From positions 2,296 through 66,295 of IMG/VR virus record IMGVR_UViG_3300033070_001537: a stretch of DNA of 64,000 bases. One strand, 5' to 3'. Of this stretch, positions 1 through 64,000 are shown piece after piece. The notes under the pieces were generated by a model that had not been told where the DNA came from, did not search any database, and saw nothing but the letters and a program-made list of their open reading frames with translations. The position numbers were made by a program, and so were the translations under genes. How positions within the stretch are numbered: the stretch's first letter is position 1; the number at the start of each line of letters is the position of its first letter. The stretch comes from a virus. Its lineage: Duplodnaviria > Caudoviricetes.

Positions 1-1
1 G

Positions 2-211
2 TCGTATGGCGACTACTTTCTGCTCTTCAACGAAGCACGGGCCGCCATCATTCGTAGCCGCAAGGCTGAAGTGAAGCGAGACGAGGATGACCTCGTGCGA
101 TCGCGCGCCAAACTAAAAGACGCGATGGACATTCCCCGCTGTCGGAAGAAAGAGTCCGCGGAGTTTCCGCCGCGCCCGGCGAAGAAAGCCGCCAAGGAGG
201 CGAAGGAGTGA
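2..211 (+). CDS. 3' part of a hypothetical phage protein (truncated by window start)
   Basis: Open frame SYGDYFLLFNEARAAII...KEAKE ends at TGA 209-211, overlapping the next GTG start (GTGA coupling). Confidence 0.6.
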   Translation, partial: SYGDYFLLFNEARAAIIRSRKAEVKRDEDDLVRSRAKLKDAMDIPRCRKKESAEFPPRPAKKAAKEAKE

Positions 212-387
212 TCAATACCGAGCAGGTCATGGAAGACGCGGAAGTCGCGGCGATCTACTTTCGCGGTCTGACCGACAAGGGCGTGCAGGCGTACCATGCC
301 GCCACGCTCACTTCGTCGTACATCTCTTCCCGTCAGATCGCACGGGCGAGCAGCGAAGAGCCCAAGAAGCCGTGGGAGGAGAAATGA
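208..387 (+). CDS. small hypothetical protein (59 aa)
   Basis: GTG start after AAGGAG; GTGA/ATGA coupling to both neighbours; MINTEQVMEDAEVAAIYFRG... Confidence 0.65.
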   Translation: MINTEQVMEDAEVAAIYFRGLTDKGVQAYHAATLTSSYISSRQIARASSEEPKKPWEEK

Positions 388-1889
388 CGGGCCTCGCCAA
401 CCACTGGGACGAGGCGTACCCGTTCAAGACCGCGCCGTACGATCATCAGCGGGCGGGTCTCCGTCAGACCGCGGCCGCCAAGGAGGCGGCGCTCTTCATG
501 GACACAGGCACGGGCAAGACGTTCGTCATCCTCGCTAATGCCGGCATGCTGTGGCAACGCGGGGAGATCGACGTGCTGTTCGTCATTGCGCCCAACGGGC
601 TGCACGTCGTCTGGAGTGACGAAGCGGGAAAGCACCTGCCTGAGGACCGCTTCATCCCGCATCAGGTCTTCACATACAGTGCCGGGCGCACGGACAAGGC
701 GATTGCGTCGCTGCTCAACGGCATTCGCAAAGGCACACCGCGGATCCTGCACGTCGTGACGATGAACGTGGAATCGTTGAGCTCCGCACGCGGGCAGCGG
801 TTCGCCGCCGCCGTCGCCGACGCCTGCAAAGGGCGATGCCTGTTGGCGATCGACGAGAGCCACAAGATCAAGACGCCCTCATCCATTCGTACCAAGGCCG
901 CGTGGAAGCTCGGCGAAAAGGTCGCCTACCGCCGGCTCGCTACGGCGACGCCGGCGGGCAACGGATGGCAGGACCTGTATGCTCAGTTCAGGTTCCTGGA
1001 CCCGAAGATCATCGGTGTGCGGTCCTTCACGGCGTTCCGCGCGGAATACTGCATCGAGCGCACATTCTCCACGTTCTCCACCGTGGTGGGCTACCGGAAC
1101 CTCGAGCAGCTGAAGGCCAAGATCGCGCCGTACGTCTTCCGCGCGGACAAGGAGAAGTGTCTCGACATCCCCAAGCGCATTCCGCCTATTCGCATCCCCG
1201 TGGAGCTCGGGCCGGATCAGAAGAAGGCCTACCGCGAGATGAAACAGGACTTCCTCACCGTGCTGCCGCACGAGGCGCCGCGGAGCGAGATGGATGCGTC
1301 TGTCATCGCTGAGCAGTCGATGACGCGGTTCCTACGCATGCAGCAGATCCTGAGCGGCTTCGTGCCCGCGGCAGACGGCACGATGCACGTCTTCGACGAA
1401 AACCCGCGGATGGATACGCTCTTCGAGCTGATCGAGAACAGCGGGTGCAAGGTGCTCGTGTGGAGCCGCTTCCAAGCGGACGTCTCGCGCATATCCGCGC
1501 GGCTCGCCGCACAGAAGATCAAAGGAGTGGAATACTACGGCAACACGGGGTCGGACGCGAGAGAAGCAGCTTATCGCGATTTCCGCACAGACCCCAATAT
1601 TCAAGTGTTCAACGCTACCGGCGCCACCGGCGGCGCGGGCCTGACGCTGATCGAAGCGCCCGTGAGCGTCTATTACTCGCATACGTGGGACTACATCGAA
1701 CGCGAGCAGACGGAAGGACGAAACTGGCGCAGCGGGCAGACGCAGGCGGTGACGTGGTACGACCTCGAGGTGAAAGGATCCATGGACACGAGGATCCTGC
1801 ACCGCGTGACGGTTGAAAAGCGGAGCATCAGCCAATCGGCGATGGACTACACCGATTTGCGGTCGATGGTGGAATCTGATGAGATCTAG
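384..1889 (+). CDS. SNF2-family (SF2) helicase/ATPase
   Basis: Motif I DTGTGKT, motif II IDESH, ATATP, C-terminal REQTEGRNWRSGQ (motif VI-like); ATG 384 coupled to upstream stop. Confidence 0.9.
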   Translation: MTGLANHWDEAYPFKTAPYDHQRAGLRQTAAAKEAALFMDTGTGKTFVILANAGMLWQRGEIDVLFVIAPNGLHVVWSDEAGKHLPEDRFIPHQVFTYSAGRTDKAIASLLNGIRKGTPRILHVVTMNVESLSSARGQRFAAAVADACKGRCLLAIDESHKIKTPSSIRTKAAWKLGEKVAYRRLATATPAGNGWQDLYAQFRFLDPKIIGVRSFTAFRAEYCIERTFSTFSTVVGYRNLEQLKAKIAPYVFRADKEKCLDIPKRIPPIRIPVELGPDQKKAYREMKQDFLTVLPHEAPRSEMDASVIAEQSMTRFLRMQQILSGFVPAADGTMHVFDENPRMDTLFELIENSGCKVLVWSRFQADVSRISARLAAQKIKGVEYYGNTGSDAREAAYRDFRTDPNIQVFNATGATGGAGLTLIEAPVSVYYSHTWDYIEREQTEGRNWRSGQTQAVTWYDLEVKGSMDTRILHRVTVEKRSISQSAMDYTDLRSMVESDEI

Positions 1890-2195
1890 CACGGGTCTTG
1901 CTTCGCGCGCGCCCGCACGCGCGCGCACGGTAGGGATTATTGAGCTATTGGCTATTGGCGGAATCTTTTCCGGTTACGGCATCTGTACGGGTATCGATGA
2001 GACCGTAGAACGTCGGTTTAAGGCGAATCGGTTCATTCAAACGAAACTGAAACTCGAAAACGGAAAGTCACGCGCGCATGTGAGTTTCGGTAATCTTCGA
2101 GGCCCCGTATGAACACCGTAAGCCAAAAGATTCCGCCAATAGCCAATAGCTCAATAACTCCTACCGTGCGCGCGCGCACGAAGCAAGATCCGTGC
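1889..2195. repeat. non-coding palindromic element, copy 1 (about 80-100 bp inverted arms around an AT-richer core)
   Basis: Left arm GCACGGGTCTTGCTTCGCGCGC...TTATTGAGCTATTGGCTATTGGCGGAATCTTTT (1889-1979) is the near-perfect reverse complement of 2116-2195; second copy at 27969-28371. Confidence 0.92.
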
Positions 2196-2218
2196 GAGAC
2201 CGAGCGGCGAACCCGTCC

Positions 2219-2247
2219 TTGCGAAATACACGAGGCCGCGGCATACT
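2219..2247 (+). promoter_or_regulatory. sigma70-like promoter
   Basis: TTGCGA-N17-CATACT upstream of the replication operon. Confidence 0.6.
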
Positions 2248-2336
2248 GCGCATCCAACGGAGCCTACTCGACCGCACCATCCAACGACGGCATCATCTCC
2301 TCCACACCTCTCGCGCCTTCCCCTTTTCCGGCCCTC

Positions 2337-2774
2337 ATGACCTCCCTTCGTCGTCCCCGTGTCTTTCTGCTGGCACAGCCGTCTGTCTCTCGACGCGGAG
2401 AGCTTCCGGATCTTCGCCCGCTGGGCGAATTCGGCGATGTGACGGTGATCGTGACCGGCGACATGAATCCGATGCGCTACCCCGCCCGCACGGCGACAGC
2501 CATCGAGGATAAGCTGCACGATTTTGACCCCGAGGTCGACTATTTGGTCGCCGCCGGGGGTGCGACGTTGGCCGCGCTGGTCATTGGATTGGTGCTCGGA
2601 CAGATGGGGATCGAGCAATTCCAGTGGCTGAGCTTCCAACGCGGTATCGACGCGGAGGGACGGCGCGTCAACGAGGGCGGATACTACCGCCCCGTCCGTC
2701 TCGACTTCGGACAGATTGAGCTGCTCGAAGACGAAGCAGGTGACCCCAACGAAGAGGACACAGATGAGCAGTAA
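2337..2774 (+). CDS. conserved hypothetical phage protein
   Basis: ATG 2337 after a pyrimidine-rich leader; the ORF-track extension to 2109 runs through the non-coding repeat. Confidence 0.7.
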   Translation: MTSLRRPRVFLLAQPSVSRRGELPDLRPLGEFGDVTVIVTGDMNPMRYPARTATAIEDKLHDFDPEVDYLVAAGGATLAALVIGLVLGQMGIEQFQWLSFQRGIDAEGRRVNEGGYYRPVRLDFGQIELLEDEAGDPNEEDTDEQ

Positions 2775-3396
2775 CAACGACGAGATGGACGGCGGCGTCG
2801 ACCCGGTCTTGGCCGCCATGCTCGCCAACGACGCTGAGGAGATTGCTGCCGCAGCCCCCGTGGTCAGCTTGCAAGCGGTCCAGCAAGCCGCCCGCGCGAT
2901 GCACGAGGCACAGGTTGCCGTCGCTGAGGCCGAAAAGGACCTCAAGACGAAGAAGGAGGCGCTCCGCATCCTTGAGGAGGTGCGGCTGCCTGAACTCATG
3001 GACACGGCCGGTGTGTCGTCCGTCTCCACGCCCGACGGACTCGTGGTAACGATCGAGTCCTTCATGTCCGCGTCCATCACAGAGGCCAAGCGCCCGTTCG
3101 TGGTGCAGTGGCTCAAGGACACGGAGAACGACGAGCTCGTGAAGCCTGAGCTGCACATGGTCTTCAGCAAGGGCGAGCTCGCGGAGGCGCAGCGGATCGC
3201 GGCCGAGATGAGTACCGCGCTGGGCCGACCGGTGGAAGTCTTAGAGGCGGTCAACACGACGTCCTTCAAGGCGCTCATCGCCGAGCTCCGCCGTGAGTCG
3301 CCTGACATGTCGCTTCCGCTGGACGAGCTTGGCGTCTACATCGGCCGCAAGGCGAAGATCAAGACGTCCAAAGCGCCCAAGAACGCCCTCGCGTAG
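2764..3396 (+). CDS. coiled-coil replication-module protein typical of SSB-adjacent phage genes
   Basis: N-terminal coiled coil then LPELMDTAGVSSVSTPDGLVVTI...VQWLKD; position directly before the SSB-like gene. Confidence 0.6.
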   Translation: MSSNNDEMDGGVDPVLAAMLANDAEEIAAAAPVVSLQAVQQAARAMHEAQVAVAEAEKDLKTKKEALRILEEVRLPELMDTAGVSSVSTPDGLVVTIESFMSASITEAKRPFVVQWLKDTENDELVKPELHMVFSKGELAEAQRIAAEMSTALGRPVEVLEAVNTTSFKALIAELRRESPDMSLPLDELGVYIGRKAKIKTSKAPKNALA

Positions 3397-3430
3397 TCTC
3401 CCACTTCCAACACCTTCCAGGATCTGTTCC

Positions 3431-4309
3431 GTGGCTGAATCCAAAGCATCAACCAAAACCGACGTCGCAACGACCACCAAAGCGCCCGCCGCGGTGCTGC
3501 CCGACGGCGTCGACATTGCCGCCCTTGTCGGCGACGCTAGCGAGTTTGGGCAGTCGTTCGAGAAGAGCGATCTCGCGACGCCGTTCCTTCGCGTGCTCCA
3601 GCAACTATCTCCGCAGCTTCAGAAGCAGAAGCCGGAGTATATCGCCGGTGCCGAGCAGGGCGATTTCTTCCTCACGGGCTCGTCCCGTGTGATTCCGGGC
3701 GCAGAGGGCGTGGTGCTCATTCCCGTGCACTATGAAAAGTCGCACACCGAGTGGAAGCCCAAGCGCGGCGGCTTCGTGGCCGATCACGGGCCCGTGTTCG
3801 ACGTCGACCGCGAGGCGTCGTGGGATGAAGAGCGCAACACCTTCGTCCTGCGCAACGGCAACGAACTCGCCGTCGGCATGCTGTACTATGTGTTCGTCGT
3901 GGACGCAGAAACGGGGTCCTATGAGCCCGCTGCGTTCATCTTGAGCGGCTCGCAAATGAAGAAGGGCCGTAAGTGGAACGCGATGATGCGCAGCTTCCAG
4001 CTCAAGGGCCCGAAGGGCTACTTCACGCCGCCGTCGTTTTTCCTGTCGTACCACGTTACCACGGTGCCGGAGCAGAACGACGCCGGCAGCTGGTACGGCG
4101 TCAGCATCAAGTCCGGCAAGTTCACGCACCAGCTGCCCGACGGCCCGGATCTGTACGAGCGGGCGAAGGAGCTCTACCGCAACGTGCAGTCCGGGGTTGT
4201 GAAGGCGGCGGTGGATGCGCTCGACACCACAGAGAAAGCGACCGACGACGGTCCGCTGCCTGACCTGCCCGAGTCGGACGGGTCCTTCGGAGAAGATCGC
4301 GCCTTCTGA
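3431..4309 (+). CDS. putative single-stranded DNA-binding protein
   Basis: DLATPFLRVLQQLSPQ...YIAGAEQGDFF segment typical of this phage SSB family; acidic C-terminal tail ending in Phe (DDGPLPDLPESDGSFGEDRAF); located before the primase. Confidence 0.65.
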   Translation: MAESKASTKTDVATTTKAPAAVLPDGVDIAALVGDASEFGQSFEKSDLATPFLRVLQQLSPQLQKQKPEYIAGAEQGDFFLTGSSRVIPGAEGVVLIPVHYEKSHTEWKPKRGGFVADHGPVFDVDREASWDEERNTFVLRNGNELAVGMLYYVFVVDAETGSYEPAAFILSGSQMKKGRKWNAMMRSFQLKGPKGYFTPPSFFLSYHVTTVPEQNDAGSWYGVSIKSGKFTHQLPDGPDLYERAKELYRNVQSGVVKAAVDALDTTEKATDDGPLPDLPESDGSFGEDRAF

Positions 4310-5871
4310 TGGCGCCGATCGATCCGTCACTGGTCGAACGCTTTCGTGACCGGTTTTCCGGGTACGCGAAGGCGTTCGGCCAGTCCGTAGTCCGCGACCA
4401 GAACGACACCGGCAAGATGCAGGCACGGTCTTGGACGGTGTCGGGCGCGCCCAGCGCCGCCACTTACCAGAAGCACCTGGAAGGCGACGGCGCTGGGCTC
4501 GGCGTGGTGATGCTCTGCGAAGACGAGACCCTTCGCTTTGGAGCTATCGACTATGACGACCGCTCTCTCCACCACATCAACGCCGCCAAGGAGATTGCGG
4601 CCCGGAACCTCCCGCTGGTTCTGTGCCGCTCCAAGTCCGGAGGCGGACATTTCTATTGCTTTACCAAGGAGCCTGTGTCCGCGGCCTTGATGAAGCAACG
4701 GCTCACCGAATGGTGTGCCCTGCTCGGGTTCGCGGTAACGACCGAGATATTTCCAAAGCAGACCACGCGGTACAACGAGGCCGACATCGGCTCGTGGATC
4801 AATCTGCCGTACTACCATGCAGACGAGACGACGCGGTATGCCTTCGACGACGACGGCAATCAGCTGTCGCTGGAAGAATTCCTCGACGTCGCGGATGCTC
4901 GGGCGCTGACGGCAGAGCAGCTCAAGGCGTATGAAGTCGGGGCGGCGAGTGCGTTGTTCGCTGACGGCCCGCCGTGCCTCCAGATGCTGGAAGCGCGGGG
5001 AGGCTTTGCAGAAGGTTCGAAGAAGAACGGCATGTTTGACGTCGGCGTCTATCTGCTCAAAGCCCGACCCGACACGTGGGAACACGACATGACGCGATAC
5101 AATGACGTCATGGCGCAGATCAAACCCGACGAACTGGTGCAGATCACCAAGTCGCTGCGGAAGAAGAGCGAGGCACAGGACGGCAAGGGCTACTCGTACC
5201 AATGCAAACAACCGCCCATCAACGCCTTCTGTAATCGCTCCGTCTGCCTCACGCGCACTCACGGCATCGGGCGGACGGCGGAGTCGCAGGTCACGATCGA
5301 GAACCTCACGCGGTACCAGTCCAAGTTCGGCGATGACAGCTTCTGGATCGTGCAGATCGCCGGGCAGAGGATCCTGTTGACCACGGCCGACATGTACCAC
5401 GTCGACCGTTTCAATATCGCGTGCATGTCTCAGGCCAACGTCATTCCGATCCTCTCGGTGACGCCGCAGAAGTGGAAGGCATATCTCAACGAGCTCATCT
5501 CGCGGGCGGATGTCATTCAGCTGCCCGACGACGCCACGCCCACGGGGCAGGTGTGGGAGCAGATTGAGGCGTTCTGCACGCAACAGGTCAACGGGCTGAG
5601 CCGAGAAGACGTATGGCAGGGGAAAACCTGGTTCGAAGGCGGGCGGACCTATTTCCGGTCCAAAGATCTGTTCGCCTATCTGGAAGCGAAGCGGGTGAAG
5701 TTCAAGTCCGAAACGTGGGTGTGGAACCTGTTGTCCGAGCACGGAGGCCAGAAGTCCTTTTGGAACATCAACAAGCGCGGGGTCAATGTGTGGAGCATCC
5801 CCGCGTTCGCTGGACGAGAGGAGCAGAGCGGAGAACAGCCCGAAGCGGGAGCGGTACATGAGGAGTTCTAG
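4309..5871 (+). CDS. archaeo-eukaryotic primase (PrimPol-like) DNA primase
   Basis: AIDYD (DxD), RSKSGGGHFY (SxH), EIFPKQ, GSWINLPY motifs; helical C-terminal domain with C/H ligands. Confidence 0.8.
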   Translation: MAPIDPSLVERFRDRFSGYAKAFGQSVVRDQNDTGKMQARSWTVSGAPSAATYQKHLEGDGAGLGVVMLCEDETLRFGAIDYDDRSLHHINAAKEIAARNLPLVLCRSKSGGGHFYCFTKEPVSAALMKQRLTEWCALLGFAVTTEIFPKQTTRYNEADIGSWINLPYYHADETTRYAFDDDGNQLSLEEFLDVADARALTAEQLKAYEVGAASALFADGPPCLQMLEARGGFAEGSKKNGMFDVGVYLLKARPDTWEHDMTRYNDVMAQIKPDELVQITKSLRKKSEAQDGKGYSYQCKQPPINAFCNRSVCLTRTHGIGRTAESQVTIENLTRYQSKFGDDSFWIVQIAGQRILLTTADMYHVDRFNIACMSQANVIPILSVTPQKWKAYLNELISRADVIQLPDDATPTGQVWEQIEAFCTQQVNGLSREDVWQGKTWFEGGRTYFRSKDLFAYLEAKRVKFKSETWVWNLLSEHGGQKSFWNINKRGVNVWSIPAFAGREEQSGEQPEAGAVHEEF

Positions 5872-5875
5872 GTAG

Positions 5876-7372
5876 ATGGCCCAGTCGGTGGAGATATTGT
5901 TCGGCCCGCCCGGAACGGGCAAGACAACGGAGTTACTCAACCGGCTGGGCGACCTGGTGGAGCAGAAGCGCATCTCGCCAGAGCGCATTGCCTACCTGTC
6001 GTTCTCCCGAGCCGCCGTGGGCGAGGCGATGAGCCGCGTGTCGTATCCGCGAGACGCCTTGCCGTGGTTCCGCACAATTCACTCGCTGGGGTTCAAGCTG
6101 TGCGAGCTGTCGCGCCTGGATGTCCTGCAGGTGGAGCACCTGAAGGAATTCGGCACGATTATCAGTGAGCCGTTCAAAGAGGTCGACGCGCACACGGGCG
6201 CGTGGGACACGCCGCCGTCATCTCCGGGGCGAGGCTACCCTGCGGATCTGGCGCTGGAGATCTGGGCGCAGGCGCGTGCCCGCGGCACTGGGCTGGAAGA
6301 CGAATGGCGACGGGCGCAATACCGCGACCTGACGTTCGGATTTGTCGACAAGCTCATCGACGCCTACGAGGCGTTCAAGTATGCCAACGGGCTCTGGGAT
6401 TACCCGGATATGGTCCGACGCGCGGAGGGCGAGCTGCCCGTGGACTGGGTCTTCTTGGACGAGGCACAGGATACGTCAGCGGCCCAGTGGAGCCTCGTGC
6501 GCCGTGTCACGCCCAAGGGCGCGCGCGTGGTCATTGCCGGCGACGACGATCAAGCGATCTACGGATGGAGCGGCAGCGACCCGCGCCCGTTGCTGACGCT
6601 CAAGGCCGACCGCACCGTGCTGCCGCACAGTTACCGACTGCCGTCACGCATCAAGCATCTGGCGGACGCGGTGGTGCGACCGATCCACGGCCGCCACCCG
6701 AAGATCTTTACGTCCAACGGAGAGACGGGAGACGTGAAGACGGTGACGGACATCGACGCCGTCGACCTGCGGAGCGGTGAGTGGTTGCTGTTGGCCCGTA
6801 CCAACTACCAACTCGCTCAGTGGCGACGGCTCGCCAAACAGCAAGGCGTCGTCTACACCTTGGAACACGGTGACTGGTCGTGGAAGCTGCCCGCGGTGCG
6901 CGCGGCCGGCGCCTACGACGCTCTCCGGCGCGGCAAGGGCGTGGAGCGCGGCGAAGTGAAGTACCTCTACCAGGCCTTGCCGCCCGAGCTCCGTGCCACG
7001 GCAGACGTGAAATCGCTGCCCGAAACCTGCGTATGGGATCACGTGATGGGCCCATCCGCAGACCGACACGCCAAGGCGTGGTGGGAGGTGCTGACGCTCA
7101 TGGACCCCGAAGACACGGCGTACATTCGCGGTCTGAGGCGGAACGGCGAGAGCTTGACGCTGCCCGGCCGCGTGCGGATCCTCACGGTCCATCGCTCCAA
7201 AGGGCTCGAAGCTGATCACGTCGCGGTGCTGTCGGACGTGCCCAAACGGGTCTGGGAGAACGCCGACCGCGGCGACGAGCTTCGGGTGCAGTATGTCGCC
7301 AGCACACGGGCACGGAAGACGCTGACGCTCGTGCGCCCGACAACGCCGAACCACTGGGAGTGGACGATTTGA
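5876..7372 (+). CDS. UvrD/Rep-like SF1 helicase
   Basis: GPPGTGKT, LDEAQD, AGDDDQAIY, SYRLP, TVHRSKGLEAD, YVASTRARKTL. Confidence 0.9.
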   Translation: MAQSVEILFGPPGTGKTTELLNRLGDLVEQKRISPERIAYLSFSRAAVGEAMSRVSYPRDALPWFRTIHSLGFKLCELSRLDVLQVEHLKEFGTIISEPFKEVDAHTGAWDTPPSSPGRGYPADLALEIWAQARARGTGLEDEWRRAQYRDLTFGFVDKLIDAYEAFKYANGLWDYPDMVRRAEGELPVDWVFLDEAQDTSAAQWSLVRRVTPKGARVVIAGDDDQAIYGWSGSDPRPLLTLKADRTVLPHSYRLPSRIKHLADAVVRPIHGRHPKIFTSNGETGDVKTVTDIDAVDLRSGEWLLLARTNYQLAQWRRLAKQQGVVYTLEHGDWSWKLPAVRAAGAYDALRRGKGVERGEVKYLYQALPPELRATADVKSLPETCVWDHVMGPSADRHAKAWWEVLTLMDPEDTAYIRGLRRNGESLTLPGRVRILTVHRSKGLEADHVAVLSDVPKRVWENADRGDELRVQYVASTRARKTLTLVRPTTPNHWEWTI

Positions 7373-7375
7373 TCC

Positions 7376-7404
7376 TTGACGAATCTTTTCGCAGTCGATA
7401 GATT
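7376..7404 (+). promoter_or_regulatory. sigma70-like promoter
   Basis: TTGACG-N17-TAGATT immediately after the helicase stop. Confidence 0.75.
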
Positions 7405-7449
7405 CGTCAGTTCAACGACGTGCTTTTCCATCTCAACGAGGGCCCCGTT

Positions 7450-8442
7450 ATGACATCCCCCAAGCGATACAACATCTGGCACCGCAACGCGACCAATCCG
7501 TTGGACGGTGTCCCGTCTGTCCAGACCGCGCTCCGCATCAGCGGGCTGGACTGGGAGACGCAGGTGCGCCCAATCGCCGTCGTGCAGACGACGCCCTCGG
7601 GCGAGTCCGCGTATGCGGAAATCCCGAAGCATTTCGCCACCATCCGCTCTGACACGCAGGAAGTCCTCGGGCTGGTGCGCAGCCGCTACACCCCCGTCCA
7701 CAACCGGACGGCGTTCCAGATCATGGATCCGCTGGTGCAGGAAGGCTTGGCTGAGTACGTCAGCGCCGGCATGTTCCGCGGCGGTCAGGACGTCTACGTG
7801 TCGATCCGCTTCATCATCAACGACCCGCGCGTGGAAGACATCTTCGGGTTCTCGTCCCGCGGAGACCTGGTGCGCAGCATGGGGGTCTTCACCAACAACA
7901 ACATCGGCGTTCGGAAGGCGACGTTGTCGATGACGCCGATCCGCATTGCCTGTGAAAACAGCTTTCACCTCATCACGGTGCGCGCCGGGAGTGAAGACTC
8001 TGGTGTGAAGATCATGCACGGCGCGCGGGCGAATTCGCAGCTCGTCGAAGCGGCCCGCACGCTGTGGAAGGACATCGTGGAGTCGCACGTCCGCGTCGCG
8101 GCCCAGTTTCGGGCGCTGAAGGGCGCGATGCTCGACGAAGAGCTCTTCGCCTCGCTGGTGCTGGACGTGGTGGCGCCGTTGCCGCAGAACCCTGCGTCGC
8201 GGCAGTACGAGAGCCGACTCGCGCAGATGGAGCGCCGTCGCGCGAAGCTCACGGATCTGTTCTACAAAGGGAAGGGACAGGACGGCAATCCCACGGCGTG
8301 GGCCGCGTACAACGCCGTCACCGAGTATCTCGATCACTACCACGTGGTCAGCATCGACCGTATTCGCAGCGAGGTTGAGGGCGGGACCGGGCTGATGAAG
8401 CGCGACGTCTACCGCAACCTGATGCACGAGGTGGTGGTGTGA
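7450..8442 (+). CDS. DUF932 family phage/plasmid-like protein
   Basis: SGLDWETQVRP, HFATIRSDTQEVLGLVRSRYTPVHN, TPIRIACEN, TAWAAYNAVTEYLDH. Confidence 0.85.
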   Translation: MTSPKRYNIWHRNATNPLDGVPSVQTALRISGLDWETQVRPIAVVQTTPSGESAYAEIPKHFATIRSDTQEVLGLVRSRYTPVHNRTAFQIMDPLVQEGLAEYVSAGMFRGGQDVYVSIRFIINDPRVEDIFGFSSRGDLVRSMGVFTNNNIGVRKATLSMTPIRIACENSFHLITVRAGSEDSGVKIMHGARANSQLVEAARTLWKDIVESHVRVAAQFRALKGAMLDEELFASLVLDVVAPLPQNPASRQYESRLAQMERRRAKLTDLFYKGKGQDGNPTAWAAYNAVTEYLDHYHVVSIDRIRSEVEGGTGLMKRDVYRNLMHEVVV

Positions 8443-9602
8443 TGCCGGCCAACCTCTCCAACGCCATGAAAGCGGAGCTCGAGATGGAAGGCGCGAGGGC
8501 GCTCGACATCCTCCGTCGAAAAGACGAAGCGAACGCCGCCATCGCCCGCTTTCGGAAAGTAGTGGACGACTTCAACATGGGCGAGCGCAATCCCGACCGT
8601 TTCACGCAGACGATCGTCGACATGATCACGAAGATCGGCGAGTCGATGTATCGGCGGACGGCGGTCAATCTCGGCCAGGAATGGGTCACCCAGGCGACGT
8701 CCAAAGACGCGCCCGAAAGCCCGAGCATCTTGGGCGGTGACTGGGATCATCTTCCTGTTCGCGCCCCCGACGAACTCCGAGCCTACCTCCGCCGTGAGAT
8801 GCCGGTCAACACCGTGATCGGAGATCCGGATGCGGTAGGCATGAGTAGTGTCTCGCGTTCTGTGTGCCCAGAGTGTGGTATAGCGGACACAGAGCAGCCC
8901 GCCCCCGTCAGCGCGACGGAGCCAGAAGATTTCGAGACGTTGGCGGGAGCGTTCTTCAACGACACGCGCGTGATGGCTCCTGGTAAAGACGTTGCCGCTG
9001 CGATGGGTGGCGACTACGACGCTTACGATCTCCGCGTGAAGCTGTATCGCGAGTGGTGCAAGGCGCGCACCCTCCGCGCCCGCGTGGCGGAGTTGGAAAA
9101 AGACGTGCTGGTTCAGCACGACATGCTGAAAGACTTGGGCGAGTCCCGTCAGGTCGCACTGGATCGCGTGGCGGAGTTGGAGCGCGTGACGGAGGAACAG
9201 GTGGAGCGGGCTGCACCACATGTGTACGACGCGATGCGCTCATTCGACGCTGAAGGTGCGCGTCATCCGTGGGTGGCTGGCGGCAACTCCGATATGCAAG
9301 ACAAGGCACGTCGTGTACTTCGTGCCGCCCTCACCGCTGCACGCGGGGGCGGGTCAGAGCACGCGCCGGATCAGCCGACCTGGCAGGGCGAGTCTACCGA
9401 GCCCGAAGAGTCTGGGTGGTACGCCGTACGCCGTGCCGACGGGTCGCTGTGCATCCGTGCGTGGGGCAACGACCTGTGGTGGATCCCGCTGAAGGACGGG
9501 TGGCTGAGCGGACTGCCGAGCGGATTCTCGTGGTTCGGCCCGCTGGAGTCGATCGACTGGGACACGCCAGGCGTCGAGCGGCTTGAAGGAGGGGCGCGGT
9601 GA
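8439..9602 (+). CDS. hypothetical protein (mosaic, coiled-coil segments)
   Basis: Long + strand ORF coupled to both neighbours; no recognisable family. Confidence 0.65.
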   Translation: MMPANLSNAMKAELEMEGARALDILRRKDEANAAIARFRKVVDDFNMGERNPDRFTQTIVDMITKIGESMYRRTAVNLGQEWVTQATSKDAPESPSILGGDWDHLPVRAPDELRAYLRREMPVNTVIGDPDAVGMSSVSRSVCPECGIADTEQPAPVSATEPEDFETLAGAFFNDTRVMAPGKDVAAAMGGDYDAYDLRVKLYREWCKARTLRARVAELEKDVLVQHDMLKDLGESRQVALDRVAELERVTEEQVERAAPHVYDAMRSFDAEGARHPWVAGGNSDMQDKARRVLRAALTAARGGGSEHAPDQPTWQGESTEPEESGWYAVRRADGSLCIRAWGNDLWWIPLKDGWLSGLPSGFSWFGPLESIDWDTPGVERLEGGAR

Positions 9603-9967
9603 CCCTTTACCTCTTTGACGACCAGACGTCCGAGTGTCGCGCCTACACCCGCAACGAGGCGACGGGGCTTATCAACGTCTGGTACGAGGACACGTTGCCT
9701 GAGCATTTCTACGAACATGCGGAGCCTGGTGTCTTCTTGGTGTTTGACGGTATTGTCCATCGCGACACGCAGGATGCGACGGACGAAGAGCTGGAGGCGC
9801 GAGGGCTGCCGACGTCCGCCCGCCATCACAGCGAGTGGTGGGTCGGGTCGATGAAGCCGGCGTCCGACGCCGAGCTCCTCGCGTTGTTCAGCCACAACCC
9901 GGTCGTCCGGTCTCAAATGGAGGGACTCGAACACCCGCCCAAGGAGGGTCCGCGTGATGACGCCTGA
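9599..9967 (+). CDS. hypothetical protein
   Basis: GTGA coupling, GGAGG upstream. Confidence 0.65.
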   Translation: MTLYLFDDQTSECRAYTRNEATGLINVWYEDTLPEHFYEHAEPGVFLVFDGIVHRDTQDATDEELEARGLPTSARHHSEWWVGSMKPASDAELLALFSHNPVVRSQMEGLEHPPKEGPRDDA

Positions 9968-10490
9968 GATACTTCTTCGCTCAGGGCTGTATTTCAATTT
10001 CGAGAACCCTGACCCGTCTACCGTCACCCTTCAAGACGTCGCCTGGGCGCTGGCATACACCTGCCGTTTCGCCGGGCATACGCGCGTCTTTTACAGCGTA
10101 GCGCAGCACAGCGTCCTGGTCTCGCACATCGTTCCCCCGGAATTTGCCTTGGCGGGTCTTCTGCACGACGCGCCTGAGGCGTATGTCGGAGACGTCACGG
10201 CGCCTCTCAAACAGCTTCTTCCCGATTACCGCCTTGTCGAGAAGCGGGTCGAGTCGGCAGTCTTCCGCCGCTTTGGCGTCTCGCTTCCGATGCCGGCAGA
10301 GGTCAAGACGGCTGACTTGGTGGCGCTGGCGACGGAGCAACGGGATCTCATGGCTCCGCACGACGACGAATGGGCAAGGCTGGCCGGTATCGCTCCGTTG
10401 CCGGACCCGATTGTTCCGATGTCGTCTGCTGAAGCGGCCCGGGCGTTCATATCGCGGTTTCTCCAACTCTCCTCTCTTCCGAATCCGTAG
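9954..10490 (+). CDS. HD-domain phosphohydrolase (YfbR/YfdR-like nucleotidase)
   Basis: CRFAGHT..FYSVAQHS..LLHDAPEAYVGDV..PLK...VKTADLVALATE. Confidence 0.85.
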   Translation: MMTPEILLRSGLYFNFENPDPSTVTLQDVAWALAYTCRFAGHTRVFYSVAQHSVLVSHIVPPEFALAGLLHDAPEAYVGDVTAPLKQLLPDYRLVEKRVESAVFRRFGVSLPMPAEVKTADLVALATEQRDLMAPHDDEWARLAGIAPLPDPIVPMSSAEAARAFISRFLQLSSLPNP

Positions 10491-10805
10491 ATGACCAAGC
10501 TAAGTCATGCCCGCGACGAGAAGAACGGTATCGACCACGTCTTGTGGTGGTGTCCCGGCTGCCGGGAGCCTCATCAAATCACGGTCAACGGGCCCAACGC
10601 CTGGATGTGGAACAAGAGCGATGAGGCTCCGACCTTTTCGCCCTCAGTCTTGGTGCGGAAGAGCCTGACCGACCCTGCCGCGCGGTGCCATTGCTTCGTC
10701 AACGACGGTATCATCGACTTCCTGGCCGATTGCGCGCATGCGCTGGCTGGTCAGAAAGTGCCGATGCCGGATTGGGACGGCTACGACCCCAGTCGGTATT
10801 CCTGA
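10491..10805 (+). CDS. DUF6527-like small Cys/His protein
   Basis: WWCPGCREPH...PTFSPSVLV...CHCFVNDGIIDFLADCAH. Confidence 0.75.
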   Translation: MTKLSHARDEKNGIDHVLWWCPGCREPHQITVNGPNAWMWNKSDEAPTFSPSVLVRKSLTDPAARCHCFVNDGIIDFLADCAHALAGQKVPMPDWDGYDPSRYS

Positions 10806-11161
10806 TGCCGACTGTCTTGCTCCTGTCTGTCACGCCGCCTGACACCTCGTCCGTCCTTGCGCTGACGTCCGCGGTCAAAGCGCATCAGCTGCTCAAGCAT
10901 ATCAATACAGCGTCGACGCGCGATACCGCGACGAGCCGCGCGCTCGTGAGCGAGATGAGCGATATTCTGAAGCATGCAGACCTCATTCGCGCGTGGGCAC
11001 GATGCGAGCGGCTGACCGTATTTGAGACAGCTGACTTGTCGGACCCTGACATCCAACGGCGGATCTGTCGCGAGTTGCTGGAGTCGGCGGTCTTCGCGAC
11101 GCCTCGACGCGACCCGCCGCCTCCCGAAACTTCGGCTTGCGTGATTGCCGAGCCCGTGTAA
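10805..11161 (+). CDS. hypothetical protein
   Basis: TGATG coupling with upstream gene. Confidence 0.55.
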   Translation: MPTVLLLSVTPPDTSSVLALTSAVKAHQLLKHINTASTRDTATSRALVSEMSDILKHADLIRAWARCERLTVFETADLSDPDIQRRICRELLESAVFATPRRDPPPPETSACVIAEPV

Positions 11162-11165
11162 TACT
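11137..11165 (+). promoter_or_regulatory. sigma70-like promoter of the 7-deazaguanine operon
   Basis: TTGCGT-N17-AATACT followed by two CAACGA motifs, as at other promoters in the window. Confidence 0.5.
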
Positions 11166-11207
11166 GTGCGCTCCCCAACGACGTCCTCGCTCATCAACGA
11201 CTCTGCT

Positions 11208-11951
11208 ATGTCTCCCCAACCCAAGCCCCCTCGGACCGCCGCTGTGCGGCCGTCCCCTGAGCTCCTGTCCGCGTTCGAGTCTCTCAACCGGACGGTCCCT
11301 TCTATCACGAGACTGATGAGTACCTCTCGGGTATTGCCTCCTGACGCCTCGCCGCCCGGGCGTATCATGCAGCCCACGCGGGCGGACGCCTGCACCGCCG
11401 TCGAGACCTTGCTGCGGTACCTGGGCGAGGATCCGGAGCGGGAAGGCCTCCGTGAGACGCCGTCACGCTTCGTCGCTGCCATGGAGGCCTACACGGCGGG
11501 CATGGCGCTGACGCCGGACAAGATTCTCAAGACGTTTGCCGACGGGGCGGAGGGCACGAATGAGCTCGTTATCGTGCACAACATCCCCTTCCTGTCCATT
11601 TGCGAGCATCACCTCGCGCCCGTGACAGGCATCGCCCACGTCGGCTACATCCCCTCGGGCAAGATTGTCGGACTGTCGAAGCTCGCTCGACTGACGAACA
11701 TCTTCGCCCGCCGTCTGCAGGTGCAAGAGCGAGCGACGCAGCAGATCGCGGACGCCTTGGTCGAGCACCTGCAGCCGGTCGGCGTCGGCGTCCTTGTGCG
11801 CGCGGCGCACGGGTGCATGTCGCACCGTGGTGTCATGATCCACGGGTCCGTCACTACCACCTCAGCCATGCGTGGCGCCTTGCTCGAAGAGCCGGCGGCG
11901 CGGGCTGAATTTCTCGCGCTTTGTCGCGATGGAGAACGCTCGCATGGCTGA
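11208..11951 (+). CDS. folE: GTP cyclohydrolase I
   Basis: GEDPEREGLRETPSRF, FLSICEHHL, GLSKLARL, RRLQVQER, AAHGCMSHRGV; start at 11208 or 11367. Confidence 0.95.
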   Translation: MSPQPKPPRTAAVRPSPELLSAFESLNRTVPSITRLMSTSRVLPPDASPPGRIMQPTRADACTAVETLLRYLGEDPEREGLRETPSRFVAAMEAYTAGMALTPDKILKTFADGAEGTNELVIVHNIPFLSICEHHLAPVTGIAHVGYIPSGKIVGLSKLARLTNIFARRLQVQERATQQIADALVEHLQPVGVGVLVRAAHGCMSHRGVMIHGSVTTTSAMRGALLEEPAARAEFLALCRDGERSHG

Positions 11952-12270
11952 AGGAACCGACGCGCCGGAGACGCAGGTGCACATTCCGGCCGCAGTGACA
12001 CCGAAGATCATGGTGGAGTTCGAAGGAGAGCCGGACGGCGATCCCGTGCTGATCGAGCTCGCCGACGTGTCGATGGTGCTGTCTCGCCCGCCCTCGCCCA
12101 ACGGCATGGGCACGGGCTTGGTCTTGCGGGGCGGCGGCATGATCATCGTCCGCCCGTCTTATCGCGACATCCTGCGGATCCTGGACGCCCACAAGGTGCA
12201 GATCTTCCGCGCCATCACGATCCGCGCGTCGATGGACGGCATCATCGATCCGCCGAGGATCGTGCAGTGA
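11944..12270 (+). CDS. hypothetical protein inside the 7-deazaguanine operon
   Basis: Overlaps folE stop and queD start; no recognisable motif. Confidence 0.65.
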   Translation: MAEGTDAPETQVHIPAAVTPKIMVEFEGEPDGDPVLIELADVSMVLSRPPSPNGMGTGLVLRGGGMIIVRPSYRDILRILDAHKVQIFRAITIRASMDGIIDPPRIVQ

Positions 12271-12791
12271 GCACCGTCATCACGCGCAAGATGGAGATCG
12301 ACATGGGCCACCGCGTGCCACGGCATGCGGGCAAGTGTGCGAATCTCCACGGTCATCGGTACGTCATCGAAGTGGAAGTGAGCGGTGTCGTGCACGGCGG
12401 CGGCACGTCCGAAGAGGGCATGGTGATGGATTTTGGCAAGATGAAGTCCATCATGCACGACGTCATCGACGGGTGTTTCGACCACACCATGTGCCTCGGC
12501 GTCGACGATCCGTTCTTGGACGGTGTCTCGTCTGCGCACATTCGTCAAATCACACCGACGATTCCGTCGTTGCAGGCCGTTGGCGGCCGTCGGTTTCACT
12601 TCCACAACATCGGGACCGTCGTCGTGCTGCCCGAGGTGCCGACGGCGGAAAACCTCGCGTCGGTGTGGTACCGCATGCTCCGCCCGACACTGAGCGACAT
12701 CAACATCGACCTCAAAGCGGTCACCGTGTACGAGACCCCGAATTGCTGGGCGACGTACCGCGACCTGAACCAGCCGGAGACCGAGGCATGA
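12267..12791 (+). CDS. queD: 6-carboxytetrahydropterin synthase
   Basis: MGHRV..H.GKCANLHGHRY, FDHT, PTAENLA, VTVYETPN. Confidence 0.93.
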   Translation: MSTVITRKMEIDMGHRVPRHAGKCANLHGHRYVIEVEVSGVVHGGGTSEEGMVMDFGKMKSIMHDVIDGCFDHTMCLGVDDPFLDGVSSAHIRQITPTIPSLQAVGGRRFHFHNIGTVVVLPEVPTAENLASVWYRMLRPTLSDINIDLKAVTVYETPNCWATYRDLNQPETEA

Positions 12792-13615
12792 GTACCGACA
12801 TCGTCATCCGCCCGATCCTGCGCAGCGAGGTTGAAGCCGTGCAATCGGTGTTCAACCACAAGGACGTCATCGCGGGGTTGGGCGGCTTTACCATGACCGA
12901 CACGGTCAAGAACGCCGCCTTCGGCAATCGCCCTGGGCTGCTCGCGGCATGGGACGGTACGACACCGGTCGGTGCGATTATGGTCGGTGGCCGCCCGCAG
13001 GTACATCTCCTGAAGTACGGCAGCGTGGGCGTCCTGCCCGAGTACCGCCGCCGTCGCATCAGCACGGCGCTCTATTTCGGCCTGACGTTGCAGGGCATCC
13101 TGGAGGGCCGTCGCCTGTTCGAGGACACGATTGTCGGCGACAACGCGGCCCAGCAAGTCGCCCTGCCGACGATGGGCTTGTCGTTGGCGGGCACGTTGCG
13201 CCACCGTACCGCGAGCGCCAAGTCCATCCTCCTGTATCAACTGTCGCTGGTCGCGAACGTGCCGTCCGACTACCGGGCCTCGCTGGGGCTGGACGTGGTG
13301 GCGCCGTTCATTTGCATGTACGATCGGGTGGTGACGTCGAAGTATCGATTCCACTATTTCTTGGACGACAACGCCATCACGCGCGATTGGTACGTCAAGA
13401 ACAAGGAGATCGTCGACAAACATCCCGCCGAGCTCAAGGCGGCTTGGGAAGACGCCGAAGACACGCGGTCCGCGATGCGGGCGGACACGGTGTCAGGCAT
13501 GAGCGTCACCGTCGTCAAGGATCGCGAGATCGCCGCGGCCCCGCAGCGGGGCCAAAAGAAGCCGGCAGCCCAAGAGCTGTCGTTCTTCGACGCGCCCACT
13601 GAGGAAGCCCTGTGA
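12788..13615 (+). CDS. GNAT-family N-acetyltransferase-like protein with C-terminal extension
   Basis: [10 protein letters not shown] (beta1), [31 protein letters not shown] (acetyl-CoA-binding motif A, with Arg where Gly is usual), DNAAQ (motif B Asn); coupled to queD and queC. Confidence 0.7.
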
Positions 13616-14478
13616 CACATCCGTTTCGTATCCCGCCGCTTCGGAGCTCCTCGCCTGCCCTCGTGGTATTGAGCGGCGGGCAGGACTCGACCTTTTGCGC
13701 CGCGCTCGCCAGTTTGAAGCACGAGAAGGTCTATGCCGTCACGTTCAACTACAATCAGCGGCACGACCGCGAGATTGAGGCAGCACGGAACGTCGCAGAC
13801 TTGCTTGACCTTGACGGGCACGAGGTCGTGACGCTCGGACCCATTCTGGAGAGCACGTCGCCGCTCACCGACATGCGTCAGACGCTCGAGCAGTATGACA
13901 ACGCGAAGGAGATGAGCGAGATCATCGGCGACCGCGTCGAGCTGACGTTTGTGCCGATGCGGAACACCTTGTTTCTCACCATCGCTGCCAACCGCGCCGT
14001 GGCGCGGAGGGCTGGCCAGATCTACACCGGTGTCTGCCAGGAAGACGGCACCAATTATCCGGACTGCACGGACGACTTTATCGCCCGCATGGAGGGGTTG
14101 ATCGATGAGTCGCTTGGCAATCAGGCGGACTACATCCAGGTCGACGCTCCGTTGCTGCACTTCACCAAGGCGCAGATGATCCTCGAAGCGGCGCGTCTGG
14201 AGCTCGAGCACGGCATCCGGATCATGCGCGCGTGGGCGTACAGCCACACGGCGTACGACGGCGCCTATCCACCCACTGGCAAGGACCACGCCACGGTGCT
14301 GCGAGCTGCGGGGTTCGAAGCGGCAGGCTGGCCCGACCCGCTCGTCCTGCGGGCGCATCTGGCAGGTCTGTGGCCCGAGCTGCCGGAGACATCAAACTAC
14401 GCCGGTATCGAGCCGAAACTCTCGGTCTGGGGAGCCTACCTTGCGGGCCGTGTTCCCTTGACGCGGGTGCTCGGATGA
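13612..14478 (+). CDS. queC: 7-cyano-7-deazaguanine synthase
   Basis: [46 protein letters not shown]. Confidence 0.95.
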
Positions 14479-15188
14479 TGGACGCCCGGCGGGACAGCGT
14501 GAACCGCATCGTCACAGTCTACCTGGCGTTGTTTGCCGTGGTGCCGTTCCGATACTCGCCCACGGCGTGGCGGGGCGAGACAGAAGAGCCCACGACAGTG
14601 ACGCCACAGCCGTGTATCGTGTCGCCGGGCATTCTGCGCGGCTTCACCTGCCCCGCTATGTGCGGCGCCTGTTGCAAGTCGTTCACGATGGACTGGCTGC
14701 CGTACGAGACAATGCCGCACAATCCGCGGCGGATCAAACTGCGGACATTCATGATCAACGGGCGCGACGTCCCCGTGTTCACAGACGCCCAGGCAGGCAA
14801 CGACACGGGATACTGCCGGTACCTCCGGCACGAAGACGGGCGGTGCGGCATTCACGGCACGCACCCGATGCCGTGCGACTTCGAGCTGATTCGTCCGTTG
14901 ATGAGTCACATCGAGGCACGCCCGAACCGCGTGACCACGAAGCTCTTCGGACGCGGTCACCAGCTGATGCGTGTCGTCGACCAGACGCGCGGCGCCTTGT
15001 GCACCGTGAACGGCATCACAGACGACACTATCGACGACACCATCCGTCGGCTCAACCGCTTGCAGGCGTGGGCAGACCATTGCCGCGTCATCACCCACAT
15101 TCCCACCGTCGTTGCATGGGCAAAGGACCCGGCTCGCCGTACTGAGCCGCTGCACCTCGCCCCGGACCCTCTTCCCCCACTCTCATGA
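14475..15188 (+). CDS. Cys-cluster (YkgJ-like, CxxxCxxCC) putative Fe-S/Zn protein
   Basis: CPAMCGACC ... [20 protein letters not shown]; coupled between queC and queF. Confidence 0.7.
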
Positions 15189-15697
15189 CCGCTCCTGTAC
15201 ATGAAGCCTCCGCCGGACTCACGGCGCTGGGCAGCGACACGACGTATGAGTACGCTATGCCTCGCCCCACGATTCTCGAGACGTTTCTCGTCCCCCAACT
15301 CGCCGTAGGCTCGGGCATGACGTCTCTGGTGCTGATCTCCGCGCCCGAATTCACGTCGCTGTGCCCCAAGACAGGACAGCCGGACTTCGCGAACATCATC
15401 ATCGAGTACCTGCCGCGGGAATACTGCGTCGAGTCCAAGAGCCTCAAGCTGTACCTCGGTGCCTACCGTCAACACCGCGGATTTCATGAAGAGTGCGTCG
15501 CGCAGATCCTACGTGACCTTCGGGATGTTGTCGATCCGTTGTGGATCGCGGTGCAGGGCCGTTTCACACCTCGCGGCGGCATCCCGTTCTGGCCGCTGTC
15601 GGTATGGTCGTCTCCGTACCTCACGCCCGACTCTCGATATCAGGTGCAGCACATGAGCCGCCTCCTGCGCGGTGACGTGCCTGTGGCGCCGAGGTAA
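15185..15697 (+). CDS. queF: NADPH-dependent preQ0 reductase (type I QueF)
   Basis: EFTSLCPKTGQPDF, QueF motif ESKSLKLY, HE, FTPRGGI. Confidence 0.92.
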   Translation: MTAPVHEASAGLTALGSDTTYEYAMPRPTILETFLVPQLAVGSGMTSLVLISAPEFTSLCPKTGQPDFANIIIEYLPREYCVESKSLKLYLGAYRQHRGFHEECVAQILRDLRDVVDPLWIAVQGRFTPRGGIPFWPLSVWSSPYLTPDSRYQVQHMSRLLRGDVPVAPR

Positions 15698-15703
15698 CGG
15701 TAG

Positions 15704-16648
15704 GTGAACATCTTCTTCTCAGGCATCGGCGGCAAGGACATGGAGCTCGATCCGCGCCTCGCCGGGCGGAAGCGGTACCGGCTCCTGTCCTGCCACGGTG
15801 CTTATCAGCGGTCGGCGTACGACATCAGCCGGGAGTGCCTCTCGGCGGGCGACCCAGTAGAGTTCATGTACGACTCCGGCGCCTTCACGGCGTGGAGCCG
15901 CGGGGAAGAAGTCCACCTGGACGACCTCTTGCGCGTCTACGCCGACCTGATCAAGGAGTTCGGCGCCGCGGCCGACAACATCTGGCTCATCAACCTCGAC
16001 AAGATTCCTGGGTCCAAGGGCCGCACCGCCACGCCTGCGGAGCTCGACGAGGCCATTGAGATCTCCGATAAGAACTACGCCATTCTGGTCAAGGAATTCG
16101 GGCCGCGGGTCCTGCCTGTTTTCCACCAGAACGAAGACGAGCGTCGCCTCCGTCAGGTGTACGACATGGCAGAATTCATCTGCGTGTCGCCACGGAACGA
16201 CTTGCCAGAAGGCGATCGCATGACGTGGTCGCAGGAGACGCACCGCCTCCTGTCCGCCTACGGCACACCGCGGCGGACGCACGGCCTCGCCGCCACGGGC
16301 TGGCGCATGATGCACCGCGTGCCGTGGTGGTCGGTGGACTCGGCGACCTGGGTCATCCTTGGCGCCAACGGCGCGATCTTCACCGACACGCGCCTCAAGA
16401 TCGTGCAGATCAGCGCCTTGAGCGGGGCGCGGAAGGACGCCGACAACCACTTCCGCACCATGGCTCCTGTCGTGCAGGAGACGCTGGCGGCGCAGATTGC
16501 TGCCCGCGGATTTACCGTGGAAGAACTCGAAGAAGACTTCCGCGCCCGCATGCTGTACAACCGTGTCGTCCTCAACGAGTCCGCTGATGTCGCCGCACAG
16601 TCGACTCGTCACAACGAAGTGCACGTCCCCTCCCTCTTCGGACTATGA
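15704..16648 (+). CDS. dpdA: DNA guanine transglycosylase (TGT-like DpdA)
   Basis: DSGAFTAW, NLDKIPG, PVFH, HGLAAT, PWWSVDSATW; sits in the preQ operon. Confidence 0.82.
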   Translation: MNIFFSGIGGKDMELDPRLAGRKRYRLLSCHGAYQRSAYDISRECLSAGDPVEFMYDSGAFTAWSRGEEVHLDDLLRVYADLIKEFGAAADNIWLINLDKIPGSKGRTATPAELDEAIEISDKNYAILVKEFGPRVLPVFHQNEDERRLRQVYDMAEFICVSPRNDLPEGDRMTWSQETHRLLSAYGTPRRTHGLAATGWRMMHRVPWWSVDSATWVILGANGAIFTDTRLKIVQISALSGARKDADNHFRTMAPVVQETLAAQIAARGFTVEELEEDFRARMLYNRVVLNESADVAAQSTRHNEVHVPSLFGL

Positions 16649-16884
16649 AAACCTTCATCTTGGCCGGCAACGCCAACATCGCGGTCGGCATCGCAGATCA
16701 GCGGAAGATCCGCCGGAACGAGTGGAAGTATGTCACGTCTCCCGTGGACTTTCGCGGGTACTCGACCGCCCTCGTTCTGGTGCACTCGACTGTCTTTCGC
16801 AGCTTCCGCTGGGCACAGGAAGCCTTGGACTTCGCGGAGTCCCGTGGCCTCACGATTGAACATCTTCCGGACGACCGCAAATGA
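16645..16884 (+). CDS. small hypothetical protein
   Basis: ATGA coupling on both sides. Confidence 0.65.
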   Translation: MKTFILAGNANIAVGIADQRKIRRNEWKYVTSPVDFRGYSTALVLVHSTVFRSFRWAQEALDFAESRGLTIEHLPDDRK

Positions 16885-17090
16885 GCCTCTCTCCTGACGC
16901 GGACCGTGTTTTGAACGGTCTCTTACAAAACCAGAAAGAGCTCGCCGAGCTGCTCAAGGAAGCCCGTAAACTGAACCTAGAGACCACGCTTCATTTCTTC
17001 TATGAAAACCTCTACCAGCCCGATACACGGCTTGACGTGTCCAAAGCCTTCGTAGGGGTCCCCTCTATTCGACTGGTCCTCTCCTCATGA
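16881..17090 (+). CDS. small hypothetical protein
   Basis: ATGA coupling on both sides. Confidence 0.55.
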   Translation: MSLSPDADRVLNGLLQNQKELAELLKEARKLNLETTLHFFYENLYQPDTRLDVSKAFVGVPSIRLVLSS

Positions 17091-18118
17091 AGTCCTACCT
17101 CTCCATTCTGCGCCGCGTCCGCGGCGCCGTCAGCACACGGGACCTGGTTCCGGTGCTCACCCACTTTCACTTCTACGGCGGCCGCGTGCAGGGCACGAAC
17201 GGCCACATTACCGTGGACTCGGTGCTGCCTGGCTCGAAACTGGACGGCACCGTGCCGGCGGAGCGGTTCATCAAAGTCCTGGACCGCTGCACGGACGAGA
17301 TCACACTGTCGCAAGACGCGCACCACCTGACAGTGAAGTCCGGGCGCTTCAAGGCCAAGATCGCATTCAGCCAGGACCCGTTTCCGCTCATGCGGAACCT
17401 CGCGGTGGACGGCGGCGTGCCGTTTACGTTCTCGCCTGCCATGTGGCTGGCGGTGCAGACCATTCAGCCCTTCATCGGCACGGACGCCTCGCGCCCGTGG
17501 TCGTGCTCGGCGTTGATCCGCGGCGCCTACGTCTACGCCACGAACAACGTGGTCTTGGTGCGCTCGCTGTGGGCCGGCGTGCCGTCCATGGTGCCGGAAG
17601 GCATGTCGGACGTGATGTTGCCCGAGACGCTGATCGACGAGATGGCGCGGCACCCGGAGCCTATTTCGGGTGCGCTCGTAAGCGAGAATGCGCTCCAAAT
17701 CGATTATCGCGATCCGGGCAGCACTGAGCCGGCGTTCTGGATTCGCGCCGTGAGAAACAACGAGAGCTGGCCCAACGTTGCGCCGATGTTCGCGGTGCTG
17801 GACGGGCTTGAGTTGCCCGAGGTTCCGGACGGGCTGCACACCGCGGTGGAGACGGTGGCGCCGTTCTGCGTCGACGTCAAGCTGCCCGTGGTCCGCTTCG
17901 GGCCCGGCGGCGTGTCCACGATGGAAGGCGACCACATGGCGTCCATCGAAGGCTTCGACCTGCCTGAAGCCGCGTTCCTCGCTCCGCATCTGTTGCCCGC
18001 GCTCGAGCTGGCGACCCACGTCGACTTCTCCCCGTTCCCCGGCCCGTGCCCGTTCTGGCAGCTCTCCGACCTCGGCACGAAGCACATCGAAGGTCTCATC
18101 GTCGGAGTTCGCATATGA
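17087..18118 (+). CDS. DNA polymerase III beta (sliding clamp)-like protein
   Basis: 343 aa; AVSTRDLVPVLTHF..GTNG..TVPAERFIKVL..LTVKSGRFKAKI..FP resembles the DnaN N-terminal domain. Confidence 0.75.
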   Translation: MKSYLSILRRVRGAVSTRDLVPVLTHFHFYGGRVQGTNGHITVDSVLPGSKLDGTVPAERFIKVLDRCTDEITLSQDAHHLTVKSGRFKAKIAFSQDPFPLMRNLAVDGGVPFTFSPAMWLAVQTIQPFIGTDASRPWSCSALIRGAYVYATNNVVLVRSLWAGVPSMVPEGMSDVMLPETLIDEMARHPEPISGALVSENALQIDYRDPGSTEPAFWIRAVRNNESWPNVAPMFAVLDGLELPEVPDGLHTAVETVAPFCVDVKLPVVRFGPGGVSTMEGDHMASIEGFDLPEAAFLAPHLLPALELATHVDFSPFPGPCPFWQLSDLGTKHIEGLIVGVRI

Positions 18119-18834
18119 AAACAACGATACCAGTGAGCGAGATCTTCCTCGCCGTGCAGGGCGAGGGCATGCAGATCGGACGCCCGACCGTATTTGTCCG
18201 AACAGGCGGGTGCGACTTCCGCTGTTCGTGGTGTGATTCGATGTACGCCGTGGACCCGAAGCACAAGGCGGAATGGAAGCCGATGACGCCGACGGAGATC
18301 CTGGACACAATCGACACGATCACGGGCGGCACGCCTATCCTCATCACGTTGAGCGGCGGCAATCCCGCGATCCATAACTTCGCGGACTTCTGCGTCTTGG
18401 CTAAGCGACGCGGCCATACGCTGACGATGGAGACGCAGGGTTCGAAGTTCGCGGTCTGGATGAACCAGCTGGACTTCCTGTGCCTGTCTCCCAAGCCGCC
18501 CAGCAGCGGGATGGAGAACAAGTTCAATCCCGTCGAGTTCGAGAAGTGTCTCAGCACCGGCTTCCCGTCGCTGTCGGTGAAGATCGTCGTGTTCGACGAG
18601 ACGGATCTGGCATGGGCGCTGGACGTTTTCAAGACGTGCCCGTCCGGGTATGCGCGTCTCTACCTGCAGGCCGGCAACAACGACGTCCACACGGCGGATC
18701 AAAACGACGCGGTATTGGGTGCGTTGACAAGTTACGCCTGGTTGGAGCGTCAGGTTCTGAAGCGAAAGCTCTTCCACGTCACCGTGCTGCCTCAGCTGCA
18801 CGTCCTCGTCCACGGCAACAAACGCGGAGTCTGA
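18115..18834 (+). CDS. queE: 7-carboxy-7-deazaguanine synthase (radical SAM)
   Basis: EIFLAVQGEG, FVRTGGCDFRCSWCDS, TLSGGNPA, METQG, SPKPPSS, PQLH. Confidence 0.95.
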   Translation: MKTTIPVSEIFLAVQGEGMQIGRPTVFVRTGGCDFRCSWCDSMYAVDPKHKAEWKPMTPTEILDTIDTITGGTPILITLSGGNPAIHNFADFCVLAKRRGHTLTMETQGSKFAVWMNQLDFLCLSPKPPSSGMENKFNPVEFEKCLSTGFPSLSVKIVVFDETDLAWALDVFKTCPSGYARLYLQAGNNDVHTADQNDAVLGALTSYAWLERQVLKRKLFHVTVLPQLHVLVHGNKRGV

Positions 18835-18839
18835 ACGCC

Positions 18840-19061
18840 ATGATCACGTCGAAGGAAGACATCGAAGACGTTTTCTCCTACCACGCCCCGACCACCGAGC
18901 AGCTGGAAGCCCTGCAGGCGGTACGGATCAAAGCGAAGGAGTTCGCCGAGGTGATCCTGCACTACGCTCCGCACTCGGCGGACCGTTCCGTCGCGTTCCG
19001 GTACCTGCGGGAGTGCGTCATGACCGCGAACGCCTCCATCGTCCTCGAAGGGCGACAGTAG
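18840..19061 (+). CDS. Acb2/Tad1-like helical hairpin protein (candidate cyclic-nucleotide sponge)
   Basis: FSYHAPTTEQ...IKAKEFAEVI...SADRSVAFRYLRECVMTANASI resembles the FTYHAP...SREKSLA..KLEEAVMWANA family. Confidence 0.6.
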   Translation: MITSKEDIEDVFSYHAPTTEQLEALQAVRIKAKEFAEVILHYAPHSADRSVAFRYLRECVMTANASIVLEGRQ

Positions 19062-21044
19062 ATGGCGCGCATCGACGCGATCGGCGTGTTCTGGACCGAC
19101 ATGCCCAAGCTGCCGCCCAAGAAGGGCGACGGCTCTATCGCGTCAAACGGAGCGAGCCGGGCGGCGGTGGTCCGACGCGGGCCGCCGCCTGAGAGCGACT
19201 GGACGCCGCCTGAACATTTTCCTGAGTTAGACGGCGTCTGGTCCGTGGACGTGGAGACGCGCGACCCGCACATCATGAAGATGGGCCCGGGCTGGGCGTT
19301 CCGGGACCGCGCCGAGTACGGCGAGGTGGTTGGCATTGCGGCGAGCTGGGACGAGGGACGCGGGGCCGGCTACTGGCCGATCGGGCATGCGGTGGGGCTG
19401 CCGTACGACGGCCACAACGTCGACCCGGAGCCGGTGTGGCGGTGGCTGCGGGCGCAGATGCGGAAGCCCGCCTCCACCGTCGTGATGCACAACGCCCTGT
19501 ATGACTGGGGCTGGATCGAGCACGGGCACGGCATCGACGTCTTCGCGAAGGTCGAAGATACTATGACGTACGCCTGTCTCTTGGACGAGCACCGACGGTC
19601 GTACAAACTCGACGCCCTGTCCAAGACGTACCTGGACGAGGGCAAGGACGAGACACTTCTGCGCCGTGCAGCGGAACACTACGGCGTGGACCCGAAGTCC
19701 GGGCTGTGGCGCTTGCCGTCTGAGTACGTCGGGCCGTATGCCACCGCGGACGCCCGACAGACGCTTCGCCTCCGCCATGTGCTGGCGCCGAAGATCGTCG
19801 AGAGCCGTCTGACGGACATCTTCCGCCTGGAGACGGATCTGTTGCCCGTCCTCCTGGAGATGCGACGCGTCGGCGTACCTATCGACACGGACCGCGCGTC
19901 GCAGCTTGACGCCGCCTGGCAGACGATCGAGAACGAGCACCTGGACAAGCTGCGTCAGCTGTGCGGGCGCGGGGTCGATGTGTGGAGCAACGACGCCCTG
20001 GAGGCAATCTACACCGCGGCGAAGATTGAGTTTCCGCGCACCGCCAACGGCACGGCGAGCTTCACCAAAGGGTGGCTCGCTCAGCGGGACGACGCCGTCA
20101 GCGCATCGATCATGGAAGTCCGCCGTCGGAGCAAGGCGCGCGGGACCTTCCTGCAGAACGCCATCCTGGGGCACACCGTGGACGGTCGCATCCACGGCAA
20201 TTTCAATCCGCTCCGCAGCGACGACACGGGCACGATCAGTGGGCGCTTCAGCAGCACCTCGCCCAACCTCCAGCAGGTGCCGGCGCGAGACGAGGAAATC
20301 GGGCCCGACGTGCGCTCGTGCTTCGTGCCCGAAGCGGGGCACGAGTGGGCGGCGCTTGACTTTTCGCAACAGGAGCCGCGGCTCACGGTGCACTACGCTG
20401 TGAAGATCGCGGCCCGCGGCGCCATGTCCGCGGCAGAGGAGTACCGCACCAACCCGCGCACCGACTTCCACGATTACGTGTCGTCCATCACGGGACAGCC
20501 GCGGAAGAAGGCCAAAGGCATCAATCTCGGTCTCATCTACGGCATGCAGGAGCTCACCCTGTGCCGGCACGTCGGGCTGCCCACGGAGTTCGTCAACGTG
20601 CGAGGCGAACAGCGAGAGATCCCCGGGCCTGAGGCCCGTGAGCTCTTCTGCACGTATCACGACCGCCTGCCGTTTGTGTCCATCCTGAGCGAGGAATGCC
20701 AGGCGCGCGGCAAGAAGTACGGACATCTCCGCACCATCGGCGGACGGCTCGTTCGCTTCCCGCGCGGGCAGAAGCTGCATGCGGCGCTGAACCGACTCAT
20801 CCAGTCCTCTGCCGCCGACTGGACCAAGCGGGCTATGGTCGACCTGTACCGCGACGTCGGCGTGGTCCCACATGTGACGGTGCACGACGAGCTCGGATTT
20901 AGCGTCCTGCCCGACGATAACTACCGCACCGCCCGTCGGTACGCCGAGGTGATGGCGAACTGCATGGCGTGTGAGGTGCCTATGTTGGTAGACATCGAAG
21001 TAGGCCGCAGCTGGGGCCACGCGACGGAGAAAGTGATCGGATGA
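19062..21044 (+). CDS. polA: family A DNA polymerase with 3'-5' exonuclease
   Basis: Exo motifs DVET, HNALYD, YATAD; Pol motifs DFSQQEPR, RKKAKGINLGLIYG, TVHDEL. Confidence 0.96.
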   Translation: MARIDAIGVFWTDMPKLPPKKGDGSIASNGASRAAVVRRGPPPESDWTPPEHFPELDGVWSVDVETRDPHIMKMGPGWAFRDRAEYGEVVGIAASWDEGRGAGYWPIGHAVGLPYDGHNVDPEPVWRWLRAQMRKPASTVVMHNALYDWGWIEHGHGIDVFAKVEDTMTYACLLDEHRRSYKLDALSKTYLDEGKDETLLRRAAEHYGVDPKSGLWRLPSEYVGPYATADARQTLRLRHVLAPKIVESRLTDIFRLETDLLPVLLEMRRVGVPIDTDRASQLDAAWQTIENEHLDKLRQLCGRGVDVWSNDALEAIYTAAKIEFPRTANGTASFTKGWLAQRDDAVSASIMEVRRRSKARGTFLQNAILGHTVDGRIHGNFNPLRSDDTGTISGRFSSTSPNLQQVPARDEEIGPDVRSCFVPEAGHEWAALDFSQQEPRLTVHYAVKIAARGAMSAAEEYRTNPRTDFHDYVSSITGQPRKKAKGINLGLIYGMQELTLCRHVGLPTEFVNVRGEQREIPGPEARELFCTYHDRLPFVSILSEECQARGKKYGHLRTIGGRLVRFPRGQKLHAALNRLIQSSAADWTKRAMVDLYRDVGVVPHVTVHDELGFSVLPDDNYRTARRYAEVMANCMACEVPMLVDIEVGRSWGHATEKVIG

Positions 21045-21328
21045 CAACGAAGAACGCCAACGAACCCAACGAATGGTGCATCGACCTCAACAGGCTGCCC
21101 TTCAAAGTGGTGAATCGACGCGCGTCGCTCCTGGACGAGCAGGTGATTGAGCGCCTCCCACCTCCGATCCTAGAGGCGCTGGGCCGTGTGATCCACGGCG
21201 CCTTGGGCTGGGCGATCAACGAACGTGACGAGCCGCCGCAAGTGGTGGAGATCTCTGTGGAACGCCGGTGCGAGGCGTGTCAATTGCTCCTTTCTCCTCA
21301 CTGTCAACAAACTGGGTCTTGCAGATAG
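21041..21328 (+). CDS. hypothetical protein
   Basis: ATGA coupling to polA. Confidence 0.5.
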   Translation: MTTKNANEPNEWCIDLNRLPFKVVNRRASLLDEQVIERLPPPILEALGRVIHGALGWAINERDEPPQVVEISVERRCEACQLLLSPHCQQTGSCR

Positions 21329-21347
21329 TCGAGGTCCACGATATATT
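21319..21347 (+). promoter_or_regulatory. sigma70-like promoter
   Basis: TTGCAG-N17-TATATT. Confidence 0.7.
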
Positions 21348-21398
21348 CGATGGACAACGACGTGCAGGACACTTCACTCAACGAACAGGATCTCCCAC

Positions 21399-22076
21399 AT
21401 GGCTCGCACACGACTCGCCCCCGCCGCAGGTGACAAGGTTCTTGTCATCAACCCCGAATCCTCGTACATCGGCCGCACCGGCACCGTTCTTCGCATCCGC
21501 GGTCAGAAGGCGCCGTATCAGGCGGTGATCCAGCTCGACGATCGCGCCGACGGGCCGTCGCCCGTCACGGAGCTCGTGCTCATGCGCGATGAGGTGATGC
21601 GCACGGAGCTCGTCACGGTAGGCATGGCGCGGGAAATCGAGCGTCAGCGGATCGCCCTGGAAGCCCAGCGCATGGAAGAAAACGAAGCGGCCCTCGCCCG
21701 CTATCGTGCGCGTCGGCTCGCACGGTACATCGAATCCCGCGACAAAGGCATCACCGACTGTCACGGTGCCGCTGAATTTCGTGTCCGCAACGAATTGGGC
21801 GAAAACGTATTTCTCGACGTCGACGCCAAGATCCGCGGGCACACTTATTTCTCCGAAGGCATCACAGGTCGGGTCGGCACGTCGTTCGGGGACTTCGAAG
21901 CATCAATCAACTGGGATGCATACGGCTCCGTCAAGCCAGAGCAGGCGCTGAAGTTCGCGGAGACGCTCGCCGAAGCGGCCCGTCGCGTGATGAAGTTTCG
22001 CGAGGAGATGGAAGCACGCGAAGGCATCGTGTACAACGCCCCTGTTCACAACCCCACACAGGACATCGCCGAATGA
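21399..22076 (+). CDS. hypothetical protein with N-terminal KOW/SH3-like segment
   Basis: ATG after ACAGGA; GDKVLVINPESSYIGRTGTVL. Confidence 0.65.
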   Translation: MARTRLAPAAGDKVLVINPESSYIGRTGTVLRIRGQKAPYQAVIQLDDRADGPSPVTELVLMRDEVMRTELVTVGMAREIERQRIALEAQRMEENEAALARYRARRLARYIESRDKGITDCHGAAEFRVRNELGENVFLDVDAKIRGHTYFSEGITGRVGTSFGDFEASINWDAYGSVKPEQALKFAETLAEAARRVMKFREEMEAREGIVYNAPVHNPTQDIAE

Positions 22077-22738
22077 GCTCGCGTCCAGTCCAAGAGCCCG
22101 TCACCATCCAGGACGGGCTCACCAAGGAGTCTGACGGCACCGTCACCCGTCACCCTGCCTTCGCACAGATCAGCGCGTCGCGCGTGTCGTCCGGCGGCCC
22201 CGGCGTGCCGCTGTACGGCAGCGACTTCAACCACCAACACTTCGTTTCCATCACGATTCGATCCTCCGAAGAGCGCCGGGACCTCAACCACTACTGGCAC
22301 TTCGGCGGACGCGACCTCATCGAGGTGCATCTCAGTGAGGCCCAGTGGGCGACGTTTGTTAGCTCGATGAACGTCGGCATGGGCGTGCCGTGCACGCTAG
22401 CCTTCCAGGCAAAGGAAGGCGCCGGCGAGGTTCCGCGCCTCACGCTCCGCGACACGGAGAAGGTGTTCAACGAGGAGCTCGCTGCCAAGGTCGCCAAGAT
22501 GGAGCGCCTACTCCAGGAAGCGATGGACGCGGCGGAGCCGTTGTTGGACGGCCTGTCCGCGAAGAAGCACATCGAAAAGACGATCGAGAAGGCGAAGATC
22601 GAAGTCAATACGTACATCCAGCATTCTGTGGTCTCTGCAGGCCTGAAGGCGCTCCAAAACGAAGCGATCCTCACACTCGGACCCTCCCCGTCCGAGTCCA
22701 CCTCACTCCAGTTGACGTCCGGAGAACCGACCGAATGA
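22073..22738 (+). CDS. hypothetical phage protein
   Basis: Coupled ORF; HPAFAQISASRVS...LSEAQWATFVSSMNVGMGVPCT. Confidence 0.7.
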   Translation: MSSRPVQEPVTIQDGLTKESDGTVTRHPAFAQISASRVSSGGPGVPLYGSDFNHQHFVSITIRSSEERRDLNHYWHFGGRDLIEVHLSEAQWATFVSSMNVGMGVPCTLAFQAKEGAGEVPRLTLRDTEKVFNEELAAKVAKMERLLQEAMDAAEPLLDGLSAKKHIEKTIEKAKIEVNTYIQHSVVSAGLKALQNEAILTLGPSPSESTSLQLTSGEPTE

Positions 22739-23940
22739 GTCATTTCAGCCTGTTTGTGCCCATCACCGCCGCCCGCCTCACGCGGCACGACGGCGACGTC
22801 CTCGACGCCCTCGAGCACATGCTCATGCCGTTCCATGAGTTCGAGTGCACGGGGTACGATAACGAGTACGTCCAGTCCATCGACATCCTGCCTGAGGCCC
22901 GCGAGGCCTACGCGACGAAGCTGGAGCGGCGAGTCCGCCTGGCGGACGGGACGACGCACAGCCGCTGGGACAGTCGGTTCTACGTGCCTGACCTGGATAA
23001 GCCGATGCATCGGTTCAACAACAAACGCCCCACGAAGTTCGTGCTGCCTGAGGGTGCGGAAGAGATCGAGGCGCCACCGTCGTCCTACCAGACGTTTGAA
23101 GAGTACCTCGACGAAGAGCACGAAGGCACCACCGTCATCCGCCCTAACGACATCGTGGTGTACGGCATCGGCGAGAAGGAGTCGCCCACGAAGTTCGGAT
23201 GGCGCCGCATCGGTGCAGACGGACAGACGATCGAGCTCGTCCGCCGCACCAACCCCAACCGCCACTGGGATTGGTGGCAGGTAGGCGGGCGATACGGCGG
23301 ACGCCTGCCGCTCAAGGGCCGGGACGTCACAGGCCACCGCTATGTCGATGTCGCGCGGGTGGAGGAGATCGACTTCGGCGCCTGGCGCCTGCAGGCCGCG
23401 GAGCACGACGCGGCGATCTGGTCCATGGTGCAGACGACCATCGAGCCGATGGAAGGCGAAGCGCCCATGGTGCAGTGGTCCACGTTGATCAAGGACAACG
23501 AACTCGACCACGAGTTGCGCCCCGCCCTGTTGCTGGCCTGGAAAGCGGCCAACCCCGGCGTGGACGAGTCGGTGTTCCACGAGGAGCGCAACAACAAGTG
23601 CGACGCGGTGCGGGCGATGTACAACGCTCAGCCCGCCGTGCAACGGCTGTTGTCGCACGTCAGCGACGACGTCAGGAACCTGATGTACTTCGACAACGAA
23701 CGCCTGGAGCGGTTCGCGACGTGGACGTGTCAGCAGGTCGAAGCCTACGCGGCCAAGCATGCCGTCGGATGCTTCGCGTTCCTGGACCGCGAGGAGGTGT
23801 GGCACGAGCGCGGGAAGATGCTGTGGTTCGCTGCCGTGAAGGACGAAAAGGATGACGATGTCTGGCAGGACGAAATCAATCGATTCCTCGCCACCCTCCA
23901 GCCCGACGACACGCTCGCCGTCGTCGACTGCCACATCTGA
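22735..23940 (+). CDS. hypothetical phage protein
   Basis: MSHF...LMPFHE...NPNRHWDWWQVGGRY...DTLAVVDCHI; coupled ORF. Confidence 0.75.
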   Translation: MSHFSLFVPITAARLTRHDGDVLDALEHMLMPFHEFECTGYDNEYVQSIDILPEAREAYATKLERRVRLADGTTHSRWDSRFYVPDLDKPMHRFNNKRPTKFVLPEGAEEIEAPPSSYQTFEEYLDEEHEGTTVIRPNDIVVYGIGEKESPTKFGWRRIGADGQTIELVRRTNPNRHWDWWQVGGRYGGRLPLKGRDVTGHRYVDVARVEEIDFGAWRLQAAEHDAAIWSMVQTTIEPMEGEAPMVQWSTLIKDNELDHELRPALLLAWKAANPGVDESVFHEERNNKCDAVRAMYNAQPAVQRLLSHVSDDVRNLMYFDNERLERFATWTCQQVEAYAAKHAVGCFAFLDREEVWHERGKMLWFAAVKDEKDDDVWQDEINRFLATLQPDDTLAVVDCHI

Positions 23941-24170
23941 TGTCCACGCGACCGAACCTCCGTCGTTCCCCCACGCCCGTGCTGTTGGGCGTGGAGGAAC
24001 CGAAGTCCAAGGGCGAGCCCAAGCCCAAAGCCAAAGGGCCCGTGGTGGCGCGCATCACCCTCCTCAACCCGTTCGTCATCAAGGCGCTCCGTGTTACCAA
24101 GCTGCTCGGCCGCAGCTTGTCGGTGGAGTTTGACGGGTTTGCCATCATCCTCCGGGCGCACGAATGGTGA
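23940..24170 (+). CDS. small hypothetical protein
   Basis: TGATG coupling. Confidence 0.55.
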   Translation: MSTRPNLRRSPTPVLLGVEEPKSKGEPKPKAKGPVVARITLLNPFVIKALRVTKLLGRSLSVEFDGFAIILRAHEW

Positions 24171-24682
24171 CCCACATCATCCGCTCTGCTCCGTTACTGG
24201 ACGGGTCGGGCACGACAGTCATTCAGCTGCACCCGCCGAACGCACCCGACGCGCCCGACCCCCGCATCCCCGCCGAGCGCATCCCCGCCGAGCGCATCCC
24301 CGAGACGTATCGCAATATCCTCATCGCAGCCGTCGACACCGCCTGGGCGGCCGGGCACGACGCAGGCACGGGGGAGGACTTCCCGCTCACCACGGACGAG
24401 ATCATCCTGTCACTGATCCCGCTCGTGCGCGAGCAGAACACAATTCGCCGCCAGCGCATCGCCACGCAGACCGCACGGCTCGCCGCGCTGGAGCGCCGCG
24501 CCCTCTTCATGCTGTCGTGCTGCGAGGTGCGGTTCAACGACATCGAAATCGAGTCCTGGGAACACCTGGACGCTATCATGGAACACCTGGACAAGGGAGG
24601 GGACGGGCATGTCGACGGTTACGTCTGTCATGGACGAGGTGAAGAAGATGCTCGGAGAGCCCCGTGGCTAGAAGAACGATGA
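24164..24682 (+). CDS. hypothetical protein
   Basis: Coupled ORF with a short RIPAE tandem repeat. Confidence 0.5.
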   Translation: MVTHIIRSAPLLDGSGTTVIQLHPPNAPDAPDPRIPAERIPAERIPETYRNILIAAVDTAWAAGHDAGTGEDFPLTTDEIILSLIPLVREQNTIRRQRIATQTARLAALERRALFMLSCCEVRFNDIEIESWEHLDAIMEHLDKGGDGHVDGYVCHGRGEEDARRAPWLEER

Positions 24683-25044
24683 CAATGGCGGAGTGGCGGA
24701 CGGAGGGCATGGCGTTGTTCGGCACGAACAGCCGTGCGTGGCGCTTCGTCTGCCCGATGTGCAAGGGCGTCATGTCGGTCCAGGACTACTTTGACGTCGG
24801 CGCGCCGGAAGGGACCATCGGCTTCAGTTGCATCGGCCTGTACCGAACAGACGCCAATGCCGGCGCGGACGTCTGGAATCGCCTGCGTGCGATGCAGTGG
24901 TGTACCTACGCAGGCGGCGGGCTGTTCAAGCTGCACCCCATCATAGTCATCAGCGACGACGGCGACCAGGTGCCGTTCTTTGACTTCGACCGCAGCACCC
25001 CGCTCGCCATCGTGCCTGATCAGCCGGCGGGGCCGGTCACATGA
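24679..25044 (+). CDS. VVA0879-like Cys-rich phage protein
   Basis: WRFVCPMCK.V.SVQDY...FSCIG...CTYAGGGLFKLHP. Confidence 0.7.
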   Translation: MTMAEWRTEGMALFGTNSRAWRFVCPMCKGVMSVQDYFDVGAPEGTIGFSCIGLYRTDANAGADVWNRLRAMQWCTYAGGGLFKLHPIIVISDDGDQVPFFDFDRSTPLAIVPDQPAGPVT

Positions 25045-25241
25045 CGCCCTCGCACAGCGGCGTCGATGTGCTCAACGTCACGGGGACGTGCGTCGTGCTA
25101 GGCAACACGGTGGTAGGCGTCTGGTCCGTCACGGAGTACGATCTTGCGACCTGCCGCAGGCTCGCTGCGGCACGGGCACGTATCATCAAGGGCTCGGCAC
25201 GCGACACCGTGCTGGGCCCTGTCATCATGGAGACGGCGTAG
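25041..25241 (+). CDS. small hypothetical protein
   Basis: ATGA coupling. Confidence 0.5.
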   Translation: MTPSHSGVDVLNVTGTCVVLGNTVVGVWSVTEYDLATCRRLAAARARIIKGSARDTVLGPVIMETA

Positions 25242-25242
25242 C

Positions 25243-25848
25243 GTGCGATCGACCCATAACTTCCGCGAGTGGATCTGTCGATTCAACGCGGCGATGGCTG
25301 CCTTCACCTTGGCCGAACCGCCTCAAGAGATGGTGGCGGCGTGGTTCACGACGGACGACGAGCGCCTGCAAGGCTGGGTCTTGGACAATCTCCAGTCTAC
25401 CGCCATGGACTGGGCGCAGGGCATTGAGATCATCGACGCTTGTGAAAAGCTCGCCGACACGCCCTGTGAAGACCTGCAGGATGAGGGCCGACCGGAGATG
25501 TTCCGCCGTCCGGAGCCGCCTGAGCCCGGCCCGATCCAGCACGTCGGACTCTATCCGTACCGCCTGGAGCGATCCGACGCTGATCTCGAGCGGATGTTTA
25601 TGCAAGAGTGGCAGACAGAGAACGAGCGTAGCGACTTGCTTCGCTGGCTCCTGACGCCGCCGACCTCCAATCTCTGTCCCGACACGATCACGCAGGACCG
25701 AGCCACGGTGGCAGCGACCATTGTGCAGTGGCTCGGCTCACCGGTCGGCTACGAGTTTGTCTGTCGTGTCCTTCGCTCCCGCGGCTTCCGGGTTGAAGCG
25801 CCTGAAGGCCCTCGTCGCATCACCCAACGTCACATGGACATCCCGTGA
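25243..25848 (+). CDS. hypothetical protein
   Basis: GTG after GGAG; C-terminal ATVAATIVQWLGSPVG segment. Confidence 0.6.
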   Translation: MRSTHNFREWICRFNAAMAAFTLAEPPQEMVAAWFTTDDERLQGWVLDNLQSTAMDWAQGIEIIDACEKLADTPCEDLQDEGRPEMFRRPEPPEPGPIQHVGLYPYRLERSDADLERMFMQEWQTENERSDLLRWLLTPPTSNLCPDTITQDRATVAATIVQWLGSPVGYEFVCRVLRSRGFRVEAPEGPRRITQRHMDIP

Positions 25849-26030
25849 TCTCTCGCACCGACGGCGCCGTTATCACTTTCTTCGCCCTCCTGGTCGTGTT
25901 CTTCGTCGCTGACACCTTGGTCGACGTGCAGCGACGCCGCTCGTGGTCTGATGAGGTGACGGACGAGCTCGACGACATGCTCGCCCGCCGTCGTGCGGAC
26001 AGAGAGGAGGACCGACGTGGGCCGTCGTGA
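25845..26030 (+). CDS. small single-TM membrane protein
   Basis: Hydrophobic AVITFFALLVVFFVA stretch. Confidence 0.55.
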   Translation: MISRTDGAVITFFALLVVFFVADTLVDVQRRRSWSDEVTDELDDMLARRRADREEDRRGPS

Positions 26031-26643
26031 GTCCAAGGTATGGTCCATCTTGTCCGCCGCCCTCGCGCTGAACCACTGGAGCGGCTGGCGGATAGAGGTC
26101 AAGAGCGCCGGCTTCCCCGACGTCCTGCTCTTCCCGCCCGTCAACCACACGGGCGACCCGCGCACGGCGTTCATCGAGCTCAAAGCCATACCCGAAGTGC
26201 CCGTTGACACCAGTCATCGGTTCTCGTTGCTCTGGGCGTCCCCGTCGCAGCCCATCACGCTGATGTCGCTCGCGATGCTCGGCGCTCCTGCGGGGGCGCT
26301 GGTGCGGTACGGCATCGTCGACGGCCCGCGGCACCGGCAGCAGACGCTCCGGGTCTGGTGTTTGTTTCGCGCCCGTCCGTCGCCGCTGTGGGTGCAGGCG
26401 TCGCTGAAAAAGGTCGCGCTCAAGGGCGACGATTCCGACGCCGTCTACCCCGATGCGCTGTGCATTGTGAAGCCCGGCGAGTATGAGGAGACGAAGCTCG
26501 CCGTGGCGTTGCGGTCCTGGTACGGCTGGCCCATCGGTCCAAAGAGACCGCCCATGCCTGCCTACGACCAGTGGACCGTGCCGCCAGCCAACGCCGACGA
26601 CGCGGTCACGTGGCGGGCCGTCCCCGATCTCTTCCGTCCATGA
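26017..26643 (+). CDS. PD-(D/E)xK nuclease (VRR-NUC/resolvase-like)
   Basis: RESKVW...AGFPDV...FIELKA. Confidence 0.7.
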   Translation: MGRRESKVWSILSAALALNHWSGWRIEVKSAGFPDVLLFPPVNHTGDPRTAFIELKAIPEVPVDTSHRFSLLWASPSQPITLMSLAMLGAPAGALVRYGIVDGPRHRQQTLRVWCLFRARPSPLWVQASLKKVALKGDDSDAVYPDALCIVKPGEYEETKLAVALRSWYGWPIGPKRPPMPAYDQWTVPPANADDAVTWRAVPDLFRP

Positions 26644-27047
26644 CCTTGTTGCGCACCAAGCCCTCTCGCACGTACATCGTCGGCGAGCCCACGCTGACCC
26701 GCGCGGGACGCGGGCAGTATGCCGTCGTCTATCCGCTGGCCTGGTGGATGGACGGCACGATGTACATGGTCCACGCACAATTCCGCACCGATGGCGGCAG
26801 CATCCCGCCGCTCTGCTGGCCCATCGTGGGACATCCGTACAGCCCGTCGTCTCTCCGTGCCTGCATCATCCATGACTGGCTCTGCCGCGAGCGCACGATG
26901 CCGCCTGGGCTGGTGCATGACATCTTCTACGATCTGTTGTTGCACGACGGCGTCGCACCGCTCCGCGCCTGGCTCATGTGGACGGCGGTCAAGAACTTTG
27001 GGCCCACATGGCACACCCCGACCCAGGCGGAGACTCCGCATGGCTGA
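26640..27047 (+). CDS. DUF1353-like protein
   Basis: TDGGSIP..W...P...ACIIHDWL...DIFY..L..DGV...AWLMWTAVK.FG. Confidence 0.8.
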   Translation: MTLLRTKPSRTYIVGEPTLTRAGRGQYAVVYPLAWWMDGTMYMVHAQFRTDGGSIPPLCWPIVGHPYSPSSLRACIIHDWLCRERTMPPGLVHDIFYDLLLHDGVAPLRAWLMWTAVKNFGPTWHTPTQAETPHG

Positions 27048-27435
27048 CCTCGGTACGCTGAACATGGAGGTGACCGTTCGAGACACCTCCGGCATCACCA
27101 AACAAATTCTCGACACCCTTCTCCTTCTCCACACCAAGGTAAACATCATGGCAGACAGCATCAGCGACCTCAAGGCATCCGTCGGCGAATTGCAGACGGC
27201 CCTCGCCTCCCTCCAGGCGACGGTGGACACGAAACAGCAGGCGATCTCCGACACGTTGGCCCGCCTGGAATCGATCATCTCCGACGGCATGGTGTCAGCG
27301 GAGGCGCTCACCGAGCTGAAGAACGGATTGCAGACCGCCCTGGGCACGGTCAAGGACATCGAGCAGGACGTCAGCGACACGCCCCTTCCGGCGGACACGA
27401 CGGCGCCTGTCGACCCGAACGCCCCGTCGGCGTAA
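27040..27435 (+). CDS. coiled-coil hypothetical protein
   Basis: Heptad-rich ISDLKASVGELQTALASLQ; GGAG upstream. Confidence 0.65.
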   Translation: MADLGTLNMEVTVRDTSGITKQILDTLLLLHTKVNIMADSISDLKASVGELQTALASLQATVDTKQQAISDTLARLESIISDGMVSAEALTELKNGLQTALGTVKDIEQDVSDTPLPADTTAPVDPNAPSA

Positions 27436-27455
27436 GCGAAAGAACGACACGAGAT

Positions 27456-27517
27456 GCGGAGACTGCCACGCCTTGGAAGGGGTCAGGGCGTGGCAGACTT
27501 CCGCGAGGAACGCGGAA
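27456..27517. other. GC-rich stem-loop cluster in intergenic region
   Basis: CTGCCACGCC...GGCGTGGCAG and TTCCGCG-AGGA-ACGCGGAA inverted repeats. Confidence 0.55.
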
Positions 27518-27684
27518 CGTGTGGCGAAGGGCAGATTGGACGGCGTCATGTGGCAGATGCAGCGAGATCGCTGTCGATCGTTTGACAGTGAGACAAGTGG
27601 GAACGATATAAGATGCTCCAACGATAGTGCGCCCAGCAACGATGTGCAGGACAACTACCTCAAACGGTGTACGGAGATCAGACG

Positions 27685-27969
27685 ATGAAACCTGCGCTGA
27701 CAGACCCACCCATCACGCGGTACGAGATCGTCGGCTACCCTCACCCAACGGAACCGTTCGGCGAGATCACGATGGAGGACCACCCGCGCCCGACCGGAGG
27801 CTGGGTGCGGTGGTCCGACGTGGAGACGCTGTTCACGAGGGCCGACGTGGCGATGTTGAAGGACCTCCACCTGGCGACGATAGGCATGTCGGCCAACACC
27901 AACCGCGATATCTTTTCGCTCATCGAGCGGATCGAGGCGCTCCTTCCTCCTCCGCCAGCGAACCTCTAG
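27685..27969 (+). CDS. hypothetical protein
   Basis: ATG after GGAG; its TAG overlaps the first base of the repeat element. Confidence 0.65.
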   Translation: MKPALTDPPITRYEIVGYPHPTEPFGEITMEDHPRPTGGWVRWSDVETLFTRADVAMLKDLHLATIGMSANTNRDIFSLIERIEALLPPPPANL

Positions 27970-28371
27970 CACGGATCTTGCTTCGCGCGCGCGCACGGTA
28001 GGAGTTATTGAGCTATTGGCTATTGGCGGAATCTTTTTCGGGTTTGGTGTTCATACGGGTATCGAAGAGATTGCTCGTACGGGATTTAAGGCGAATCGGT
28101 TTACTAGAAACGAATTGAAACTCGAAAACGGAAAGTCACGCGCGCATGTGAGTTTCGGTATTTCGGTTCGCCGTGAGGTGTTTGGGCGTGAGATGCCGTC
28201 AGACAACGTCGAATATCGCTGCCCAGTTACGTTCGAGTCATCACACTCGCCTACAACCTCATATCAACAATCTCGTAGAGTACCAAACATTTACCGTAAG
28301 CCAAAAGATTCCGCCAATAGCCAATAGCTCAATAATTTCTACCGTGCGCGCGCGCGAAGCAAGAACCGTGC
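27969..28371. repeat. non-coding palindromic element, copy 2
   Basis: Same inverted arms and same core (TTTAAGGCGAATCGGTT...GAAACTCGAAAACGGAAAGTCACGCGCGCATGTGAGTTTCGGTA) as 1889-2195, plus about 100 bp of extra core sequence. Confidence 0.92.
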
Positions 28372-28381
28372 GAGACGACAG

Positions 28382-28411
28382 AAAGCCCCGCCTATCGAAG
28401 CGCGGGGCTTT
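28382..28411. terminator. bidirectional intrinsic terminator
   Basis: AAAGCCCCGC-loop-GCGGGGCTTT between convergent genes. Confidence 0.8.
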
Positions 28412-28436
28412 TCGTTTGTAACGAAATGCGGTGCTC

Positions 28437-29039
28437 TTACACGAGCACTTCCTTCAGCGGCTGCCCGAACCGCGGCGCCACATGCTCAGCGATGAACCGC
28501 GCATGCTCGCGAAGCGCCTCAACCGTCACGCGCAGGGTGCGCTCGCGAGCCCGCGTCTCCTTCGTCGTTCCGCGATGAACCTCGAAGGGGAAGGGATTGC
28601 CGGCAGCGAGTTCGGCGTCTACCAGGGCCGTCCACTCGGCGTGCATGCGATCCGCCTGCGCGAGCATGCTCGTGCGGAAGTTCGCCGGCGCTTCTTCGCT
28701 CTTCTCCGCGCACACGACATGTGATCCAGTGCAGTCGCCTTCGATCCATCCGTGTCCGGGGCGGTTGTATCCGTGCAGCACGACGCGATCGTTCTTCACG
28801 GCCTGCTGACGTCCGCAGAACGAGCAGGTGCCGCGAACCTGCACCCGTGCCACGACCTCTTCGACCTTGTACACCGCGATCGTCTGGTAGGAGCCTACGC
28901 CCCTGACCGCGACCTTGAGCGTATTCTGTGCAACGTGCCACTCGGCGACGTCTGCGATCCACGCACGACGCGCCTTGGTGTCTGTACGAAGGGCGCGCGG
29001 GACGCGGAGCTCGGCGATCTTGGTGGTCTTGGCGATCAT
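28437..29039 (-). CDS. hypothetical protein with a putative Zn-binding motif; the only clear minus-strand gene
   Basis: GTCSFCGRQQ...VLHGYNRPGHGWIEGDC; has its own promoter and terminator. Confidence 0.8.
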   Translation of the reverse strand: MIAKTTKIAELRVPRALRTDTKARRAWIADVAEWHVAQNTLKVAVRGVGSYQTIAVYKVEEVVARVQVRGTCSFCGRQQAVKNDRVVLHGYNRPGHGWIEGDCTGSHVVCAEKSEEAPANFRTSMLAQADRMHAEWTALVDAELAAGNPFPFEVHRGTTKETRARERTLRVTVEALREHARFIAEHVAPRFGQPLKEVLV

Positions 29040-29096
29040 AGCAGTTGACGTGGTGTTCTCGTCGTTGGGTGTGATTACTGCGGACTCGTTGGATTG

Positions 29097-29125
29097 AATC
29101 TACCGCCGTGTATGCGATCGTGCAA
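29097..29125 (-). promoter_or_regulatory. sigma70-like promoter (leftward)
   Basis: TTGCAC-N17-TAGATT on the minus strand. Confidence 0.7.
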
Positions 29126-29165
29126 GAGTTTGCTCGCAGTCAATTCACTCGTTTCGTGAGGTACT

Positions 29166-29194
29166 TTGCGTTCTCATGCGTCGCGTGGTACATT
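29166..29194 (+). promoter_or_regulatory. sigma70-like promoter, probably giving a leaderless transcript
   Basis: TTGCGT-N17-TACATT, then 6 nt to ATG 29201; no SD sequence. Confidence 0.6.
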
Positions 29195-29200
29195 CGCCCC

Positions 29201-29695
29201 ATGGCACCACGACGCGAACCCCGCCCGAAGCCTCCTGCCGACATCGCTGTGCAGGACCTTGGCGATGCCATCGTCACCGTGCCCGGCGACGGTGTGATGA
29301 TCGCCGAGTACCACAACGGCCGACCCGGACCGCCTACCAAGGCCATCCAGGCAGCGGCTCGCTTGGCGTACCTCCCGCGCCTCAAGTTTCTCACTGACAT
29401 GATCGACGGAGAGCTCGAGCGCAAGGTGACGATCCTCGGTGCCAAGGACAAGAAGACCACCATCATCGTCAAGCCGACGTTCCAGGAGCGCCTCGAGGCG
29501 ATGAAGGAGCTCGGGAAGATCGCCCAGCTGCACAACCCTCCGGCCGAGGTAGGGAGTGATACAGGCTCCGCCGCATTTGTTTCTCGAGCTCTCAACGCTC
29601 TTACCCAGCTTGCCGCCGGAATGGCAGCAGGTCGTGGAGAAGAGGCTCGAGTGGTTGACGCTCGCCCGACCGAATCAGGTCCGTCCGCCGGGTGA
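29201..29695 (+). CDS. putative terminase small subunit
   Basis: Position before terL; ERLEAMKELGKI segment; size. Confidence 0.55.
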   Translation: MAPRREPRPKPPADIAVQDLGDAIVTVPGDGVMIAEYHNGRPGPPTKAIQAAARLAYLPRLKFLTDMIDGELERKVTILGAKDKKTTIIVKPTFQERLEAMKELGKIAQLHNPPAEVGSDTGSAAFVSRALNALTQLAAGMAAGRGEEARVVDARPTESGPSAG

Positions 29696-30893
29696 AGACT
29701 GGTCGACGCTTCTGGCGCTCGCCGGACGAGGGTTCGGCAAGACCCGCATGGGCGCGGAAGACGTGGCGTGGGAAGGCATCACGCATGATGGGTGGCGCGT
29801 GGCTGTGGCTGCACCTACGTTCGGCGATGCTCGTGATACGTGCATGGAAGGAGAATCGGGTCTACTCAATGTGCTGCCCGACCGGTTCATCCGCTCGTGG
29901 AACCGGAGCCATGGCGTCCTCACGCTCAACAATGGCACCACCTATCGATGCTTTTCTGCCGAAGAGCCTGATCGCTTTCGAGGACCGCAGCATCACCTCC
30001 TCTGGGCGGACGAGCTCGCGGCATGGCCGTACGAAGACGCCTGGGACCAGGCTATGTTCGGCCTCCGACTTGGGTCGAATCCGCGCACTATCGCGACGAC
30101 CACACCACGCCCGACGAAGCTGATCAAACAGCTCGTCCGTCGTGCGATCGAGACGGGCGATGTGCGGTTGGTGACAGGCTCGACGTTCGACAACGCGGCC
30201 AACCTCCCCGCCAAGACGCTGGAGCGGCTGAAAGAGCGGTACGAAGGCACGCGCCTGGGCGAGCAGGAGCTCTATGCGAAGATCCTCGACGACATCGTCG
30301 GTGCGCTCTGGACGTATACGCTCCTGGAGAACTGCCGCCAGGTCGAGTATCCGGACAACCTCTCTCGGATCGTCGTCGCGGTAGACCCCGCTGTCACCAA
30401 GGGCAAGACGTCCAACGAGACAGGCATCGTCGTGTGTGGGTCGCGCCAGAAGCAAGGCTTCGTCTTGGAGGACGGTACGCTGTCGGGCACGCCCAACGAG
30501 TGGGGCTCGAAGGTCGTGGCGCTCTACCGCAAGTATCACGCGGACATGGTCGTCGCAGAAGTGAACAACGGTGGCGACCTCGTCGCCCACGTGATCCACG
30601 GCATCGATCCGAACATCAAGGTGAAGTCCGTGCGCGCGTCTCGAGGAAAGATTCCCCGCGCGGAGCCAATCTCAGGCCTGTACGAACAGGGCCGAGTGAA
30701 ACATGTCGGAACGTTCCGATATCTGGAAGATCAGATGTGCTCATATACACCGGAAAGTGAGAGTGACGGCGCCAACTCTCCTGACCGGATGGACGCGATG
30801 GTGTGGGGACTGACTGAGCTCATGGTAACGAACATCTTGCCAGATCTCGCCCCGCCTGTGGCGCTCCCGTTTCTCACGCCGTATGCCGTGTAA
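29556..30893 (+). CDS. terL: terminase large subunit
   Basis: AGRGFGKT (Walker A), WADE (Walker B), TTTPRP, AVDPA, EVNNGGD, SPDRMDAMVWG. Confidence 0.93.
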   Translation: MIQAPPHLFLELSTLLPSLPPEWQQVVEKRLEWLTLARPNQVRPPGEDWSTLLALAGRGFGKTRMGAEDVAWEGITHDGWRVAVAAPTFGDARDTCMEGESGLLNVLPDRFIRSWNRSHGVLTLNNGTTYRCFSAEEPDRFRGPQHHLLWADELAAWPYEDAWDQAMFGLRLGSNPRTIATTTPRPTKLIKQLVRRAIETGDVRLVTGSTFDNAANLPAKTLERLKERYEGTRLGEQELYAKILDDIVGALWTYTLLENCRQVEYPDNLSRIVVAVDPAVTKGKTSNETGIVVCGSRQKQGFVLEDGTLSGTPNEWGSKVVALYRKYHADMVVAEVNNGGDLVAHVIHGIDPNIKVKSVRASRGKIPRAEPISGLYEQGRVKHVGTFRYLEDQMCSYTPESESDGANSPDRMDAMVWGLTELMVTNILPDLAPPVALPFLTPYAV

Positions 30894-30906
30894 GGAGTGA
30901 AGCGCG

Positions 30907-32445
30907 ATGGCTGAAGGATCGACCATGGACGGAGCCGCCCAGGCATCGAGCAGCACGGTACAGCGTCAGCAATTCGGTGTCACGGGCCTGAAGGGCTACA
31001 CGACCGGATTTCTGAGCGAGGAGTTCTTGCCCGCGTTGCGCGGGCAGCCCGGGGCGAAGAAGTTCAGAGAGATGAGCGACAACGACCCCGTCCTCGGGTC
31101 GGTGCTGTTCGCGGCGTCGATGATGATCCGCAACGTGAACTGGTCGCTCACCGCCGGCAGCGACGCCGATAGCGCGGCGCAGGCGCAGGAGTTCGTCGAC
31201 CAGTGTCTGTTCAAGGACATGGCGACGCCGTTCACCGACGTGGTCGAAGAAGCGATGAGCATGCTCATCTACGGCTTCGCGCCCATGGAGAAGGTGTACA
31301 AGGTGCGCCGAGGGCCTGCGAAGCTGCCGCCTGCTCCTGGCGCCGATGCGGCCTACGGCGACTGGATTGCGTACATCGAGCAGCGGTCGCGCATCCCCGC
31401 GGGCTCGCTGTACGACGACGGCAAGATCGGTGTGCACAAGATCGCCCTTCGCGCCCAGGACACGGTGTGGCGCTGGTACTTCGACGCGCATGGCGATTGG
31501 ATGGCCATGGAGCAACAGAAGGAGCGAGGCGCGAACGTCATCATCCCGCGCTCGAAGCTGTTGCTCTTCCGCACCACGACGACGAAGAACAACCCCGAGG
31601 CTCGCAGTGTGCTTCGGTCGTCCTACGTCTCCTACGAGCGGAAGAAGCACCTCGAGATCCAGGAAGGTCGATTCGCGACGCGCCGGAACGGCGTGGCAGT
31701 GTTCCGCATCCCGTCGATGTACATGGATCCGGGCGCGTCGGACCGCGAGCGGGCGATCTTCAATTACTACAAGGACCTCGCCACCAAGGTCAGCACGGAC
31801 CAGCAAGGCGGCATGGTCATTCCGGCGGATCGGGACGACAAGGGCAACCCGATCGTTGACTTCGAGTGGAAGAGCCTGAGCGCCTCCGGTACGACGGGCG
31901 GCTCGGCGAGCGAAGTCATCGACCGCATCGACCATCGTATGGCGATGAGCGTCCTGGCTGACTTCGTGCTGCTCGGCCAGCAGTCCGTGGGCAGCTTCGC
32001 GCTGAGCAGCGACAAGACGAACCTCTTCGCGTCGGCGCTGGGCGGCTTCCTCAAGGCCATTGCGGAGGAGGTCAACACCGGGCTGATCGCTGAGCTGTGC
32101 GACCTGAACAACATCGCGATCGAAGACCGTCCGACGCTTCAGCCCGGCGACATCGAAAATCGCGACCTCCTCCAGTTGAGCTCCTACCTCAGCCAGCTGG
32201 CTGCCGCGGGCATGCCGTTCTTCCCGGACGACAATCTGGAGAACTGGCTCCGCGATCAGGCGGGCATGCCCGAGAAGCCGGAAGAGCTCGATGATGCCGT
32301 GGAAGAGAAGAAGGATGGCGAGATGCAACGCCAAATGGACCTCATGGCCGCGAAGACCAAGGCTGGAGAGAAGGACGAGAAGGGCAAGAAGCCGGGCACG
32401 AAGACCGCTGCCGAACCGAACGCCAAAGCTGAGGAGAAAGAGTAA
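30907..32445 (+). CDS. portal protein (Mu gp29/DUF935-like)
   Basis: Follows terL; 512 aa; MLIYGFAPMEKVY, RSVLRSSY, GSFALSSDKT..F. Confidence 0.85.
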   Translation: MAEGSTMDGAAQASSSTVQRQQFGVTGLKGYTTGFLSEEFLPALRGQPGAKKFREMSDNDPVLGSVLFAASMMIRNVNWSLTAGSDADSAAQAQEFVDQCLFKDMATPFTDVVEEAMSMLIYGFAPMEKVYKVRRGPAKLPPAPGADAAYGDWIAYIEQRSRIPAGSLYDDGKIGVHKIALRAQDTVWRWYFDAHGDWMAMEQQKERGANVIIPRSKLLLFRTTTTKNNPEARSVLRSSYVSYERKKHLEIQEGRFATRRNGVAVFRIPSMYMDPGASDRERAIFNYYKDLATKVSTDQQGGMVIPADRDDKGNPIVDFEWKSLSASGTTGGSASEVIDRIDHRMAMSVLADFVLLGQQSVGSFALSSDKTNLFASALGGFLKAIAEEVNTGLIAELCDLNNIAIEDRPTLQPGDIENRDLLQLSSYLSQLAAAGMPFFPDDNLENWLRDQAGMPEKPEELDDAVEEKKDGEMQRQMDLMAAKTKAGEKDEKGKKPGTKTAAEPNAKAEEKE

Positions 32446-32448
32446 ACC

Positions 32449-33051
32449 GTGGATCCCCTATTTGCATCCGTCGCAGAGGCGCTCGCCAAGCAAGCCCGTA
32501 AGCCCGCCGGCGGTCCCGGCGGCGGTCAATTCGCTTCGGGCGGAGGGTCGAAAGGCGGCAAAAAGATGACGACAGGGCAGCAGGCTCGGTATCGCGACCA
32601 GAAAGAGCGTCTGCAGATGCACCTGAGCCATCGAACTCTGGCTCGTGAACGAGGCGATCCAAGACTTGCGGCTGAATCCCGTCGCGGTGCCAAGGAAGCG
32701 ATACGTGAGATGCGCATCGCTCGGGGTGATATGGTCGGAGGCGGGAGTGGGAAGAAAAGAAAAAGCAAGCCCGTAGACACGCCCGCAAGCCTGACCAGTT
32801 CCATCCGTAACCTTCGCTCGGCCATGCACTTCTCTGCGCGCGTCGGCGACAAGGTCAACCTTGAGGCTCAGCGCACCCGAACCAAGGACCTCATTGCCCG
32901 CCATCGTGCCCTTGTCCCCAAGAAGCCGAAGGCCAAGCGCGATCCTTGGAAAGAGCGCCAAGACGAGCACGACACGTGGCGAGATGAAGCGCGGTTCCGT
33001 ACGCAGACGGGGTTCCACCGAGGCTTCCGTCCCGGACTGCCGAGGTCCTGA
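32449..33051 (+). CDS. tagged basic head-module protein A
   Basis: N-terminal LAKQARKPAGGPGGGQF tag, Arg/Lys-rich remainder. Confidence 0.75.
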   Translation: MDPLFASVAEALAKQARKPAGGPGGGQFASGGGSKGGKKMTTGQQARYRDQKERLQMHLSHRTLARERGDPRLAAESRRGAKEAIREMRIARGDMVGGGSGKKRKSKPVDTPASLTSSIRNLRSAMHFSARVGDKVNLEAQRTRTKDLIARHRALVPKKPKAKRDPWKERQDEHDTWRDEARFRTQTGFHRGFRPGLPRS

Positions 33052-33054
33052 CCG

Positions 33055-34071
33055 TTGGACTTCCTCCAGAAGCGCGACCGAGATGTCTGGGCCCAGTGGG
33101 ACGAATGGGCCCAGCAACTCGAGCCCAGCATCCGCAAGTCTTTCCTCGAGGCGATGACGGCGCTTCGCGATGCGTTGTCGGTGGCGACGATGACGACAAT
33201 CATCGCGGCGGGCGACACCGCGAAGCTCACAGAATACGTGCTCGCGGCGCTTGGCGCCTTGGAACAGGTACAGGATGCCATCAGCGATTCCATCGTGCGA
33301 GCGGGCGCGACCGTCGCAGAGACGATGCCGAAACAGGTGCTCGTCCGCTTCGATCGTTACGATGCCGAGATGATCCGGCGGGTCAACGCGGAGTCGCTGA
33401 AACTCGTGCAGCAGATCACGGAAGACGTCCGCGTGACGTTGGCCGACATCGTGCGCGACGGCCTGTCGTCGGGTGGCGGGCCTGCGGTGACGGCGCAGAA
33501 CATCAAGACGGAAATCGGACTCACGCAACGTCAGCGGAAGGCGGTGGCGAACTTCCGCCGCATGCTGATCGAAGGGGACCGCGAGGCGCTGACGCGCGAA
33601 TTGCGAGACCGTCGGTTCGATCGTACGTTGGAACAAGTGTTCACGGGCGCGCGCCGGCTCTCTCCTGAAGAGATCCAGCGCATGACCGACCGGTATGCGG
33701 AGCGGTACATTCGGTATCGCGCGGAGTCGATCGCGCGCACCGAGTCGATCCGTGCACAAGCGGTCGGCAACGCCCAGGCGTGGGCGCAGGCGCTGAAGAC
33801 CAACCCGGGTCTCCGGCTCCGCGTCAAGCGGCGGTGGTATGTGGCACCGAGCGAGGGCCCGAGCAGCCGTCGGGTGAAGGGCAAGATCGGCGGGAAGCCG
33901 AAGAGCGGTCGCAGTGAGGTGCGGTTGTGCCCGGTGTGTCGTGCCATTCCCGGCATGAACAGCAACGGGCGCGACATCGATGAGCCGTTTCAGACACCGA
34001 TCGGCACGTTGATGTATCCGCCTGTTCATCCCCATTGTCGGTGTGTCGTCTTTACAGGAGTAGCCAACTGA
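33055..34071 (+). CDS. head morphogenesis protein (MuF/SPP1 gp7-like)
   Basis: RAESIARTES, CPVC...PPVHPHCRCVV C-terminus. Confidence 0.88.
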   Translation: MDFLQKRDRDVWAQWDEWAQQLEPSIRKSFLEAMTALRDALSVATMTTIIAAGDTAKLTEYVLAALGALEQVQDAISDSIVRAGATVAETMPKQVLVRFDRYDAEMIRRVNAESLKLVQQITEDVRVTLADIVRDGLSSGGGPAVTAQNIKTEIGLTQRQRKAVANFRRMLIEGDREALTRELRDRRFDRTLEQVFTGARRLSPEEIQRMTDRYAERYIRYRAESIARTESIRAQAVGNAQAWAQALKTNPGLRLRVKRRWYVAPSEGPSSRRVKGKIGGKPKSGRSEVRLCPVCRAIPGMNSNGRDIDEPFQTPIGTLMYPPVHPHCRCVVFTGVAN

Positions 34072-34649
34072 TGGATCCCCTCGTTTCAGCAGTAGCAGAA
34101 GCTCTCGCCAAGCAGGCACGGAAGCCCGCAGGCGGTCCGGGCGGTGGGCAATTCGCGTCAGGCGGCGGAGGAAGCCGAGGAGGAGGTCCTGTGCGCCGCC
34201 TCGGCCGCGAGGTCCGCGAGCACCAAAAAGACGCAGATTTCGCTGCCAAAGACAAGACCAGGTCGTCTCGATCGAGTGTGATCAGCCACGATCGAGCGAA
34301 GACCCTGTCGCAGGCGGCGCAGCGGATTTCGGAAACGGAAGGCCACTGGTCGCAGCGGGCCGGGCATGCGCGAGCCCTCGTGCGGGCAGCTGAGAACCGC
34401 TCCGATCGAAAGATGGAATGGGCCCGATTCGCTCGGAAGGACGAGAAGACCCAACTAGGTTTGGTGCGAAGCAAGCAGAAAGAAAGGGCGAGCATGCTCC
34501 TTTCTCGTATCGAAGATCGACGCGACTCGTTGAAGGACAGGTCGCGTGAACTCGCCTCCGCGGGGAAGTTTGACTCGAAAGTCGAGCGGTCTATTCGACA
34601 CCTGACAAATCGAAAAGACAAACTCGACCGATTCAGATCGAGTCTGTAG
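34071..34649 (+). CDS. tagged basic head-module protein B
   Basis: N-terminus MDPLVSAVAEALAKQARKPAGGPGGGQFASGGG almost identical to protein A; unrelated basic C-terminus. Confidence 0.75.
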   Translation: MDPLVSAVAEALAKQARKPAGGPGGGQFASGGGGSRGGGPVRRLGREVREHQKDADFAAKDKTRSSRSSVISHDRAKTLSQAAQRISETEGHWSQRAGHARALVRAAENRSDRKMEWARFARKDEKTQLGLVRSKQKERASMLLSRIEDRRDSLKDRSRELASAGKFDSKVERSIRHLTNRKDKLDRFRSSL

Positions 34650-34652
34650 TCG

Positions 34653-35975
34653 ATGACCCCCGCGCTCCTCGCTCGCCTAGAGTCTCTGCTCGCCAAGCAG
34701 GCTCGCCAGCCGGCAGGCGCGCCTGGAGGCACAGGCGGGCAGTTTGCTCCGATGAACCCCGCGGAGGTCGGCATCGCTGCCTCTATGGGCTTGCCCACGT
34801 CCTATTCAGGCACGCAAGGCAAGACGTGGGCCAACCGCGGCGATACGAAGGAGATGCTGCACGTGGTCGACAATCCGCTGCGGCGGACGTCGGCGATGAC
34901 ACATGCGGAGGCTACGTCGGTGAAGTTCAGCGACTACGCCTCGGAGCGGCGAAAGGTACCGATCGCCTCGTTGCGCACGACCCAAGACTACATCCTGCCG
35001 TCGGACGTCAAGCGGTATCGAGGCCCAGCTGACCACAACGAGTGGGCGCGCGGGCGCCCGTCCGTGGTCGAGCACAAGGGGCGCATGGTGGTCGTGGACG
35101 GCAATCATCGCACCGTCGCCGCCATGCTGAACGGAGACAAGGAGATTGAAGTGGACTACTTCACGCCTCGCCTGCGGAAGCAAGCTCGCCAGCCTGCTGG
35201 CGTTCCGGGCGGGCATGGCGGCGAGTTTGCAGCGACGACGCTTGGCGGTATAGGCACCGTCGCTCCGGCGAAGAAGGCGCCACCCACCGCGAAGGTTCTC
35301 GCGGCTGCCGGCGTGGGCGAGTGGTCAGCGGCGGAGAAAGATGCGCTCGGGTTCTACCAAGGGTTTTCGTACGCCGGAATGAACTACGTGATGCGGATGG
35401 GAAAGGGAGATCCCGACCGCGGCGCGAAGTCTCCTCACTTTCGATCGTTGATGCTCGAAGAAGGTCGAGAGCGAGTGGTTCGGCACGCGAAGACGCTCAG
35501 CGACGCGATGTCGAAGGTAGAGCCTATCCAGCACGAAGCTGTCGTCTACCGTTCGGTCTCATCGGGCGCGTCGCTGTTCAACCCTATCATCGGTCTGACC
35601 AACTACGGCGTGAACCGTCGGCAGTCGCATCTCCTGCACGAGACGATGACGTCGCTGGACACTCGCTTGGCATCGATGGTCGGTAAGACCATCAAGGACC
35701 ACGGATTCACGTCGACCACCGCGGACGAGAAGCAGGCGGTGAAGTGGATGTCCAGGACAGACCCGAAGCTCCGCGGACCCGATCAGCGGGTGATGTTCCG
35801 CATCACGGCTCCGAAGGGCAGCAAGGGGCTCTGGGCCGAGAAGATCAATCCGAACCAGAAGGACTACGTGGTCCAGAAAGAGTGGATCGTGGCGCCGGGT
35901 ACGCGGTACAAGATCACCGGCGTCGGGAAACACGCCAGCGGCGCACACCTTGTCGAAATGGAGATCGTCCCATGA
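34653..35975 (+). CDS. tagged ParB/Srx-like plus ADP-ribosyltransferase (VIP2/C3-like) fusion protein
   Basis: Tag, then TQD...VVVDGNHRTVAA; second tag, then VVYRSV, GFTSTT, ITAPKG, QKEW (R-S-QxE triad). Confidence 0.8.
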   Translation: MTPALLARLESLLAKQARQPAGAPGGTGGQFAPMNPAEVGIAASMGLPTSYSGTQGKTWANRGDTKEMLHVVDNPLRRTSAMTHAEATSVKFSDYASERRKVPIASLRTTQDYILPSDVKRYRGPADHNEWARGRPSVVEHKGRMVVVDGNHRTVAAMLNGDKEIEVDYFTPRLRKQARQPAGVPGGHGGEFAATTLGGIGTVAPAKKAPPTAKVLAAAGVGEWSAAEKDALGFYQGFSYAGMNYVMRMGKGDPDRGAKSPHFRSLMLEEGRERVVRHAKTLSDAMSKVEPIQHEAVVYRSVSSGASLFNPIIGLTNYGVNRRQSHLLHETMTSLDTRLASMVGKTIKDHGFTSTTADEKQAVKWMSRTDPKLRGPDQRVMFRITAPKGSKGLWAEKINPNQKDYVVQKEWIVAPGTRYKITGVGKHASGAHLVEMEIVP

Positions 35976-37072
35976 ACACCGACCGTTTCACCGATTGGGA
36001 TTCGTCGGGGTTGTTCGCTGACGACGATCCCGTTACCAAGTCTACGCCAAGCCTGTCAGACGTCCATGCTCCGACGTCTGTCTCCCTCGTTCGCAGGAAA
36101 AAGAAGATGAAGCCGAAGGCAGGCGAAGTCGAAGTCCAGATGTCGCTGGAAAAGGTCGAAGATGATCAGCGCATGGCCTGGGGCTGGGCGAGCGTCACCA
36201 CCCGCAACGGGCAGCCGCTGGAAGACCTCCAGGGCGATGTCATCGAGACCGAAGAGCTCCAGAAAGCCGTCCACGAGTTCGTCCGCAAGAAGCGGATCAT
36301 GGGCGAGATGCACACCGTGATCGGCACAGGCGACATCGTCGACAGCATCGTCTTCACCAACGACATCCAGAAGGCGCTCGGCATCGACCTGGGCAAGGAA
36401 GGCTGGTTCGTCGGCGTGCATGTGACGAACGACGGCACCTGGTCGAAGGTAAAGAAGGGCGAGCTCCGCGGCTTCAGTCTCGGCGGCTTCGGTGTGCGCG
36501 AGCTCATGAAGTCGATGGAGGACGACGAGTCCTTCGAACTGGATGTCGAAGACCTCGACAAGCGTCTCGACTTCATCGAGCAGCTCGAGGCGCGACTAGA
36601 GAAGATGGCTCGAAAGCCCGCGGGCGCGCCGGGCGGAACAGGCGGGCAATTCACGAGCGGGCCTGCTGGGTTCGGGAATGGAGGCGTCGCTCGGAAGCCC
36701 GCAGGAGGGTATGATGCGCAAAATCCCGATCACGTAGCTCGAAGAAAGCTGGCCGGGGATCTGCGGATACTTCTTCAAGAAGCTCGAGAAGTGTCTCGTA
36801 CACATCCCGAGAAAGCGTCTTACATACGGGCACAGGTGCGATTTCACGTCGCTGAAGCTGAAGCCAACGGAAGAGTGAAGGACCGTTCTCGGTTTCACGA
36901 TGACAAATATGATCGAATGATCGAGAGAAATCTGCGCACCGCGAAAAAGGCGCTCATCGAGTCCGAAAAGGCGTACAAGAAAACCCGTAATCGAAAGACG
37001 GATCCGAGTTTTACGCCGTTTTTCAAACCCGATCCAGCCGGACGGTCTGTCACCCTCGGGCAGAGTCAATAG
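35972..37072 (+). CDS. XkdF-like prohead maturation protease with a C-terminal tagged cargo domain
   Basis: QRMAWGWASV...DLQGD...EMH...GWFVG...WSKVKKGELRGFSLGG; then LEKMARKPAGAPGGTGGQF. Confidence 0.85.
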   Translation: MNTDRFTDWDSSGLFADDDPVTKSTPSLSDVHAPTSVSLVRRKKKMKPKAGEVEVQMSLEKVEDDQRMAWGWASVTTRNGQPLEDLQGDVIETEELQKAVHEFVRKKRIMGEMHTVIGTGDIVDSIVFTNDIQKALGIDLGKEGWFVGVHVTNDGTWSKVKKGELRGFSLGGFGVRELMKSMEDDESFELDVEDLDKRLDFIEQLEARLEKMARKPAGAPGGTGGQFTSGPAGFGNGGVARKPAGGYDAQNPDHVARRKLAGDLRILLQEAREVSRTHPEKASYIRAQVRFHVAEAEANGRVKDRSRFHDDKYDRMIERNLRTAKKALIESEKAYKKTRNRKTDPSFTPFFKPDPAGRSVTLGQSQ

Positions 37073-37471
37073 ATGCGATTCGATCCTCACTCCGTATCTC
37101 TGAAGGTCGCGTCTATGGGAAGCGCCGTAGGCGGGCTGTGGGGGGCGGCCGCCGAGTCCGTCCGCGTTGCGGCACAACCTGTACCGAAGGATTCTGTGGA
37201 ACACCTCATCGCAGCGATCGGTCTCGGTGGGGCCGCCGGTGTCTTGACCACGGTGCTCGTCGTAGGCACGTACAAGGCGAAAGTCGACAGTCACGGCGAA
37301 GCCATCAAGGAATTGCTCCAGAAAAAGGCCGATGCGGACTCGGTAAACTCCGTCAAAGAGCTCATCCAGAAGAAGGCGGATGCGGAAGTGGTGGAGATGA
37401 TTCAACACCAGGTTGCCCGTATCGATGAAGCTACCCAGATGCTGGTCCGCCACCTGTTGGATCGGAAGTAG
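37073..37471 (+). CDS. membrane protein with coiled-coil tail (holin-like, uncertain)
   Basis: LIAAIGLGGAAGVLTTVLVV TM segment followed by a coiled coil. Confidence 0.45.
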   Translation: MRFDPHSVSLKVASMGSAVGGLWGAAAESVRVAAQPVPKDSVEHLIAAIGLGGAAGVLTTVLVVGTYKAKVDSHGEAIKELLQKKADADSVNSVKELIQKKADAEVVEMIQHQVARIDEATQMLVRHLLDRK

Positions 37472-37522
37472 AACCCCCGCTTCCAAAAGACGCTCACGCA
37501 AAGCCACGAGACAGGAGACGTT

Positions 37523-38584
37523 ATGGCAACAAAGGTCCGCAAGCTGCGCATCGAAGAATTGTCGGGTGTGGATCGCCCGGCCAACCAAGAAGGATGGATG
37601 GTCCTCGTGAAGAACTATCAGGCACGTGGGTTGGCCACTCTGCAGAAGGTCGCCGAACGTCTCGGCCTTGGCGAGTACGTTGCCAAGTCGGCCCCCGAGG
37701 GAGACGATGACGACGATCTCCTCGATGAGATCGAAGCGGAGCTCGACGAGCTCGAAGACGACGAGCACATCGGCAAGTCCGACGATGACGACCTCACGGA
37801 CGACGAACTCGATGAGATCGAAGCCGAACTCGATGATCTCGACGAGGACGACAACGTCCAGAAGGGCGTGATGTGCAAAGGCTGCGGCAAGAAGCCGATG
37901 CAGAAGGGCGCGAAGGGGATGTGCGCGGACTGCGCCTCCGAATCCGTCGGAAAGTCGTTCGCCTCCGGCTCCCTGGAGGACCTGATCGCCAAGCAATTTG
38001 GCGACGCTGCATCACCCTCTCCAATCTCAAAGAACCAGGAGTCCCCCGTGAAGCTCACCGGCAGTGAAGTGGAAAGCATCGTCAAGTCGCTCACGCCGGC
38101 GGCGCGTGAGCTGGTAACGGAGCTCATCACCAAGAACGTGGAAGCAGAGTCCGCCGTGGCCAAAGCCAACGAGCAGCTCACCACGCTCTCCAAGGCGGTC
38201 GAGAAGCTCGTGGAAACGAACGCCGACGCTCAGCTCACCACGCTCGCCAAGTCGCTGATCCCGCCCAATGCGCCGATCACGGTGGAAGAGGCGAAGGTGC
38301 TGCTCAAGTCCGCCGGCGACAACGCCGACGCGCGTGCAGCGGTCGAGAAGACGCTGAAGACGATGGGGCAGCTCGCCGCGAGCTCCAGCCTCTTCAAGTC
38401 CTTCGGTGACAACCCGGTCACGGCGGATTCGGCGGGCGAGTCGTCTGCGGTCACAGCCATCAACAAGGCGGCGGGCGAGCTGCGCACCGCGAAGCCGACG
38501 CTCACGGCAGAGCAGGCGGTCGCTGAGGCGCTCACGGCGAATCCGGCCTTGTACGAGCAGTTCATGGCCGCGTCGCAGCAGTAA
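37523..38584 (+). CDS. capsid scaffolding protein
   Basis: IEELSGVDRPAN N-terminus, acidic repeats, coiled coil, EQAVAEALTANPALYEQF end; lies before the cement and capsid genes. Confidence 0.75.
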   Translation: MATKVRKLRIEELSGVDRPANQEGWMVLVKNYQARGLATLQKVAERLGLGEYVAKSAPEGDDDDDLLDEIEAELDELEDDEHIGKSDDDDLTDDELDEIEAELDDLDEDDNVQKGVMCKGCGKKPMQKGAKGMCADCASESVGKSFASGSLEDLIAKQFGDAASPSPISKNQESPVKLTGSEVESIVKSLTPAARELVTELITKNVEAESAVAKANEQLTTLSKAVEKLVETNADAQLTTLAKSLIPPNAPITVEEAKVLLKSAGDNADARAAVEKTLKTMGQLAASSSLFKSFGDNPVTADSAGESSAVTAINKAAGELRTAKPTLTAEQAVAEALTANPALYEQFMAASQQ

Positions 38585-38620
38585 TCACCCTCGACCTTCC
38601 GACAGGAGTAAAGGAGTCCC

Positions 38621-38998
38621 ATGTCTTACAGCGCAAACACGGTGGTCGACGGCACGATGACTGCGGCGGCGGACCTTTCCGCCCTTCAGTTTCGCGCGGT
38701 CCGCATCACGGCAGCGAATCAGGTCAACCAGGTCACCGCAGCGACGCAGGTGTTCGCGGGCGTCCTGCAGAACAAGCCCACGAGCGGCCAGGCGGCGGAA
38801 GTCGCCACGGGCGGCACGGTCAAGTGGGAAGCTGGCGCGGCCATTGCGGTCGGCGCTGAAGTGATGTGCGACTCGGTGGGTCGTTGCATCACGGCGGTGA
38901 CCACAGGCAATCGCGTCTGCGGCATCGTCAAAGTGGCGGCAGGTGCAGCGGGCGAAATCGTCTCGGTGCTCCTGACGGGCGTTCGCGTTCTTCCGTAA
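38621..38998 (+). CDS. capsid cement/decoration protein (DUF2190-like)
   Basis: AAADLS..FRAV..GVLQNKP.SGQAAEV..GG.VK.EAGAAIAVG. Confidence 0.8.
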   Translation: MSYSANTVVDGTMTAAADLSALQFRAVRITAANQVNQVTAATQVFAGVLQNKPTSGQAAEVATGGTVKWEAGAAIAVGAEVMCDSVGRCITAVTTGNRVCGIVKVAAGAAGEIVSVLLTGVRVLP

Positions 38999-39034
38999 TC
39001 GCTTCCTCTTCACCTCCCTCTCACTCCACCAAAC

Positions 39035-40054
39035 ATGCTGATCACCAAGAGGCAGCTGATGGAAGCGGTTCTGCAAAAGAGCCAGCCGACCCTCAGCGAC
39101 GTCCACATCAGCCAGCCGCTCACGTCCATTTCGATGGCGTGGCTCCAGTTGGCCTCGGCGTACGTGGCAGCGAGCCGGATCTTCCCGGTCGTGCCCGTTG
39201 CCAAGCAGAGCGACGTCTACTACGTCTTCAACCGCGGGGACTTCCTCCGCGACGAGGCGCGCCCGCGCGCCCCGGGCACGGAGTCGGCTGGCGGCGGATT
39301 CAATCTGTCGACCCAGAACTACTCCTGCATCACGGAGGCGTTCCACTGGGACATTCCTGACCCGATCCGCGCCAACGCGGACTCGATCCTGTCGCTGGAT
39401 CGTGCGGGCACGGAGTTCGTCACGCAGATCCTCGCGATCCGTCGCGAGCGTCGCTTCTTCACGTCGTTCTTCACGACCGGCGTGTGGGGCACGGACATCA
39501 CGGGCGTGAACAGCGGCCCGACCGGCGGCCAGACGGTTCGCTGGAACGTCACCGGCTCGCTGCCGCGCGCCGATGTCGACACGGCCAAGAACACTCTGCT
39601 TCAGCAGGGTTTGATCGGCCTGAAATTCCGCCTGCTCATCGGGCAGGAAGTCTTCACCGCGCTCCGCGGCCACGCGGACGTGCGCGATCAGTTCAAGTAC
39701 ACCAGCGCCGAGTCCATCACGACCGACATGCTGGCTCGCTACTTCGATGTCGATGAAGTGGTGGTGAGCCAGGGCGCATATGTCAGCTCGGCGGAAGGTG
39801 CTACCGTGGCGAATGCGTTCTTCGCGGGCAAGCATGCCCTCCTGGTCGCGGTGCCGCCTTCGCCGTCAATCATGACGCCGTCGGCCGGTTACATCTTCTC
39901 GTGGACGGGCTACATGGGCGGCGGAGGCGGCATTCGCATCAAGCGTCTGCGCGCCGACCTGCTCGAGTCCGACCGGATCGAGGGCGACATGTCGTTCGAC
40001 ATGAAAGTCACGGCGCCTTCGCTCGGGTACTTCTTCTCCACGATTGTCGCGTAA
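39035..40054 (+). CDS. major capsid protein (HK97 fold)
   Basis: 339 aa after scaffold/cement; DVHISQPLT..IFPVVPVAKQS; followed by strong hairpins. Confidence 0.85.
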   Translation: MLITKRQLMEAVLQKSQPTLSDVHISQPLTSISMAWLQLASAYVAASRIFPVVPVAKQSDVYYVFNRGDFLRDEARPRAPGTESAGGGFNLSTQNYSCITEAFHWDIPDPIRANADSILSLDRAGTEFVTQILAIRRERRFFTSFFTTGVWGTDITGVNSGPTGGQTVRWNVTGSLPRADVDTAKNTLLQQGLIGLKFRLLIGQEVFTALRGHADVRDQFKYTSAESITTDMLARYFDVDEVVVSQGAYVSSAEGATVANAFFAGKHALLVAVPPSPSIMTPSAGYIFSWTGYMGGGGGIRIKRLRADLLESDRIEGDMSFDMKVTAPSLGYFFSTIVA

Positions 40055-40061
40055 TGAATGC

Positions 40062-40148
40062 ACCGACTGCCCGGTGTGCACGCTGCACCGGGCAGTCGGT
40101 CTTCATGTCCTGACGATGTCCTAGGTTCTCCGATAGTAGGACATCGTC
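40062..40148 (+). terminator. two tandem stem-loops after the capsid gene (terminator/mRNA stabiliser)
   Basis: ACCGACTGCCCGGTG...CACCGGGCAGTCGGT (40062-40100) and GACGATGTCCTA...TAGGACATCGTC (40112-40148). Confidence 0.65.
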
Positions 40149-40179
40149 GTTTCTTCCTCCTCGCTCGCGGGATACGACT

Positions 40180-40437
40180 ATGGCACGGAAAACGATCGTC
40201 AAGGTTTTGAAGGCGTTCACTAGTGGTGGTGTCAATTACAACCCTGGTGAGACGTTCGATGTCGACAGCGAGTCCTTCAAAGAGGACCTGTCGCAGTGGC
40301 CTGATGGCGCACTCGCCGGCCGCCTGAACAACGGCTTCCTGGTGTACGACACGGTGGAGATCGAAGCTCCGGCTCCGAAGAAGCCTGTGATCGTCAAGGA
40401 ACCGGCTCCGCCCAAAGAGCCGCCGGTCACCCCGTAA
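40180..40437 (+). CDS. small head-associated hypothetical protein
   Basis: Position after the capsid gene; YNPGETF; Pro/Lys-rich tail. Confidence 0.65.
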   Translation: MARKTIVKVLKAFTSGGVNYNPGETFDVDSESFKEDLSQWPDGALAGRLNNGFLVYDTVEIEAPAPKKPVIVKEPAPPKEPPVTP

Positions 40438-41019
40438 ATGGCTGTCGTCGTCGAAACCGGCGCGGTTGTCGCTGACGCGAACTCCTTCATAGATCTCGTC
40501 TACCTCCGTGCGTTCGCGGAAGATCGAGGTCTTGCGCCGGCCGGTCTCGACGACGACGACATCGCGAGCGCGAAGATCGTGCTCGCAGGCCAGTGCCTCC
40601 AGGACGAGCAGACGTATGCCTTCCGCGGCACGCGCGTCTCGTACCTGCAGACCATGCCGTACCCGCGCACGGGCGCGAACGAGAACCGCGGGCCCGCCAT
40701 CCCCGACAACGTCGTGCCGTGGCGCTGCAAAGTCGCCCAGGCGCTGCTCACCTGTAAGGCGCTCGCCGGCGAGACGCTCCAGCCGGGACTCGCCAACGGC
40801 GGTCTGGCGGTGCAGTCAGAGACACTCGGGCCGCTCTCGACGACGTTCATGGCTCCGACCGGCGGTGCGCCCGTGAGTGCCCGCAAGCGATACCCCGATG
40901 TCGACGGCGTCCTGTTTCCTCTCCTCATGGACCGCTCGCTCCCCAACGCCGACCCGTCCATCTTCCAGACCTCCTGGGAGAGCACGGCGTGGGCTGACGG
41001 TGCGTTCGACAATCCCTGA
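40438..41019 (+). CDS. head-tail adaptor (DnaT-like ssDNA-binding annotation family)
   Basis: VVETGAVVADANSF...FRGTR...QTMPYPR...CKVAQALL. Confidence 0.8.
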   Translation: MAVVVETGAVVADANSFIDLVYLRAFAEDRGLAPAGLDDDDIASAKIVLAGQCLQDEQTYAFRGTRVSYLQTMPYPRTGANENRGPAIPDNVVPWRCKVAQALLTCKALAGETLQPGLANGGLAVQSETLGPLSTTFMAPTGGAPVSARKRYPDVDGVLFPLLMDRSLPNADPSIFQTSWESTAWADGAFDNP

Positions 41020-41402
41020 TGTCTAAGTTTGACGACAAGCGGGAAACAGCTCGGGGACTGATAGAGAAGTACGGCGCGCCGATCGTCTTCACGCGCGAGC
41101 CGACGTCCGCGGGCAACACCCCGACCGGTCAGCTGGACACATCGACGCTCGATCCGATCAAGTTCACGCGCCTTGCGGTCGTGCTGCCCGCACAGCCGAC
41201 GCGCGCAGACGGCTTTGAGGCAGGGATAGCTATTCGTCGCAGCTTTCGCACGTTCTACGCGGAAGCTCTGAGCGAGGGGCCGTATATCCAGGCGGGTGAC
41301 ACATTCTACGCCGAAGGAAAAGACTGGACGGTGGTCGGAACAGACGCTATCGCACCCGACGGCGGCGCGCCGATCTTCCAGTCCGGAGCGGCCAAAGGAT
41401 GA
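41019..41402 (+). CDS. head closure/stopper protein
   Basis: Position; ARGLIEKYGAPI...DWTVVG..IAPDG. Confidence 0.65.
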   Translation: MSKFDDKRETARGLIEKYGAPIVFTREPTSAGNTPTGQLDTSTLDPIKFTRLAVVLPAQPTRADGFEAGIAIRRSFRTFYAEALSEGPYIQAGDTFYAEGKDWTVVGTDAIAPDGGAPIFQSGAAKG

Positions 41403-41863
41403 GCCGATCCGTCGAAGCGATGCTCGCCGGGTTTACGGCCGACGTGGAGAAGTGGAAGCCCCGCCTCGGCACGCTCACGGGCGAGATGATCCAAGAGCTG
41501 TGCCTGACCATTGCGCAGAACATCGTCGTGGGCGGACAGTTCAGCCCAGGCACGCCAGTCGACACCGGGTACGCCCGCTCGTCGTGGTTTGTCGTGGTGA
41601 ACGACGCCACGGGAGAGAGCGCGGTAGTTGGCGTCAACGATCGTGGCGTGCAGGCGATGGATCAGATCTCGCTGACGCTCCTCGGCGTGAAGTCCGGCGA
41701 CATCGTCTACCTCCTCACCAACACCGTGTACATGCGGCGCCTTGAGTACGGGCACTCGCAGCAAGCGCCTGCGGGCATGGTGCGGTTGACGATGGCGGCG
41801 GGCAATCTGATCGCTGACATGGCGGCGATGAACACGATGCGTCGAAACGGGATGGTGGCGTGA
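41399..41863 (+). CDS. neck/tail completion protein (HK97 gp10-like)
   Basis: TPVDTGYARSSW, YMRRLEYGHSQQAPAGMVR. Confidence 0.85.
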   Translation: MSRSVEAMLAGFTADVEKWKPRLGTLTGEMIQELCLTIAQNIVVGGQFSPGTPVDTGYARSSWFVVVNDATGESAVVGVNDRGVQAMDQISLTLLGVKSGDIVYLLTNTVYMRRLEYGHSQQAPAGMVRLTMAAGNLIADMAAMNTMRRNGMVA

Positions 41864-42525
41864 TCGATACCGAGAACATCCGACAGGCGATTCACAACGC
41901 CCTGGACGCCCTGGTAGCAGTCGACAGCGGCATCATCACCGCGGGCGTGACGTCTCCGGGCTCGTTCACGCGCACCACGGGCTCGTTCGTCACGGACGGA
42001 TTCGTCGAGAATAGCGAGGTCCTGGTCAGCGGCATGGCGTCCGGGGTCAACGGCGTGTGGCTTGTGCACAAGGTCACGGCGCTCAAGATGGAGATTCGCC
42101 GCCTAGGCGACGTGGCGATGTCCGCCCGCGCTCCGGTGGCAACGGCCCGGTTCCGGACCGTGCTGCCCGCTGCACGGAAGTTTCCGGGATTCAAGTTCGA
42201 AAACCCGTCCGCGTTACGTCCATGGGTTCGAGGTACGCTGAAGACCCAGGATTCGCGGCGCACCACGTTGGCCAAGCCCGCGCGTGTCAAGTCAGAAGGC
42301 GTCTACCTCTTGGACTTGTTCTACCCGCTCGGGTACGGTATGAAAGCACCGGCGCAGATGGACCTCGCTATTCGCGAGGCGTTGGCGCCTGGGACGCATC
42401 TAACGTACGGCGGCGACACGGTGTCGCTGATGGCGATCAACACCGCGGGCGAGATCGAAGATGAATCGTACGTTCAGTTGCCGATCACGATCAAGTGGTG
42501 GGCATTTGGTTGGACCCTTCCGTGA
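41860..42525 (+). CDS. tail terminator protein with an inserted beta domain
   Basis: Position before the tube gene; GVYLLDLFYPLGYG; final ITIKW. Confidence 0.6.
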   Translation: MIDTENIRQAIHNALDALVAVDSGIITAGVTSPGSFTRTTGSFVTDGFVENSEVLVSGMASGVNGVWLVHKVTALKMEIRRLGDVAMSARAPVATARFRTVLPAARKFPGFKFENPSALRPWVRGTLKTQDSRRTTLAKPARVKSEGVYLLDLFYPLGYGMKAPAQMDLAIREALAPGTHLTYGGDTVSLMAINTAGEIEDESYVQLPITIKWWAFGWTLP

Positions 42526-42534
42526 GGATACACC

Positions 42535-44031
42535 ATGAGTGATGCCAACAGGACGCAAGTCGCCATCGTCGAAGAAGCGACGTTTGGCGTCATTCCGGCG
42601 ACCCCGCGATTCGAGCTGATGCGCGTGACGGGCGAGTCGCTGAGCTACACCCCGAAGACGGTCACGTCTGACGAGCTCCGCGCCGACCGACAGGTGGTCG
42701 ACCTGATCCGCGTCGGTTTCGAGACCGCGGGCGATCTGCCCATCGAGATGAGCTACGGCATGCCGGACCGCCTGATGGAAGGCGCCGCATGCAGCGACTG
42801 GGTCCAGACGCCGACGCGCGACAACGACGGCACGGCGGCGTCGAACATCACGTCGGTCGCGATCTCGGGCGTCTTCAACTACGTCGCTCCGGTCGCGGGC
42901 AATGAGTTCAAGACTGGCGTCTTCGCGGTCGGGCAGCTGGTCCGCACCACCGGGTTCAACACCGCCGCCAACAACGGCATCGGCCGCGTCACGGCGACGA
43001 CTGCCACGCAGATCACGGTCAACGGCATCACGACCGCCGCTGAAGCATCGCCGGCCGCTGCGGCCCGTATCAAGGTGGTAGGTATCGAGGCGCCATCTGC
43101 GACGAACATCGCCGCGACGGTGACTGGACTGGCGGTGGGCTCGAACGGTGCCATCACCGGCACTGGCGTCGACTTCACGACGTGCGGCCTGGTGGCGGGC
43201 ATGTGGTTCAAGGCGTCCGGGTTCACGATCGACCCGGACAACAACGGGTGGTATCGCGCCCTGTCTGTGGCGGCGACGCGCATCGAGTGCGACATCGTGC
43301 CGACCGGCTTTGGTGCTGATGCTGCCACGGGCGTCCAGGTCCGCCTGTGGGTGGGCGACTACATCCGCAACGGCACGACGAAGAAGTCGTACACGGCGGA
43401 AATCCAGTATCAGGACCTCACGGTTCCTGAGTTCGAGTACTACCGCGGCATGCGCGTCGCCAATCACACGGTGAGCGGCGAATCGCAGGCGATCGTCAAG
43501 GGCGGCTTCTCGCTCATGGGTGCGTCGGTGGATAACTACACCACGCGCAACAACGGCACCGCCGTTGGCACCGACCGTGCCGCTCCGACGAACGACGTCA
43601 TGAACACCTCCGACAACGTCGGTGCCTTGTTCGAGAACGCTGTGGCGGTGGCGGCTCCGAACTCGGTCCTGATGGCGTCGCTCACGATCGACAATACGCT
43701 GCGGCGACGGAACGCCTGGGGTTCGGCGTACTCGATCGATATCGGCCTGGGTCGCTGCATGGTCACGGGGACGCTCAAGTTCTATTACGGCTCCAACGCG
43801 ATCTTGAACCGCATCCGCGCCGGCACCGCGTCCAGCTACATGATGCGGTTCACGGATCCGACCGGCACGAAGGCGCTCCTGTACGACGTGCCACGCATCA
43901 AGTTCAGCTCGGGCGTGCCCGTGGTGTCGGGCGTGGACACGGACCGCACCATGGACGCCAACTTCCAGGGTCTCCGTCACCCGACGCTGGGTTACACGAT
44001 CCACGTGCAGCGGTTCGAAGAGTACGTCTGA
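42535..44031 (+). CDS. major tail tube protein
   Basis: EEATFGVIPATP..MRVTGESL..SDELRADRQV..IRVG..GDL..EMSY. Confidence 0.85.
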   Translation: MSDANRTQVAIVEEATFGVIPATPRFELMRVTGESLSYTPKTVTSDELRADRQVVDLIRVGFETAGDLPIEMSYGMPDRLMEGAACSDWVQTPTRDNDGTAASNITSVAISGVFNYVAPVAGNEFKTGVFAVGQLVRTTGFNTAANNGIGRVTATTATQITVNGITTAAEASPAAAARIKVVGIEAPSATNIAATVTGLAVGSNGAITGTGVDFTTCGLVAGMWFKASGFTIDPDNNGWYRALSVAATRIECDIVPTGFGADAATGVQVRLWVGDYIRNGTTKKSYTAEIQYQDLTVPEFEYYRGMRVANHTVSGESQAIVKGGFSLMGASVDNYTTRNNGTAVGTDRAAPTNDVMNTSDNVGALFENAVAVAAPNSVLMASLTIDNTLRRRNAWGSAYSIDIGLGRCMVTGTLKFYYGSNAILNRIRAGTASSYMMRFTDPTGTKALLYDVPRIKFSSGVPVVSGVDTDRTMDANFQGLRHPTLGYTIHVQRFEEYV

Positions 44032-44196
44032 TCGAAGTGCCGACGAGGGTCGGAGCTCGCCCTCTCTTGTCGGTTGCGGTACTCGACGGTAGGTACAAGA
44101 TTTCGCTCCGTTCGCCTGACGGTGCGGTTCCGAAAGGAACCGGCGAGCCACCTAAGGCGGGCGGGGCGTATCTTTTCACCACAGAGGAATCATCCA

Positions 44197-44670
44197 GTGG
44201 GCAATCTCTTCACGCGGTACAAGACGAACAAGACGGCAGAGAACGAAGGCGTGTGGCTGAACTTCGGCGATGGCTCGCGCGTCAAGGCGCGGTCCATGAG
44301 CTCGCCCAAGGTCCGCGAGTATCAGTCCAAGCTCTTCAAGAAGTATCGCCAGGCGTTGTCGGCCGGCGGCGGCGTGCTGCCGCCCGAGATGCAAGACGAG
44401 ATGGACATCGACTTGGTCGCGACGGCGGTCATTGCGGACTGGGAAGGTATTCCGAACGCCAACGGCGTGATCGTGCCGTATGCGCGCCCGACGGCTATGG
44501 CCATCTTGGCTGAGTTGCCTGAGTGGCGGAAGGAAATCCAGTACCTCGCCGGCCTGGCGGAAACGTATCGTGAAGCCGGATTCGAGGAACAGCTGGGAAA
44601 CTCAAGCGAGTCCTCGCATCCAGTCTCCAATACGGCGGAGACACCGAGCGGCTCCTCGCAGGCGTCCTAG
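44197..44670 (+). CDS. tail assembly chaperone (gpG-like)
   Basis: YKTNKTAENEGVW...VIADWEG...PEW; lies before the tape measure gene. Confidence 0.8.
   Translation: MGNLFTRYKTNKTAENEGVWLNFGDGSRVKARSMSSPKVREYQSKLFKKYRQALSAGGGVLPPEMQDEMDIDLVATAVIADWEGIPNANGVIVPYARPTAMAILAELPEWRKEIQYLAGLAETYREAGFEEQLGNSSESSHPVSNTAETPSGSSQAS
44595..44601 (+). other. -1 programmed ribosomal frameshift site
   Basis: In-frame G GGA AAC slippery heptamer; the -1 frame is open to 44993. Confidence 0.85.
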
Positions 44671-44993
44671 CCAACGGCGGCTTCAAGGCGTTGCGGAAGG
44701 TCGAGCATATCCAGACCTTCCGCGACCTTTGGCCACAAAACCGCCCGATCTACACCGCGTTCCAACGGCTCAGTTCAGCTCGTAACTGGATCGTAGGAAC
44801 GACGGCCCAGCCCGTCGGCATTGCGCCTTCGGAGATTATCGCGTATGGAGTAGCGCACGGGTACGCTCGCACCCTTCTGGATCTCGAAGAGTTTGAGAAC
44901 TTCATCTACGGGATGGAAGAGGTGTATATGAAGTGGTGGAGTGACCGCGCCGAAGAGAAGCGGCTAGCCAATCAGCGGGCCGGTGTCACATGA
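44598..44993 (+). CDS. frameshifted C-terminal extension of the tail chaperone (gpGT-like)
   Basis: -1 frame from the slippery site includes ORF 44691-44993 (AFQRLSSAR..GIAPSEIIAY). Confidence 0.75.
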   Translation, partial: KLKRVLASSLQYGGDTERLLAGVLANGGFKALRKVEHIQTFRDLWPQNRPIYTAFQRLSSARNWIVGTTAQPVGIAPSEIIAYGVAHGYARTLLDLEEFENFIYGMEEVYMKWWSDRAEEKRLANQRAGVT

Positions 44994-47900
44994 GTGACAT
45001 CGCCCGCTTTGGCGTTGTCATCGACACGACAGGCGCGCGTGCGGGCCAGGTCGAGTTCGAACGCTCCGTCGACAGCATCAAGAACAAGGCGCGTGAGGGT
45101 GGCCGCGCCATGGACTCGATGGCTGAGTCTACCCAGAAAGCCTACGCCCAGATCAAGGCGTTCGCTGCGTTCGCTGGACTGACCATCGGCGTGAGTCAGC
45201 TCATCCGCTACACGGATTCGTGGAAGCAGATGGAAGGGCAGCTTCGCCTCGTCACCAAGACGAGCAAGGAAGCGGAAGAGGTCCAGCAGAAGCTCTTCAA
45301 GGTCGCTCAAGACACGCGAGCCCCCTTGTCCGAGACCATCGGACTGTATTCCCGTATGGCGCGATCGACCAAGGACCTGAAGCTCACGCAGGACGAGCTG
45401 ATCAGCATCACCAAGGCGGTCAATCAGGCCCTGGTGATCAGCGGATCCAGCGCCGCGTCAGCAGGCGGGTCGATGCTCCAGCTCGGCCAGGCGTTCGCGT
45501 CTGGTACGTTGCGCGGTGACGAGCTCAATTCCATACTCGAGGGCATGCCGCGGCTGGCTGAGGCGATCGCCGCCGGCATGGGCCGTTCCACGGGCGAGCT
45601 GCGGAAGCTGGGATCGCAGGGCAAAATCACGTCCGAGGAGATGGCCAAAGCCATCCTTCAGCAGTCCAAGGTCTTGGCAGACGAGTACGCCAAGATGCCG
45701 CAGACCGTGTCGCAGGCGTTGACGCAGATCAACAACGCGATGCAGCAATTCATTGGCGAAACCGACAAGTCGCTCGGCGTGTCGAACGGGCTGGTCACGG
45801 TGCTGAAGTCGTTGGCTGACAATTTCGACAAGCTCGCCATCGGCATCGAGATCGCTGCCGTAGCCTACGGCGGCAAGTTTGCCGCGAGCTTCGCGAAAGC
45901 CTCGTCTGAGTATGTCCGTCAGGGGGCCGTGAAGATCGCGGCGCTTGCGGCACAGACGTCCGAAACGGCCCGACTGGCGGTCGGCGAAGAGATCGCAGCA
46001 CATCGCGCCCTCGCTGCGGCCAACGCCAATGCGATCTTGGCTGCGTCGTCCGCGGAGTCAGCCATCACGGCCAAGGCGCAGGCCACCGCGTTGCAGGCGA
46101 CGGCTGTTGCCAGCGGGGAGCTCGCGGTGGCTGCCAATGCAGCCGCCGTTGCGTCCTCGCGCGCCACAGCGGCCATCGCAGCGACGTCGGTTGCGGCTCG
46201 TATCGGCACCGCAACGGTCGGGGTATTCAACGCCGTCCTGACCGCCTTAGGCGGATGGATCGGCATTGCGATCACCGCGGCGATCGTGGCGCTCACTGCC
46301 TTGTACTCCTGGTGGAATAAGCACAAGATCGCCGCTCAGGAGAACAAGAAAGCCGCGGACGAGCTGAAGCAATCCATGGCGCTCTTGGAGACGCAGATGG
46401 CGTCGTCGCTCTTGGTGATTCAGAAAAACACCAAGGCCAACGACGACCTGTACACCCTGTTGATGACGAAAGGCATCACGGCGTACGAGGCCGCGAAGAA
46501 GCAACAGGATGTCGTCAAGTCCGCCACCGCGGTGTGGGACCGCTACAAGGAGGGCGTCGGCAGGGCAGCCAAGACGCTGGGCACGTTCACCGAGGAGCTC
46601 GCCAAGGGCAACCCGCAGGCCGTGGCCTTGAACAAGGCGATGACGGAGGAGGCGGCCAGCAGCGACCGCCTCGAGCAGGGTCTCAAGCGGTCGACCAAGG
46701 CGCGCGAAGACTCCGCGGCGGCGATGAAGGCGCAGAAGGACAAGGCGGCCGATCTCGCCAAGCAATTCAAAGAGGAAAAGCAGGCAAGCGACGAAGCTGT
46801 CGAGGCGATCAAGCGCGAGGTCAACGGGCTGGCCAACCTGCTCGAGGCCAAGAAGGGAGGCGAGGACGCCTATGCTCGTGTTTCTCTCGCCATGCAGCGA
46901 GAGGATGAGATTCGCGCGGCGCTGAACAAGGCGCTGCCGAACGAGAAGCAGAACGTCGTCGACCTCGTTCGTCGGAAGTATGAGCTCCTCGATGCCACGG
47001 ACAAGCTCAACCTGGCGCGGAAGAAAGAAGCTGACGCGACGGAGGCGTTCAACGAGAAGATCCGTGCCTCCGTCCAGCAGACGGCAGATTTGGTATCGCA
47101 GAAGCTGGACGAGGCGAAGAGCTACCGCGCGGAGATCGCCCGGCAGGCGGCGCAGCCGTTTGAGAATGCCCTCAAGGGCATCCAGACGGCGTTCAGCAGC
47201 TTCTTCGAGTCGATCATGACGGACGGACTCAAGAGCTTCGAGAGCTTGGCCGAAGGCATCAAGCGGCTCTTCGTCCGCATGATGTCCGAGATCGCGGCAC
47301 AGAAGATGGGCCAGCAGCTGATGGGCTCGGTCATGATGGACGGCTACGGCGCGCCCAAGCGGGATGCAGCAGGCAACCTCATGCGGTCGGGCGGGTGGAT
47401 GCAGACCGCCGGCGGCGGGTATGCGGCGATCGGCGTGTCGTCTGCGCTGGCAGGATACTCCGTCGGCAGCCAGACCACGAACAAGGGCATCGGAGCCGTA
47501 GGCGGCGCGCTCGCTGGTGCGGGCACAGGTGCGGCTATCGGGTCCGTCGTGCCTGTAATCGGCACCGCGATTGGCGCTGTGGTCGGAGCCGTGGTCGGAT
47601 TGGTCGGAGGACTGATCGGCTCCGCCAATGCCGCGAAGAAAAGCAACGAGGCTTTGAAAGTCTCGCAGAACCAGGTCCAGTCGTCGCTGGAAGGGCTGCG
47701 GGCAAGCATGTCGAACGACAAGCTCGGCCAGGCGATCGCAGAAACGAAGAAGCAATTCGATACGCTCCGTGAAGCCGCCCTACAGGCCTACGCCGGTCGG
47801 AAGAACGAAGGTGGGCGCGCGATCGCCATCGCGGAGATCAACCGCCTCGAGGCGGAGCGCATCGCGATCATCAAGGCGGAGTTCGACGCCGGGCAGAAGA

Positions 47901-49759
47901 AGCTTCAGCAGGACTACCAGATCCGCGAGCTCATCGCCCAGGGCCGGACGGAAGAGGCCGAGAACCTCGCGTTCGTCGCCGCGCAGCAAGAGGAGTACAA
48001 TACCAAGCTGAAGGAGGGAGCAACGGCGGCAACGCTGGCGTCGTTGTCGTCTGCGCAGCTGGCAGAAGCGATGCGCCGCAACATCGAAAAGACGGAGGAG
48101 ATGCGCCGCACGCTGTTCGATCTCACCAACGGTGCGCAGGCGTTCACCGATCCGCGCGGCGCCAGCGAAGCCTCGTTCATCGAATCCCAGAACCGCCGGA
48201 TTTGGGACGCCATTCACCGCGGCGCCAACGAGGCAGAGCTCGCAGCCATTCGCTTCTTCAACGCAGCGGAGAAGGCGGCGCGCGAAGCGCAGATCCTCGA
48301 GAACGACACGCGCACCCGCGAAGGATTGCTGTCGCGCGGTCTCAGCGCCCAAGGCAACGCTCAAGCCGCGGACGACGTGGCGTTCCGTGCGCAGCAACGG
48401 CAGGAGATGGCAGACGCGATCGCGGCGGGCATGTCGCCGTCGAATATCGCGCTCCTCCGCTTCATCCAGTTCTCCGAAGCCTCTGCGCGCCAGATGCAGC
48501 AGGCGATCCAGGACGGCACCAAGGCGATCCAGGACGCGGCGGCGAAGGAGATCAAGGTCGTCAACGATCTCATCGACGCCGTGCAGACAGCGGCGGCTGA
48601 GCAGATCAAGGCCATCGACGAGCAGATCGAGAAGACGCAACTCGAAGCCAAGGCGACGGCGAAGCGGTTCGATGACCAGATCTCCGCGGTGCGAGAAGCC
48701 GCGCAGGCCCAGCTGGCGTCGTTGGATGTGCAGATCGTTTCCGCCCGAGCCGCACTCGATGCGACCAATCAGCAGATTAACCTCCTCGATCGGATCGTCC
48801 AGACCAACCAGAAAGTCGTCGATGCGCTGACATCGTTCGCCGACAGCCTGAAGATGGGTGAGCTGTCGACGCTGTCGCCTGAGCAGAAGTACGCCGAGGC
48901 CCGCTCGAGATTTAACGCTCTCGCAGGCTCTGCCGCAGGCGGGAACGCCGATGCTGCCACAGCCTTGCCGGACGCGGCCAATACGCTCCTGCAAGCGTCT
49001 CGCGCATTCTTCGCATCGACGCAAGGCTACGTGTCGGACTACAACACGGTCCAGGACACGGTCGATCAGTTGACCAAACAGTACGGCAAGACGTTGCCCG
49101 TGGACATCCAGACGCTCGAGGCAGCGAAGCAGACTGTCATTGGGTTGCAGACGTCTATCGATGTCCTCAACAAGCAACGGGACGCGATTCAGGACGCTGC
49201 GGACCGTCAGATCGATGCGTTGCAGACGCTGAAGGACAAGGCGGCGGAGGATGCGCAGCGGGCGCTGGACAAGCTGAACGAGCAGAAGGAACAGATCGGA
49301 CGCGATGCGCAGGCAACGATCGACCGTCTGATCGAGACGCGCACGGCTATCGAGACCGCAGCACAGCAGCAGATCGACGAACTCGTCAAACTCCAGACGG
49401 AGGCGCACCTGACACGGTTGCGCCAGGACGAGTATTGGCAAACGTTCCTTGGGCTGTCGGGACAGTCGGACCCGCTTGGGCCTGGCGGCAACGGGCCTGG
49501 CGGTCCGGCAGAGACGGGCGGCTCGATGTTCGCGGTACCACAGGCGCTGCTCGACACGCAGCGAGAAACGATCGATGTGCTCGGAGCGAAGCTCGACGAG
49601 GTCGAAGAAGCCACGACAGCGGCGGTAACGAAGCTCGACATGTTGATCCGCGTCCTGCAGGAAGGCTTCTCTCGCCTCATCGAAGCCAGTGCCGTCGCGC
49701 AGGCCACGGCCGAACAGTCGCTGACGTATCAGCGGCGCACGTACAACGAAACCACCTAA
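44990..49759 (+). CDS. tape measure protein
   Basis: 1589 aa, Ala/helix-rich; tape-measure domain QLGQAFASGTLRGDELNSILEGMPRLA. Confidence 0.93.
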   Translation: MSDIARFGVVIDTTGARAGQVEFERSVDSIKNKAREGGRAMDSMAESTQKAYAQIKAFAAFAGLTIGVSQLIRYTDSWKQMEGQLRLVTKTSKEAEEVQQKLFKVAQDTRAPLSETIGLYSRMARSTKDLKLTQDELISITKAVNQALVISGSSAASAGGSMLQLGQAFASGTLRGDELNSILEGMPRLAEAIAAGMGRSTGELRKLGSQGKITSEEMAKAILQQSKVLADEYAKMPQTVSQALTQINNAMQQFIGETDKSLGVSNGLVTVLKSLADNFDKLAIGIEIAAVAYGGKFAASFAKASSEYVRQGAVKIAALAAQTSETARLAVGEEIAAHRALAAANANAILAASSAESAITAKAQATALQATAVASGELAVAANAAAVASSRATAAIAATSVAARIGTATVGVFNAVLTALGGWIGIAITAAIVALTALYSWWNKHKIAAQENKKAADELKQSMALLETQMASSLLVIQKNTKANDDLYTLLMTKGITAYEAAKKQQDVVKSATAVWDRYKEGVGRAAKTLGTFTEELAKGNPQAVALNKAMTEEAASSDRLEQGLKRSTKAREDSAAAMKAQKDKAADLAKQFKEEKQASDEAVEAIKREVNGLANLLEAKKGGEDAYARVSLAMQREDEIRAALNKALPNEKQNVVDLVRRKYELLDATDKLNLARKKEADATEAFNEKIRASVQQTADLVSQKLDEAKSYRAEIARQAAQPFENALKGIQTAFSSFFESIMTDGLKSFESLAEGIKRLFVRMMSEIAAQKMGQQLMGSVMMDGYGAPKRDAAGNLMRSGGWMQTAGGGYAAIGVSSALAGYSVGSQTTNKGIGAVGGALAGAGTGAAIGSVVPVIGTAIGAVVGAVVGLVGGLIGSANAAKKSNEALKVSQNQVQSSLEGLRASMSNDKLGQAIAETKKQFDTLREAALQAYAGRKNEGGRAIAIAEINRLEAERIAIIKAEFDAGQKKLQQDYQIRELIAQGRTEEAENLAFVAAQQEEYNTKLKEGATAATLASLSSAQLAEAMRRNIEKTEEMRRTLFDLTNGAQAFTDPRGASEASFIESQNRRIWDAIHRGANEAELAAIRFFNAAEKAAREAQILENDTRTREGLLSRGLSAQGNAQAADDVAFRAQQRQEMADAIAAGMSPSNIALLRFIQFSEASARQMQQAIQDGTKAIQDAAAKEIKVVNDLIDAVQTAAAEQIKAIDEQIEKTQLEAKATAKRFDDQISAVREAAQAQLASLDVQIVSARAALDATNQQINLLDRIVQTNQKVVDALTSFADSLKMGELSTLSPEQKYAEARSRFNALAGSAAGGNADAATALPDAANTLLQASRAFFASTQGYVSDYNTVQDTVDQLTKQYGKTLPVDIQTLEAAKQTVIGLQTSIDVLNKQRDAIQDAADRQIDALQTLKDKAAEDAQRALDKLNEQKEQIGRDAQATIDRLIETRTAIETAAQQQIDELVKLQTEAHLTRLRQDEYWQTFLGLSGQSDPLGPGGNGPGGPAETGGSMFAVPQALLDTQRETIDVLGAKLDEVEEATTAAVTKLDMLIRVLQEGFSRLIEASAVAQATAEQSLTYQRRTYNETT

Positions 49760-49768
49760 GAGGACCCT

Positions 49769-50071
49769 ATGTCGCTCGCTCAGCAGGAGACAGCCTTCCA
49801 GGATTCGGCGCTCGCCGTCCGCATGCACGCGGCCATCCGTCGACATGCGGTATTTCTCGTGACCAAGGCGAGTCCGACCGCCGCAGAGATCGCGTGGCGC
49901 GACGCGATTCTTGGCCTCCAGTACGACGACGTCTCGTTCCTAGGCCGGTGCCGCGCCTTCATGTGCGCGATGCCGTCGATCTACGATGCCGCCGACCTGA
50001 CACCGCAGGTCATCACAGATAACGTGCTCTTGGCCATCGTGCCCGAGCTCCCGCCCGCGATCAAGCCGTAA
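49769..50071 (+). CDS. hypothetical tail-region protein
   Basis: AGAGGA RBS; position. Confidence 0.55.
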   Translation: MSLAQQETAFQDSALAVRMHAAIRRHAVFLVTKASPTAAEIAWRDAILGLQYDDVSFLGRCRAFMCAMPSIYDAADLTPQVITDNVLLAIVPELPPAIKP

Positions 50072-50074
50072 CGT

Positions 50075-51739
50075 ATGGCGCGGATCTGGTTGGCGGAGAT
50101 GACGGTCGGGACGCCCCTCGGGACGACCCGCGTACTTCGTGTCTGTTCGGGAAAAGGGTACACCACGGGCCCGGCAGCCTCTCCCGCCAACACCGAATAC
50201 GATCCGCGCCTCCGCCAGCCCGTCAACATCGCACGGTCGATCTCGTCGCCCGGCGCGACGATCGGACAGTCTAAGATCGCGCTCGGCGCCGTGGTCATTG
50301 CCAACCCCGACGGCGCGCTCGATGCGTGGATGGAGTACAGCTTCGACGGCCGACTGATCGAGATTTACAGCGGGGAAGAGACGGCAGCGTACCCGGCGGG
50401 GTTCACCAAAGAGTTCATCGGGACGATGGACTATCCCGATTTCTCGTTGTCCGCGGTGACGATCAAGCTGCGAGAGACGCAGCGAGAGATGGACGCTCCC
50501 ATCCAGATCCTGCGGTACGGCGGCACCAACGTGCTACCGGCCGGGCTGGACGGCGTTGCCGCGGATCTGAAAGGTAAGGTCATCCCGCTCTTGCTGGGTC
50601 GGGTGCGGAATTTCTCGCCGCCGTGCGTGAACACCTCGCGCCTGATCTACCAGCTAAGTTCACAGGCCGTAGAGACAGTGACTGGCGTCTACGATCAGGG
50701 CGCGGCGCTGACAGCGGGGGCCGCGTACACGAACGTCGCTGACATGGAGGCCAATGCGCCGACGGCGGGCCAGTACCGCTTCCTAAACACGGCGTCCGGA
50801 TCGTACATCCGCCTCGGATCGTCGCCCGTGGATCCGCCTACGGTCGATGCGGAGCAGGCGAGCAGCACACCGGCCAACGAGACCGCGGCGCAGATCTTTT
50901 CACAGCTGGTCACGCGCGCGGGCGCGAACCTCGGAAACTCGTCACGGTACTCCATCGCCACAGGCGACGTCGCGGCGCTCGATGCGCTGAACAGCGGTGT
51001 GATCGGGCTGTACATCGACACGGAAATGACGTTCCTGCAGGCGTTCGACCAGATCGCCTCAACGGTCGGCGCGTGGTGGGGCGGAAACAACGCGGGAAAG
51101 CTGCGGATCAAGCGCCTGTCGCCGCCGTCGGGGACGCCTGTCCTGTCGATCACGAAACACGACGTGATTCCTCCGTTGGAACGGCTATCGACCAAGGACG
51201 AGAACCGCGGTGTGCCGTTGTATCGCGTGACGTGCCGGTATGCGCAGAATCCGACGGTACAGACCAACAACGTCGCTCTGTCGGTGACAGAGGCGAGACG
51301 GGCAGAGATTGGGCAAGAGTGGCGCGAGGCGACGTACACCGACACGTCCATCCAGTCGCGGTATCTGCTGGCGGACGGGCTCGTGATCGACACGCTGTTC
51401 GCGGAGGAAGCCGATGCGCTGGCGGAGGCGCAACGGCGGCAGATGATGCAGGCGGTGCAGCGTCACCGCTTCGACGTCACCGTGCAGTATGACACGACGT
51501 TTGCCGCTCTCGACCTCGGTGACATCGTCGGCCTGTACCACCCGCGCTTCGGGCTCAACGTGGAAGGGTCGGAGGAAGGCCAGCTCTTCGTGCTCATTGG
51601 CGTAGAACCAAATGCCGAGGACCGGCGCATCACGTTCTCGTTGTGGGGATCGTCGCTGGAGATGCAAAATCGACTCTTCGAAGACGGCGTCACGCGCCTG
51701 TTCGAAGACGGAACCTACCGCCTGACGGAGTCTTCATAG
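50075..51739 (+). CDS. tail tip/hub protein
   Basis: Follows the tape measure gene; KVIPLLLGRVRNFSP..VN...IYQ. Confidence 0.7.
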   Translation: MARIWLAEMTVGTPLGTTRVLRVCSGKGYTTGPAASPANTEYDPRLRQPVNIARSISSPGATIGQSKIALGAVVIANPDGALDAWMEYSFDGRLIEIYSGEETAAYPAGFTKEFIGTMDYPDFSLSAVTIKLRETQREMDAPIQILRYGGTNVLPAGLDGVAADLKGKVIPLLLGRVRNFSPPCVNTSRLIYQLSSQAVETVTGVYDQGAALTAGAAYTNVADMEANAPTAGQYRFLNTASGSYIRLGSSPVDPPTVDAEQASSTPANETAAQIFSQLVTRAGANLGNSSRYSIATGDVAALDALNSGVIGLYIDTEMTFLQAFDQIASTVGAWWGGNNAGKLRIKRLSPPSGTPVLSITKHDVIPPLERLSTKDENRGVPLYRVTCRYAQNPTVQTNNVALSVTEARRAEIGQEWREATYTDTSIQSRYLLADGLVIDTLFAEEADALAEAQRRQMMQAVQRHRFDVTVQYDTTFAALDLGDIVGLYHPRFGLNVEGSEEGQLFVLIGVEPNAEDRRITFSLWGSSLEMQNRLFEDGVTRLFEDGTYRLTESS

Positions 51740-52600
51740 ATGGCTGCACAGAAAGACACGGACCGCCCAGCCGCCAGCGCGGGCAACATCACCAACGCGG
51801 CTCTGTGGGTCATCGTAGATGCGCTAGGCGCCAGTGTGAAGATGACGCTGGCGCAACTCAAAACCTTCTACAATGCCGTGACGTCCATGTCCGGGGACGT
51901 ATCCGCCGTGATCACCGCGGGTGCGGCGGTCACGACGATCGGGGCGCTGAAGGTCGCGACCGGCATGCTCCAGAACCTTGCCGTGACCACGGGAAAGATC
52001 GCAGACGATGCGGTGACGTTCGCCAAGATGCAGAACATCGCAACGTCGCGGCTCCTTGGCCGTTCCACGGCGGCGTCCGGCGACGTCGAAGAAATCAGCC
52101 TTAGCGCCGACCTGACACTGACGGCAGGCGTGCTCGGGCTGGCGGTGACGCCCGGTACGCCTGTCGTCTTGGCCTCAGACGCCACGTCGGGATCCGGCAA
52201 CGCCCTCAGCAATGTAGGCATTGCACTCGCGATCGCTGCGAACACGAAATACTTCTTCGAGTTCTTTATCATCTGGACCTCGAACAGCACCTCGGAAGGC
52301 CCGAAGTTTGCGGTGTCGTGTCCTGCCTCGCCGACATCCATCATGTACACGATCGAACTGGATCCTGACCCGGCGATCAACACCGCGACGCGCCGGACGG
52401 AGACGGTGCAGGCGTCTGACGGCGGTACCGGCGTCACGTCATGCGTGTCGAACACTTCGCTCCACCACGCCAAGATCAGCGGGGTGATCCGCAACGGCGC
52501 CAACGCCGGCAATCTTCAGCTGCGTCACAGCAACACGAACTCGACCACCACTATCACGACGAAGGCAGGCTCGTTCGGCCGACTCGTCACGCTCCCGTAA
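51740..52600 (+). CDS. tail fibre-like protein
   Basis: VTTGKIADDAVTFAKMQNIATSRLLGR repeat typical of fibre shafts. Confidence 0.6.
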   Translation: MAAQKDTDRPAASAGNITNAALWVIVDALGASVKMTLAQLKTFYNAVTSMSGDVSAVITAGAAVTTIGALKVATGMLQNLAVTTGKIADDAVTFAKMQNIATSRLLGRSTAASGDVEEISLSADLTLTAGVLGLAVTPGTPVVLASDATSGSGNALSNVGIALAIAANTKYFFEFFIIWTSNSTSEGPKFAVSCPASPTSIMYTIELDPDPAINTATRRTETVQASDGGTGVTSCVSNTSLHHAKISGVIRNGANAGNLQLRHSNTNSTTTITTKAGSFGRLVTLP

Positions 52601-52603
52601 GCC

Positions 52604-53422
52604 ATGAGAACCGTCTTTGGATGGCCCCTGTACAGCGACGTGAGCGTGTCGTATACGCCTGCGTTCAGCGGCGGATCGTGGAGCGGGTCGCTGCCGCTGA
52701 CGAACTTGCAGAGCCGACGACTGTCGAAGGTCGCGCGGTCGACCAATGCGCTGGCCGCGTCAACGCAATTCGATGTCGACCTCGGTGTGGCGCGCGCCGT
52801 GGGCGTGATCGCCCTGCCGAAGCATAACTTCACCACCGCTGCGACTGTCCGCGTTCGAGGATCGACGGTCAACACCTTTGCGTCCACGGTGTACGACTCC
52901 GGAACCGTGGCGGGCTGGCCCGCCGGCGTGACAGCTGAAGACGCCGCCGGTATCAACATCCCGTTCTGGCTCTGCCCGTCCACGACACAGACGGCGCGGT
53001 ACTGGCGTATCGAGATCACCGATACCGCCAACCCCGCCGGGTACATCGAACTCGGGCGTGTCGTCATCGCCGGAGCGTACACCCCGACCTACGGTCCGAA
53101 CTATTCGGCCGGTACCGGACTCGAGAGCGACACGGTCCGCACCGTGACCGACGGCGGCGGAGCGTTGTACGATGTCCGCCCGATCCGACGCACGGCGCGC
53201 TTCACCCTCGGAGACTTGGCTGAGTCCGAAGTGCTGGGCAACGCCTGGAAGATGCAACGGCTCCTTGGCACGAGTGGGCAGTTCTTCTTCCTGTGGGACG
53301 CCGACGATACAACGTACAAACACGAGCGGTCATTCTTGGCGGTGCTCCGGCAGTTGAGCGCCATCGAATACGTCGGACCCTCGCTGATCGACACCGCCTA
53401 TGAAGTCGTGGAGGAGCTATGA
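52604..53422 (+). CDS. minor tail protein
   Basis: ARYWRIEITDTANPAGYIELGRVVI; galactose-binding-like beta sandwich. Confidence 0.65.
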   Translation: MRTVFGWPLYSDVSVSYTPAFSGGSWSGSLPLTNLQSRRLSKVARSTNALAASTQFDVDLGVARAVGVIALPKHNFTTAATVRVRGSTVNTFASTVYDSGTVAGWPAGVTAEDAAGINIPFWLCPSTTQTARYWRIEITDTANPAGYIELGRVVIAGAYTPTYGPNYSAGTGLESDTVRTVTDGGGALYDVRPIRRTARFTLGDLAESEVLGNAWKMQRLLGTSGQFFFLWDADDTTYKHERSFLAVLRQLSAIEYVGPSLIDTAYEVVEEL

Positions 53423-54003
53423 TCGCGGGGGTTATCTGGGCGGGTACGATGTTGAAAAGCCTGGCGTCTTCCACATCGATGCTGTGGAAGAAGCTGCCTA
53501 CGGACGTGAAGCTGGTGCTCGCTGCCCTTGTGGCGGCGGTCGGGTTGTGGCTCGCTCATTCGCATTCGGTCAGCCAGGCGCGGGCCGAAGGCTTCAAGGA
53601 CGGTAAGGCGTCCGTGCAGCAGGCCGCCGCACGCGAGGTGATCAGGTATCGCTTGAAGGTCGACACGCTGCGCATCAAGACGGACAAGCAAGCGAAGAAG
53701 ACCGAAGCCTCCGTCGATACGGCAGAGAAAGCGATCGCTGACGTGCCACAGGAGATTCGCGATTCCTTTCCCGTCGTCGATCAGGCCTTGCGCTCGTGTT
53801 CGGTTGCCTTGCATGATTGCGATCAATTTCGAGCCGACGTAATGACGGAACGCACGGCGAGAGATTCGATGGATCAAGCCATGGCTGTCGTCATGGCAGC
53901 AAAGAGTGACACGATCGTGTCACTGAAGCGTCGACCCAGTCGGGTCGAAGAAGTCCTCGTCGCCATAGGGGTGGCGGTGATTACGTTCTTCCTCGCACGA
54001 TAG
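53419..54003 (+). CDS. Rz/spanin-like membrane protein
   Basis: N-terminal TM segment, coiled coil, hydrophobic C-terminus. Confidence 0.5.
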   Translation: MIAGVIWAGTMLKSLASSTSMLWKKLPTDVKLVLAALVAAVGLWLAHSHSVSQARAEGFKDGKASVQQAAAREVIRYRLKVDTLRIKTDKQAKKTEASVDTAEKAIADVPQEIRDSFPVVDQALRSCSVALHDCDQFRADVMTERTARDSMDQAMAVVMAAKSDTIVSLKRRPSRVEEVLVAIGVAVITFFLAR

Positions 54004-54013
54004 GAGAATCCGT

Positions 54014-54859
54014 ATGCGAATACCTTCTCTTGCCGTCGGCATGACGATGCTCTTGGCATCGGCCTTGCTGGCGTCATCGAACAGCCCGCCTCCGCCTGAC
54101 CTGCACGACGAGATGCCGTTTGTGGCCGAGGCGCCACTGCCGCCGCCCGTCGTGTCGGCGTCCACGCTCACCGTGGCGTCGCGTGACAGCGTGGGCTTGG
54201 TCGTAGCCTGGAACCGCCGCTGTGCCGGCGCCGTGTGCCCCACGGCGTGGGACGTGTCGGTAACTGAGCGAAAAACCGCGACAACCTCGATGGTCGATCT
54301 CGCCTTCCGGCGCGTCACCACACGGTTGCGCGATACTATTCGACTCGAGCGCGCCGCTTGTCCTCTCACGCAACCTGTCTCCGTCGCACCCGACACCGCG
54401 ATCGTCACGGTTCGAGCCGTCGTCAACGATGCCAGTCGACGGTCCGATCCCGGCATGTACAAGGTGCCGTTGCGATGCGTATCCCTCACAGGAAATGAAC
54501 GAACGCAGGCGCTCGCCCTCGCGGATTCGTACCCAGCGACGGGCAGTCGTACCGTGGTCAGCGAGTGGGGGACCAAGGTGACAACCGGACGACAATCGAT
54601 CATGCGGGTGGAGCAGATGCGGATCGCGCGCACCGCGATCGATTCCGCATGGATCAACCGCATGTTTGACAGTCTGCGCGTGGCACCTGACTCGGTGAAG
54701 TCGAGCGGGTCGTTGACATCGCTTCGCCTGGGGTATCGGTATACCCTGTGCGAACTCAAGAAAAATCGATACACCGGTCAGGTGATGACCGTGACGAAAG
54801 GCGACGAAAGTCGATGTGAGCGCCAGCGTCAGGCGTACCAGTCGGAGCGGAGTGGATAA
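54014..54859 (+). CDS. secreted/exported hypothetical protein
   Basis: Signal-peptide-like MRIPSLAVGMTMLLASALLA, Pro-rich linker, Cys pairs. Confidence 0.6.
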   Translation: MRIPSLAVGMTMLLASALLASSNSPPPPDLHDEMPFVAEAPLPPPVVSASTLTVASRDSVGLVVAWNRRCAGAVCPTAWDVSVTERKTATTSMVDLAFRRVTTRLRDTIRLERAACPLTQPVSVAPDTAIVTVRAVVNDASRRSDPGMYKVPLRCVSLTGNERTQALALADSYPATGSRTVVSEWGTKVTTGRQSIMRVEQMRIARTAIDSAWINRMFDSLRVAPDSVKSSGSLTSLRLGYRYTLCELKKNRYTGQVMTVTKGDESRCERQRQAYQSERSG

Positions 54860-55406
54860 CGCAGTCGACCGGGCCGTCCGGCGCGATACCTGGCGCCGTT
54901 GGTGGGAGCAGGGCGACTGGGATCGCCTTGCTCCCGCCGTCATTTCCCACGTCCGCCCGGTCATAATCAACCTACGGGACGATTTCGATATGGTGGACGA
55001 CATCGCGTCTCGTACCGTGATTCGGTGCTGGGAACAGAAGAGCGTCCCGACCGACCCGGGAGGTTTTGCGGTAACGGTGGCGGCTAATCTCGCCCGAGAT
55101 TACTACAAGACACCGTGGAACCAGAAACATCGAAGGCTGTCGATCGACAGCCTTGATTCAGACAGCGTGCTCGACAACTCGCCCGACCCGTTGCAACATC
55201 TTGTCGACCTTGACACCGAGGCGCACCTGGTGTCGTGCGCCAACCGAGTGCGCCGAAAGATCGGCGCCTTGGCTCCGATGTACCGCAATGTCTTGCGTCT
55301 GCGGTTCATCAAAGGCCTTTCGGTGGCCGAGACCGCCGAACACCTCCACATCACTGAGGGTCTGGTGAAGATGCGGACGGTCCGAGGACGACGGATGGTG
55401 CTGTGA
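54852..55406 (+). CDS. ECF-type RNA polymerase sigma factor
   Basis: DDIASRTVIRCW..FAVTVAANLARDYY (region 2); LAPMYRNVLRLRFIKGLSVAETAEHLHITEGLVKMRTVRGR (region 4). Confidence 0.85.
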   Translation: MDNAVDRAVRRDTWRRWWEQGDWDRLAPAVISHVRPVIINLRDDFDMVDDIASRTVIRCWEQKSVPTDPGGFAVTVAANLARDYYKTPWNQKHRRLSIDSLDSDSVLDNSPDPLQHLVDLDTEAHLVSCANRVRRKIGALAPMYRNVLRLRFIKGLSVAETAEHLHITEGLVKMRTVRGRRMVL

Positions 55407-55633
55407 CAGACAACGACGGGGCGCAGATCCGTATCACCGTGCATGCGAAAGCCCGGAACACGGTCGAGATCCGTGCGCTGGCGCTTCTCGCCTCGGGTCA
55501 GTGGCACCGCCTCGGAACGCTGTGCATGCCGTCAGCTATCTGGTACGGTGTGTGGAGGCGTCTGCTGGTCAAAGGAGCCGAAGCCATTGGCGCGCGGTTG
55601 CACATCGACGAGCGTCGGGCGATACGCCTATAG
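55403..55633 (+). CDS. small hypothetical protein
   Basis: GTGA coupling. Confidence 0.5.
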   Translation: MTDNDGAQIRITVHAKARNTVEIRALALLASGQWHRLGTLCMPSAIWYGVWRRLLVKGAEAIGARLHIDERRAIRL

Positions 55634-55692
55634 AGCGGCCGCGCAAAGCTGCACAGCCGTGGCACCTATTCTAACGTCCGAGGACCCTCATC

Positions 55693-56133
55693 ATGGCGTC
55701 TCAAGTTTCTACCGGCGCGCTCGTCGCGTACCTCGCCGCGCTGGCGTCCGATACGATCAAGATCGGCTTGTTGAAGAACACCTACTCCATCAACCCCGAT
55801 CACAAGTTCGTCTCTGACGTCAATACGCACGAGTGTGGTGTCAGCGGATACACGGGCGGCTTCGGCGGCGCGGGCCGCAAGACGTTGGCGTCCAAGACCA
55901 TTTCCGAAGATACGACCAACAACCGCGCGGTCTTTGACGCCGCTGACCCCGCGACGTGGTCCGCGCTGGCCGCAGGCGAAACGCTGCGGTATGCGTTCGT
56001 CTGCAAGGAAGTCACGAACGACGGCGCGTCGCCGTTGCTCGCCGTCCTGGACTTTGGTGCCGACAAGCCGACCAACGGCAGCGACATCTCCATCCAGATC
56101 AACTCGCTCGGCATCTACTACATCCAGTGTTAG
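55693..56133 (+). CDS. conserved virion/tail-associated protein
   Basis: TIKIGLL..Y...HKFVSDV..E..GYTGG..LASKT..AVFDAAD.TWS. Confidence 0.7.
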   Translation: MASQVSTGALVAYLAALASDTIKIGLLKNTYSINPDHKFVSDVNTHECGVSGYTGGFGGAGRKTLASKTISEDTTNNRAVFDAADPATWSALAAGETLRYAFVCKEVTNDGASPLLAVLDFGADKPTNGSDISIQINSLGIYYIQC

Positions 56134-56145
56134 GAGCACAGACCC

Positions 56146-56391
56146 ATGACTGAGACGCTCGAACTCGGGTCCGTCGTCGTGATCGACGGCAAGGCGTGGA
56201 AGGCTGCCGTCATCGACGGAAACTCTGTCACCGCGGCCCGCGTGGACGCAGACGACAAGACTCACCGCATCTTCTTCGACCTCCGCGAGGTCAAGCCGTT
56301 GGGCGACGGCATGTTCTGCCTGCCCGGGCGCGTGGAGGCGCGCGTGCCACGTGCAGGAGAAATCGGCGTGGCCGTCGCGACGGTGCCATGA
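56146..56391 (+). CDS. small hypothetical protein
   Basis: TAGGAG RBS. Confidence 0.6.
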   Translation: MTETLELGSVVVIDGKAWKAAVIDGNSVTAARVDADDKTHRIFFDLREVKPLGDGMFCLPGRVEARVPRAGEIGVAVATVP

Positions 56392-56873
56392 CCTTGTTCA
56401 TGGCGCTGGAGAAAGGGACCGACCGCCGGCTTCGACAGTCTCTGATACAGAGCGAAGTGGAGCCGGTGGTCGACACCGAGTACCTGCACACCGACGACAC
56501 CTGGGACACGGAACCGGACGAGAGCGAATTCAAGTATGATCCGCTGTCCAAGGCGTTCCTGCCCATCGTTCCGCCCGTGTATGCGCGCACCGTTTTGTCG
56601 AAACGCGAGTTCCGAAACCGCATCGGAGAGGCGTGCCGTCGCGCGATCATCGCCTTGCGTCGCTCCACGGATCCGAACCTTGCCGTCATACGCGACACCC
56701 TGGAAGACATGAAAGAGACGCTGGACGGTGTTCCGAACGTCGACCTTGAGAACAAAGACACGATCAAAGGGATCAATGGGCTTGTGCAGCTCGGACAGAT
56801 GGGCCACATCCCGTTCACGGCGGCCGACGGCGTTCGCGTCCTCACGCCCTCTACCGTTGAGCAGGAGGACTGA
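56388..56873 (+). CDS. tail fibre assembly-like hypothetical protein
   Basis: LSKREFRNRI...VDL..DTIKGINGLVQLG resembles fibre-associated chaperones. Confidence 0.5.
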   Translation: MTLFMALEKGTDRRLRQSLIQSEVEPVVDTEYLHTDDTWDTEPDESEFKYDPLSKAFLPIVPPVYARTVLSKREFRNRIGEACRRAIIALRRSTDPNLAVIRDTLEDMKETLDGVPNVDLENKDTIKGINGLVQLGQMGHIPFTAADGVRVLTPSTVEQED

Positions 56874-57352
56874 TGGCGAATAAGATTCTCACGCTGTTCG
56901 AGACGCTCCAAAAGCCGGCGATCACATTCGGGTCGGTCACCAACGGAGCCGGACGCATTTGTGACGTGATAGACAACACCACGATCCGCGCCAATAGCGG
57001 ACTGGTGTTTGTCCAGATCAAGTCCGGCGCGACAGGGCCCAACAACGGCAGTCAGTACCGGGTCTATCTGGTCCGTCGGTCCGATGACACCACCGGCTCG
57101 CCCAACGACATCTCCGACGACAGCCTCGGGACGGCTGACGCGGCCGTGTCGACGGAGCCGTCTGCCGCAGAGTGCATCGGTGCGATCACTCTGACGAACA
57201 CGGCTAATTTCACGTTCAAGAAAAGTTTCATCATCAGGGATCTCTCGCCGAAATTCAGCATCGTGCTTTGGAATGCCAGCGGACAAACGGTCAGCACGAC
57301 GAGCTCTGATCACGATCTCCAGGTCGTGCTGACCAATCCTGAAGTGCAGTAA
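56873..57352 (+). CDS. hypothetical virion protein
   Basis: TGATG coupling; beta-rich. Confidence 0.6.
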   Translation: MANKILTLFETLQKPAITFGSVTNGAGRICDVIDNTTIRANSGLVFVQIKSGATGPNNGSQYRVYLVRRSDDTTGSPNDISDDSLGTADAAVSTEPSAAECIGAITLTNTANFTFKKSFIIRDLSPKFSIVLWNASGQTVSTTSSDHDLQVVLTNPEVQ

Positions 57353-57358
57353 GGCGCG

Positions 57359-59080
57359 ATGCCTGCGCTTCGAGACGCGACAACAACAAACGCCGTCGCC
57401 GCATCAGCCACGGGTCTGACGGGGCTGGACAACGCAGGCACGAATTTTTCGTGGGGTGCCTGGTTGCGGATTGATCCGCCGTTGATGTCGGGCGGCCAAT
57501 CGTCGATTTGGGTGCATGCCAACGACGCGTGGTCACCTCGACACGGCATTGCCATTTTTGCGTTGGGGACGGGGGAACTGCGCATACGGCCGCAAACGTC
57601 AACCAACAACCTGGTGTCATCGCCCAACGGGTTGGTCACGCGGCAATACAATCATTTCGGTATCCGCAAAAATGCCACGGCCGTGACGTTTTTTCGGAAC
57701 GGCCGCGCGGTGGCGCAGGCAGCCACGACGCTGTCGCCAACTGTGAGCGGCACACGGCAAACGCAAATTGGCGGCCCCACGTATGGCGGCACCCAGGCGT
57801 TGCACGGCGTCGATGTGTGGGATATTCGCGTGTTTCCGCTCTTGGCGTTGACCGATGGCGAGATGCGGGCGTTGGCGGATCCTCGCTCGCAGATCGGCGG
57901 ATGTAAACAACGACTGGTCTATCAACACAATTGGCGCGTGGCCGGAACCGGCGCGCAGACGTTGCTCGATGAATCGGGCAACGGCAATAGCCTGACAACG
58001 TCGGGACTGAACGATGCGCGAACGTCCGTCATTGACGAACCTGATTGGTACGGCATTCTTCGCGGACGCACCGTATTCGGATACGTTGGGTCCTCGGCGC
58101 AAATCTTTTCCATCGGCGTCGCGATCGCCAATGCGCTGGCGCAAGACGCGGCTGCTACCGCGGGAGCGCTGAACGTCGCTGTGGGCAACGCGACCGCTGC
58201 CGCCGCAGCCCATGCCGTTGCCGCGGTAGCGGGGACGCTCGCTGTCGCGGTAGGGAACGCTACGGCATCGGCCAATGCCAACAACGTGGCCGTGGCGGCG
58301 GGAGCGCTGAACGTCGCCGCCAGCGTCGCGATAGCGACCGCCGCAGCACAGAGCGTGGCAGCAGCCGCAGGAGCGCTGGCGGTGCCTGTCGGGAACGCTA
58401 CGGCATCGGCCAATGCCAACAACGTGGCCGCGGCGGCGGGAGCGCTGAACGTCGCCGCCAGCGTCGCGATAGCGACCGCCAACGGGCAAGATGTCACCGT
58501 GTCGTTCTCGGGCGTCACTCTCGCCGGCGTCGCGACGGCCACAGCGGTCGGGCAGAACGTCAACGCAGCAGCCGGCGCCTTGGCGGTGCCGGTAGGCGTC
58601 GCAACCGCGACCGCGACACCTCGCGATGTTGTGGCGACTGCCGGCGCCTTGGCGGTGCCGGTAGGCGTCGCAACCGCTGCCGCCGCCGGACAGAACGTGA
58701 CAGCGACCGCCGGTGCCTTGGCGGTGACGCTGCTCACCGCGACCGCTGCCGCCGCTGCCCAGTCGGTGCTTGTGACGGCCGGCGCGCTTACGATCCCCGC
58801 CGGTGTCGGCGTGGCGACCGCGGTGCCGAGCCCGGTGTCGGTGACGGTCAGCGGCGTCTCCGTCGCGCTCGGCGTTGCGGTCGCGTCCGCCTACGCACAG
58901 GTTCCGCTCGTCATCTACGGCTCAACGGCAGCCACGATCATCGCGGTGCAGGACGTCTTGGATCGCTCGCCGTCGGTCGCGGTGTTTGATCGCAGTCCGA
59001 CCGCCGTGGTGGTGCTGCGGAGCGGTGCTGCCGTAGTCCAAGACCGCTCGCCTTCCTTCGCTATCATCGAGGTCACCTGA
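57359..59080 (+). CDS. LamG/ConA-like domain plus Ala/Val-rich repeat protein (putative receptor-binding/fibre)
   Basis: FSWGAWLR...YNHFGI...FFRNG...DIRVFP..LTDGEM..LDESGNGN, then about 23-aa A(G)ALxVxVxxATA repeats. Confidence 0.7.
   Translation: MPALRDATTTNAVAASATGLTGLDNAGTNFSWGAWLRIDPPLMSGGQSSIWVHANDAWSPRHGIAIFALGTGELRIRPQTSTNNLVSSPNGLVTRQYNHFGIRKNATAVTFFRNGRAVAQAATTLSPTVSGTRQTQIGGPTYGGTQALHGVDVWDIRVFPLLALTDGEMRALADPRSQIGGCKQRLVYQHNWRVAGTGAQTLLDESGNGNSLTTSGLNDARTSVIDEPDWYGILRGRTVFGYVGSSAQIFSIGVAIANALAQDAAATAGALNVAVGNATAAAAAHAVAAVAGTLAVAVGNATASANANNVAVAAGALNVAASVAIATAAAQSVAAAAGALAVPVGNATASANANNVAAAAGALNVAASVAIATANGQDVTVSFSGVTLAGVATATAVGQNVNAAAGALAVPVGVATATATPRDVVATAGALAVPVGVATAAAAGQNVTATAGALAVTLLTATAAAAAQSVLVTAGALTIPAGVGVATAVPSPVSVTVSGVSVALGVAVASAYAQVPLVIYGSTAATIIAVQDVLDRSPSVAVFDRSPTAVVVLRSGAAVVQDRSPSFAIIEVT
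58253..58480 (+). repeat. intragenic 138-bp-period direct repeat
   Basis: GGGAACGCTACGGCATCGGCCAATGCCAACAACGTGGCC...GCGATAGCGACCGCC at 58253 and 58391, nearly identical. Confidence 0.85.
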
Positions 59081-59082
59081 AC

Positions 59083-59436
59083 ATGGCTACTCCGCAGCTG
59101 AGTCCCCTGAACGACCTCGCGTTCCTCGTCACGCTGAAGGTCATGGGTCCGACCGGAGCGATGATTCCGTTGGACACGGGGTCAGCCTCGTGTTTCCTTG
59201 CCACGAGTGCTGCCGCCACGGCGACCGCGGCCGATCCGTCGTTGGTCGGGACCATCACGTACACGGGCGCGGGCGGCAAGTGGACGGTGTCGTTCGACGC
59301 GGCTATCCTCACGCCGTCGCTCCTGGCGACGCATTTCGCCGCGGCCACGCCCTACGTCATCATCCAGGTCGCCAACGGCATCCGACGCGCCGTGGCGTGT
59401 CAGTACAGTGACTCTTACGAGGCGGAGGTATCGTGA
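59083..59436 (+). CDS. hypothetical virion-associated protein
   Basis: ORF in the late operon; beta-rich. Confidence 0.6.
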   Translation: MATPQLSPLNDLAFLVTLKVMGPTGAMIPLDTGSASCFLATSAAATATAADPSLVGTITYTGAGGKWTVSFDAAILTPSLLATHFAAATPYVIIQVANGIRRAVACQYSDSYEAEVS

Positions 59437-59789
59437 AGCGGTTCATCGAACTCACCGGCTTAGGGAACGGCAAAGGCGAGATCTCGTTCAACAAGTGTGT
59501 CACCGTGGCGGCGATGGCGGTGTTTGGGTACGCCGTGCACCAGATCATCGTGCTGTTGCGCATCGTGCCGCCGTGGTACGTCTGGAGCTTCGGCTTCGGC
59601 GCCTTGGGCGCGGGCTTTGGACTCAAGGGCTACCTCGGCGCCGCCGCGCGTCGACACGAGAGCGTGGCGCAGAACGACTCCACGGCGCTCACGGGCAATC
59701 TCGCCGAGATGATCAAGGCCGTGAAGGCGCGCAACGCGGACGAGGGCTTCCAGCCCAGCGGCCAGGTGCCGACGGTGTTCCATGATTGA
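59433..59789 (+). CDS. putative holin
   Basis: Two hydrophobic segments and a charged C-terminus; overlaps the endolysin start. Confidence 0.55.
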   Translation: MKRFIELTGLGNGKGEISFNKCVTVAAMAVFGYAVHQIIVLLRIVPPWYVWSFGFGALGAGFGLKGYLGAAARRHESVAQNDSTALTGNLAEMIKAVKARNADEGFQPSGQVPTVFHD

Positions 59790-60270
59790 CGCCGCCTACA
59801 TCCTTCAAATCGCCCGCCTGTTCCTCTTCGTCCGCGAGGTCAAAGGGAACTTCGGACGGTGGGTCGAGGCGATGCAACGGGTCGGCGGCACGGTCAAAGG
59901 CCAGCCGTGGTGCGCCTGCGCGGTGATGACGGTGCTCGGCATCGTGTACCGCGGCAAGCCGCCGTTGCCCTACACGGCGGGCTGCGACGAACTCTTGCGT
60001 GCCGGGCGGAAGCTCGGTATCGTACGCACCGACCCCGCGCCTGGCGACGTCTTCCTGTTGATGGCGAGTGAGCACGATGCGACGCATACCGGATTCGTAA
60101 CTGACGTGACTGACACGCATTTCGGCACGTTGGAAGGCAACTCGAGCGACCCGACGCAGCCGCCCACGCGCGAAGGCTGGGGGTTCTTTGAGCGCCCTGT
60201 CGATTCTCCCCGCGCGAGGAAGCGTGGGCCGCAGTATCTATTCCTCCGCGTCCTTGACGCTGCGACGTGA
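59782..60270 (+). CDS. CHAP/NlpC-P60-type endolysin
   Basis: QPWCACAV, PAPGDVF, HTGFV, TLEGNS. Confidence 0.85.
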   Translation: MIDAAYILQIARLFLFVREVKGNFGRWVEAMQRVGGTVKGQPWCACAVMTVLGIVYRGKPPLPYTAGCDELLRAGRKLGIVRTDPAPGDVFLLMASEHDATHTGFVTDVTDTHFGTLEGNSSDPTQPPTREGWGFFERPVDSPRARKRGPQYLFLRVLDAAT

Positions 60271-60869
60271 CGGCTCTCGCGATTCCTCGCCCGGTTTCAG
60301 CGCCGCCGCTGCCTCACGATACTGCGATCCTCCTGCGTCTCCATGTCATCGCCAAGACTATTCTCGCCAGTCGCCACGAAGGGCCGTGTCAGGTCGAAGA
60401 CCTCGTGGCGGCAGGCTGGCTCGGATTTCGTGATGCGTGGGAACGCGGAGTCGCCGCGAATGCGAAGTACCTGAAGACCTTCGCCTTCCGCCGTGCGGAG
60501 GGCGCGATGCTGGACGAGATCCGCCGATGGAACGGCGTGCCGTGGTATCCCGTACAGCATCCGGTCCACCTGGATCAGTTGGAAGACGGCGACTGGGAGA
60601 CGCTGAGCGTCGACGGCCCTGACACGGATGTGCTGCCGTTCGTCATGCCGCCAGCCTTGAGAGACCGACTGGACGAGGCCCTCCGCACGCTGACGCGCCG
60701 TGAGCGCGAGGCGGTGCAATATTCGTTCTTCGAAGACCTGCCCATGATCGATGTGTCGGAGAAGATGGGCATTTCGATCAGCGTCGCTTACCTGTATCGT
60801 TGGGCGGCGGTGCAGAAGCTGCGGAAGTATTTCACAGCAGAACCCGTGGACGAGCAAGAAAAAGGTTGA
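60267..60869 (+). CDS. sigma70-family (FliA/WhiG-like) sigma factor
   Basis: EDLVAAGWLG..TFAFRRAEGAMLDEIRR (region 2); LTRREREAVQYSFFEDLPMIDVSEKMGIS (region 4). Confidence 0.85.
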   Translation: MTALAIPRPVSAPPLPHDTAILLRLHVIAKTILASRHEGPCQVEDLVAAGWLGFRDAWERGVAANAKYLKTFAFRRAEGAMLDEIRRWNGVPWYPVQHPVHLDQLEDGDWETLSVDGPDTDVLPFVMPPALRDRLDEALRTLTRREREAVQYSFFEDLPMIDVSEKMGISISVAYLYRWAAVQKLRKYFTAEPVDEQEKG

Positions 60870-60894
60870 CCGACTGAAAAACACCTATTAGACT
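60866..60894 (+). promoter_or_regulatory. sigma70-like early promoter
   Basis: TTGACC-N17-TAGACT. Confidence 0.75.
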
Positions 60895-60946
60895 GTTGTA
60901 CAGCAGTTCAACGAAGTGTTTCGCTCACCCAACGACGGAGTTTCTC

Positions 60947-61201
60947 ATGCCCAAGCCGCTTACCGCCGCCCAGTATCTCCAAGCCAAGCGCCAAAACCGC
61001 GCACAGTACCGCGCAGACATGGCGTCACTGTATGCGGAAATGGACCGCAAGCTCGCCGTCCATCAGCAGACCGTCGAACGCTGCCCGTGCGGAAACGGGC
61101 GCGAAGCGGATCAGTTCTCGGGTCTGTGCATCAGCTGCGAGTTCACCGTCGGATTCGAAGGCGTCCAGCAGCGTATCGCCGCGCGCAAGGCGGGCAAATG
61201 A
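60947..61201 (+). CDS. small early protein with CxC...CxxC motif
   Basis: RCPCGNG...GLCISC; first gene after the promoter. Confidence 0.65.
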   Translation: MPKPLTAAQYLQAKRQNRAQYRADMASLYAEMDRKLAVHQQTVERCPCGNGREADQFSGLCISCEFTVGFEGVQQRIAARKAGK

Positions 61202-61425
61202 CCGCCGCCCAATTGCGCGCCGCCACGCTTCCGCAGCTGGAAGCCCGGAAGGCCGAGCTGCTCGCCATCCGTCAGTTCTCCTCGCACGCGGAGCGCGATA
61301 AGGCGCGTCGCGAGCTCCGCGCGGTCGAAGACCGCATCGCCGAAGAGCAGCCGCACGACCCGCTCCATGCGGCGATGGGCGATCTCGCGTTCCACCTGCG
61401 GATGCTGCGGAGGTACGGACGATGA
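61198..61425 (+). CDS. small hypothetical protein
   Basis: ATGA coupling. Confidence 0.6.
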   Translation: MTAAQLRAATLPQLEARKAELLAIRQFSSHAERDKARRELRAVEDRIAEEQPHDPLHAAMGDLAFHLRMLRRYGR

Positions 61426-61688
61426 CCCGCGCTACACGGCAGGTGCGCGACAAGGAGGGGTATATCATCTCCAAGCCTACCGTCCGCACCGTAGTGACGA
61501 TGGACGGCTTCATGATTGCCGAACTCAACGACCACACCTTGACCCTCCGCCCCGTCGGGCGGAAGCGCGGCGGGCCGACCGAGGTCACTATCTCGTGGGG
61601 CAAGCTGTACATCCGCGCCATGATGGACAAGGTCGACGCGGAGAAGGCGGCGAAGCGCAAGGCGCGGAAGGAGGCGCGGCGGAAATGA
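61422..61688 (+). CDS. small hypothetical protein
   Basis: ATGA coupling. Confidence 0.6.
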   Translation: MTRATRQVRDKEGYIISKPTVRTVVTMDGFMIAELNDHTLTLRPVGRKRGGPTEVTISWGKLYIRAMMDKVDAEKAAKRKARKEARRK

Positions 61689-62002
61689 AGCTCTCCCCCG
61701 TGCTGCGGAATACGCCCCTGGGCGTCCGGATCCTCGTTCGCGGCGTCATTGTTGACTCCGCGAACGACGCCCTCGAAGCCTGTCAGCGAGTCCATGAGAT
61801 CTTGCGGTCCGAGCCCGCGACCGGAAGCTGGGTCGGGGCGCGCATCTACGCCGTCGACCCGTACGACCTTGACGACACCACCCGCGGCGAGCTGCTCGGC
61901 CAGTGGCTGCTCATCAAGAACGGCGACATCATCGCGCTCGACAATCGGGCGCGCGAGCTTGAACGGTACATCCGCGCCACCCCCGGAGGAACGCTCCCGT
62001 GA
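61685..62002 (+). CDS. hypothetical protein
   Basis: ATGA coupling. Confidence 0.6.
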   Translation: MKLSPVLRNTPLGVRILVRGVIVDSANDALEACQRVHEILRSEPATGSWVGARIYAVDPYDLDDTTRGELLGQWLLIKNGDIIALDNRARELERYIRATPGGTLP

Positions 62003-62364
62003 ACGTGAAAGACCTCTCTCGCATGCCCCAATGGGTGCAGCAACATATCGCGGACCTGGAGGAGCAGGTCCGCACGCTCAAGACCGCGGCGGGCGAGCGG
62101 GCGGTGTCGACCGCGTCGCCCCTGTCCGTCAAGCCGCCCGTGGGCGGCATGTTCTACCTCCCGCCGCGCTCCACGGTGCATTTCGACCTCCGACCCGACA
62201 TGGACGTCGCAGATCCGTTCAACGAGCACCAGCTGCGGGCGAGCCTCGCGTCGACGCGCGAAGCCGGCATCCTCGTCCCGCGGCTCTCCGTGTACGGCAT
62301 TCGCAACATCGTGATTCTGCCGCAGTCGCCCAACAACATCCTCCTGGAGTTCACCGCCAAATGA
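61999..62364 (+). CDS. hypothetical protein
   Basis: GTGA coupling; LSRMPQWVQQHIADLE. Confidence 0.6.
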   Translation: MNVKDLSRMPQWVQQHIADLEEQVRTLKTAAGERAVSTASPLSVKPPVGGMFYLPPRSTVHFDLRPDMDVADPFNEHQLRASLASTREAGILVPRLSVYGIRNIVILPQSPNNILLEFTAK

Positions 62365-62711
62365 CCCGCCCGGCACCGAAAAACCTGCCCGACACTCCGC
62401 TCTACCTCGTGTACCGGTACGAGATGAAGCACCTGTTCACCTATGAGGTGTACAAGACCGGCAAGAACCACCTGTGGGTGCGCGCCGTGCACGGGCCCGA
62501 GACCGCTGAGCTCCGCAAGCGGTACTTCATTGCCGACGTTGCGCCGTTCGAGTACGTCGAGACCGCCAACTTCCACACAAGCAAGGAAGCGGCGTTCGAC
62601 GCTGAAGCTGAGCGTCTCCGTGCCGCCGCTGACCGACTGGGCGAGATCTACCTGGACGCGACGCGTCGTCTCGACAAGTTCATGGCGAGCCGCGCAGAGG
62701 TGCTCGGATGA
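62361..62711 (+). CDS. hypothetical protein
   Basis: ATGA coupling. Confidence 0.6.
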   Translation: MTRPAPKNLPDTPLYLVYRYEMKHLFTYEVYKTGKNHLWVRAVHGPETAELRKRYFIADVAPFEYVETANFHTSKEAAFDAEAERLRAAADRLGEIYLDATRRLDKFMASRAEVLG

Positions 62712-63358
62712 CCGCGTCCCCGTACAAAGAGACTTCGCTCATCAATGCACGCTCCATGGAGGACCGGAAGGACAGTCAGCGGTCTAAGGTGTATGCGGCG
62801 GAGCGGGCGGCGTTCGGATATCGCCGGTTCTACCACGGCGGCAAGACCAAGGCAGAGATCCTCGACTACCTGCAGATGTTGCTCGACACCAAGTGGCTGC
62901 GGAAGCGGTGGCCCAACGCGCCCACTGTCGTACAAGAGACGATGGATCAGTCGACGGCATACGCCCGCAAGCGGTCGCCTATCAAAGGCGCCGACAAGGT
63001 CCTCAAGGTCGCCTGGCGGCGCGGATCAGGCGCGTCGGCGAGTCCGGGGAGGAGCCTCATTACTTTCGGCGCGTCGGGTGACTGCCTGAGCTACGAAATC
63101 ACGGTCCACGAGCTCGCCCACATCCTGGCGCCGATCCATGCCAAGCACAACCGCATCTTCTGCAAGGTCTACGTGATGCTGGCGGAACGGTTCTTTGGAA
63201 TCGACGACGCGCGGGCGCTCCGCCGCGAGTTCGTCAAGCGAGGCGTGAAGCATACGCTGCCCAAGACCCTGTCGACGGAGGCCAAGGCCAAGGCCAAAGT
63301 GCGTGGAGAGGCGCTTCAGCGGTTGCGCAACAAAAAAGACGGCGGTACATTCATCTAA
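62708..63358 (+). CDS. HExxH metallohydrolase (Rv0185/TIGR04338-like)
   Basis: DSQRSKVYAAE N-terminal motif; TVHELAHIL...H. Confidence 0.7.
   Translation: MTASPYKETSLINARSMEDRKDSQRSKVYAAERAAFGYRRFYHGGKTKAEILDYLQMLLDTKWLRKRWPNAPTVVQETMDQSTAYARKRSPIKGADKVLKVAWRRGSGASASPGRSLITFGASGDCLSYEITVHELAHILAPIHAKHNRIFCKVYVMLAERFFGIDDARALRREFVKRGVKHTLPKTLSTEAKAKAKVRGEALQRLRNKKDGGTFI
63323..63351 (+). promoter_or_regulatory. sigma70-like promoter
   Basis: TTGCGC-N17-TACATT followed by repeated CAACGA motifs. Confidence 0.55.
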
Positions 63359-63407
63359 TGTAGTTCAACGACGCGCACAACGACCCCAACGACAGGACCA
63401 TCTCTCC

Positions 63408-64000
63408 ATGTTCACGCCCAGCCCGCAGCAAGCCACCATCTTCCATGCCATCGAGCATGGGTCCGGCAACATCATGATCATCGCCGTCGCGGGGTCGGGA
63501 AAGACGACCACGCTCATCGAAGGCATGAAGAGGATGAAGGGGTCCGTGGTGCTGGCGGCATACAACAAGAAGATCGCCGATGAGATCCAGGAGCGGGTCA
63601 AGGGCATGGACGGCGTCAAAGCCTCCACGTTCCACAGCCTGGGTTTTTCGGCCTGGCGTCGCGTTGCGCCCAAGCTCGGGCCCGTGGACGAGAAGAAGGT
63701 CGCCAACATCTGCGCCACGCGCAAGATGGACGAGCGGTTCGTCCCCGTGGTCAGCGAGCTCGTGTCGTTGGCGAAGCAGAACGGGATCGGCTTCCTTAAG
63801 CCGATCAGCGACGAGGGCGCGTGGTACGATCTCGTCAGCCACCACGACCTCGAAGAGAAGCTGCCCGAGGACACGGCGGAGGTGACGTTCACGATCGGAG
63901 AGCTCGTGCACGAGTCGCAGCGGGTCCTGGAGATCAGCATCGCGCAGAACGCCACGATCATCGACTTCGACGACATGATCTACGCCCCGCTCGTCGGCAA
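63408..64000 (+). CDS. second UvrD-like SF1 helicase (5' part, truncated by window end)
   Basis: PSPQQATIF...AVAGSGKTTTL...AYNKKIA...STFHSLG...IDFDDMIY; missed by the ORF track because it has no stop in the window. Confidence 0.88.
   Translation, partial: MFTPSPQQATIFHAIEHGSGNIMIIAVAGSGKTTTLIEGMKRMKGSVVLAAYNKKIADEIQERVKGMDGVKASTFHSLGFSAWRRVAPKLGPVDEKKVANICATRKMDERFVPVVSELVSLAKQNGIGFLKPISDEGAWYDLVSHHDLEEKLPEDTAEVTFTIGELVHESQRVLEISIAQNATIIDFDDMIYAPLVG

Follow-up and report, generated by a model that had tools for sequence, protein, structure and literature searches.

A gene inside a 7-deazaguanine modification operon of the window (the whole 64,000-nucleotide stretch of phage DNA analysed here) encodes a protein that sequence and modelled structure confirm as a member of the GNAT superfamily. 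On evidence from gene context and the predicted fold, the family to which it belongs appears functionally linked to preQ1 chemistry, a link that we regard as well supported. For the more specific reading, that the protein would be an acyl-CoA-dependent N-acylase of the aminomethyl nitrogen made by QueF, possibly acting after methylation, we see an even chance.

A GNAT gene lies within a que/dpdA operon

The window carries a modification cluster (FolE, QueD, QueC, QueE, QueF and DpdA) with the GNAT gene inside it. All neighbours named in the original prediction (queD, queC, folE, QueF and DpdA) were identified by Pfam, TIGRFAM or PHROG profile matches. The operon order is folE, queD, GNAT ORF, queC, DpdM homologue, queF, dpdA and queE:

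11145..11951, + strand: folE, GTP cyclohydrolase I, first step towards preQ0 (PF01227, E 6.4e-64)
12267..12791, + strand: queD, 6-carboxytetrahydropterin synthase (PF01242, E 1.2e-33)
12788..13615, + strand: GNAT ORF, 275 aa, two domains (translation, AF2 model, Foldseek and VIA matches, family alignment A1)
13612..14478, + strand: queC, preQ0 synthase (PF06508, E 4e-46; TIGR00364, 150.6 bits against a cut-off of 150.3)
14475..15188, + strand: DpdM homologue, YkgJ/CxxCxxCC family (PF03692, 27.9 bits against a cut-off of 23; phrog_16018, E 6e-25)
15185..15697, + strand: queF, NADPH-dependent preQ0 reductase, which creates the preQ1 primary amine (PF14489, E 4.7e-29; TIGR03139 preQ1 synthase, 125.7 bits against a cut-off of 86.9)
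15704..16648, + strand: dpdA, DNA guanine transglycosylase, which inserts the 7-deazaguanine (phrog_887, E 9.7e-44)
18115..18834, + strand: queE, radical-SAM CDG synthase (phrog_2076, E 6.7e-40; PF04055 and PF13353)

Overlaps of 4 nt had been claimed at both ends of the GNAT ORF, and both are seen. At the queD junction (ATGA), the GNAT ATG at 12788-12790 lies over the queD stop TGA at 12789-12791; at the queC junction (GTGA), the GNAT stop TGA at 13613-13615 lies over the queC start GTG at 13612-13614. These junctions belong to a chain of genes with 4-nt overlaps comprising queD, GNAT, queC, dpdM, queF, dpdA, two small ORFs, a clamp gene and queE. The longest queE frame opens at 18046, and its likely start is the ATG at 18115, which overlaps the clamp-gene stop. 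QueF has its catalytic Cys in SLCPKTGQPD as well as the ESKSLKLY motif, and a DSGAF motif is invariant among DpdA and its homologues from L020, L006 and G002. Scans for promoters and terminators gave nothing above shuffled expectation.

The modelled protein has an intact GNAT core

The GNAT ORF is a real gene and no chance frame, since it has homologues of up to 60% identity and 25 invariant alignment columns, and its ATG start is supported by the N-termini of 25 homologues, which align with it. The stretch quoted in the original prediction ([17 protein letters not shown]) corresponds to residues 79-95. The Pfam Acetyltransf_1 (PF00583) score of the window protein is marginal (21.2 bits against a cut-off of 20.7), but 24 of the 26 family members match this profile (best E 4.6e-7), and the model agrees with solved GNAT structures, so the proposed fold holds.

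The AF2 model of the full-length protein has a pLDDT of 87.8 and a pTM of 0.85, with pLDDT above 90 across most of residues 1-155. The GNAT domain extends from residue 1 to about 157-168 (nt 12788 to about 13290), and its modelled core elements are complete and in canonical order (beta1-alpha1-alpha2-beta2-beta3-beta4-alpha3-beta5-alpha4-beta6-beta7). Foldseek matched GNAT structures over residues 1-168 (E 2.6e-8, target TM 0.7-0.8), and VIA-align returned 230 chains at Z>=8, the best being Ard1 (Z 15.6, rmsd 2.7 over 153 residues). A structure prediction had been put forward as a check on the original idea; the predicted core is intact and superposes on CoA- and acetyl-CoA-bound GNATs over about 150 residues (Z 13-15.6, rmsd 2.0-2.7). 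The solved enzymes EctA (6sjy), RimI (5isv), Ard1 (4pv6) and PA4794 (3pgp) have this core fold of about 150 residues in common with the window protein (Z 14-15.6), although identity is only 11-18% and the window family adds a conserved C-terminal domain and invariant motifs of its own. EctA, which acetylates the primary amine of a small metabolite, is the best sequence match (E 0.004).

The motif A loop departs from the usual Q/R-x-x-G-x-G/A. When the beta4-alpha3 loops are aligned, the window protein has R-R-R-R-I-S where EctA has R-R-Q-G-I-A, with Arg at position 4 and Ser at position 6 in place of the usual Gly and Gly/Ala; the original caveat that the loop Gly is replaced by Arg is thus accurate. 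A strict motif A is common among GNATs and not universal. From the motif alignment we read an invariant Leu at the alpha4 position where a Tyr usually serves as general acid.

The C-terminal domain (about 75 aa, residues ~172-246) is alpha/beta and family-specific. It is separated from the GNAT domain by a 14-aa lineage-specific linker insertion and followed by a disordered tail. Modelled alone it is poor (pLDDT 63), being confident only within the full-length model, and Foldseek at E<=0.001 found no match for it. Its pI is 6.1, i.e. it is not basic. Lacking both an assignable fold and a basic character, the domain gives DNA binding no support.

The GNAT family is found with queF

Among 1.84 billion representatives, the family comprises 96 clusters at E<=1e-10, with a sharp boundary: generic GNATs appear only near E 1e-5. 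The 25 invariant columns include LGG, EGRR and ED.IV, and the family has invariant motifs of its own (LGGF, GGRPQ, [14 protein letters not shown] and RHRT). Judged by sequence, the family is discrete, phage-only and under strong constraint. No match was found among 50,697 cultured-phage records by tblastn with the window protein and three distant members, nor did megablast recover the operon from cultured-phage records.

Gene context was surveyed in the related loci that could be recovered, a minority of the ~96 family clusters; a search for related loci with P0085, P0104 and A10 (distant subgroup Y2) found none. Wherever a lineage offers enough sequence, queF is next to the GNAT gene, in the same que cluster or in the same genome, and this holds for three subfamilies despite shuffled gene order. 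Two short, uninformative contigs (L021 and L023) were left out of this comparison. The GNAT gene immediately precedes queF in L002, L003, L005, L016, L017, L022 and the distant-subfamily locus L031, and has que genes on both sides in the window, L006, L020 and L024. It is 7 kb from queF in L035, another distant-subfamily locus, and in a complete 236-kb jumbo phage 27 kb separate it from a full que/dpdA cluster. A good many lineages represent related phages, with PolA, DUF932 and Sak4-like genes in common, and the co-occurrences therefore do not count as independent events.

Some of these clusters are small. Some GNAT lineages have just a YhhQ-type transporter plus queF, and the 20.5-kb L002 locus has only GNAT, queF, a YhhQ/Vut_1 transporter and dpdM. 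Genes for preQ0 synthesis are absent from this minimal cluster, which places the GNAT after preQ0. The expectation that homologues would be tied specifically to queF was thus borne out, with queF in or near every adequately sampled locus in three subfamilies. Together, this co-occurrence and the intact GNAT core argue for the functional link to preQ1 chemistry.

A DpdM homologue accompanies the GNAT gene

The DpdM homologue in the operon was overlooked in the original prediction. The YkgJ/DUF3109/CxxCxxCC family to which it belongs has been named DpdM, a dPreQ1 N-methyltransferase (PMC10516641). By tblastn, ORF 14475-15188 has 39% identity over 131 aa (E 1e-22) to an ORF adjoining queF in Cellulophaga phage phiSM, with further matches in Vibrio phages VH7D, phi-Grn1 and phi-ST2. 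A DpdM-like gene is found alongside GNAT in 8 of 9 adequately sampled lineages, while only 27 of 82 QueF-positive cultured-phage records have one; DpdM is also found without GNAT in cultured phages.

DpdM-like genes travel with the GNAT family, so instead of plain 7-(acetamidomethyl)-7-deazaguanine the operon might yield an N-acyl-N-methyl base or a mixture. DpdM works on the nitrogen proposed here for the GNAT, which could put the two enzymes in competition; alternatively, the GNAT could have a different target. Of the original proposal that preQ1 is acylated, the link to the queF/preQ1 pathway and the GNAT fold stand, while the acyl donor, the substrate (free preQ1 or dPreQ1 in DNA) and the product are predictions.

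Relationship to known enzymes

Two modifications of the preQ1 nitrogen are known from phage DNA: methylation by DpdM, and formylation, for which DpdN is the predicted enzyme (PMC10516641). The GNAT resembles DpdN in being encoded beside a phage que/dpdA/queF cluster, in its proposed N-acylation of the preQ1 aminomethyl nitrogen and in a product that would replace G in virion DNA. DpdN, however, has a formyltransferase fold and would use a formyl donor, whereas here the fold is GNAT and the donor presumably an acyl-CoA carrying acetyl or a larger group; fdPreQ1 has been measured in DpdN phages, whereas the GNAT family is known from genes alone. The GNAT ORF is not itself a DpdN: a Pfam scan at E<=0.01 gives PF00583 only, with no PF00551, and the fold is GNAT. 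DpdM, encoded two genes downstream of the GNAT, acts on the nitrogen proposed for the GNAT but is a methylating enzyme with a metal-cluster fold and is not homologous to it. Mom of phage Mu, a member of the GNAT superfamily, provides a precedent for acylation of an exocyclic DNA-base amine as phage anti-restriction (PMC7824862), but it acts on the N6 amine of adenine, and both target base and genomic context differ. Kinship with Mom was rejected (hhalign of alignment A1 against Mom, L034:1378-2103; probability 0.2%).

Proposed function and alternatives

In the mechanism that we propose, preQ0 comes from FolE, QueD, QueE and QueC, and its reduction by QueF yields preQ1 with an exposed primary aminomethyl group. 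The GNAT would then move an acyl group, most simply the acetyl of acetyl-CoA, onto the aminomethyl nitrogen. Its substrate could be free preQ1 ahead of insertion by DpdA, or dPreQ1 or DpdM-methylated mdPreQ1 already in DNA. The product would be an N-acyl-aminomethyl-7-deazaguanine in virion DNA, an acyl-CoA-derived counterpart to the formylated base ascribed to DpdN. In this scheme the acyl-CoA donor, the acyl group, the acceptor nitrogen, the choice of base or DNA as substrate and the order relative to DpdM are those that we infer. A narrower version, held only tentatively, has DpdM and then GNAT act on one nitrogen to give 7-(N-acetyl-N-methyl-aminomethyl)-7-deazaguanine or an N-acyl-N-methyl relative in virion DNA. 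Literature searches found no description of acetylated preQ1 or of a GNAT in deazaguanine clusters.

The enzyme could instead serve the free-base pool and make no DNA base, acylating free preQ1 or a related intermediate for pool control. This might keep preQ1 from host TGT/tRNA or preQ1 riboswitches, or detoxify an excess, and another position such as N2 might be the one acylated. The closest fold and sequence matches (EctA, PA4794, ArsN and BAR) do have small molecules or protein N-termini as substrates, the C-terminal domain lacks a basic character, and the GNAT gene adjoins queF and queC, whose products are free-base enzymes, and not dpdA specifically. Some family members also belong to clusters of the salvage type, alongside a YhhQ-like base transporter. 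We nevertheless consider a free-base role unlikely: it leaves unexplained the near-constant company of a DpdM-like gene, whose product is proposed to act on DNA, and phages with QueF and DpdA but no GNAT do without such control, the GNAT being found in 0 of 82 cultured QueF-positive records. The top structural neighbours are the N-terminal acetyltransferases Ard1, NatA/Naa10 and RimI (Z about 15), and some phage GNATs do acetylate host proteins (PMC7824862). The protein might thus, like RimI or Rac of phiKMV-like phages, modify a host or phage protein, its location being incidental or its target an enzyme of the pathway. However, Z-scores among GNATs do not separate substrates, and an incidental location fails to explain the tie to queF across three subfamilies, rearranged clusters and the minimal transporter-queF-dpdM module; a protein substrate therefore seems improbable.

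Doubt about catalysis itself comes from the motif changes, with the pyrophosphate-loop Gly being Arg in most members and the Tyr general acid position being Leu. Together with the extra C-terminal domain that packs on the core and the tight adjacency of the gene to queF, these would suit a GNAT-fold pseudo-enzyme or scaffold that binds QueF, QueC, DpdM or preQ1 itself and performs no acyl transfer. Yet GNATs bind CoA mainly via backbone amides, so the change from Gly to Arg need not abolish binding. Some members do retain the canonical loop (RRQGIS in P0006, RCRGIA in P0026 and QRKGIG in P0031), and the invariant acidic pair E112/D113 on beta5, the invariant Y96 and a conserved Arg cluster resemble an active site rather than decay. 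A non-catalytic role thus appears improbable to us.

Protein and profile searches for a DpdA of the window subfamily in the records behind L002, L005, L031 and L035 (29-63% complete) found none, and the positive control G002 was found; an end-point in DNA may therefore not apply to the whole GNAT family. A phrog_887 search over related records gave no match, but control genomes were also without a match. In the loci without a DpdA hit, a conserved 297-aa ORF (L002:12813-13703) lies directly upstream of PolA. Compared with DpdA it gave nothing significant by BLASTP or hhalign, and a search of PDB sequences gave no match. Only a feature lead from the ESM Atlas points from this ORF to clusters in which 15-17% of members have PF23859 DpdA or PF01702 TGT.

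Discussion

Of the eight 7-deazaguanine derivatives known from phage DNA, two arise by tailoring of the preQ1 amine, through DpdM and the predicted DpdN (PMC10516641). If the proposal is right, an acyl-CoA-dependent GNAT acting on the preQ1 amine would add a further base to this set and a third class of enzyme. An N-acyl-N-methyl base, should it exist, would be a doubly derivatised guanine replacement that no nucleic acid is yet known to contain. The GNAT genes nested in queF-plus-dpdM clusters would then be part of a three-enzyme tailoring module of QueF, then DpdM, then GNAT. A heterologous E. coli system has already been used for DpdM (PMC10516641), and an enzyme that N-acylates preQ1 could find use as a tool for labelling DNA or RNA.

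Recent work describes host glycosylases able to recognise 7-deazaguanine DNA (bioRxiv 10.1101/2025.10.29.685425). Uncultured phages would, if the acylation proposal is true, diversify the preQ1 side chain further than the known derivatives, something that restriction enzymes and such glycosylases could plausibly select for. Even if acylation proves false, the GNAT family marks a conserved function tied to phage QueF.

The GNAT gene within the window operon

The window comes from a phage genome of 63% GC and spans positions 2296-66295 of a virus record of 66,295 bp. Its GNAT gene is part of a chain in which genes overlap by 4 nt (queD, the GNAT ORF, queC, the ORF at 14475-15188 and queF), and which continues with dpdA, a pair of small ORFs, a clamp-like gene and queE. 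The folE gene lies just upstream of this chain. The original prediction had the GNAT ORF overlapping the queD stop and the queC start by 4 nt each, and reading both junctions (ATGA and GTGA) gave the same result. The N-termini of 25 homologues align with the start codon and so support it, and the protein string quoted originally is present in the translation. The neighbor assignments also held: FolE, QueD and QueC by Pfam matches, QueF by Pfam and the preQ1-synthase equivalog TIGR03139 (125.7 bits, cut-off 86.9), and DpdA and QueE by PHROGs matches. The window QueF has its catalytic Cys as well as the NADPH motif ESKSLKLY.

Features of the window
3293-4309, Pam3 gp34-like protein, upstream replication module
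4309-5871, AEP-TOTE-type primase domain protein, same module
5876-7372, UvrD-like helicase, same module
7420-8442, DUF932 protein, same module
9954-10490, weak YfbR-like HD 5'-deoxynucleotidase, below Pfam cut-off, same module
12788-13615, + strand, GNAT ORF, 275 aa; ATG overlaps the queD stop, TGA overlaps the queC GTG start
14475-15188, DpdM homologue, CxxCxxCC domain PF03692, above cut-off

The replication module upstream of the operon spans 3293-10490, and its YfbR-like protein might be relevant to how nucleotide pools are handled. Between folE and queD, an ORF of at most 132 aa (11872-12270) fills a gap of 315 nt; it is in a different frame from queD, overlaps the end of folE and has a GTGA in common with the queD start. 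Since this ORF has no Pfam or PHROG match and no homologue in the related loci, its status as a real gene is uncertain.

Structure and family of the GNAT protein

The Pfam GNAT score of the window protein is marginal (21.2 bits vs a cut-off of 20.7); Acetyltransf_1 is matched by 24 of 26 family members. In a confident AlphaFold2 model based on the family alignment (pLDDT 87.8, pTM 0.85), residues 1-155 follow the complete GNAT succession of strands and helices. Foldseek against the PDB returned only GNATs (target TM 0.7-0.8), and exhaustive VIA-align placed Ard1 at Z 15.6, with RimI, NatA, PA4794 and BAR at Z 13-15, many of the matches having been solved with CoA or acetyl-CoA. The model and these matches bear out the GNAT fold first proposed for this ORF. 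The best sequence match in the PDB is EctA, an enzyme that acetylates a primary amine of diaminobutyrate. RRRRIS of the window protein aligns on RRQGIA of EctA, confirming the earlier caveat that Arg replaces the usual Gly of the R/QxxGxG/A loop. The Arg is at position 4, and position 6 is Ser.

A C-terminal alpha/beta domain of about 75 aa (pI 6.1, not basic) is found throughout the family. It is confident in the full-length model only; when modeled by itself, it reached pLDDT 63 and matched no known fold. The linker to this domain carries a 14-aa insertion (13259-13300, residues ~158-171), modeled with low confidence and missing from all aligned homologues.

A word-indexed search found 50 relatives; among 1.84 billion representatives, a profile search picked up 120 at E<=0.001. 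As judged from sequence, the family is small and sharply bounded, because 96 of the 120 have E<=1e-10 and generic GNATs surface only near E 1e-5. Most members have both domains, and invariant residues include LGG (31-33), R69, K76, G78, Y96, EGRR (106-109), E112, D113, Q122, LP (126-127) and N205. No member was found in 50,697 cultured-phage records. Of 185,579 species genomes, a single one gave a match, on a MAG contig of a candidate phylum; this contig equals the IMG/VR viral contig L006 in length and in where the match falls.

Genomic context of GNAT homologues

Context loci came from viral, metagenome and genome collections and were annotated by iterative searches seeded with window proteins, Pfam and PHROGs; conclusions cover the fetched lineages, a minority of family clusters. 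Gene order around the GNAT differs by lineage.

Gene order at GNAT loci
Window: folE, orf132, queD, GNAT, queC, dpdM, queF, dpdA
L005: GNAT, queF, YhhQ/Vut_1, queD, queE, folE, queC, dpdM, PolA
L006: dpdA, queE, queD, folE, GNAT, queC, dpdM, queF
L020: queD, queE, folE, dpdM, GNAT, queC, queF, dpdA, PolA
L002, L003: GNAT, queF, YhhQ/Vut_1 transporter, small ORF, dpdM, 297-aa ORF, PolA
L017: GNAT, queF, YhhQ/Vut_1, queC, dpdM
L016, L022, L024 (short contigs): GNAT adjoins queF or queC
L031 (distant subfamily): GNAT, queF, queC, nucleoside deoxyribosyltransferase-like gene, 127-aa CxxCxxCC ORF, queD, queE, folE
L035/L036 (another distant subfamily): GNAT within a dCMP-deaminase/ThyX module; queF and YhhQ-like transporter 7 kb off
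L007 group: GNAT alone in its locus
G002 (L007 type; complete 236 kb, terminal repeats): dpdA, queF, folE, queC, queE and queD 27 kb from GNAT; DpdM homologue elsewhere

Co-occurrence with queF was upheld. No adequately sampled member lacks queF, as que genes were missing only from two short contigs, L021 (5.4 kb) and L023 (2.3 kb). YhhQ/Vut_1-family transporters (PF02592; E 5e-48 and 2e-36) lie beside or near queF at L002:11033-11749, L005:11070-11753, L017:2263-3000 and L035:19113-19772. Clusters of transporter plus queF place the GNAT role after preQ0. Since no preQ0 synthesis genes occur in 20 kb of L002 and L003 (the L002 locus is 20.5 kb), this arrangement suggests that some phages import preQ0 or preQ1 instead of making it.

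Two further loci differ in their enzymes. In L031, a cluster without recognizable DpdA, a nucleoside 2-deoxyribosyltransferase-like gene (3556-4140; PF15891, E 5e-36) between queC and queD may mark a different route for the base onto deoxyribose. The queF of the 236-kb jumbo phage (G002:C1:122656-123231; L026/L027) is an open frame of 413 aa that matches the QueF domain twice, suggesting a two-domain QueF, compared with the 170-aa single-domain protein of the window.

The incomplete records of several GNAT lineages yielded no DpdA of the window's subfamily. At the position that dpdA takes in L020, immediately upstream of PolA, is a conserved ORF of ~297 aa (L002:12813-13703; L005:15184-16068; L031:10109-11113) with the motifs ILDNSAHE, IHLLGWGR and IRSIDSAKP. 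Searches against Pfam, NCBIfam and PDB sequences gave no match to it, and BLASTP and hhalign against DpdA were not significant. Its sole DpdA/TGT link is a language-model lead, ESM Atlas features pointing to clusters with PF23859 DpdA or PF01702 TGT in 15-17% of members. The family is a candidate divergent DNA transglycosylase.

A DpdM homologue accompanies the GNAT

The ORF at 14475-15188, overlooked as a DpdM homologue in the original prediction, is 39% identical over 131 aa (tblastn, E 1e-22) to the immediate neighbor of queF in Cellulophaga phage phiSM, with further matches in Vibrio phages VH7D, phi-Grn1 and phi-ST2. Cui, Hutinet and colleagues named this YkgJ/DUF3109 family DpdM, and E. 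coli expressing the VH7D homologue together with DpdA2 produced mdPreQ1 (PMC10516641). The window operon therefore already encodes one preQ1-amine tailoring enzyme.

Of the 9 lineages with adequate sampling, 8 carry a DpdM-like gene along with the GNAT; the Pfam-based genome search that detected none in the L035 type also missed one known case. Among cultured phages, a QueF homologue occurs in 82 records, a DpdM homologue in 27 and the GNAT in none. The DpdM/queF co-occurrence counts are not independent events, as several lineages are related phages with PolA, DUF932 and Sak4-like genes in common.

In E. coli, dPreQ1 fell from about 2,765-3,666 to 0-97 per million nucleotides when DpdM was expressed along with DpdA2, with only 9-40 per million of mdPreQ1 formed (PMC10516641, Table 2). 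Most of the preQ1-derived signal is thus unaccounted for and DpdM chemistry may be incompletely understood, which bears on any model with the GNAT acting after DpdM.

Proposed role of the GNAT

QueF makes the only new nucleophile of the pathway, the primary aminomethyl group of preQ1. In phage DNA this nitrogen is methylated by DpdM and formylated, predictedly by DpdN (PMC10516641). A queF-tied GNAT would acylate it with an acyl-CoA donor. This acyl-CoA-dependent N-acylase is the simplest reading of our analysis, with roughly even chances of being correct; acetyl as the specific acyl group is less probable. With DpdM in the operon, the pathway might end in an N-acetyl-N-methyl product, an N-acetyl product or a mixture.

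The small-molecule-like structural neighbors, a C-terminal domain that is not basic and a gene position beside queF and queC tilt the balance towards free preQ1 base as substrate. A rival role at that level would be pool control or detoxification of free preQ1. Travel with DpdM, whose action is proposed at the DNA level, leans towards DNA. The GNAT might also be a protein acetyltransferase or a non-catalytic partner protein. The window GNAT departs from typical GNATs in its pyrophosphate loop and at the position that usually holds the general acid; some family members keep the canonical loop (RRQGIS, RCRGIA, QRKGIG).

Relation to known systems

The N-acylase reading can be compared with three known systems. 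DpdN has the same proposed reaction type, but its fold and presumed donor are unlike those of the GNAT. DpdM, also encoded in the window operon, acts on the same nitrogen by different chemistry. Mu Mom, likewise of GNAT type, modifies an amine of a base in DNA; its kinship to the window family was rejected, with no relation detectable at the sequence-profile level. Full-text literature searches turned up no account of preQ1 being acetylated or acylated in nucleic acids, nor of a GNAT in phage deazaguanine clusters, and both key papers on the subject are silent on such a case. While it introduces no new principle, the GNAT is a well-supported, directly testable candidate for making a further 7-deazaguanine DNA base.

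Follow-up and report, generated by a model that had tools for sequence, protein, structure and literature searches.

A divergent DpdM orthologue, predicted to methylate preQ1, in a deazaguanine gene cluster of an uncultivated phage

The pathway logic of preQ1 incorporation is established: preQ0 is synthesised, QueF reduces it to preQ1, and DpdA inserts preQ1 in DNA. In phages that also encode DpdM, the methylated base mdPreQ1 has been found, and the dpdM and dpdA2 genes of the Vibrio phage VH7D together yield mdPreQ1 in E. coli (Cui et al. 2023, NAR 51:9214, PMC10516641); the activity data for DpdM are in vivo only. From AlphaFold models the same authors derived two pockets of four cysteines each in DpdM, and they described its fold as unlike that of known nucleic-acid methylases (Cui et al. 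2023, PMC10516641). As a working model, the closest mechanistic precedent we found is FliB, the flagellin lysine N-methyltransferase of Salmonella, which needs an oxygen-sensitive [4Fe-4S] cluster for SAM-dependent methylation of lysine epsilon-amines; FliB has eight conserved cysteines, and its N-terminal Cx4Cx3CC motif holds the cluster (PMC8598068). The protein described below is likewise Cys-rich with eight conserved cysteines, and the substrate of FliB is a primary alkyl amine, but FliB differs from DpdM in motif spacing, size, protein substrate and its oligomeric, membrane-associated state. Because no sequence similarity was detected (no match of our protein to the FliB model NF038110 at E <= 10), the analogy is mechanistic only and implies no family assignment.

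The gene studied here lies in an IMG/VR viral record of 66,295 bp, of which the 64 kb that were analysed are called the window; the GC content is 63% and nearly all genes are on the same strand. The ORF at 14475-15188 (Table 1) is a genuine gene rather than a motif that arose by chance: its GC3 of 0.82 is like that of adjacent genes, its match to the Pfam family PF03692 passes the cut-off, and it has more than 140 homologues in which eight cysteines are invariant throughout. Since the homologue alignments begin at residue 2-7 of the protein, the start at 14475 is favoured over an upstream GTG at 14232. The original prediction had drawn attention to the ORF through a CPAMCGACC motif followed by three later cysteines, and these are indeed present, at residues 59-67 and then as C114 (GYCRYL), C124 (DGRCGIH) and C134 (PMPCD). 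Its list omitted an eighth family-invariant cysteine, C176 (GALCTV), and also the two unconserved cysteines C47 and C203. The proposed coupling to queC and queF could be confirmed at both junctions: the start ATG at 14475 overlaps the queC stop by 4 nt (ATGA), and the stop at 15186-15188 overlaps the queF ATG at 15185, again by 4 nt.

Table 1. Positions in the window of dpdM, its cysteine codons and the neighbouring deazaguanine genes
Feature	Position	Strand	Remarks
folE (GTP cyclohydrolase I; start position uncertain)	11145..11951	+	Pfam 6.4e-64
queD	12267..12791	+	Pfam PTPS 1.2e-33
GNAT-fold N-acyltransferase, C-terminal helical extension	12788..13615	+	overlaps queD and queC by 4 nt each
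queC (preQ0 synthase)	13612..14478	+	Pfam QueC 4e-46
dpdM orthologue, YkgJ-like cysteine-cluster protein, predicted (d)preQ1 N-methyltransferase	14475..15188	+	237 aa (P0001)
CxxxCxxCC motif, C59, C63, C66, C67	14649..14675	+	invariant across 60 relatives
Later invariant Cys codons C114 (14814-16), C124 (14844-46), C134 (14874-76), C176 (15000-02)	14814..15002	+	
queF (preQ0 to preQ1 reductase)	15185..15697	+	Pfam QueF 4.7e-29
dpdA-type DNA guanine transglycosylase	15704..16648	+	phrog_887, 9.7e-44
queE (radical-SAM CDG synthase)	18115..18834	+	Pfam Radical_SAM/Fer4_12

Pfam and PHROG matches give the gene order folE, ORF 11872-12270, queD, GNAT, queC, dpdM, queF, dpdA, two small ORFs, sliding clamp, queE, a small ORF and polA. 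The full FolE/QueD/QueE/QueC set is thus encoded in the window, with queF and dpdA directly downstream of dpdM, and alignment shows that the catalytic-Cys and ESKSLKLY motifs of queF are conserved. A scan of the operon for promoters and terminators gave no signal above that of shuffled sequences. The ORF at 11872-12270 (132 aa, high GC3) between folE and queD overlaps the annotated end of folE by 80 nt. PHROGs gave no match to it, and tblastn of other deazaguanine loci no homologue. Further downstream, the order sliding clamp, QueE, small ORF and DNA polymerase I (window 17087-21044) is common to the window and Pseudanabaena phage Pan1 (L004), while the polymerase itself has at most 39% identity to any GenBank phage PolA, its best matches being in Pseudomonas siphophages. 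Megablast of 10 kb around dpdM against GenBank phages returned no match, and there is therefore no close cultivated relative; in contrast to the phages of the named DpdMs, this one is uncultivated, has 63% GC and is known here from sequence alone.

We searched 50,697 GenBank phage records by tblastn and matched 27, comprising Cellulophaga phiSM-like phages, Vibrio schizo-T4-like phages (VH7D, phi-ST2, phi-Grn1, ValKK3 and others), Mycobacterium phage Knocker and Pseudanabaena phage Pan1. The matches include one inside phiSM CEPG_00054, a gene named DpdM, and others inside the VH7D, phi-ST2 and phi-Grn1 homologues; pairwise E-values are 2e-33 against phiSM CEPG_00054 and 5e-27 against VH7D DpdM. 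These named DpdMs (phiSM CEPG_00054 / PhiSM_gp53 and those of VH7D, phi-ST2 and phi-Grn1) are homologous to the window protein over its whole length, carry the CxxxCxxCC motif and four later cysteines with the same 10-residue spacing, and have the same predicted fold; moreover, dpdM stands beside queF and dpdA in phiSM as it does in the window. A family HMM made from 59 relatives, with the window protein excluded, scores it at 241 bits, compared with 170 for phiSM, 175 for VH7D and 287-349 for the core family. Among PHROGs it matches phrog_16018 (6e-25) and phrog_21666, whereas a search of NCBIfam found no family and a sequence search of the PDB gave nothing at E <= 1. Of 1.84 billion cluster representatives, a profile search retrieved 520 with E <= 1e-3, and 221 remained at 1e-30, which puts the family at about 520 clusters of 50% identity. 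So few matches mark DpdM as a small family, distinct from the cellular PF03692 family, which is very large. Taken together, the comparisons support the assignment of ORF 14475-15188 as a putative divergent orthologue of DpdM, the dPreQ1 N-methyltransferase family of Cui et al. 2023 (PMC10516641). Of the identities that the original prediction had entertained, the DpdM-type one is thus upheld, by whole-length homology to named DpdMs and also by the retention of both four-Cys pockets, a shared fold and the linkage of relatives to QueF/DpdA clusters, as set out below.

Identity to the named DpdMs is only 24-39%, and the window protein differs from them by a loop after the N-terminal helix that is 13 residues longer, by two extra cysteines, and by 11 substitutions at otherwise conserved columns. 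Among 60 relatives none deviates more: it differs at 11 of 64 conserved columns, where the median is 3, and the substitutions include W162H, S133P, L47C and F203C. The extra cysteines C47 (14613-14615) and C203 (15081-15083) stand in place of Leu and Phe, the residues of 92% of relatives at these columns, and H162 replaces a Trp found in 93% of relatives. Because every invariant residue is kept, we see no sign of decay. A maximum-likelihood tree of 64-70 family members is star-like and places the window DpdM on a long unsupported branch, so that no subfamily assignment is possible. The closest relatives in isolate phages are Mycobacterium phage Knocker gp4 (41%) and Pseudanabaena phage Pan1 gp55 (37%), both uncharacterised and either unnamed or called 'YkgJ family cysteine cluster protein'; they lie in the same cluster context, but, unlike the window, without a GNAT gene. 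In three family members (P0178, P0284 and P0229) DpdM and DpdA are found in a single long reading frame, which in one of the three takes in a sliding clamp as well. The genes may truly be fused, but gene calling may also have merged neighbours in phages that reassign a stop codon, and because of this second possibility the three are not counted as evidence.

The eight cysteines are invariant both in a five-protein alignment and in 60 metagenomic relatives. C59, C63, C66 and C67 align with C34, C38, C41 and C42 of phiSM and with C45, C49, C52 and C53 of VH7D, and in alignment all eight map one-to-one onto the two DpdM pockets of Cui et al. 2023. From this we infer that C59, C63, C66 and C176 would form pocket 1, and C67, C114, C124 and C134 pocket 2. 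An AlphaFold2 model, computed from a 60-sequence alignment, has a pLDDT of 92.2 and a pTM of 0.88 and folds the 237 residues into short hairpins and helices. Three viral models in BFVD match it, with TM-scores of 0.74-0.90 and E-values of 1e-16 to 1e-24 (a fourth match has E 0.3); to judge from their lengths (214, 304 and 217 aa) and identities, these would be Knocker gp4, a Vibrio-phage DpdM and phiSM DpdM. The profile and structure comparison with DpdM that had been put forward as a check therefore returned both the homology and DpdM-like folds. Foldseek against the PDB yielded nothing below E 0.3, and a Foldseek-independent VIA scan of 48,161 PDB chains gave a best Z of 2.5 and nothing credible. 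For the predicted model, these searches agree with the published claim of a unique fold, which is agreement rather than proof of a new fold.

Relatives of the gene are closely tied to preQ1 genes in viruses. QueF lies within 8 kb in 21 of the 31 IMG/VR viral DpdM loci (one of which is VH7D itself), most of them also with FolE, QueC and DpdA, and the common order is FolE-DpdM-QueF-DpdA. Where QueF is not nearby, the four records of 69-100% completeness all encode QueF, together with a phrog_887 DpdA, in another part of the record; the other records are fragments or gave borderline matches only. A pattern scan of 185,579 species genomes turned up seven DpdM-like loci. Two are adjoined by DpdA or FolE/QueF; the other five (L039-L042 and L045) lie in genomes without a phage-type DpdA, next to transposases or hypothetical genes. 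Homologues unlinked to preQ1 genes, which the original prediction had named as grounds against itself, are thus represented by these five orphan bacterial copies only. The orphan genes, from five genomes or MAGs, have 36-43% identity, and the one in a Meiothermus MAG is 1.6 kb from a B12-dependent methionine synthase. Viewed from the other side, DpdM occurs within 10 kb in only 10 of 80 viral QueF loci, and for this reason appears to be an optional add-on rather than part of the core preQ1 pathway.

On this basis we think it probable that the ORF encodes a divergent DpdM which, within a translationally coupled operon, methylates the side-chain amine of preQ1 and so gives rise to mdPreQ1 in the phage DNA; homology, conserved cysteines, fold and linkage come from the present analysis, and the chemistry from the literature. 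In the proposed scheme, FolE, QueD, QueE and QueC would make preQ0, which QueF would convert to preQ1 with its free aminomethyl group; DpdA would swap guanine in phage DNA for preQ1, and DpdM would methylate the side-chain amine to give 7-(methylamino)methyl-7-deazaguanine (mdPreQ1). Part of the G positions of the phage would then carry a bulkier base, resistant to restriction enzymes. The eight cysteines would provide two four-Cys metal sites, pocket 1 for an Fe-S cluster or another metal and pocket 2 for a second metal. If FliB is a guide, an Fe-S cluster probably occupies one of the sites and serves to transfer the methyl group from SAM to a primary alkyl amine.

Published quantities bear on the product of DpdM. 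In phiSM and Vibrio phages mdPreQ1 amounts to only about 5% of dPreQ1 (PMC10516641). When DpdM is present with DpdA2 in E. coli, dPreQ1 falls from 2765-3666 to 0-97 per 10^6 nt, and mdPreQ1 reaches only 9-40 (PMC10516641, Table 2). Judged from that table, more than 97% of dPreQ1 is lost with DpdM and less than 2% is recovered as mdPreQ1, a poor mass balance; the available portions of Cui et al. 2023 (PMC10516641) contain no discussion of the gap that we could find. Methylation of the free base, with the methylated base then poorly inserted, would account for these figures no less well than methylation on DNA, and they also leave room for a product that escaped detection.

The neighbouring GNAT gene bears on the same question. 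Its product has a true GNAT fold over residues 1-155, followed by a helical C-terminal extension, and its family numbers about 50 proteins, of which the closest relatives (P0122-P0124) are 56-60% identical; no relative was found in the 50,697 GenBank phage records. The family occurs in seven lineages of 28-63% GC, represented by viral and metagenome contigs (L047-L057 and L140-L152), and all seven encode DpdM or a DpdM-like protein. In six of them a DpdM or DpdM-like ORF, with CxxxCxxCC and four later cysteines, lies 0.1-4.6 kb away, usually with QueF beside the GNAT gene, and one 40-kb contig repeats the window order GNAT-queC-dpdM-queF. The seventh is a jumbo phage with a complete record of 236 kb, in which a canonical DpdM (E 1.7e-76) and QueF are encoded away from the GNAT gene. 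Such co-occurrence in seven of seven lineages is unlikely to be due to chance, the base rate of DpdM among QueF loci being only about 13%, although the samples are small, partly related and limited to contigs long enough to be judged. The GNAT-linked DpdMs do not form one clade, since they need four changes on the maximum-likelihood tree. In three related lineages the GNAT-linked DpdM-like proteins (L047:4557-5249, L049:10202-10891 and L051:12497-13183) retain CxxxCxxCC and four later cysteines, with the GRCGIH and CDFE motifs replaced; having these replacements and scoring only 58-63 bits against the canonical HMM, they may represent a distinct subfamily.

Since the GNAT family was found only inside the set of DpdM-bearing phages, its product may act with or after DpdM; the original prediction had the two acting together, an idea to which this distribution lends comparative support. 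N-acylation has a precedent in fdPreQ1, made by an enzyme that likewise acts on the side-chain amine of preQ1; this enzyme has an unrelated fold and bears on the GNAT rather than on the dpdM ORF. It is conceivable, though we would not call it probable, that DpdM and the GNAT form a conserved two-step module, in which methylation of the preQ1 side-chain amine by DpdM would leave a secondary amine for the GNAT to acylate, for example to 7-(N-acetyl-N-methylaminomethyl)-7-deazaguanine (+56 Da over dPreQ1), or in which the pair would make some other, unseen preQ1 derivative. A different derivative of this kind, if real, would also explain the poor mass balance of DpdM alone.

A rival reading holds that the protein is a DpdM-family enzyme for which N-methylation is not the main reaction: mdPreQ1 would be a minor product or an intermediate, and DpdM would here work with the GNAT towards a different preQ1 derivative, the real end product, which standard nucleoside LC-MS panels would have missed. 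The sub-stoichiometric mdPreQ1 in every phage measured and the more than 97% fall in dPreQ1 against a return of less than 2% as mdPreQ1 in E. coli (PMC10516641, the latter in Table 2) speak for it, as do the confinement of the GNAT family, among the contigs examined, to DpdM-bearing phages and the loss of GRCGIH and CDFE from some GNAT-linked DpdM-like proteins that keep all eight cysteines. However, the identification of mdPreQ1 relied on a synthetic standard, and the base was seen only with dpdM present (PMC10516641), and the low yield in E. coli may reflect nothing more than an oxygen-sensitive cluster. The GNAT is, moreover, missing from all 31 viral DpdM loci as well as from the isolates (and from all 80 QueF loci), and the window is alone in having it among the 35 canonical DpdM loci examined; as most DpdM loci are without a GNAT, DpdM must have a stand-alone role. 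We consider this reading unlikely, and N-methylation of the preQ1 side-chain amine remains the chemistry that we assign to the window DpdM as its probable activity.

The likeness to YkgJ raises the question of whether the protein has any role in base modification. The original prediction had called the overall cysteine pattern YkgJ-like, and this description holds, the protein passing PF03692 (CxxCxxCC) at 29.3 bits against a cut-off of 23 (31 bits in the genome search), with a match that covers residues 59-135 and seven of the eight cysteines. It might then be a generic YkgJ-type metal-binding protein, such as a redox or chaperone helper, and PF03692 is indeed widespread in cells (present in 10 of 14 control cellular genomes), while five bacterial genomes have a DpdM-like gene without a phage-type DpdA. 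E. coli YkgJ, which has no known function, is however a protein of 109 aa with CxxCxxCC, less than half the 237 aa of the window DpdM with its CxxxCxxCC, and is without the N- and C-terminal helices of DpdM. An hhalign comparison of the window DpdM family with E. coli YkgJ gave a probability of just 11%, which also makes YkgJ unusable as an outgroup for the tree. The DpdM subfamily is small and discrete, as its 520 representatives among 1.84 billion attest, is nearly always found in deazaguanine clusters, and is translationally coupled to one in the window. A generic helper function is accordingly very improbable, and we retain the assignment to DpdM.

The CxxxCxxC spacing itself, which the original prediction had equated with the radical-SAM motif and which Cui et al. 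2023 (PMC10516641) also pointed out as radical-SAM-like, stands as a motif (C59-x3-C63-x2-C66 is the classical spacing), but the protein is without a radical-SAM profile match. PF04055, Fer4_12 and other radical-SAM profiles gave no match at E <= 1, unlike the QueE of the same phage, which matches PF04055 and Fer4_12, and on these grounds a canonical radical-SAM identity was rejected. That the protein should be a canonical radical-SAM enzyme, in which a [4Fe-4S] cluster on CxxxCxxC would cleave SAM and the resulting 5'-deoxyadenosyl radical would drive C-H chemistry on the deazaguanine, is hardly credible despite the classical spacing and the radical character discussed for FliB (PMC8598068), given also that the 237-aa model is made up of short hairpins and helices, that its fold matches include no solved radical-SAM structure (an absence that does not by itself exclude the fold), and that the fourth invariant cysteine, C176, is predicted to share the CxxxCxxC pocket, where it would occupy the iron that binds SAM.

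DpdM emerges as a small, discrete and almost purely viral family that is present in about one in eight QueF-type phage clusters, as befits an optional tailoring step. With eight strictly conserved cysteines and a fold absent from the PDB, it is a good target for structural and mechanistic work. The family itself has been known since 2023, and the window dpdM alone extends it to a new, high-GC, uncultivated phage; what is new here is the proposed coupling of DpdM and the GNAT, which predicts a further hypermodification of 7-deazaguanine and hints at a two-step DNA base modification so far undescribed.

Follow-up and report, generated by a model that had tools for sequence, protein, structure and literature searches.

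In phage T4, the internal proteins and Alt carry a capsid-targeting sequence (CTS) and are trimmed by the prohead protease gp21 (PMC9958956). In phage P1, the first 30 residues of DarB suffice to target a protein to the capsid (PMC9024508). Phage-type polyvalent proteins (Iyer, Burroughs, Anand, de Souza and Aravind, 2017; PMC5512222), contain ART, ParB-like, NUDIX and zincin peptidase domains, are encoded near head genes, often in linkage with MuF, and are proposed to be processed by the zincin peptidases. Also relevant are the MuF polymorphic toxins of temperate phages, described by Jamet et al. (2017; PMC5576092).

The DNA analysed here is a 64,000-nucleotide stretch of a tailed-phage record (the window), in which four + strand genes located between a Mu-type portal gene and the scaffold and capsid genes encode five copies of a peptide tag with the consensus L-x-K-[Q/M]-A-R-x-P-A-G-x-P-G-(G-x)-G-G-[Q/E]-F. 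As in T4, one short N-terminal peptide is thus found on otherwise unrelated proteins of the head block (five copies in four genes). The corresponding T4 proteins, IPI-III and Alt, are non-essential head proteins that share such a peptide, and one of them is an ADP-ribosyltransferase (PMC9958956). A further, putative likeness is the removal of a small N-terminal peptide by the prohead protease; T4 cargo is delivered together with the DNA. The window differs from T4, however, in that its protease is of the S78_2 type rather than gp21, with a putative cut after lysine, and in that the most conserved part of the tag would stay on the mature protein instead of being removed. The window tag, known here from sequence alone, is also located at internal joints and behind the protease domain. 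P1 DarB offers a second parallel, as an N-terminal segment of fewer than 30 residues on a large anti-defence cargo directs capsid entry and in P1 is sufficient for a reporter. Whereas no consensus among Dar proteins was found by the P1 authors, here a single consensus is present on every module and in distant phages.

The effector domains in the head-gene neighbourhood of the window, with MuF close by, recall polyvalent proteins, as does the presence of at least two domains (ParB/Srx-like and ART) in a 440-residue protein; proteins of 1300-1750 residues that are matched by a profile of the tag also fit this class. In contrast to polyvalent proteins, the modules of the window are mostly separate small genes, with one module in each of the other three tagged genes, and a zincin peptidase was not detected in the window's tagged proteins. 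The arrangement also resembles MuF toxins, in which a conserved delivery part is followed by C-terminal modules that vary between close relatives in a MuF context. The MuF protein of the window, however, stands alone with its own stop codon, the effectors are separate genes, and the conserved part is a leader of roughly 30 residues rather than a domain. Term searches of the polyvalent-protein and MuF-toxin papers (PMC5512222; PMC5576092) returned no description of the joint motif. Six literal motif strings were likewise absent from the relevant literature searched. Encapsulins, whose shells have the HK97 fold, take up unrelated cargo proteins through a short, flexible, Gly-rich peptide that docks on the inside; these peptides are usually C-terminal, and encapsulins are without portal, protease and DNA. 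Encapsulin peptides and the window tag are unrelated in sequence, and their likeness is one of mechanism by analogy only.

Tag copies and cargo modules in the head-gene block

Table 1. Positions of genes, tags and tag-bearing segments in the head-gene block of the window
Feature	Position	Strand	Details
Mu-type portal protein	30907..32445	+	PF06074, E 4.6e-26; phrog_113 portal; upstream border of tagged block
Tagged protein A, 200 aa	32449..33051	+	N-terminal tag 32449-32532, then basic helical cargo, K+R 0.26
MuF-like head morphogenesis protein, untagged, 338 residues	33055..34071	+	phrog_3517, E 2.9e-54
Tagged protein B, 192 aa	34071..34649	+	tag 34071-34154, Gly-rich linker, one very long basic helix
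Two-module protein, 440 aa	34653..35975	+	tag 3 34653-34745, ParB/Srx-like module, tag 4 35172-35228, ADP-ribosyltransferase
Prohead protease, S78_2/XkdF type	35972..37072	+	PF14550, E 7.9e-19; acidic linker and helix ending L-E-K precede tag 5
Protease tag 5 and tail	36596-36652, 36653-37072	+	tag, then 3-helix basic tail
Scaffold-like protein	37523..38584	+	55-residue stretch of 60% Asp/Glu (37688-37852); CxxC...CxxC motif (37874-37933)
Lambda-E-type major capsid protein	39035..40054	+	phrog_1005, E 5.6e-69
Tag copies	32482-32532, 34104-34154, 34689-34745, 35172-35228, 36596-36652	+

The original prediction of five tag copies was confirmed, as the back-translated core A-R-x-P-A-G-x-P-G matches the window five times, against 0.01 matches expected from 100 dinucleotide shuffles (Table 1). 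The entire 66,295-bp record contains the same five tags only. Six further copies are carried in the same block by the sole close relative, a 41.5-kb IMG/VR contig (L001), and across these 11 copies twelve positions never vary (L, K, A, R, P, A, G, P, G, G, G and F). In AlphaFold2 models the core is disordered and the segment preceding it is predicted to be helical.

Tags 1 and 2 are identical at 28 of 32 residues, including all of residues 9-32, with 80% identity at the nucleotide level. Their 32 codons differ by 14 synonymous and four non-synonymous changes, all four of the latter falling within the first seven codons and one of them being the start codon. The longest exact DNA match between any pair of tags in the window is 14 nt. 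Because the tags have been recoded synonymously and share no run of more than 14 bases, it is the peptide that has been selected, as had been proposed, and not a DNA recombination site. That the repeats act purely at the DNA level, as sites where cassettes recombine, and that the peptide itself does nothing, is accordingly very improbable, even though the homology breakpoints between the window and L001 coincide with tags. Recombination sites would not be expected to hold 12 amino-acid positions invariant despite recoding, or to keep the motif at the protein level among proteins without DNA similarity, and a DNA recombination signal alone was rejected.

The genes of the block are tightly packed in the order portal, tagged A, MuF, tagged B, ParB-ART, protease, scaffold and capsid, and there is no obvious small ORF after the ART, nor was an immunity gene like those of MuF toxins recognised. 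The sequence behind each tag had been predicted to be unrelated to that behind the others, and the cargo segments indeed lack mutual BLASTP matches (E<1e-3). An ART domain was correctly anticipated in the 440-residue protein (PF03496, E 1.5e-12; R / S-T-T / Q-x-E motifs). The ParB/Srx-like assignment stands in part, on a D-G-N-H-R motif and structure matches to ParB/Srx clusters (TM 0.56-0.66) only, whereas Pfam did not detect the module. Every cargo is net basic, and the anticipated Arg/Lys-rich helical cargo is evident from a K+R fraction of 0.21-0.26 and from long helices in AlphaFold2 models; in protein B, for instance, helix 3-15 precedes a disordered stretch (17-41) and helices 41-163 and 169-191. 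The suggestion that several cargo stretches are AT-rich holds for the protease tail, the GC content of which (0.525, against 0.631 for the window) lies below the 1st percentile of 400-nt windows, but not for the other cargo stretches (0.59-0.64).

The protease domain (residues 66-165) was modelled by AlphaFold2 with pLDDT values mostly of 77-96, and of about 90 or above over residues 71-160. Beyond the catalytic domain, the model has a helix at 192-213, the tag core at 216-243 with pLDDT below 50, and tail helices at 252-342; in this model of the full protease the tag was not placed on the catalytic domain. A Foldseek search with the protease returned weak matches to herpesvirus protease and nothing better, and Pfam and PHROGs revealed no peptidase other than PF14550 in the window's block.

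Module exchange and wider distribution of the tag

Comparison of the window with L001 reveals that blocks of homology end at 32546 (14 nt past tag 1), 34747 and 36693, and that one begins at 35178, such that all four breakpoints lie at tag edges. Behind the tags, modules have been replaced, transposed or split off into a separate gene. The 3′ half of cargo A (32756-33051) forms the protease tail in L001; in L001 the ART is encoded separately and has an N-terminal tag to itself, and a second ART replaces the ParB-like module; and L001 has one extra tagged gene. The cargo of protein B is approximately 86% identical in L001, with the B tag itself diverged. C-terminal modules vary between the close relatives examined (the window, L001 and P0012, the protease of a third relative), and the protease tail differs among the three orthologues. 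The cargo domains are therefore not fixed across relatives, and the predicted swapping of cassettes is upheld. Since modules have been exchanged exactly at the shared peptide, the tag is most likely a portable leader, putatively for capsid-packed proteins.

P0012 was not found in IMG/VR, and MuF-based scans of genome and metagenome contigs returned either nothing or only the relative already known. The head block (megablast) and the ParB-ART protein (tblastn) had no match in 50,697 cultured-phage records. The cultured phages RDJL Phi 1 and KPP23, which have the same order of head genes and about 43% capsid identity, lack tags, and in both the protease stops at the end of its catalytic domain. 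Head assembly as such can therefore do without the tag.

A profile of the tag matched 45 proteins at E<=1e-3 among 1.84 billion representatives. The matches revealed a strong N-terminal bias, with the tag lying within the first 60 residues in 38 of the 45 matches (counted from the match table), as well as a head-gene context, with MuF, portal, protease or minor-head genes adjoining the tagged gene in 11 of 15 core-bearing IMG/VR loci. Other proteases are followed by a tag and cargo in the same way (P0066; L021), with L021 encoding an HK97-type S78 protease, then the tag, then a pesticin-like lysozyme. The distant locus L010 encodes a tagged protein with an H-E-x-x-H motif. A short variant, K-H-P-R...G-[R/Q]-F, is present in gp78 of Gordonia phage Forza. 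Solved structures include no relative of the tag profile, of MuF or of Forza gp78. No match to a strict 13-codon DNA pattern was obtained in IMG/VR, and about half of 53 pattern matches on genome contigs are due to chance, arising in off-frames of GC-rich DNA. The 2146-residue ART protein associated with particles of Yersinia phage fHe-Yen8-01 is without the motif.

In at least seven IMG/VR loci (L006, L008, L009, L010, L011, L016 and L019) the gene directly upstream of a tagged gene encodes a MuF homologue, and in the window the MuF stop codon overlaps the start of tagged gene B. This arrangement would suit a non-covalent, split version of a MuF-toxin fusion, in which the tag docks on the MuF-like protein and portal-bound MuF carries the modules into the head. 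Fusions in which a MuF domain carries an effector are known (PMC5512222; PMC5576092). We nevertheless regard such docking as quite unlikely, as tagged gene A precedes MuF and as a MuF-tag-cargo fusion was not found in the collection of 101 proteins. A virion usually contains few copies of MuF, too few to sit easily with five or six kinds of cargo.

The core is also found in a chromosomal protein that is conserved across many MAGs of Xanthobacteraceae and other Alphaproteobacteria. There it is preceded by D-W-D-P-x-K-H-P-R, and the gene has ftsK, an aminotransferase gene and a TPR gene as neighbours; phage genes were not detected around this protein. In addition, the core precedes variable C-termini in two proteins (L036 and L065) of one groundwater MAG. 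These occurrences could mean that, instead of being specific to capsids, the core serves generally as a joint, in the manner of a flexible hinge, or on the host side, by binding a conserved bacterial factor after delivery. This possibility appears improbable, given that on viral contigs the motif is tightly tied to head genes and N-termini, with the five copies of the window and the six of L001 all inside the head block. The chromosomal, non-phage context does, however, argue against a function limited to capsids. The original interpretation is upheld in part, in that its claims of cassette swapping and selection on the peptide stand.

A putative two-part leader

The tag is a peptide conserved under selection; variable cassettes begin and end at it, and it keeps company with head genes. 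We give about an even chance to its being a two-part leader, composed of a site at which the prohead protease would cut, just behind L-x-K, and a Gly/Pro-rich core that each released module would retain. The first part would be a short helix ending in L-x-K, most likely cut by the phage's own S78_2 prohead protease. There is precedent for such a site in the HK97 protease, which cuts after Lys103. A similar site probably frees a 15-residue extension of the capsid protein and a 23-residue peptide of the protease itself. The second part, the predicted flexible segment R-x-P-A-G-x-P-G-G-x-G-G-[Q/E]-F, would be left at the new N-terminus of each module, where it would most likely dock cargo inside the assembling procapsid or lead cargo out on ejection, with the scaffold, MuF, the portal and the inner shell surface as candidate partners. 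The cargo (the ART, the ParB/Srx-like module and the basic helical proteins) would then enter the host with the DNA, like T4 Alt and the T4 internal proteins. With one header common to all modules, swapping, fusing or splitting them at this point would leave delivery intact.

Comparison of the capsid N-terminus with those of RDJL Phi 1, KPP23 and L010 bears on the putative cut site. The first 15 codons of the window's capsid gene (39035-39079) are a probable propeptide, because they end in L-x-K and are absent from the tag-less relatives. In P0060 the same K-S...D-V-H junction links tagged cargo to the protease. We also considered whether the cargo helix mimics this capsid extension, and rejected the idea on finding that a position matrix of the tag helices ranks the capsid N-terminus 2675 of 106,964; only L-x-K is thus common to the two.

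A motif [LIVM]-x-K is present within 14 residues upstream of the core in 65% of 74 copies, compared with 16% of control windows, a four-fold enrichment. The invariance and enrichment of L-x-K would also fit if the core is solely a substrate-recognition element for the prohead protease, used for polyprotein cutting and N-terminal trimming, as is the placement of tags at the fusion joints between the ParB-like and ART modules and between protease and tail. Loading would then proceed by other means, with cargo riding as a protease fusion or, being net basic, drawn to the acidic stretch of the scaffold-like protein, a candidate electrostatic partner; the scaffolds of the window, L001 and L010, all of them tag-bearing, have an acidic stretch, and those of the tag-less RDJL Phi 1 and KPP23 lack one. 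We consider this explanation unlikely, as 15 residues on the primed side would be unusually long for recognition, the copies in other proteins mostly lie so close to the N-terminus that a cut would remove just 5-30 residues, and the putative cut site of the capsid protein has no core after it. Moreover, lysine and core are between 1 and 11 residues apart, a variability that suggests two distinct elements.

For this phage, which is known only from a metagenomic record, we infer rather than observe cleavage after the lysine, packaging and ejection of the tagged proteins. A putative capsid-loading or ejection signal exposed by cleavage after lysine fits the head context, the N-terminal bias, the invariant L-x-K and the L-x-K of the capsid protein. 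More tentatively, the core and the Forza-type short variant could represent a widespread, so far undescribed cargo-address peptide of tailed phages, recognised by a conserved head component in the way that encapsulin shells recognise loading peptides. Any protein with this header would then enter the capsid during packing and reach the host along with the DNA, and the upstream lysine site would free the module.

The proteins that phages inject decide the first minutes of infection through anti-restriction, transcription takeover and breaching of the cell wall, and how they are chosen for packaging is understood in only a few model phages. The window and L001 form a clean natural experiment for the idea of a shared header. 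If true, a shared header would allow injected proteins to be listed directly from metagenomic sequence, would explain the shuffling of effectors between close relatives such as these two, and would offer laboratory systems an easy means of getting foreign proteins into phage heads.

Recoded tag copies in the head block

A regular-expression scan of all six reading frames confirmed that the tag peptide, L-x-K-[Q/M]-A-R-x-P-A-G-x-P-G-(G-x)-G-G-[Q/E]-F, occurs five times in the window at the positions originally predicted, along a closely packed, + strand block of head genes between the large terminase and the tail genes. Tags 1-3 form the N-termini of proteins A and B and of a 440-residue protein; tag 4 (residues 174-192) separates the ParB/Srx-like module of the latter from its ADP-ribosyltransferase (ART) domain, and tag 5 (residues 209-227) lies C-terminal to the catalytic domain of the prohead protease. 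The back-translated core (A-R-x-P-A-G-x-P-G) gave five matches against 0.01 expected, and no other copy of the core was found elsewhere in the 66,295-base record, 64,000 bases of which fall within the window.

The peptides of tags 1 and 2 are almost identical, yet 14 of their 32 codons differ synonymously, and the longest run of identical bases between any two tags is 14. Near-identical peptides that differ at so many synonymous positions and share no longer run support the earlier proposal of selection on the peptide. The copies seem to have been recoded, a change that would also curb deletion between direct repeats. We conclude that the tag is a real feature under selection.

Three other observations concern this region. 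The membrane-like 132-residue protein encoded between the protease and the scaffold, an odd find within a head block, contains a pair of hydrophobic stretches rich in Gly and Ala and, at its C-terminus, a coiled-coil-like repeat; its counterpart in the close relative L001 is 90% identical, and it is missing from RDJL Phi 1 and KPP23, two cultured phages that share the head-gene order. The scaffold-like protein carries, directly behind its acidic stretch, a CxxC-(12)-CxxC zinc-ribbon-like motif, which is also found in L001, and similar Cys pairs lie behind the protease domain of two distant homologues (P0062 and P0075). A repeated, partly inverted element lies near the window start and upstream of the packaging genes; it was revealed by short BLASTN matches in both orientations to a single 400-bp region of L001 (5506-5905).

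Features of the head block and associated elements (window coordinates)
Feature	Position	Strand
Repeated element, near window start	1885-2199	
Repeated element, upstream of packaging genes	27958-28375	
Large terminase (upstream border of head block)	29556-30893	
Mu-type portal	30907-32445	+
Protein A, 200 residues, tagged	32449-33051	+
Tag 1	32482-32532	+
MuF-like head morphogenesis protein	33055-34071	+
Protein B, 192 residues, tagged	34071-34649	+
Tag 2	34104-34154	+
Two-module protein, 440 residues, tagged	34653-35975	+
Tag 3	34689-34745	+
Tag 4	35172-35228	+
Prohead protease, S78_2/XkdF-type, long C-terminal extension	35972-37072	+
K-S-x-P-x-L-S-D-V-H, protease N-terminus	36038-36064	+
Tag 5	36596-36652	+
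132-residue protein	37073-37471	+
Scaffold-like protein, acidic	37523-38584	+
CxxC-(12)-CxxC motif	37874-37933	+
Cement/decoration protein	38621-38998	+
Capsid protein, lambda-E-type	39035-40054	+
K-S-x-P-x-L-S-D-V-H, capsid protein	39077-39106	+

Cargo modules and their exchange

The only close relative in the collections searched, the 41.5-kb IMG/VR contig L001, has the same head block with six tags, a capsid protein 94% identical to that of the window and a MuF protein ~71% identical. Collinear homology detected by BLASTN spans 27958-32546, 33054-34747 and 35178-36693, these blocks ending 14, 2 and 41 nt past the Phe codon that closes tags 1, 3 and 5, respectively, and homology picks up again from the Lys codon in tag 4. 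Behind a tag identical at the protein level, slot A of L001 holds an unrelated 141-residue protein, and the 3′ half of window cargo A reappears in L001 as the protease tail (~79% identity). A second ART (PF03496, E 6.5e-9) takes the place of the ParB-like module, the counterpart of the window ART has a gene to itself, complete with an N-terminal tag, and an additional tagged gene lies ahead of the scaffold. In P0012, a third protease orthologue, the same tag is followed by a different tail again. Modules have been replaced, moved or split between the two genomes, as the predicted cassette swapping would have it; because homology breaks at the tags and the content behind them differs, the tag marks the constant 5′ edge of cassettes that can be exchanged, as in polymorphic toxins. 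Between the orthologues of protein B, the cargo is ~86% identical and conservation is lowest in the tag, and the tag core of L001 protein B agrees with that of another L001 tag.

Every cargo segment has a net basic composition. By BLASTP the segments are mutually unrelated, as the original prediction held. It also described Arg/Lys-rich helical cargo, which is borne out by K+R fractions of 0.21-0.26 in A, B and the protease tail and by long helices in AlphaFold2 models. The ART is securely assigned by PF03496 (E 1.5e-12) and shows the R, S-T-T and Q-x-E motifs. The ParB/Srx-like assignment is weaker: the module has a D-G-N-H-R motif, and an Atlas model covering residues 34-176 resembles ParB/Srx clusters (TM 0.56-0.66), among them clusters that carry the fold in fusion with an S78_2 protease or a portal, but a Pfam search did not detect the domain. 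The suggested AT-richness of the cargo holds for the protease tail (GC 0.525 versus 0.631), but the remaining cargo is not clearly AT-rich. AlphaFold2 places a helix ahead of the Lys, leaves the tag core and Gly-rich linker disordered (pLDDT <50) and models the cargo as helical (pLDDT 84-96), with no contact between tag and protease domain in the model.

Distribution of the motif

A 45-position profile built from 11 tag copies and searched against 1.84 billion representatives matched 45 proteins at E<=1e-3, the match starting within the first 60 residues in 38 of them. Many are proteins of 1300-1750 residues with one copy at the N-terminus and another, with a shorter loop, at about residues 320-515, and the two of this class that were checked contain a NUDIX domain; one protein carries six copies and another three. 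At the DNA level, the core pattern was found at 15 IMG/VR loci, in 11 of which a MuF homologue, portal, XkdF-type protease or minor head protein adjoins the tagged gene, the usual arrangement being a MuF gene immediately upstream.

The order prohead protease-tag-cargo was seen twice more, in a distant S78_2 protease (P0066) and in an alphaproteobacterial MAG fragment (L021:1410-2879), where a single fusion protein consists of an HK97-type S78 prohead protease (PF04586), the tag, a poly-Gly run and a pesticin-like lysozyme (PF16754), a candidate capsid-delivered cell-wall enzyme. A short variant, K-H-P-R followed after a few residues by G-[R/Q]-F, occurs beside the long variant at locus L012 and at residue 34 of the 734-residue gp78 of Gordonia phage Forza (L081:7710-9914), directly downstream of the portal gene and upstream of a 1017-residue ART protein and a maturation protease; this cultured actinophage is a possible experimental model. 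In one groundwater proteobacterial MAG, two proteins (L036:26-1174 and L065:552-1382) have a common N-terminal region and tag and diverge completely ~40 residues later, in sequence resembling a polymorphic-toxin-like pair.

No tags were found in RDJL Phi 1 and KPP23 (~43% capsid identity), whose proteases stop past the catalytic domain. Since these phages have the same head-gene order without tags, the tag system is an add-on to a working head module.

Putative cleavage and role of the tag

The L-x-K element is invariant in 11 of 11 copies, and among the 74 copies in collected proteins, 65% have [LIVM]-x-K no more than 14 residues ahead of the core, compared with 16% of control windows; the Lys-core spacing varies, two residues being commonest. 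This pattern is consistent with maturation cleavage specific for Lys, after which each module would begin with the tag core. Cleavage after lysine has a precedent in HK97, which is cut after Lys103. At its N-terminus, the capsid protein of both the window and L001 carries a 15-residue extension whose last residues are L-x-K, and the capsid proteins of RDJL Phi 1, KPP23 and locus L010 start where it stops; the start of tag-less relatives' capsid proteins at the K-S...D-V-H point fits a propeptide cut. Apart from L-x-K, no likeness was found between the tag helix and this extension. The K-S-x-P-x-L-S-D-V-H motif is common to the capsid protein and the protease N-terminus, which may mimic the capsid N-arm, and in P0060 a tagged basic cargo is joined to the protease through the K-S...D-V-H junction.

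The best-supported reading, to which we give about an even chance, is that the tag serves as a cleavable leader for capsid cargo. On the model of T4 and P1, the proteins that bear it are probably cargo inside the head, and the leader would join a protease site to a flexible peptide for docking or ejection. Two weak leads to its receptor are MuF, adjacent to tagged genes at many loci, and an Asp/Glu-rich stretch in the scaffold, present in three of three tag-bearing phages examined and neither of two tag-less ones. T4 has an N-terminal targeting sequence of ~10 residues, and short peptides are clipped by gp21 from the N-termini of IPI-III and of the ART Alt (PMC9958956); in P1, residues 1-30 of DarB are enough to load a reporter (PMC9024508). 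In its proposed working, the tag system resembles these signals and polymorphic MuF toxins. A MuF-toxin fusion as its identity was ruled out because MuF is a stand-alone protein. Its larger relatives belong to the polyvalent proteins (Iyer et al., PMC5512222), from which it differs in having no zincin peptidase. The peptide itself had no match in the paper texts searched, was matched by no Pfam or PHROG model and was not found among solved structures.

The main caveat on the capsid reading is that the core's role may not be confined to capsids, because the same core is kept, in a D-W-D-P-x-K-H-P-R context, in a conserved chromosomal protein of many alphaproteobacterial MAGs, mostly Xanthobacteraceae. 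This family accounts for 14 of the 53 genome loci. The protein, seen at L055:4316-5599 and also at L023, L026, L029, L035, L037, L038, L054, L057, L060, L063 and L071, has ~270-300 residues; the core is mid-chain, and behind it come a Pro-rich stretch and then a C-terminal domain rich in Cys. At L055 the gene lies beside ftsK, an aminotransferase gene and a TPR gene. In the phage head module, the tag is the boundary of swapped effector cassettes.
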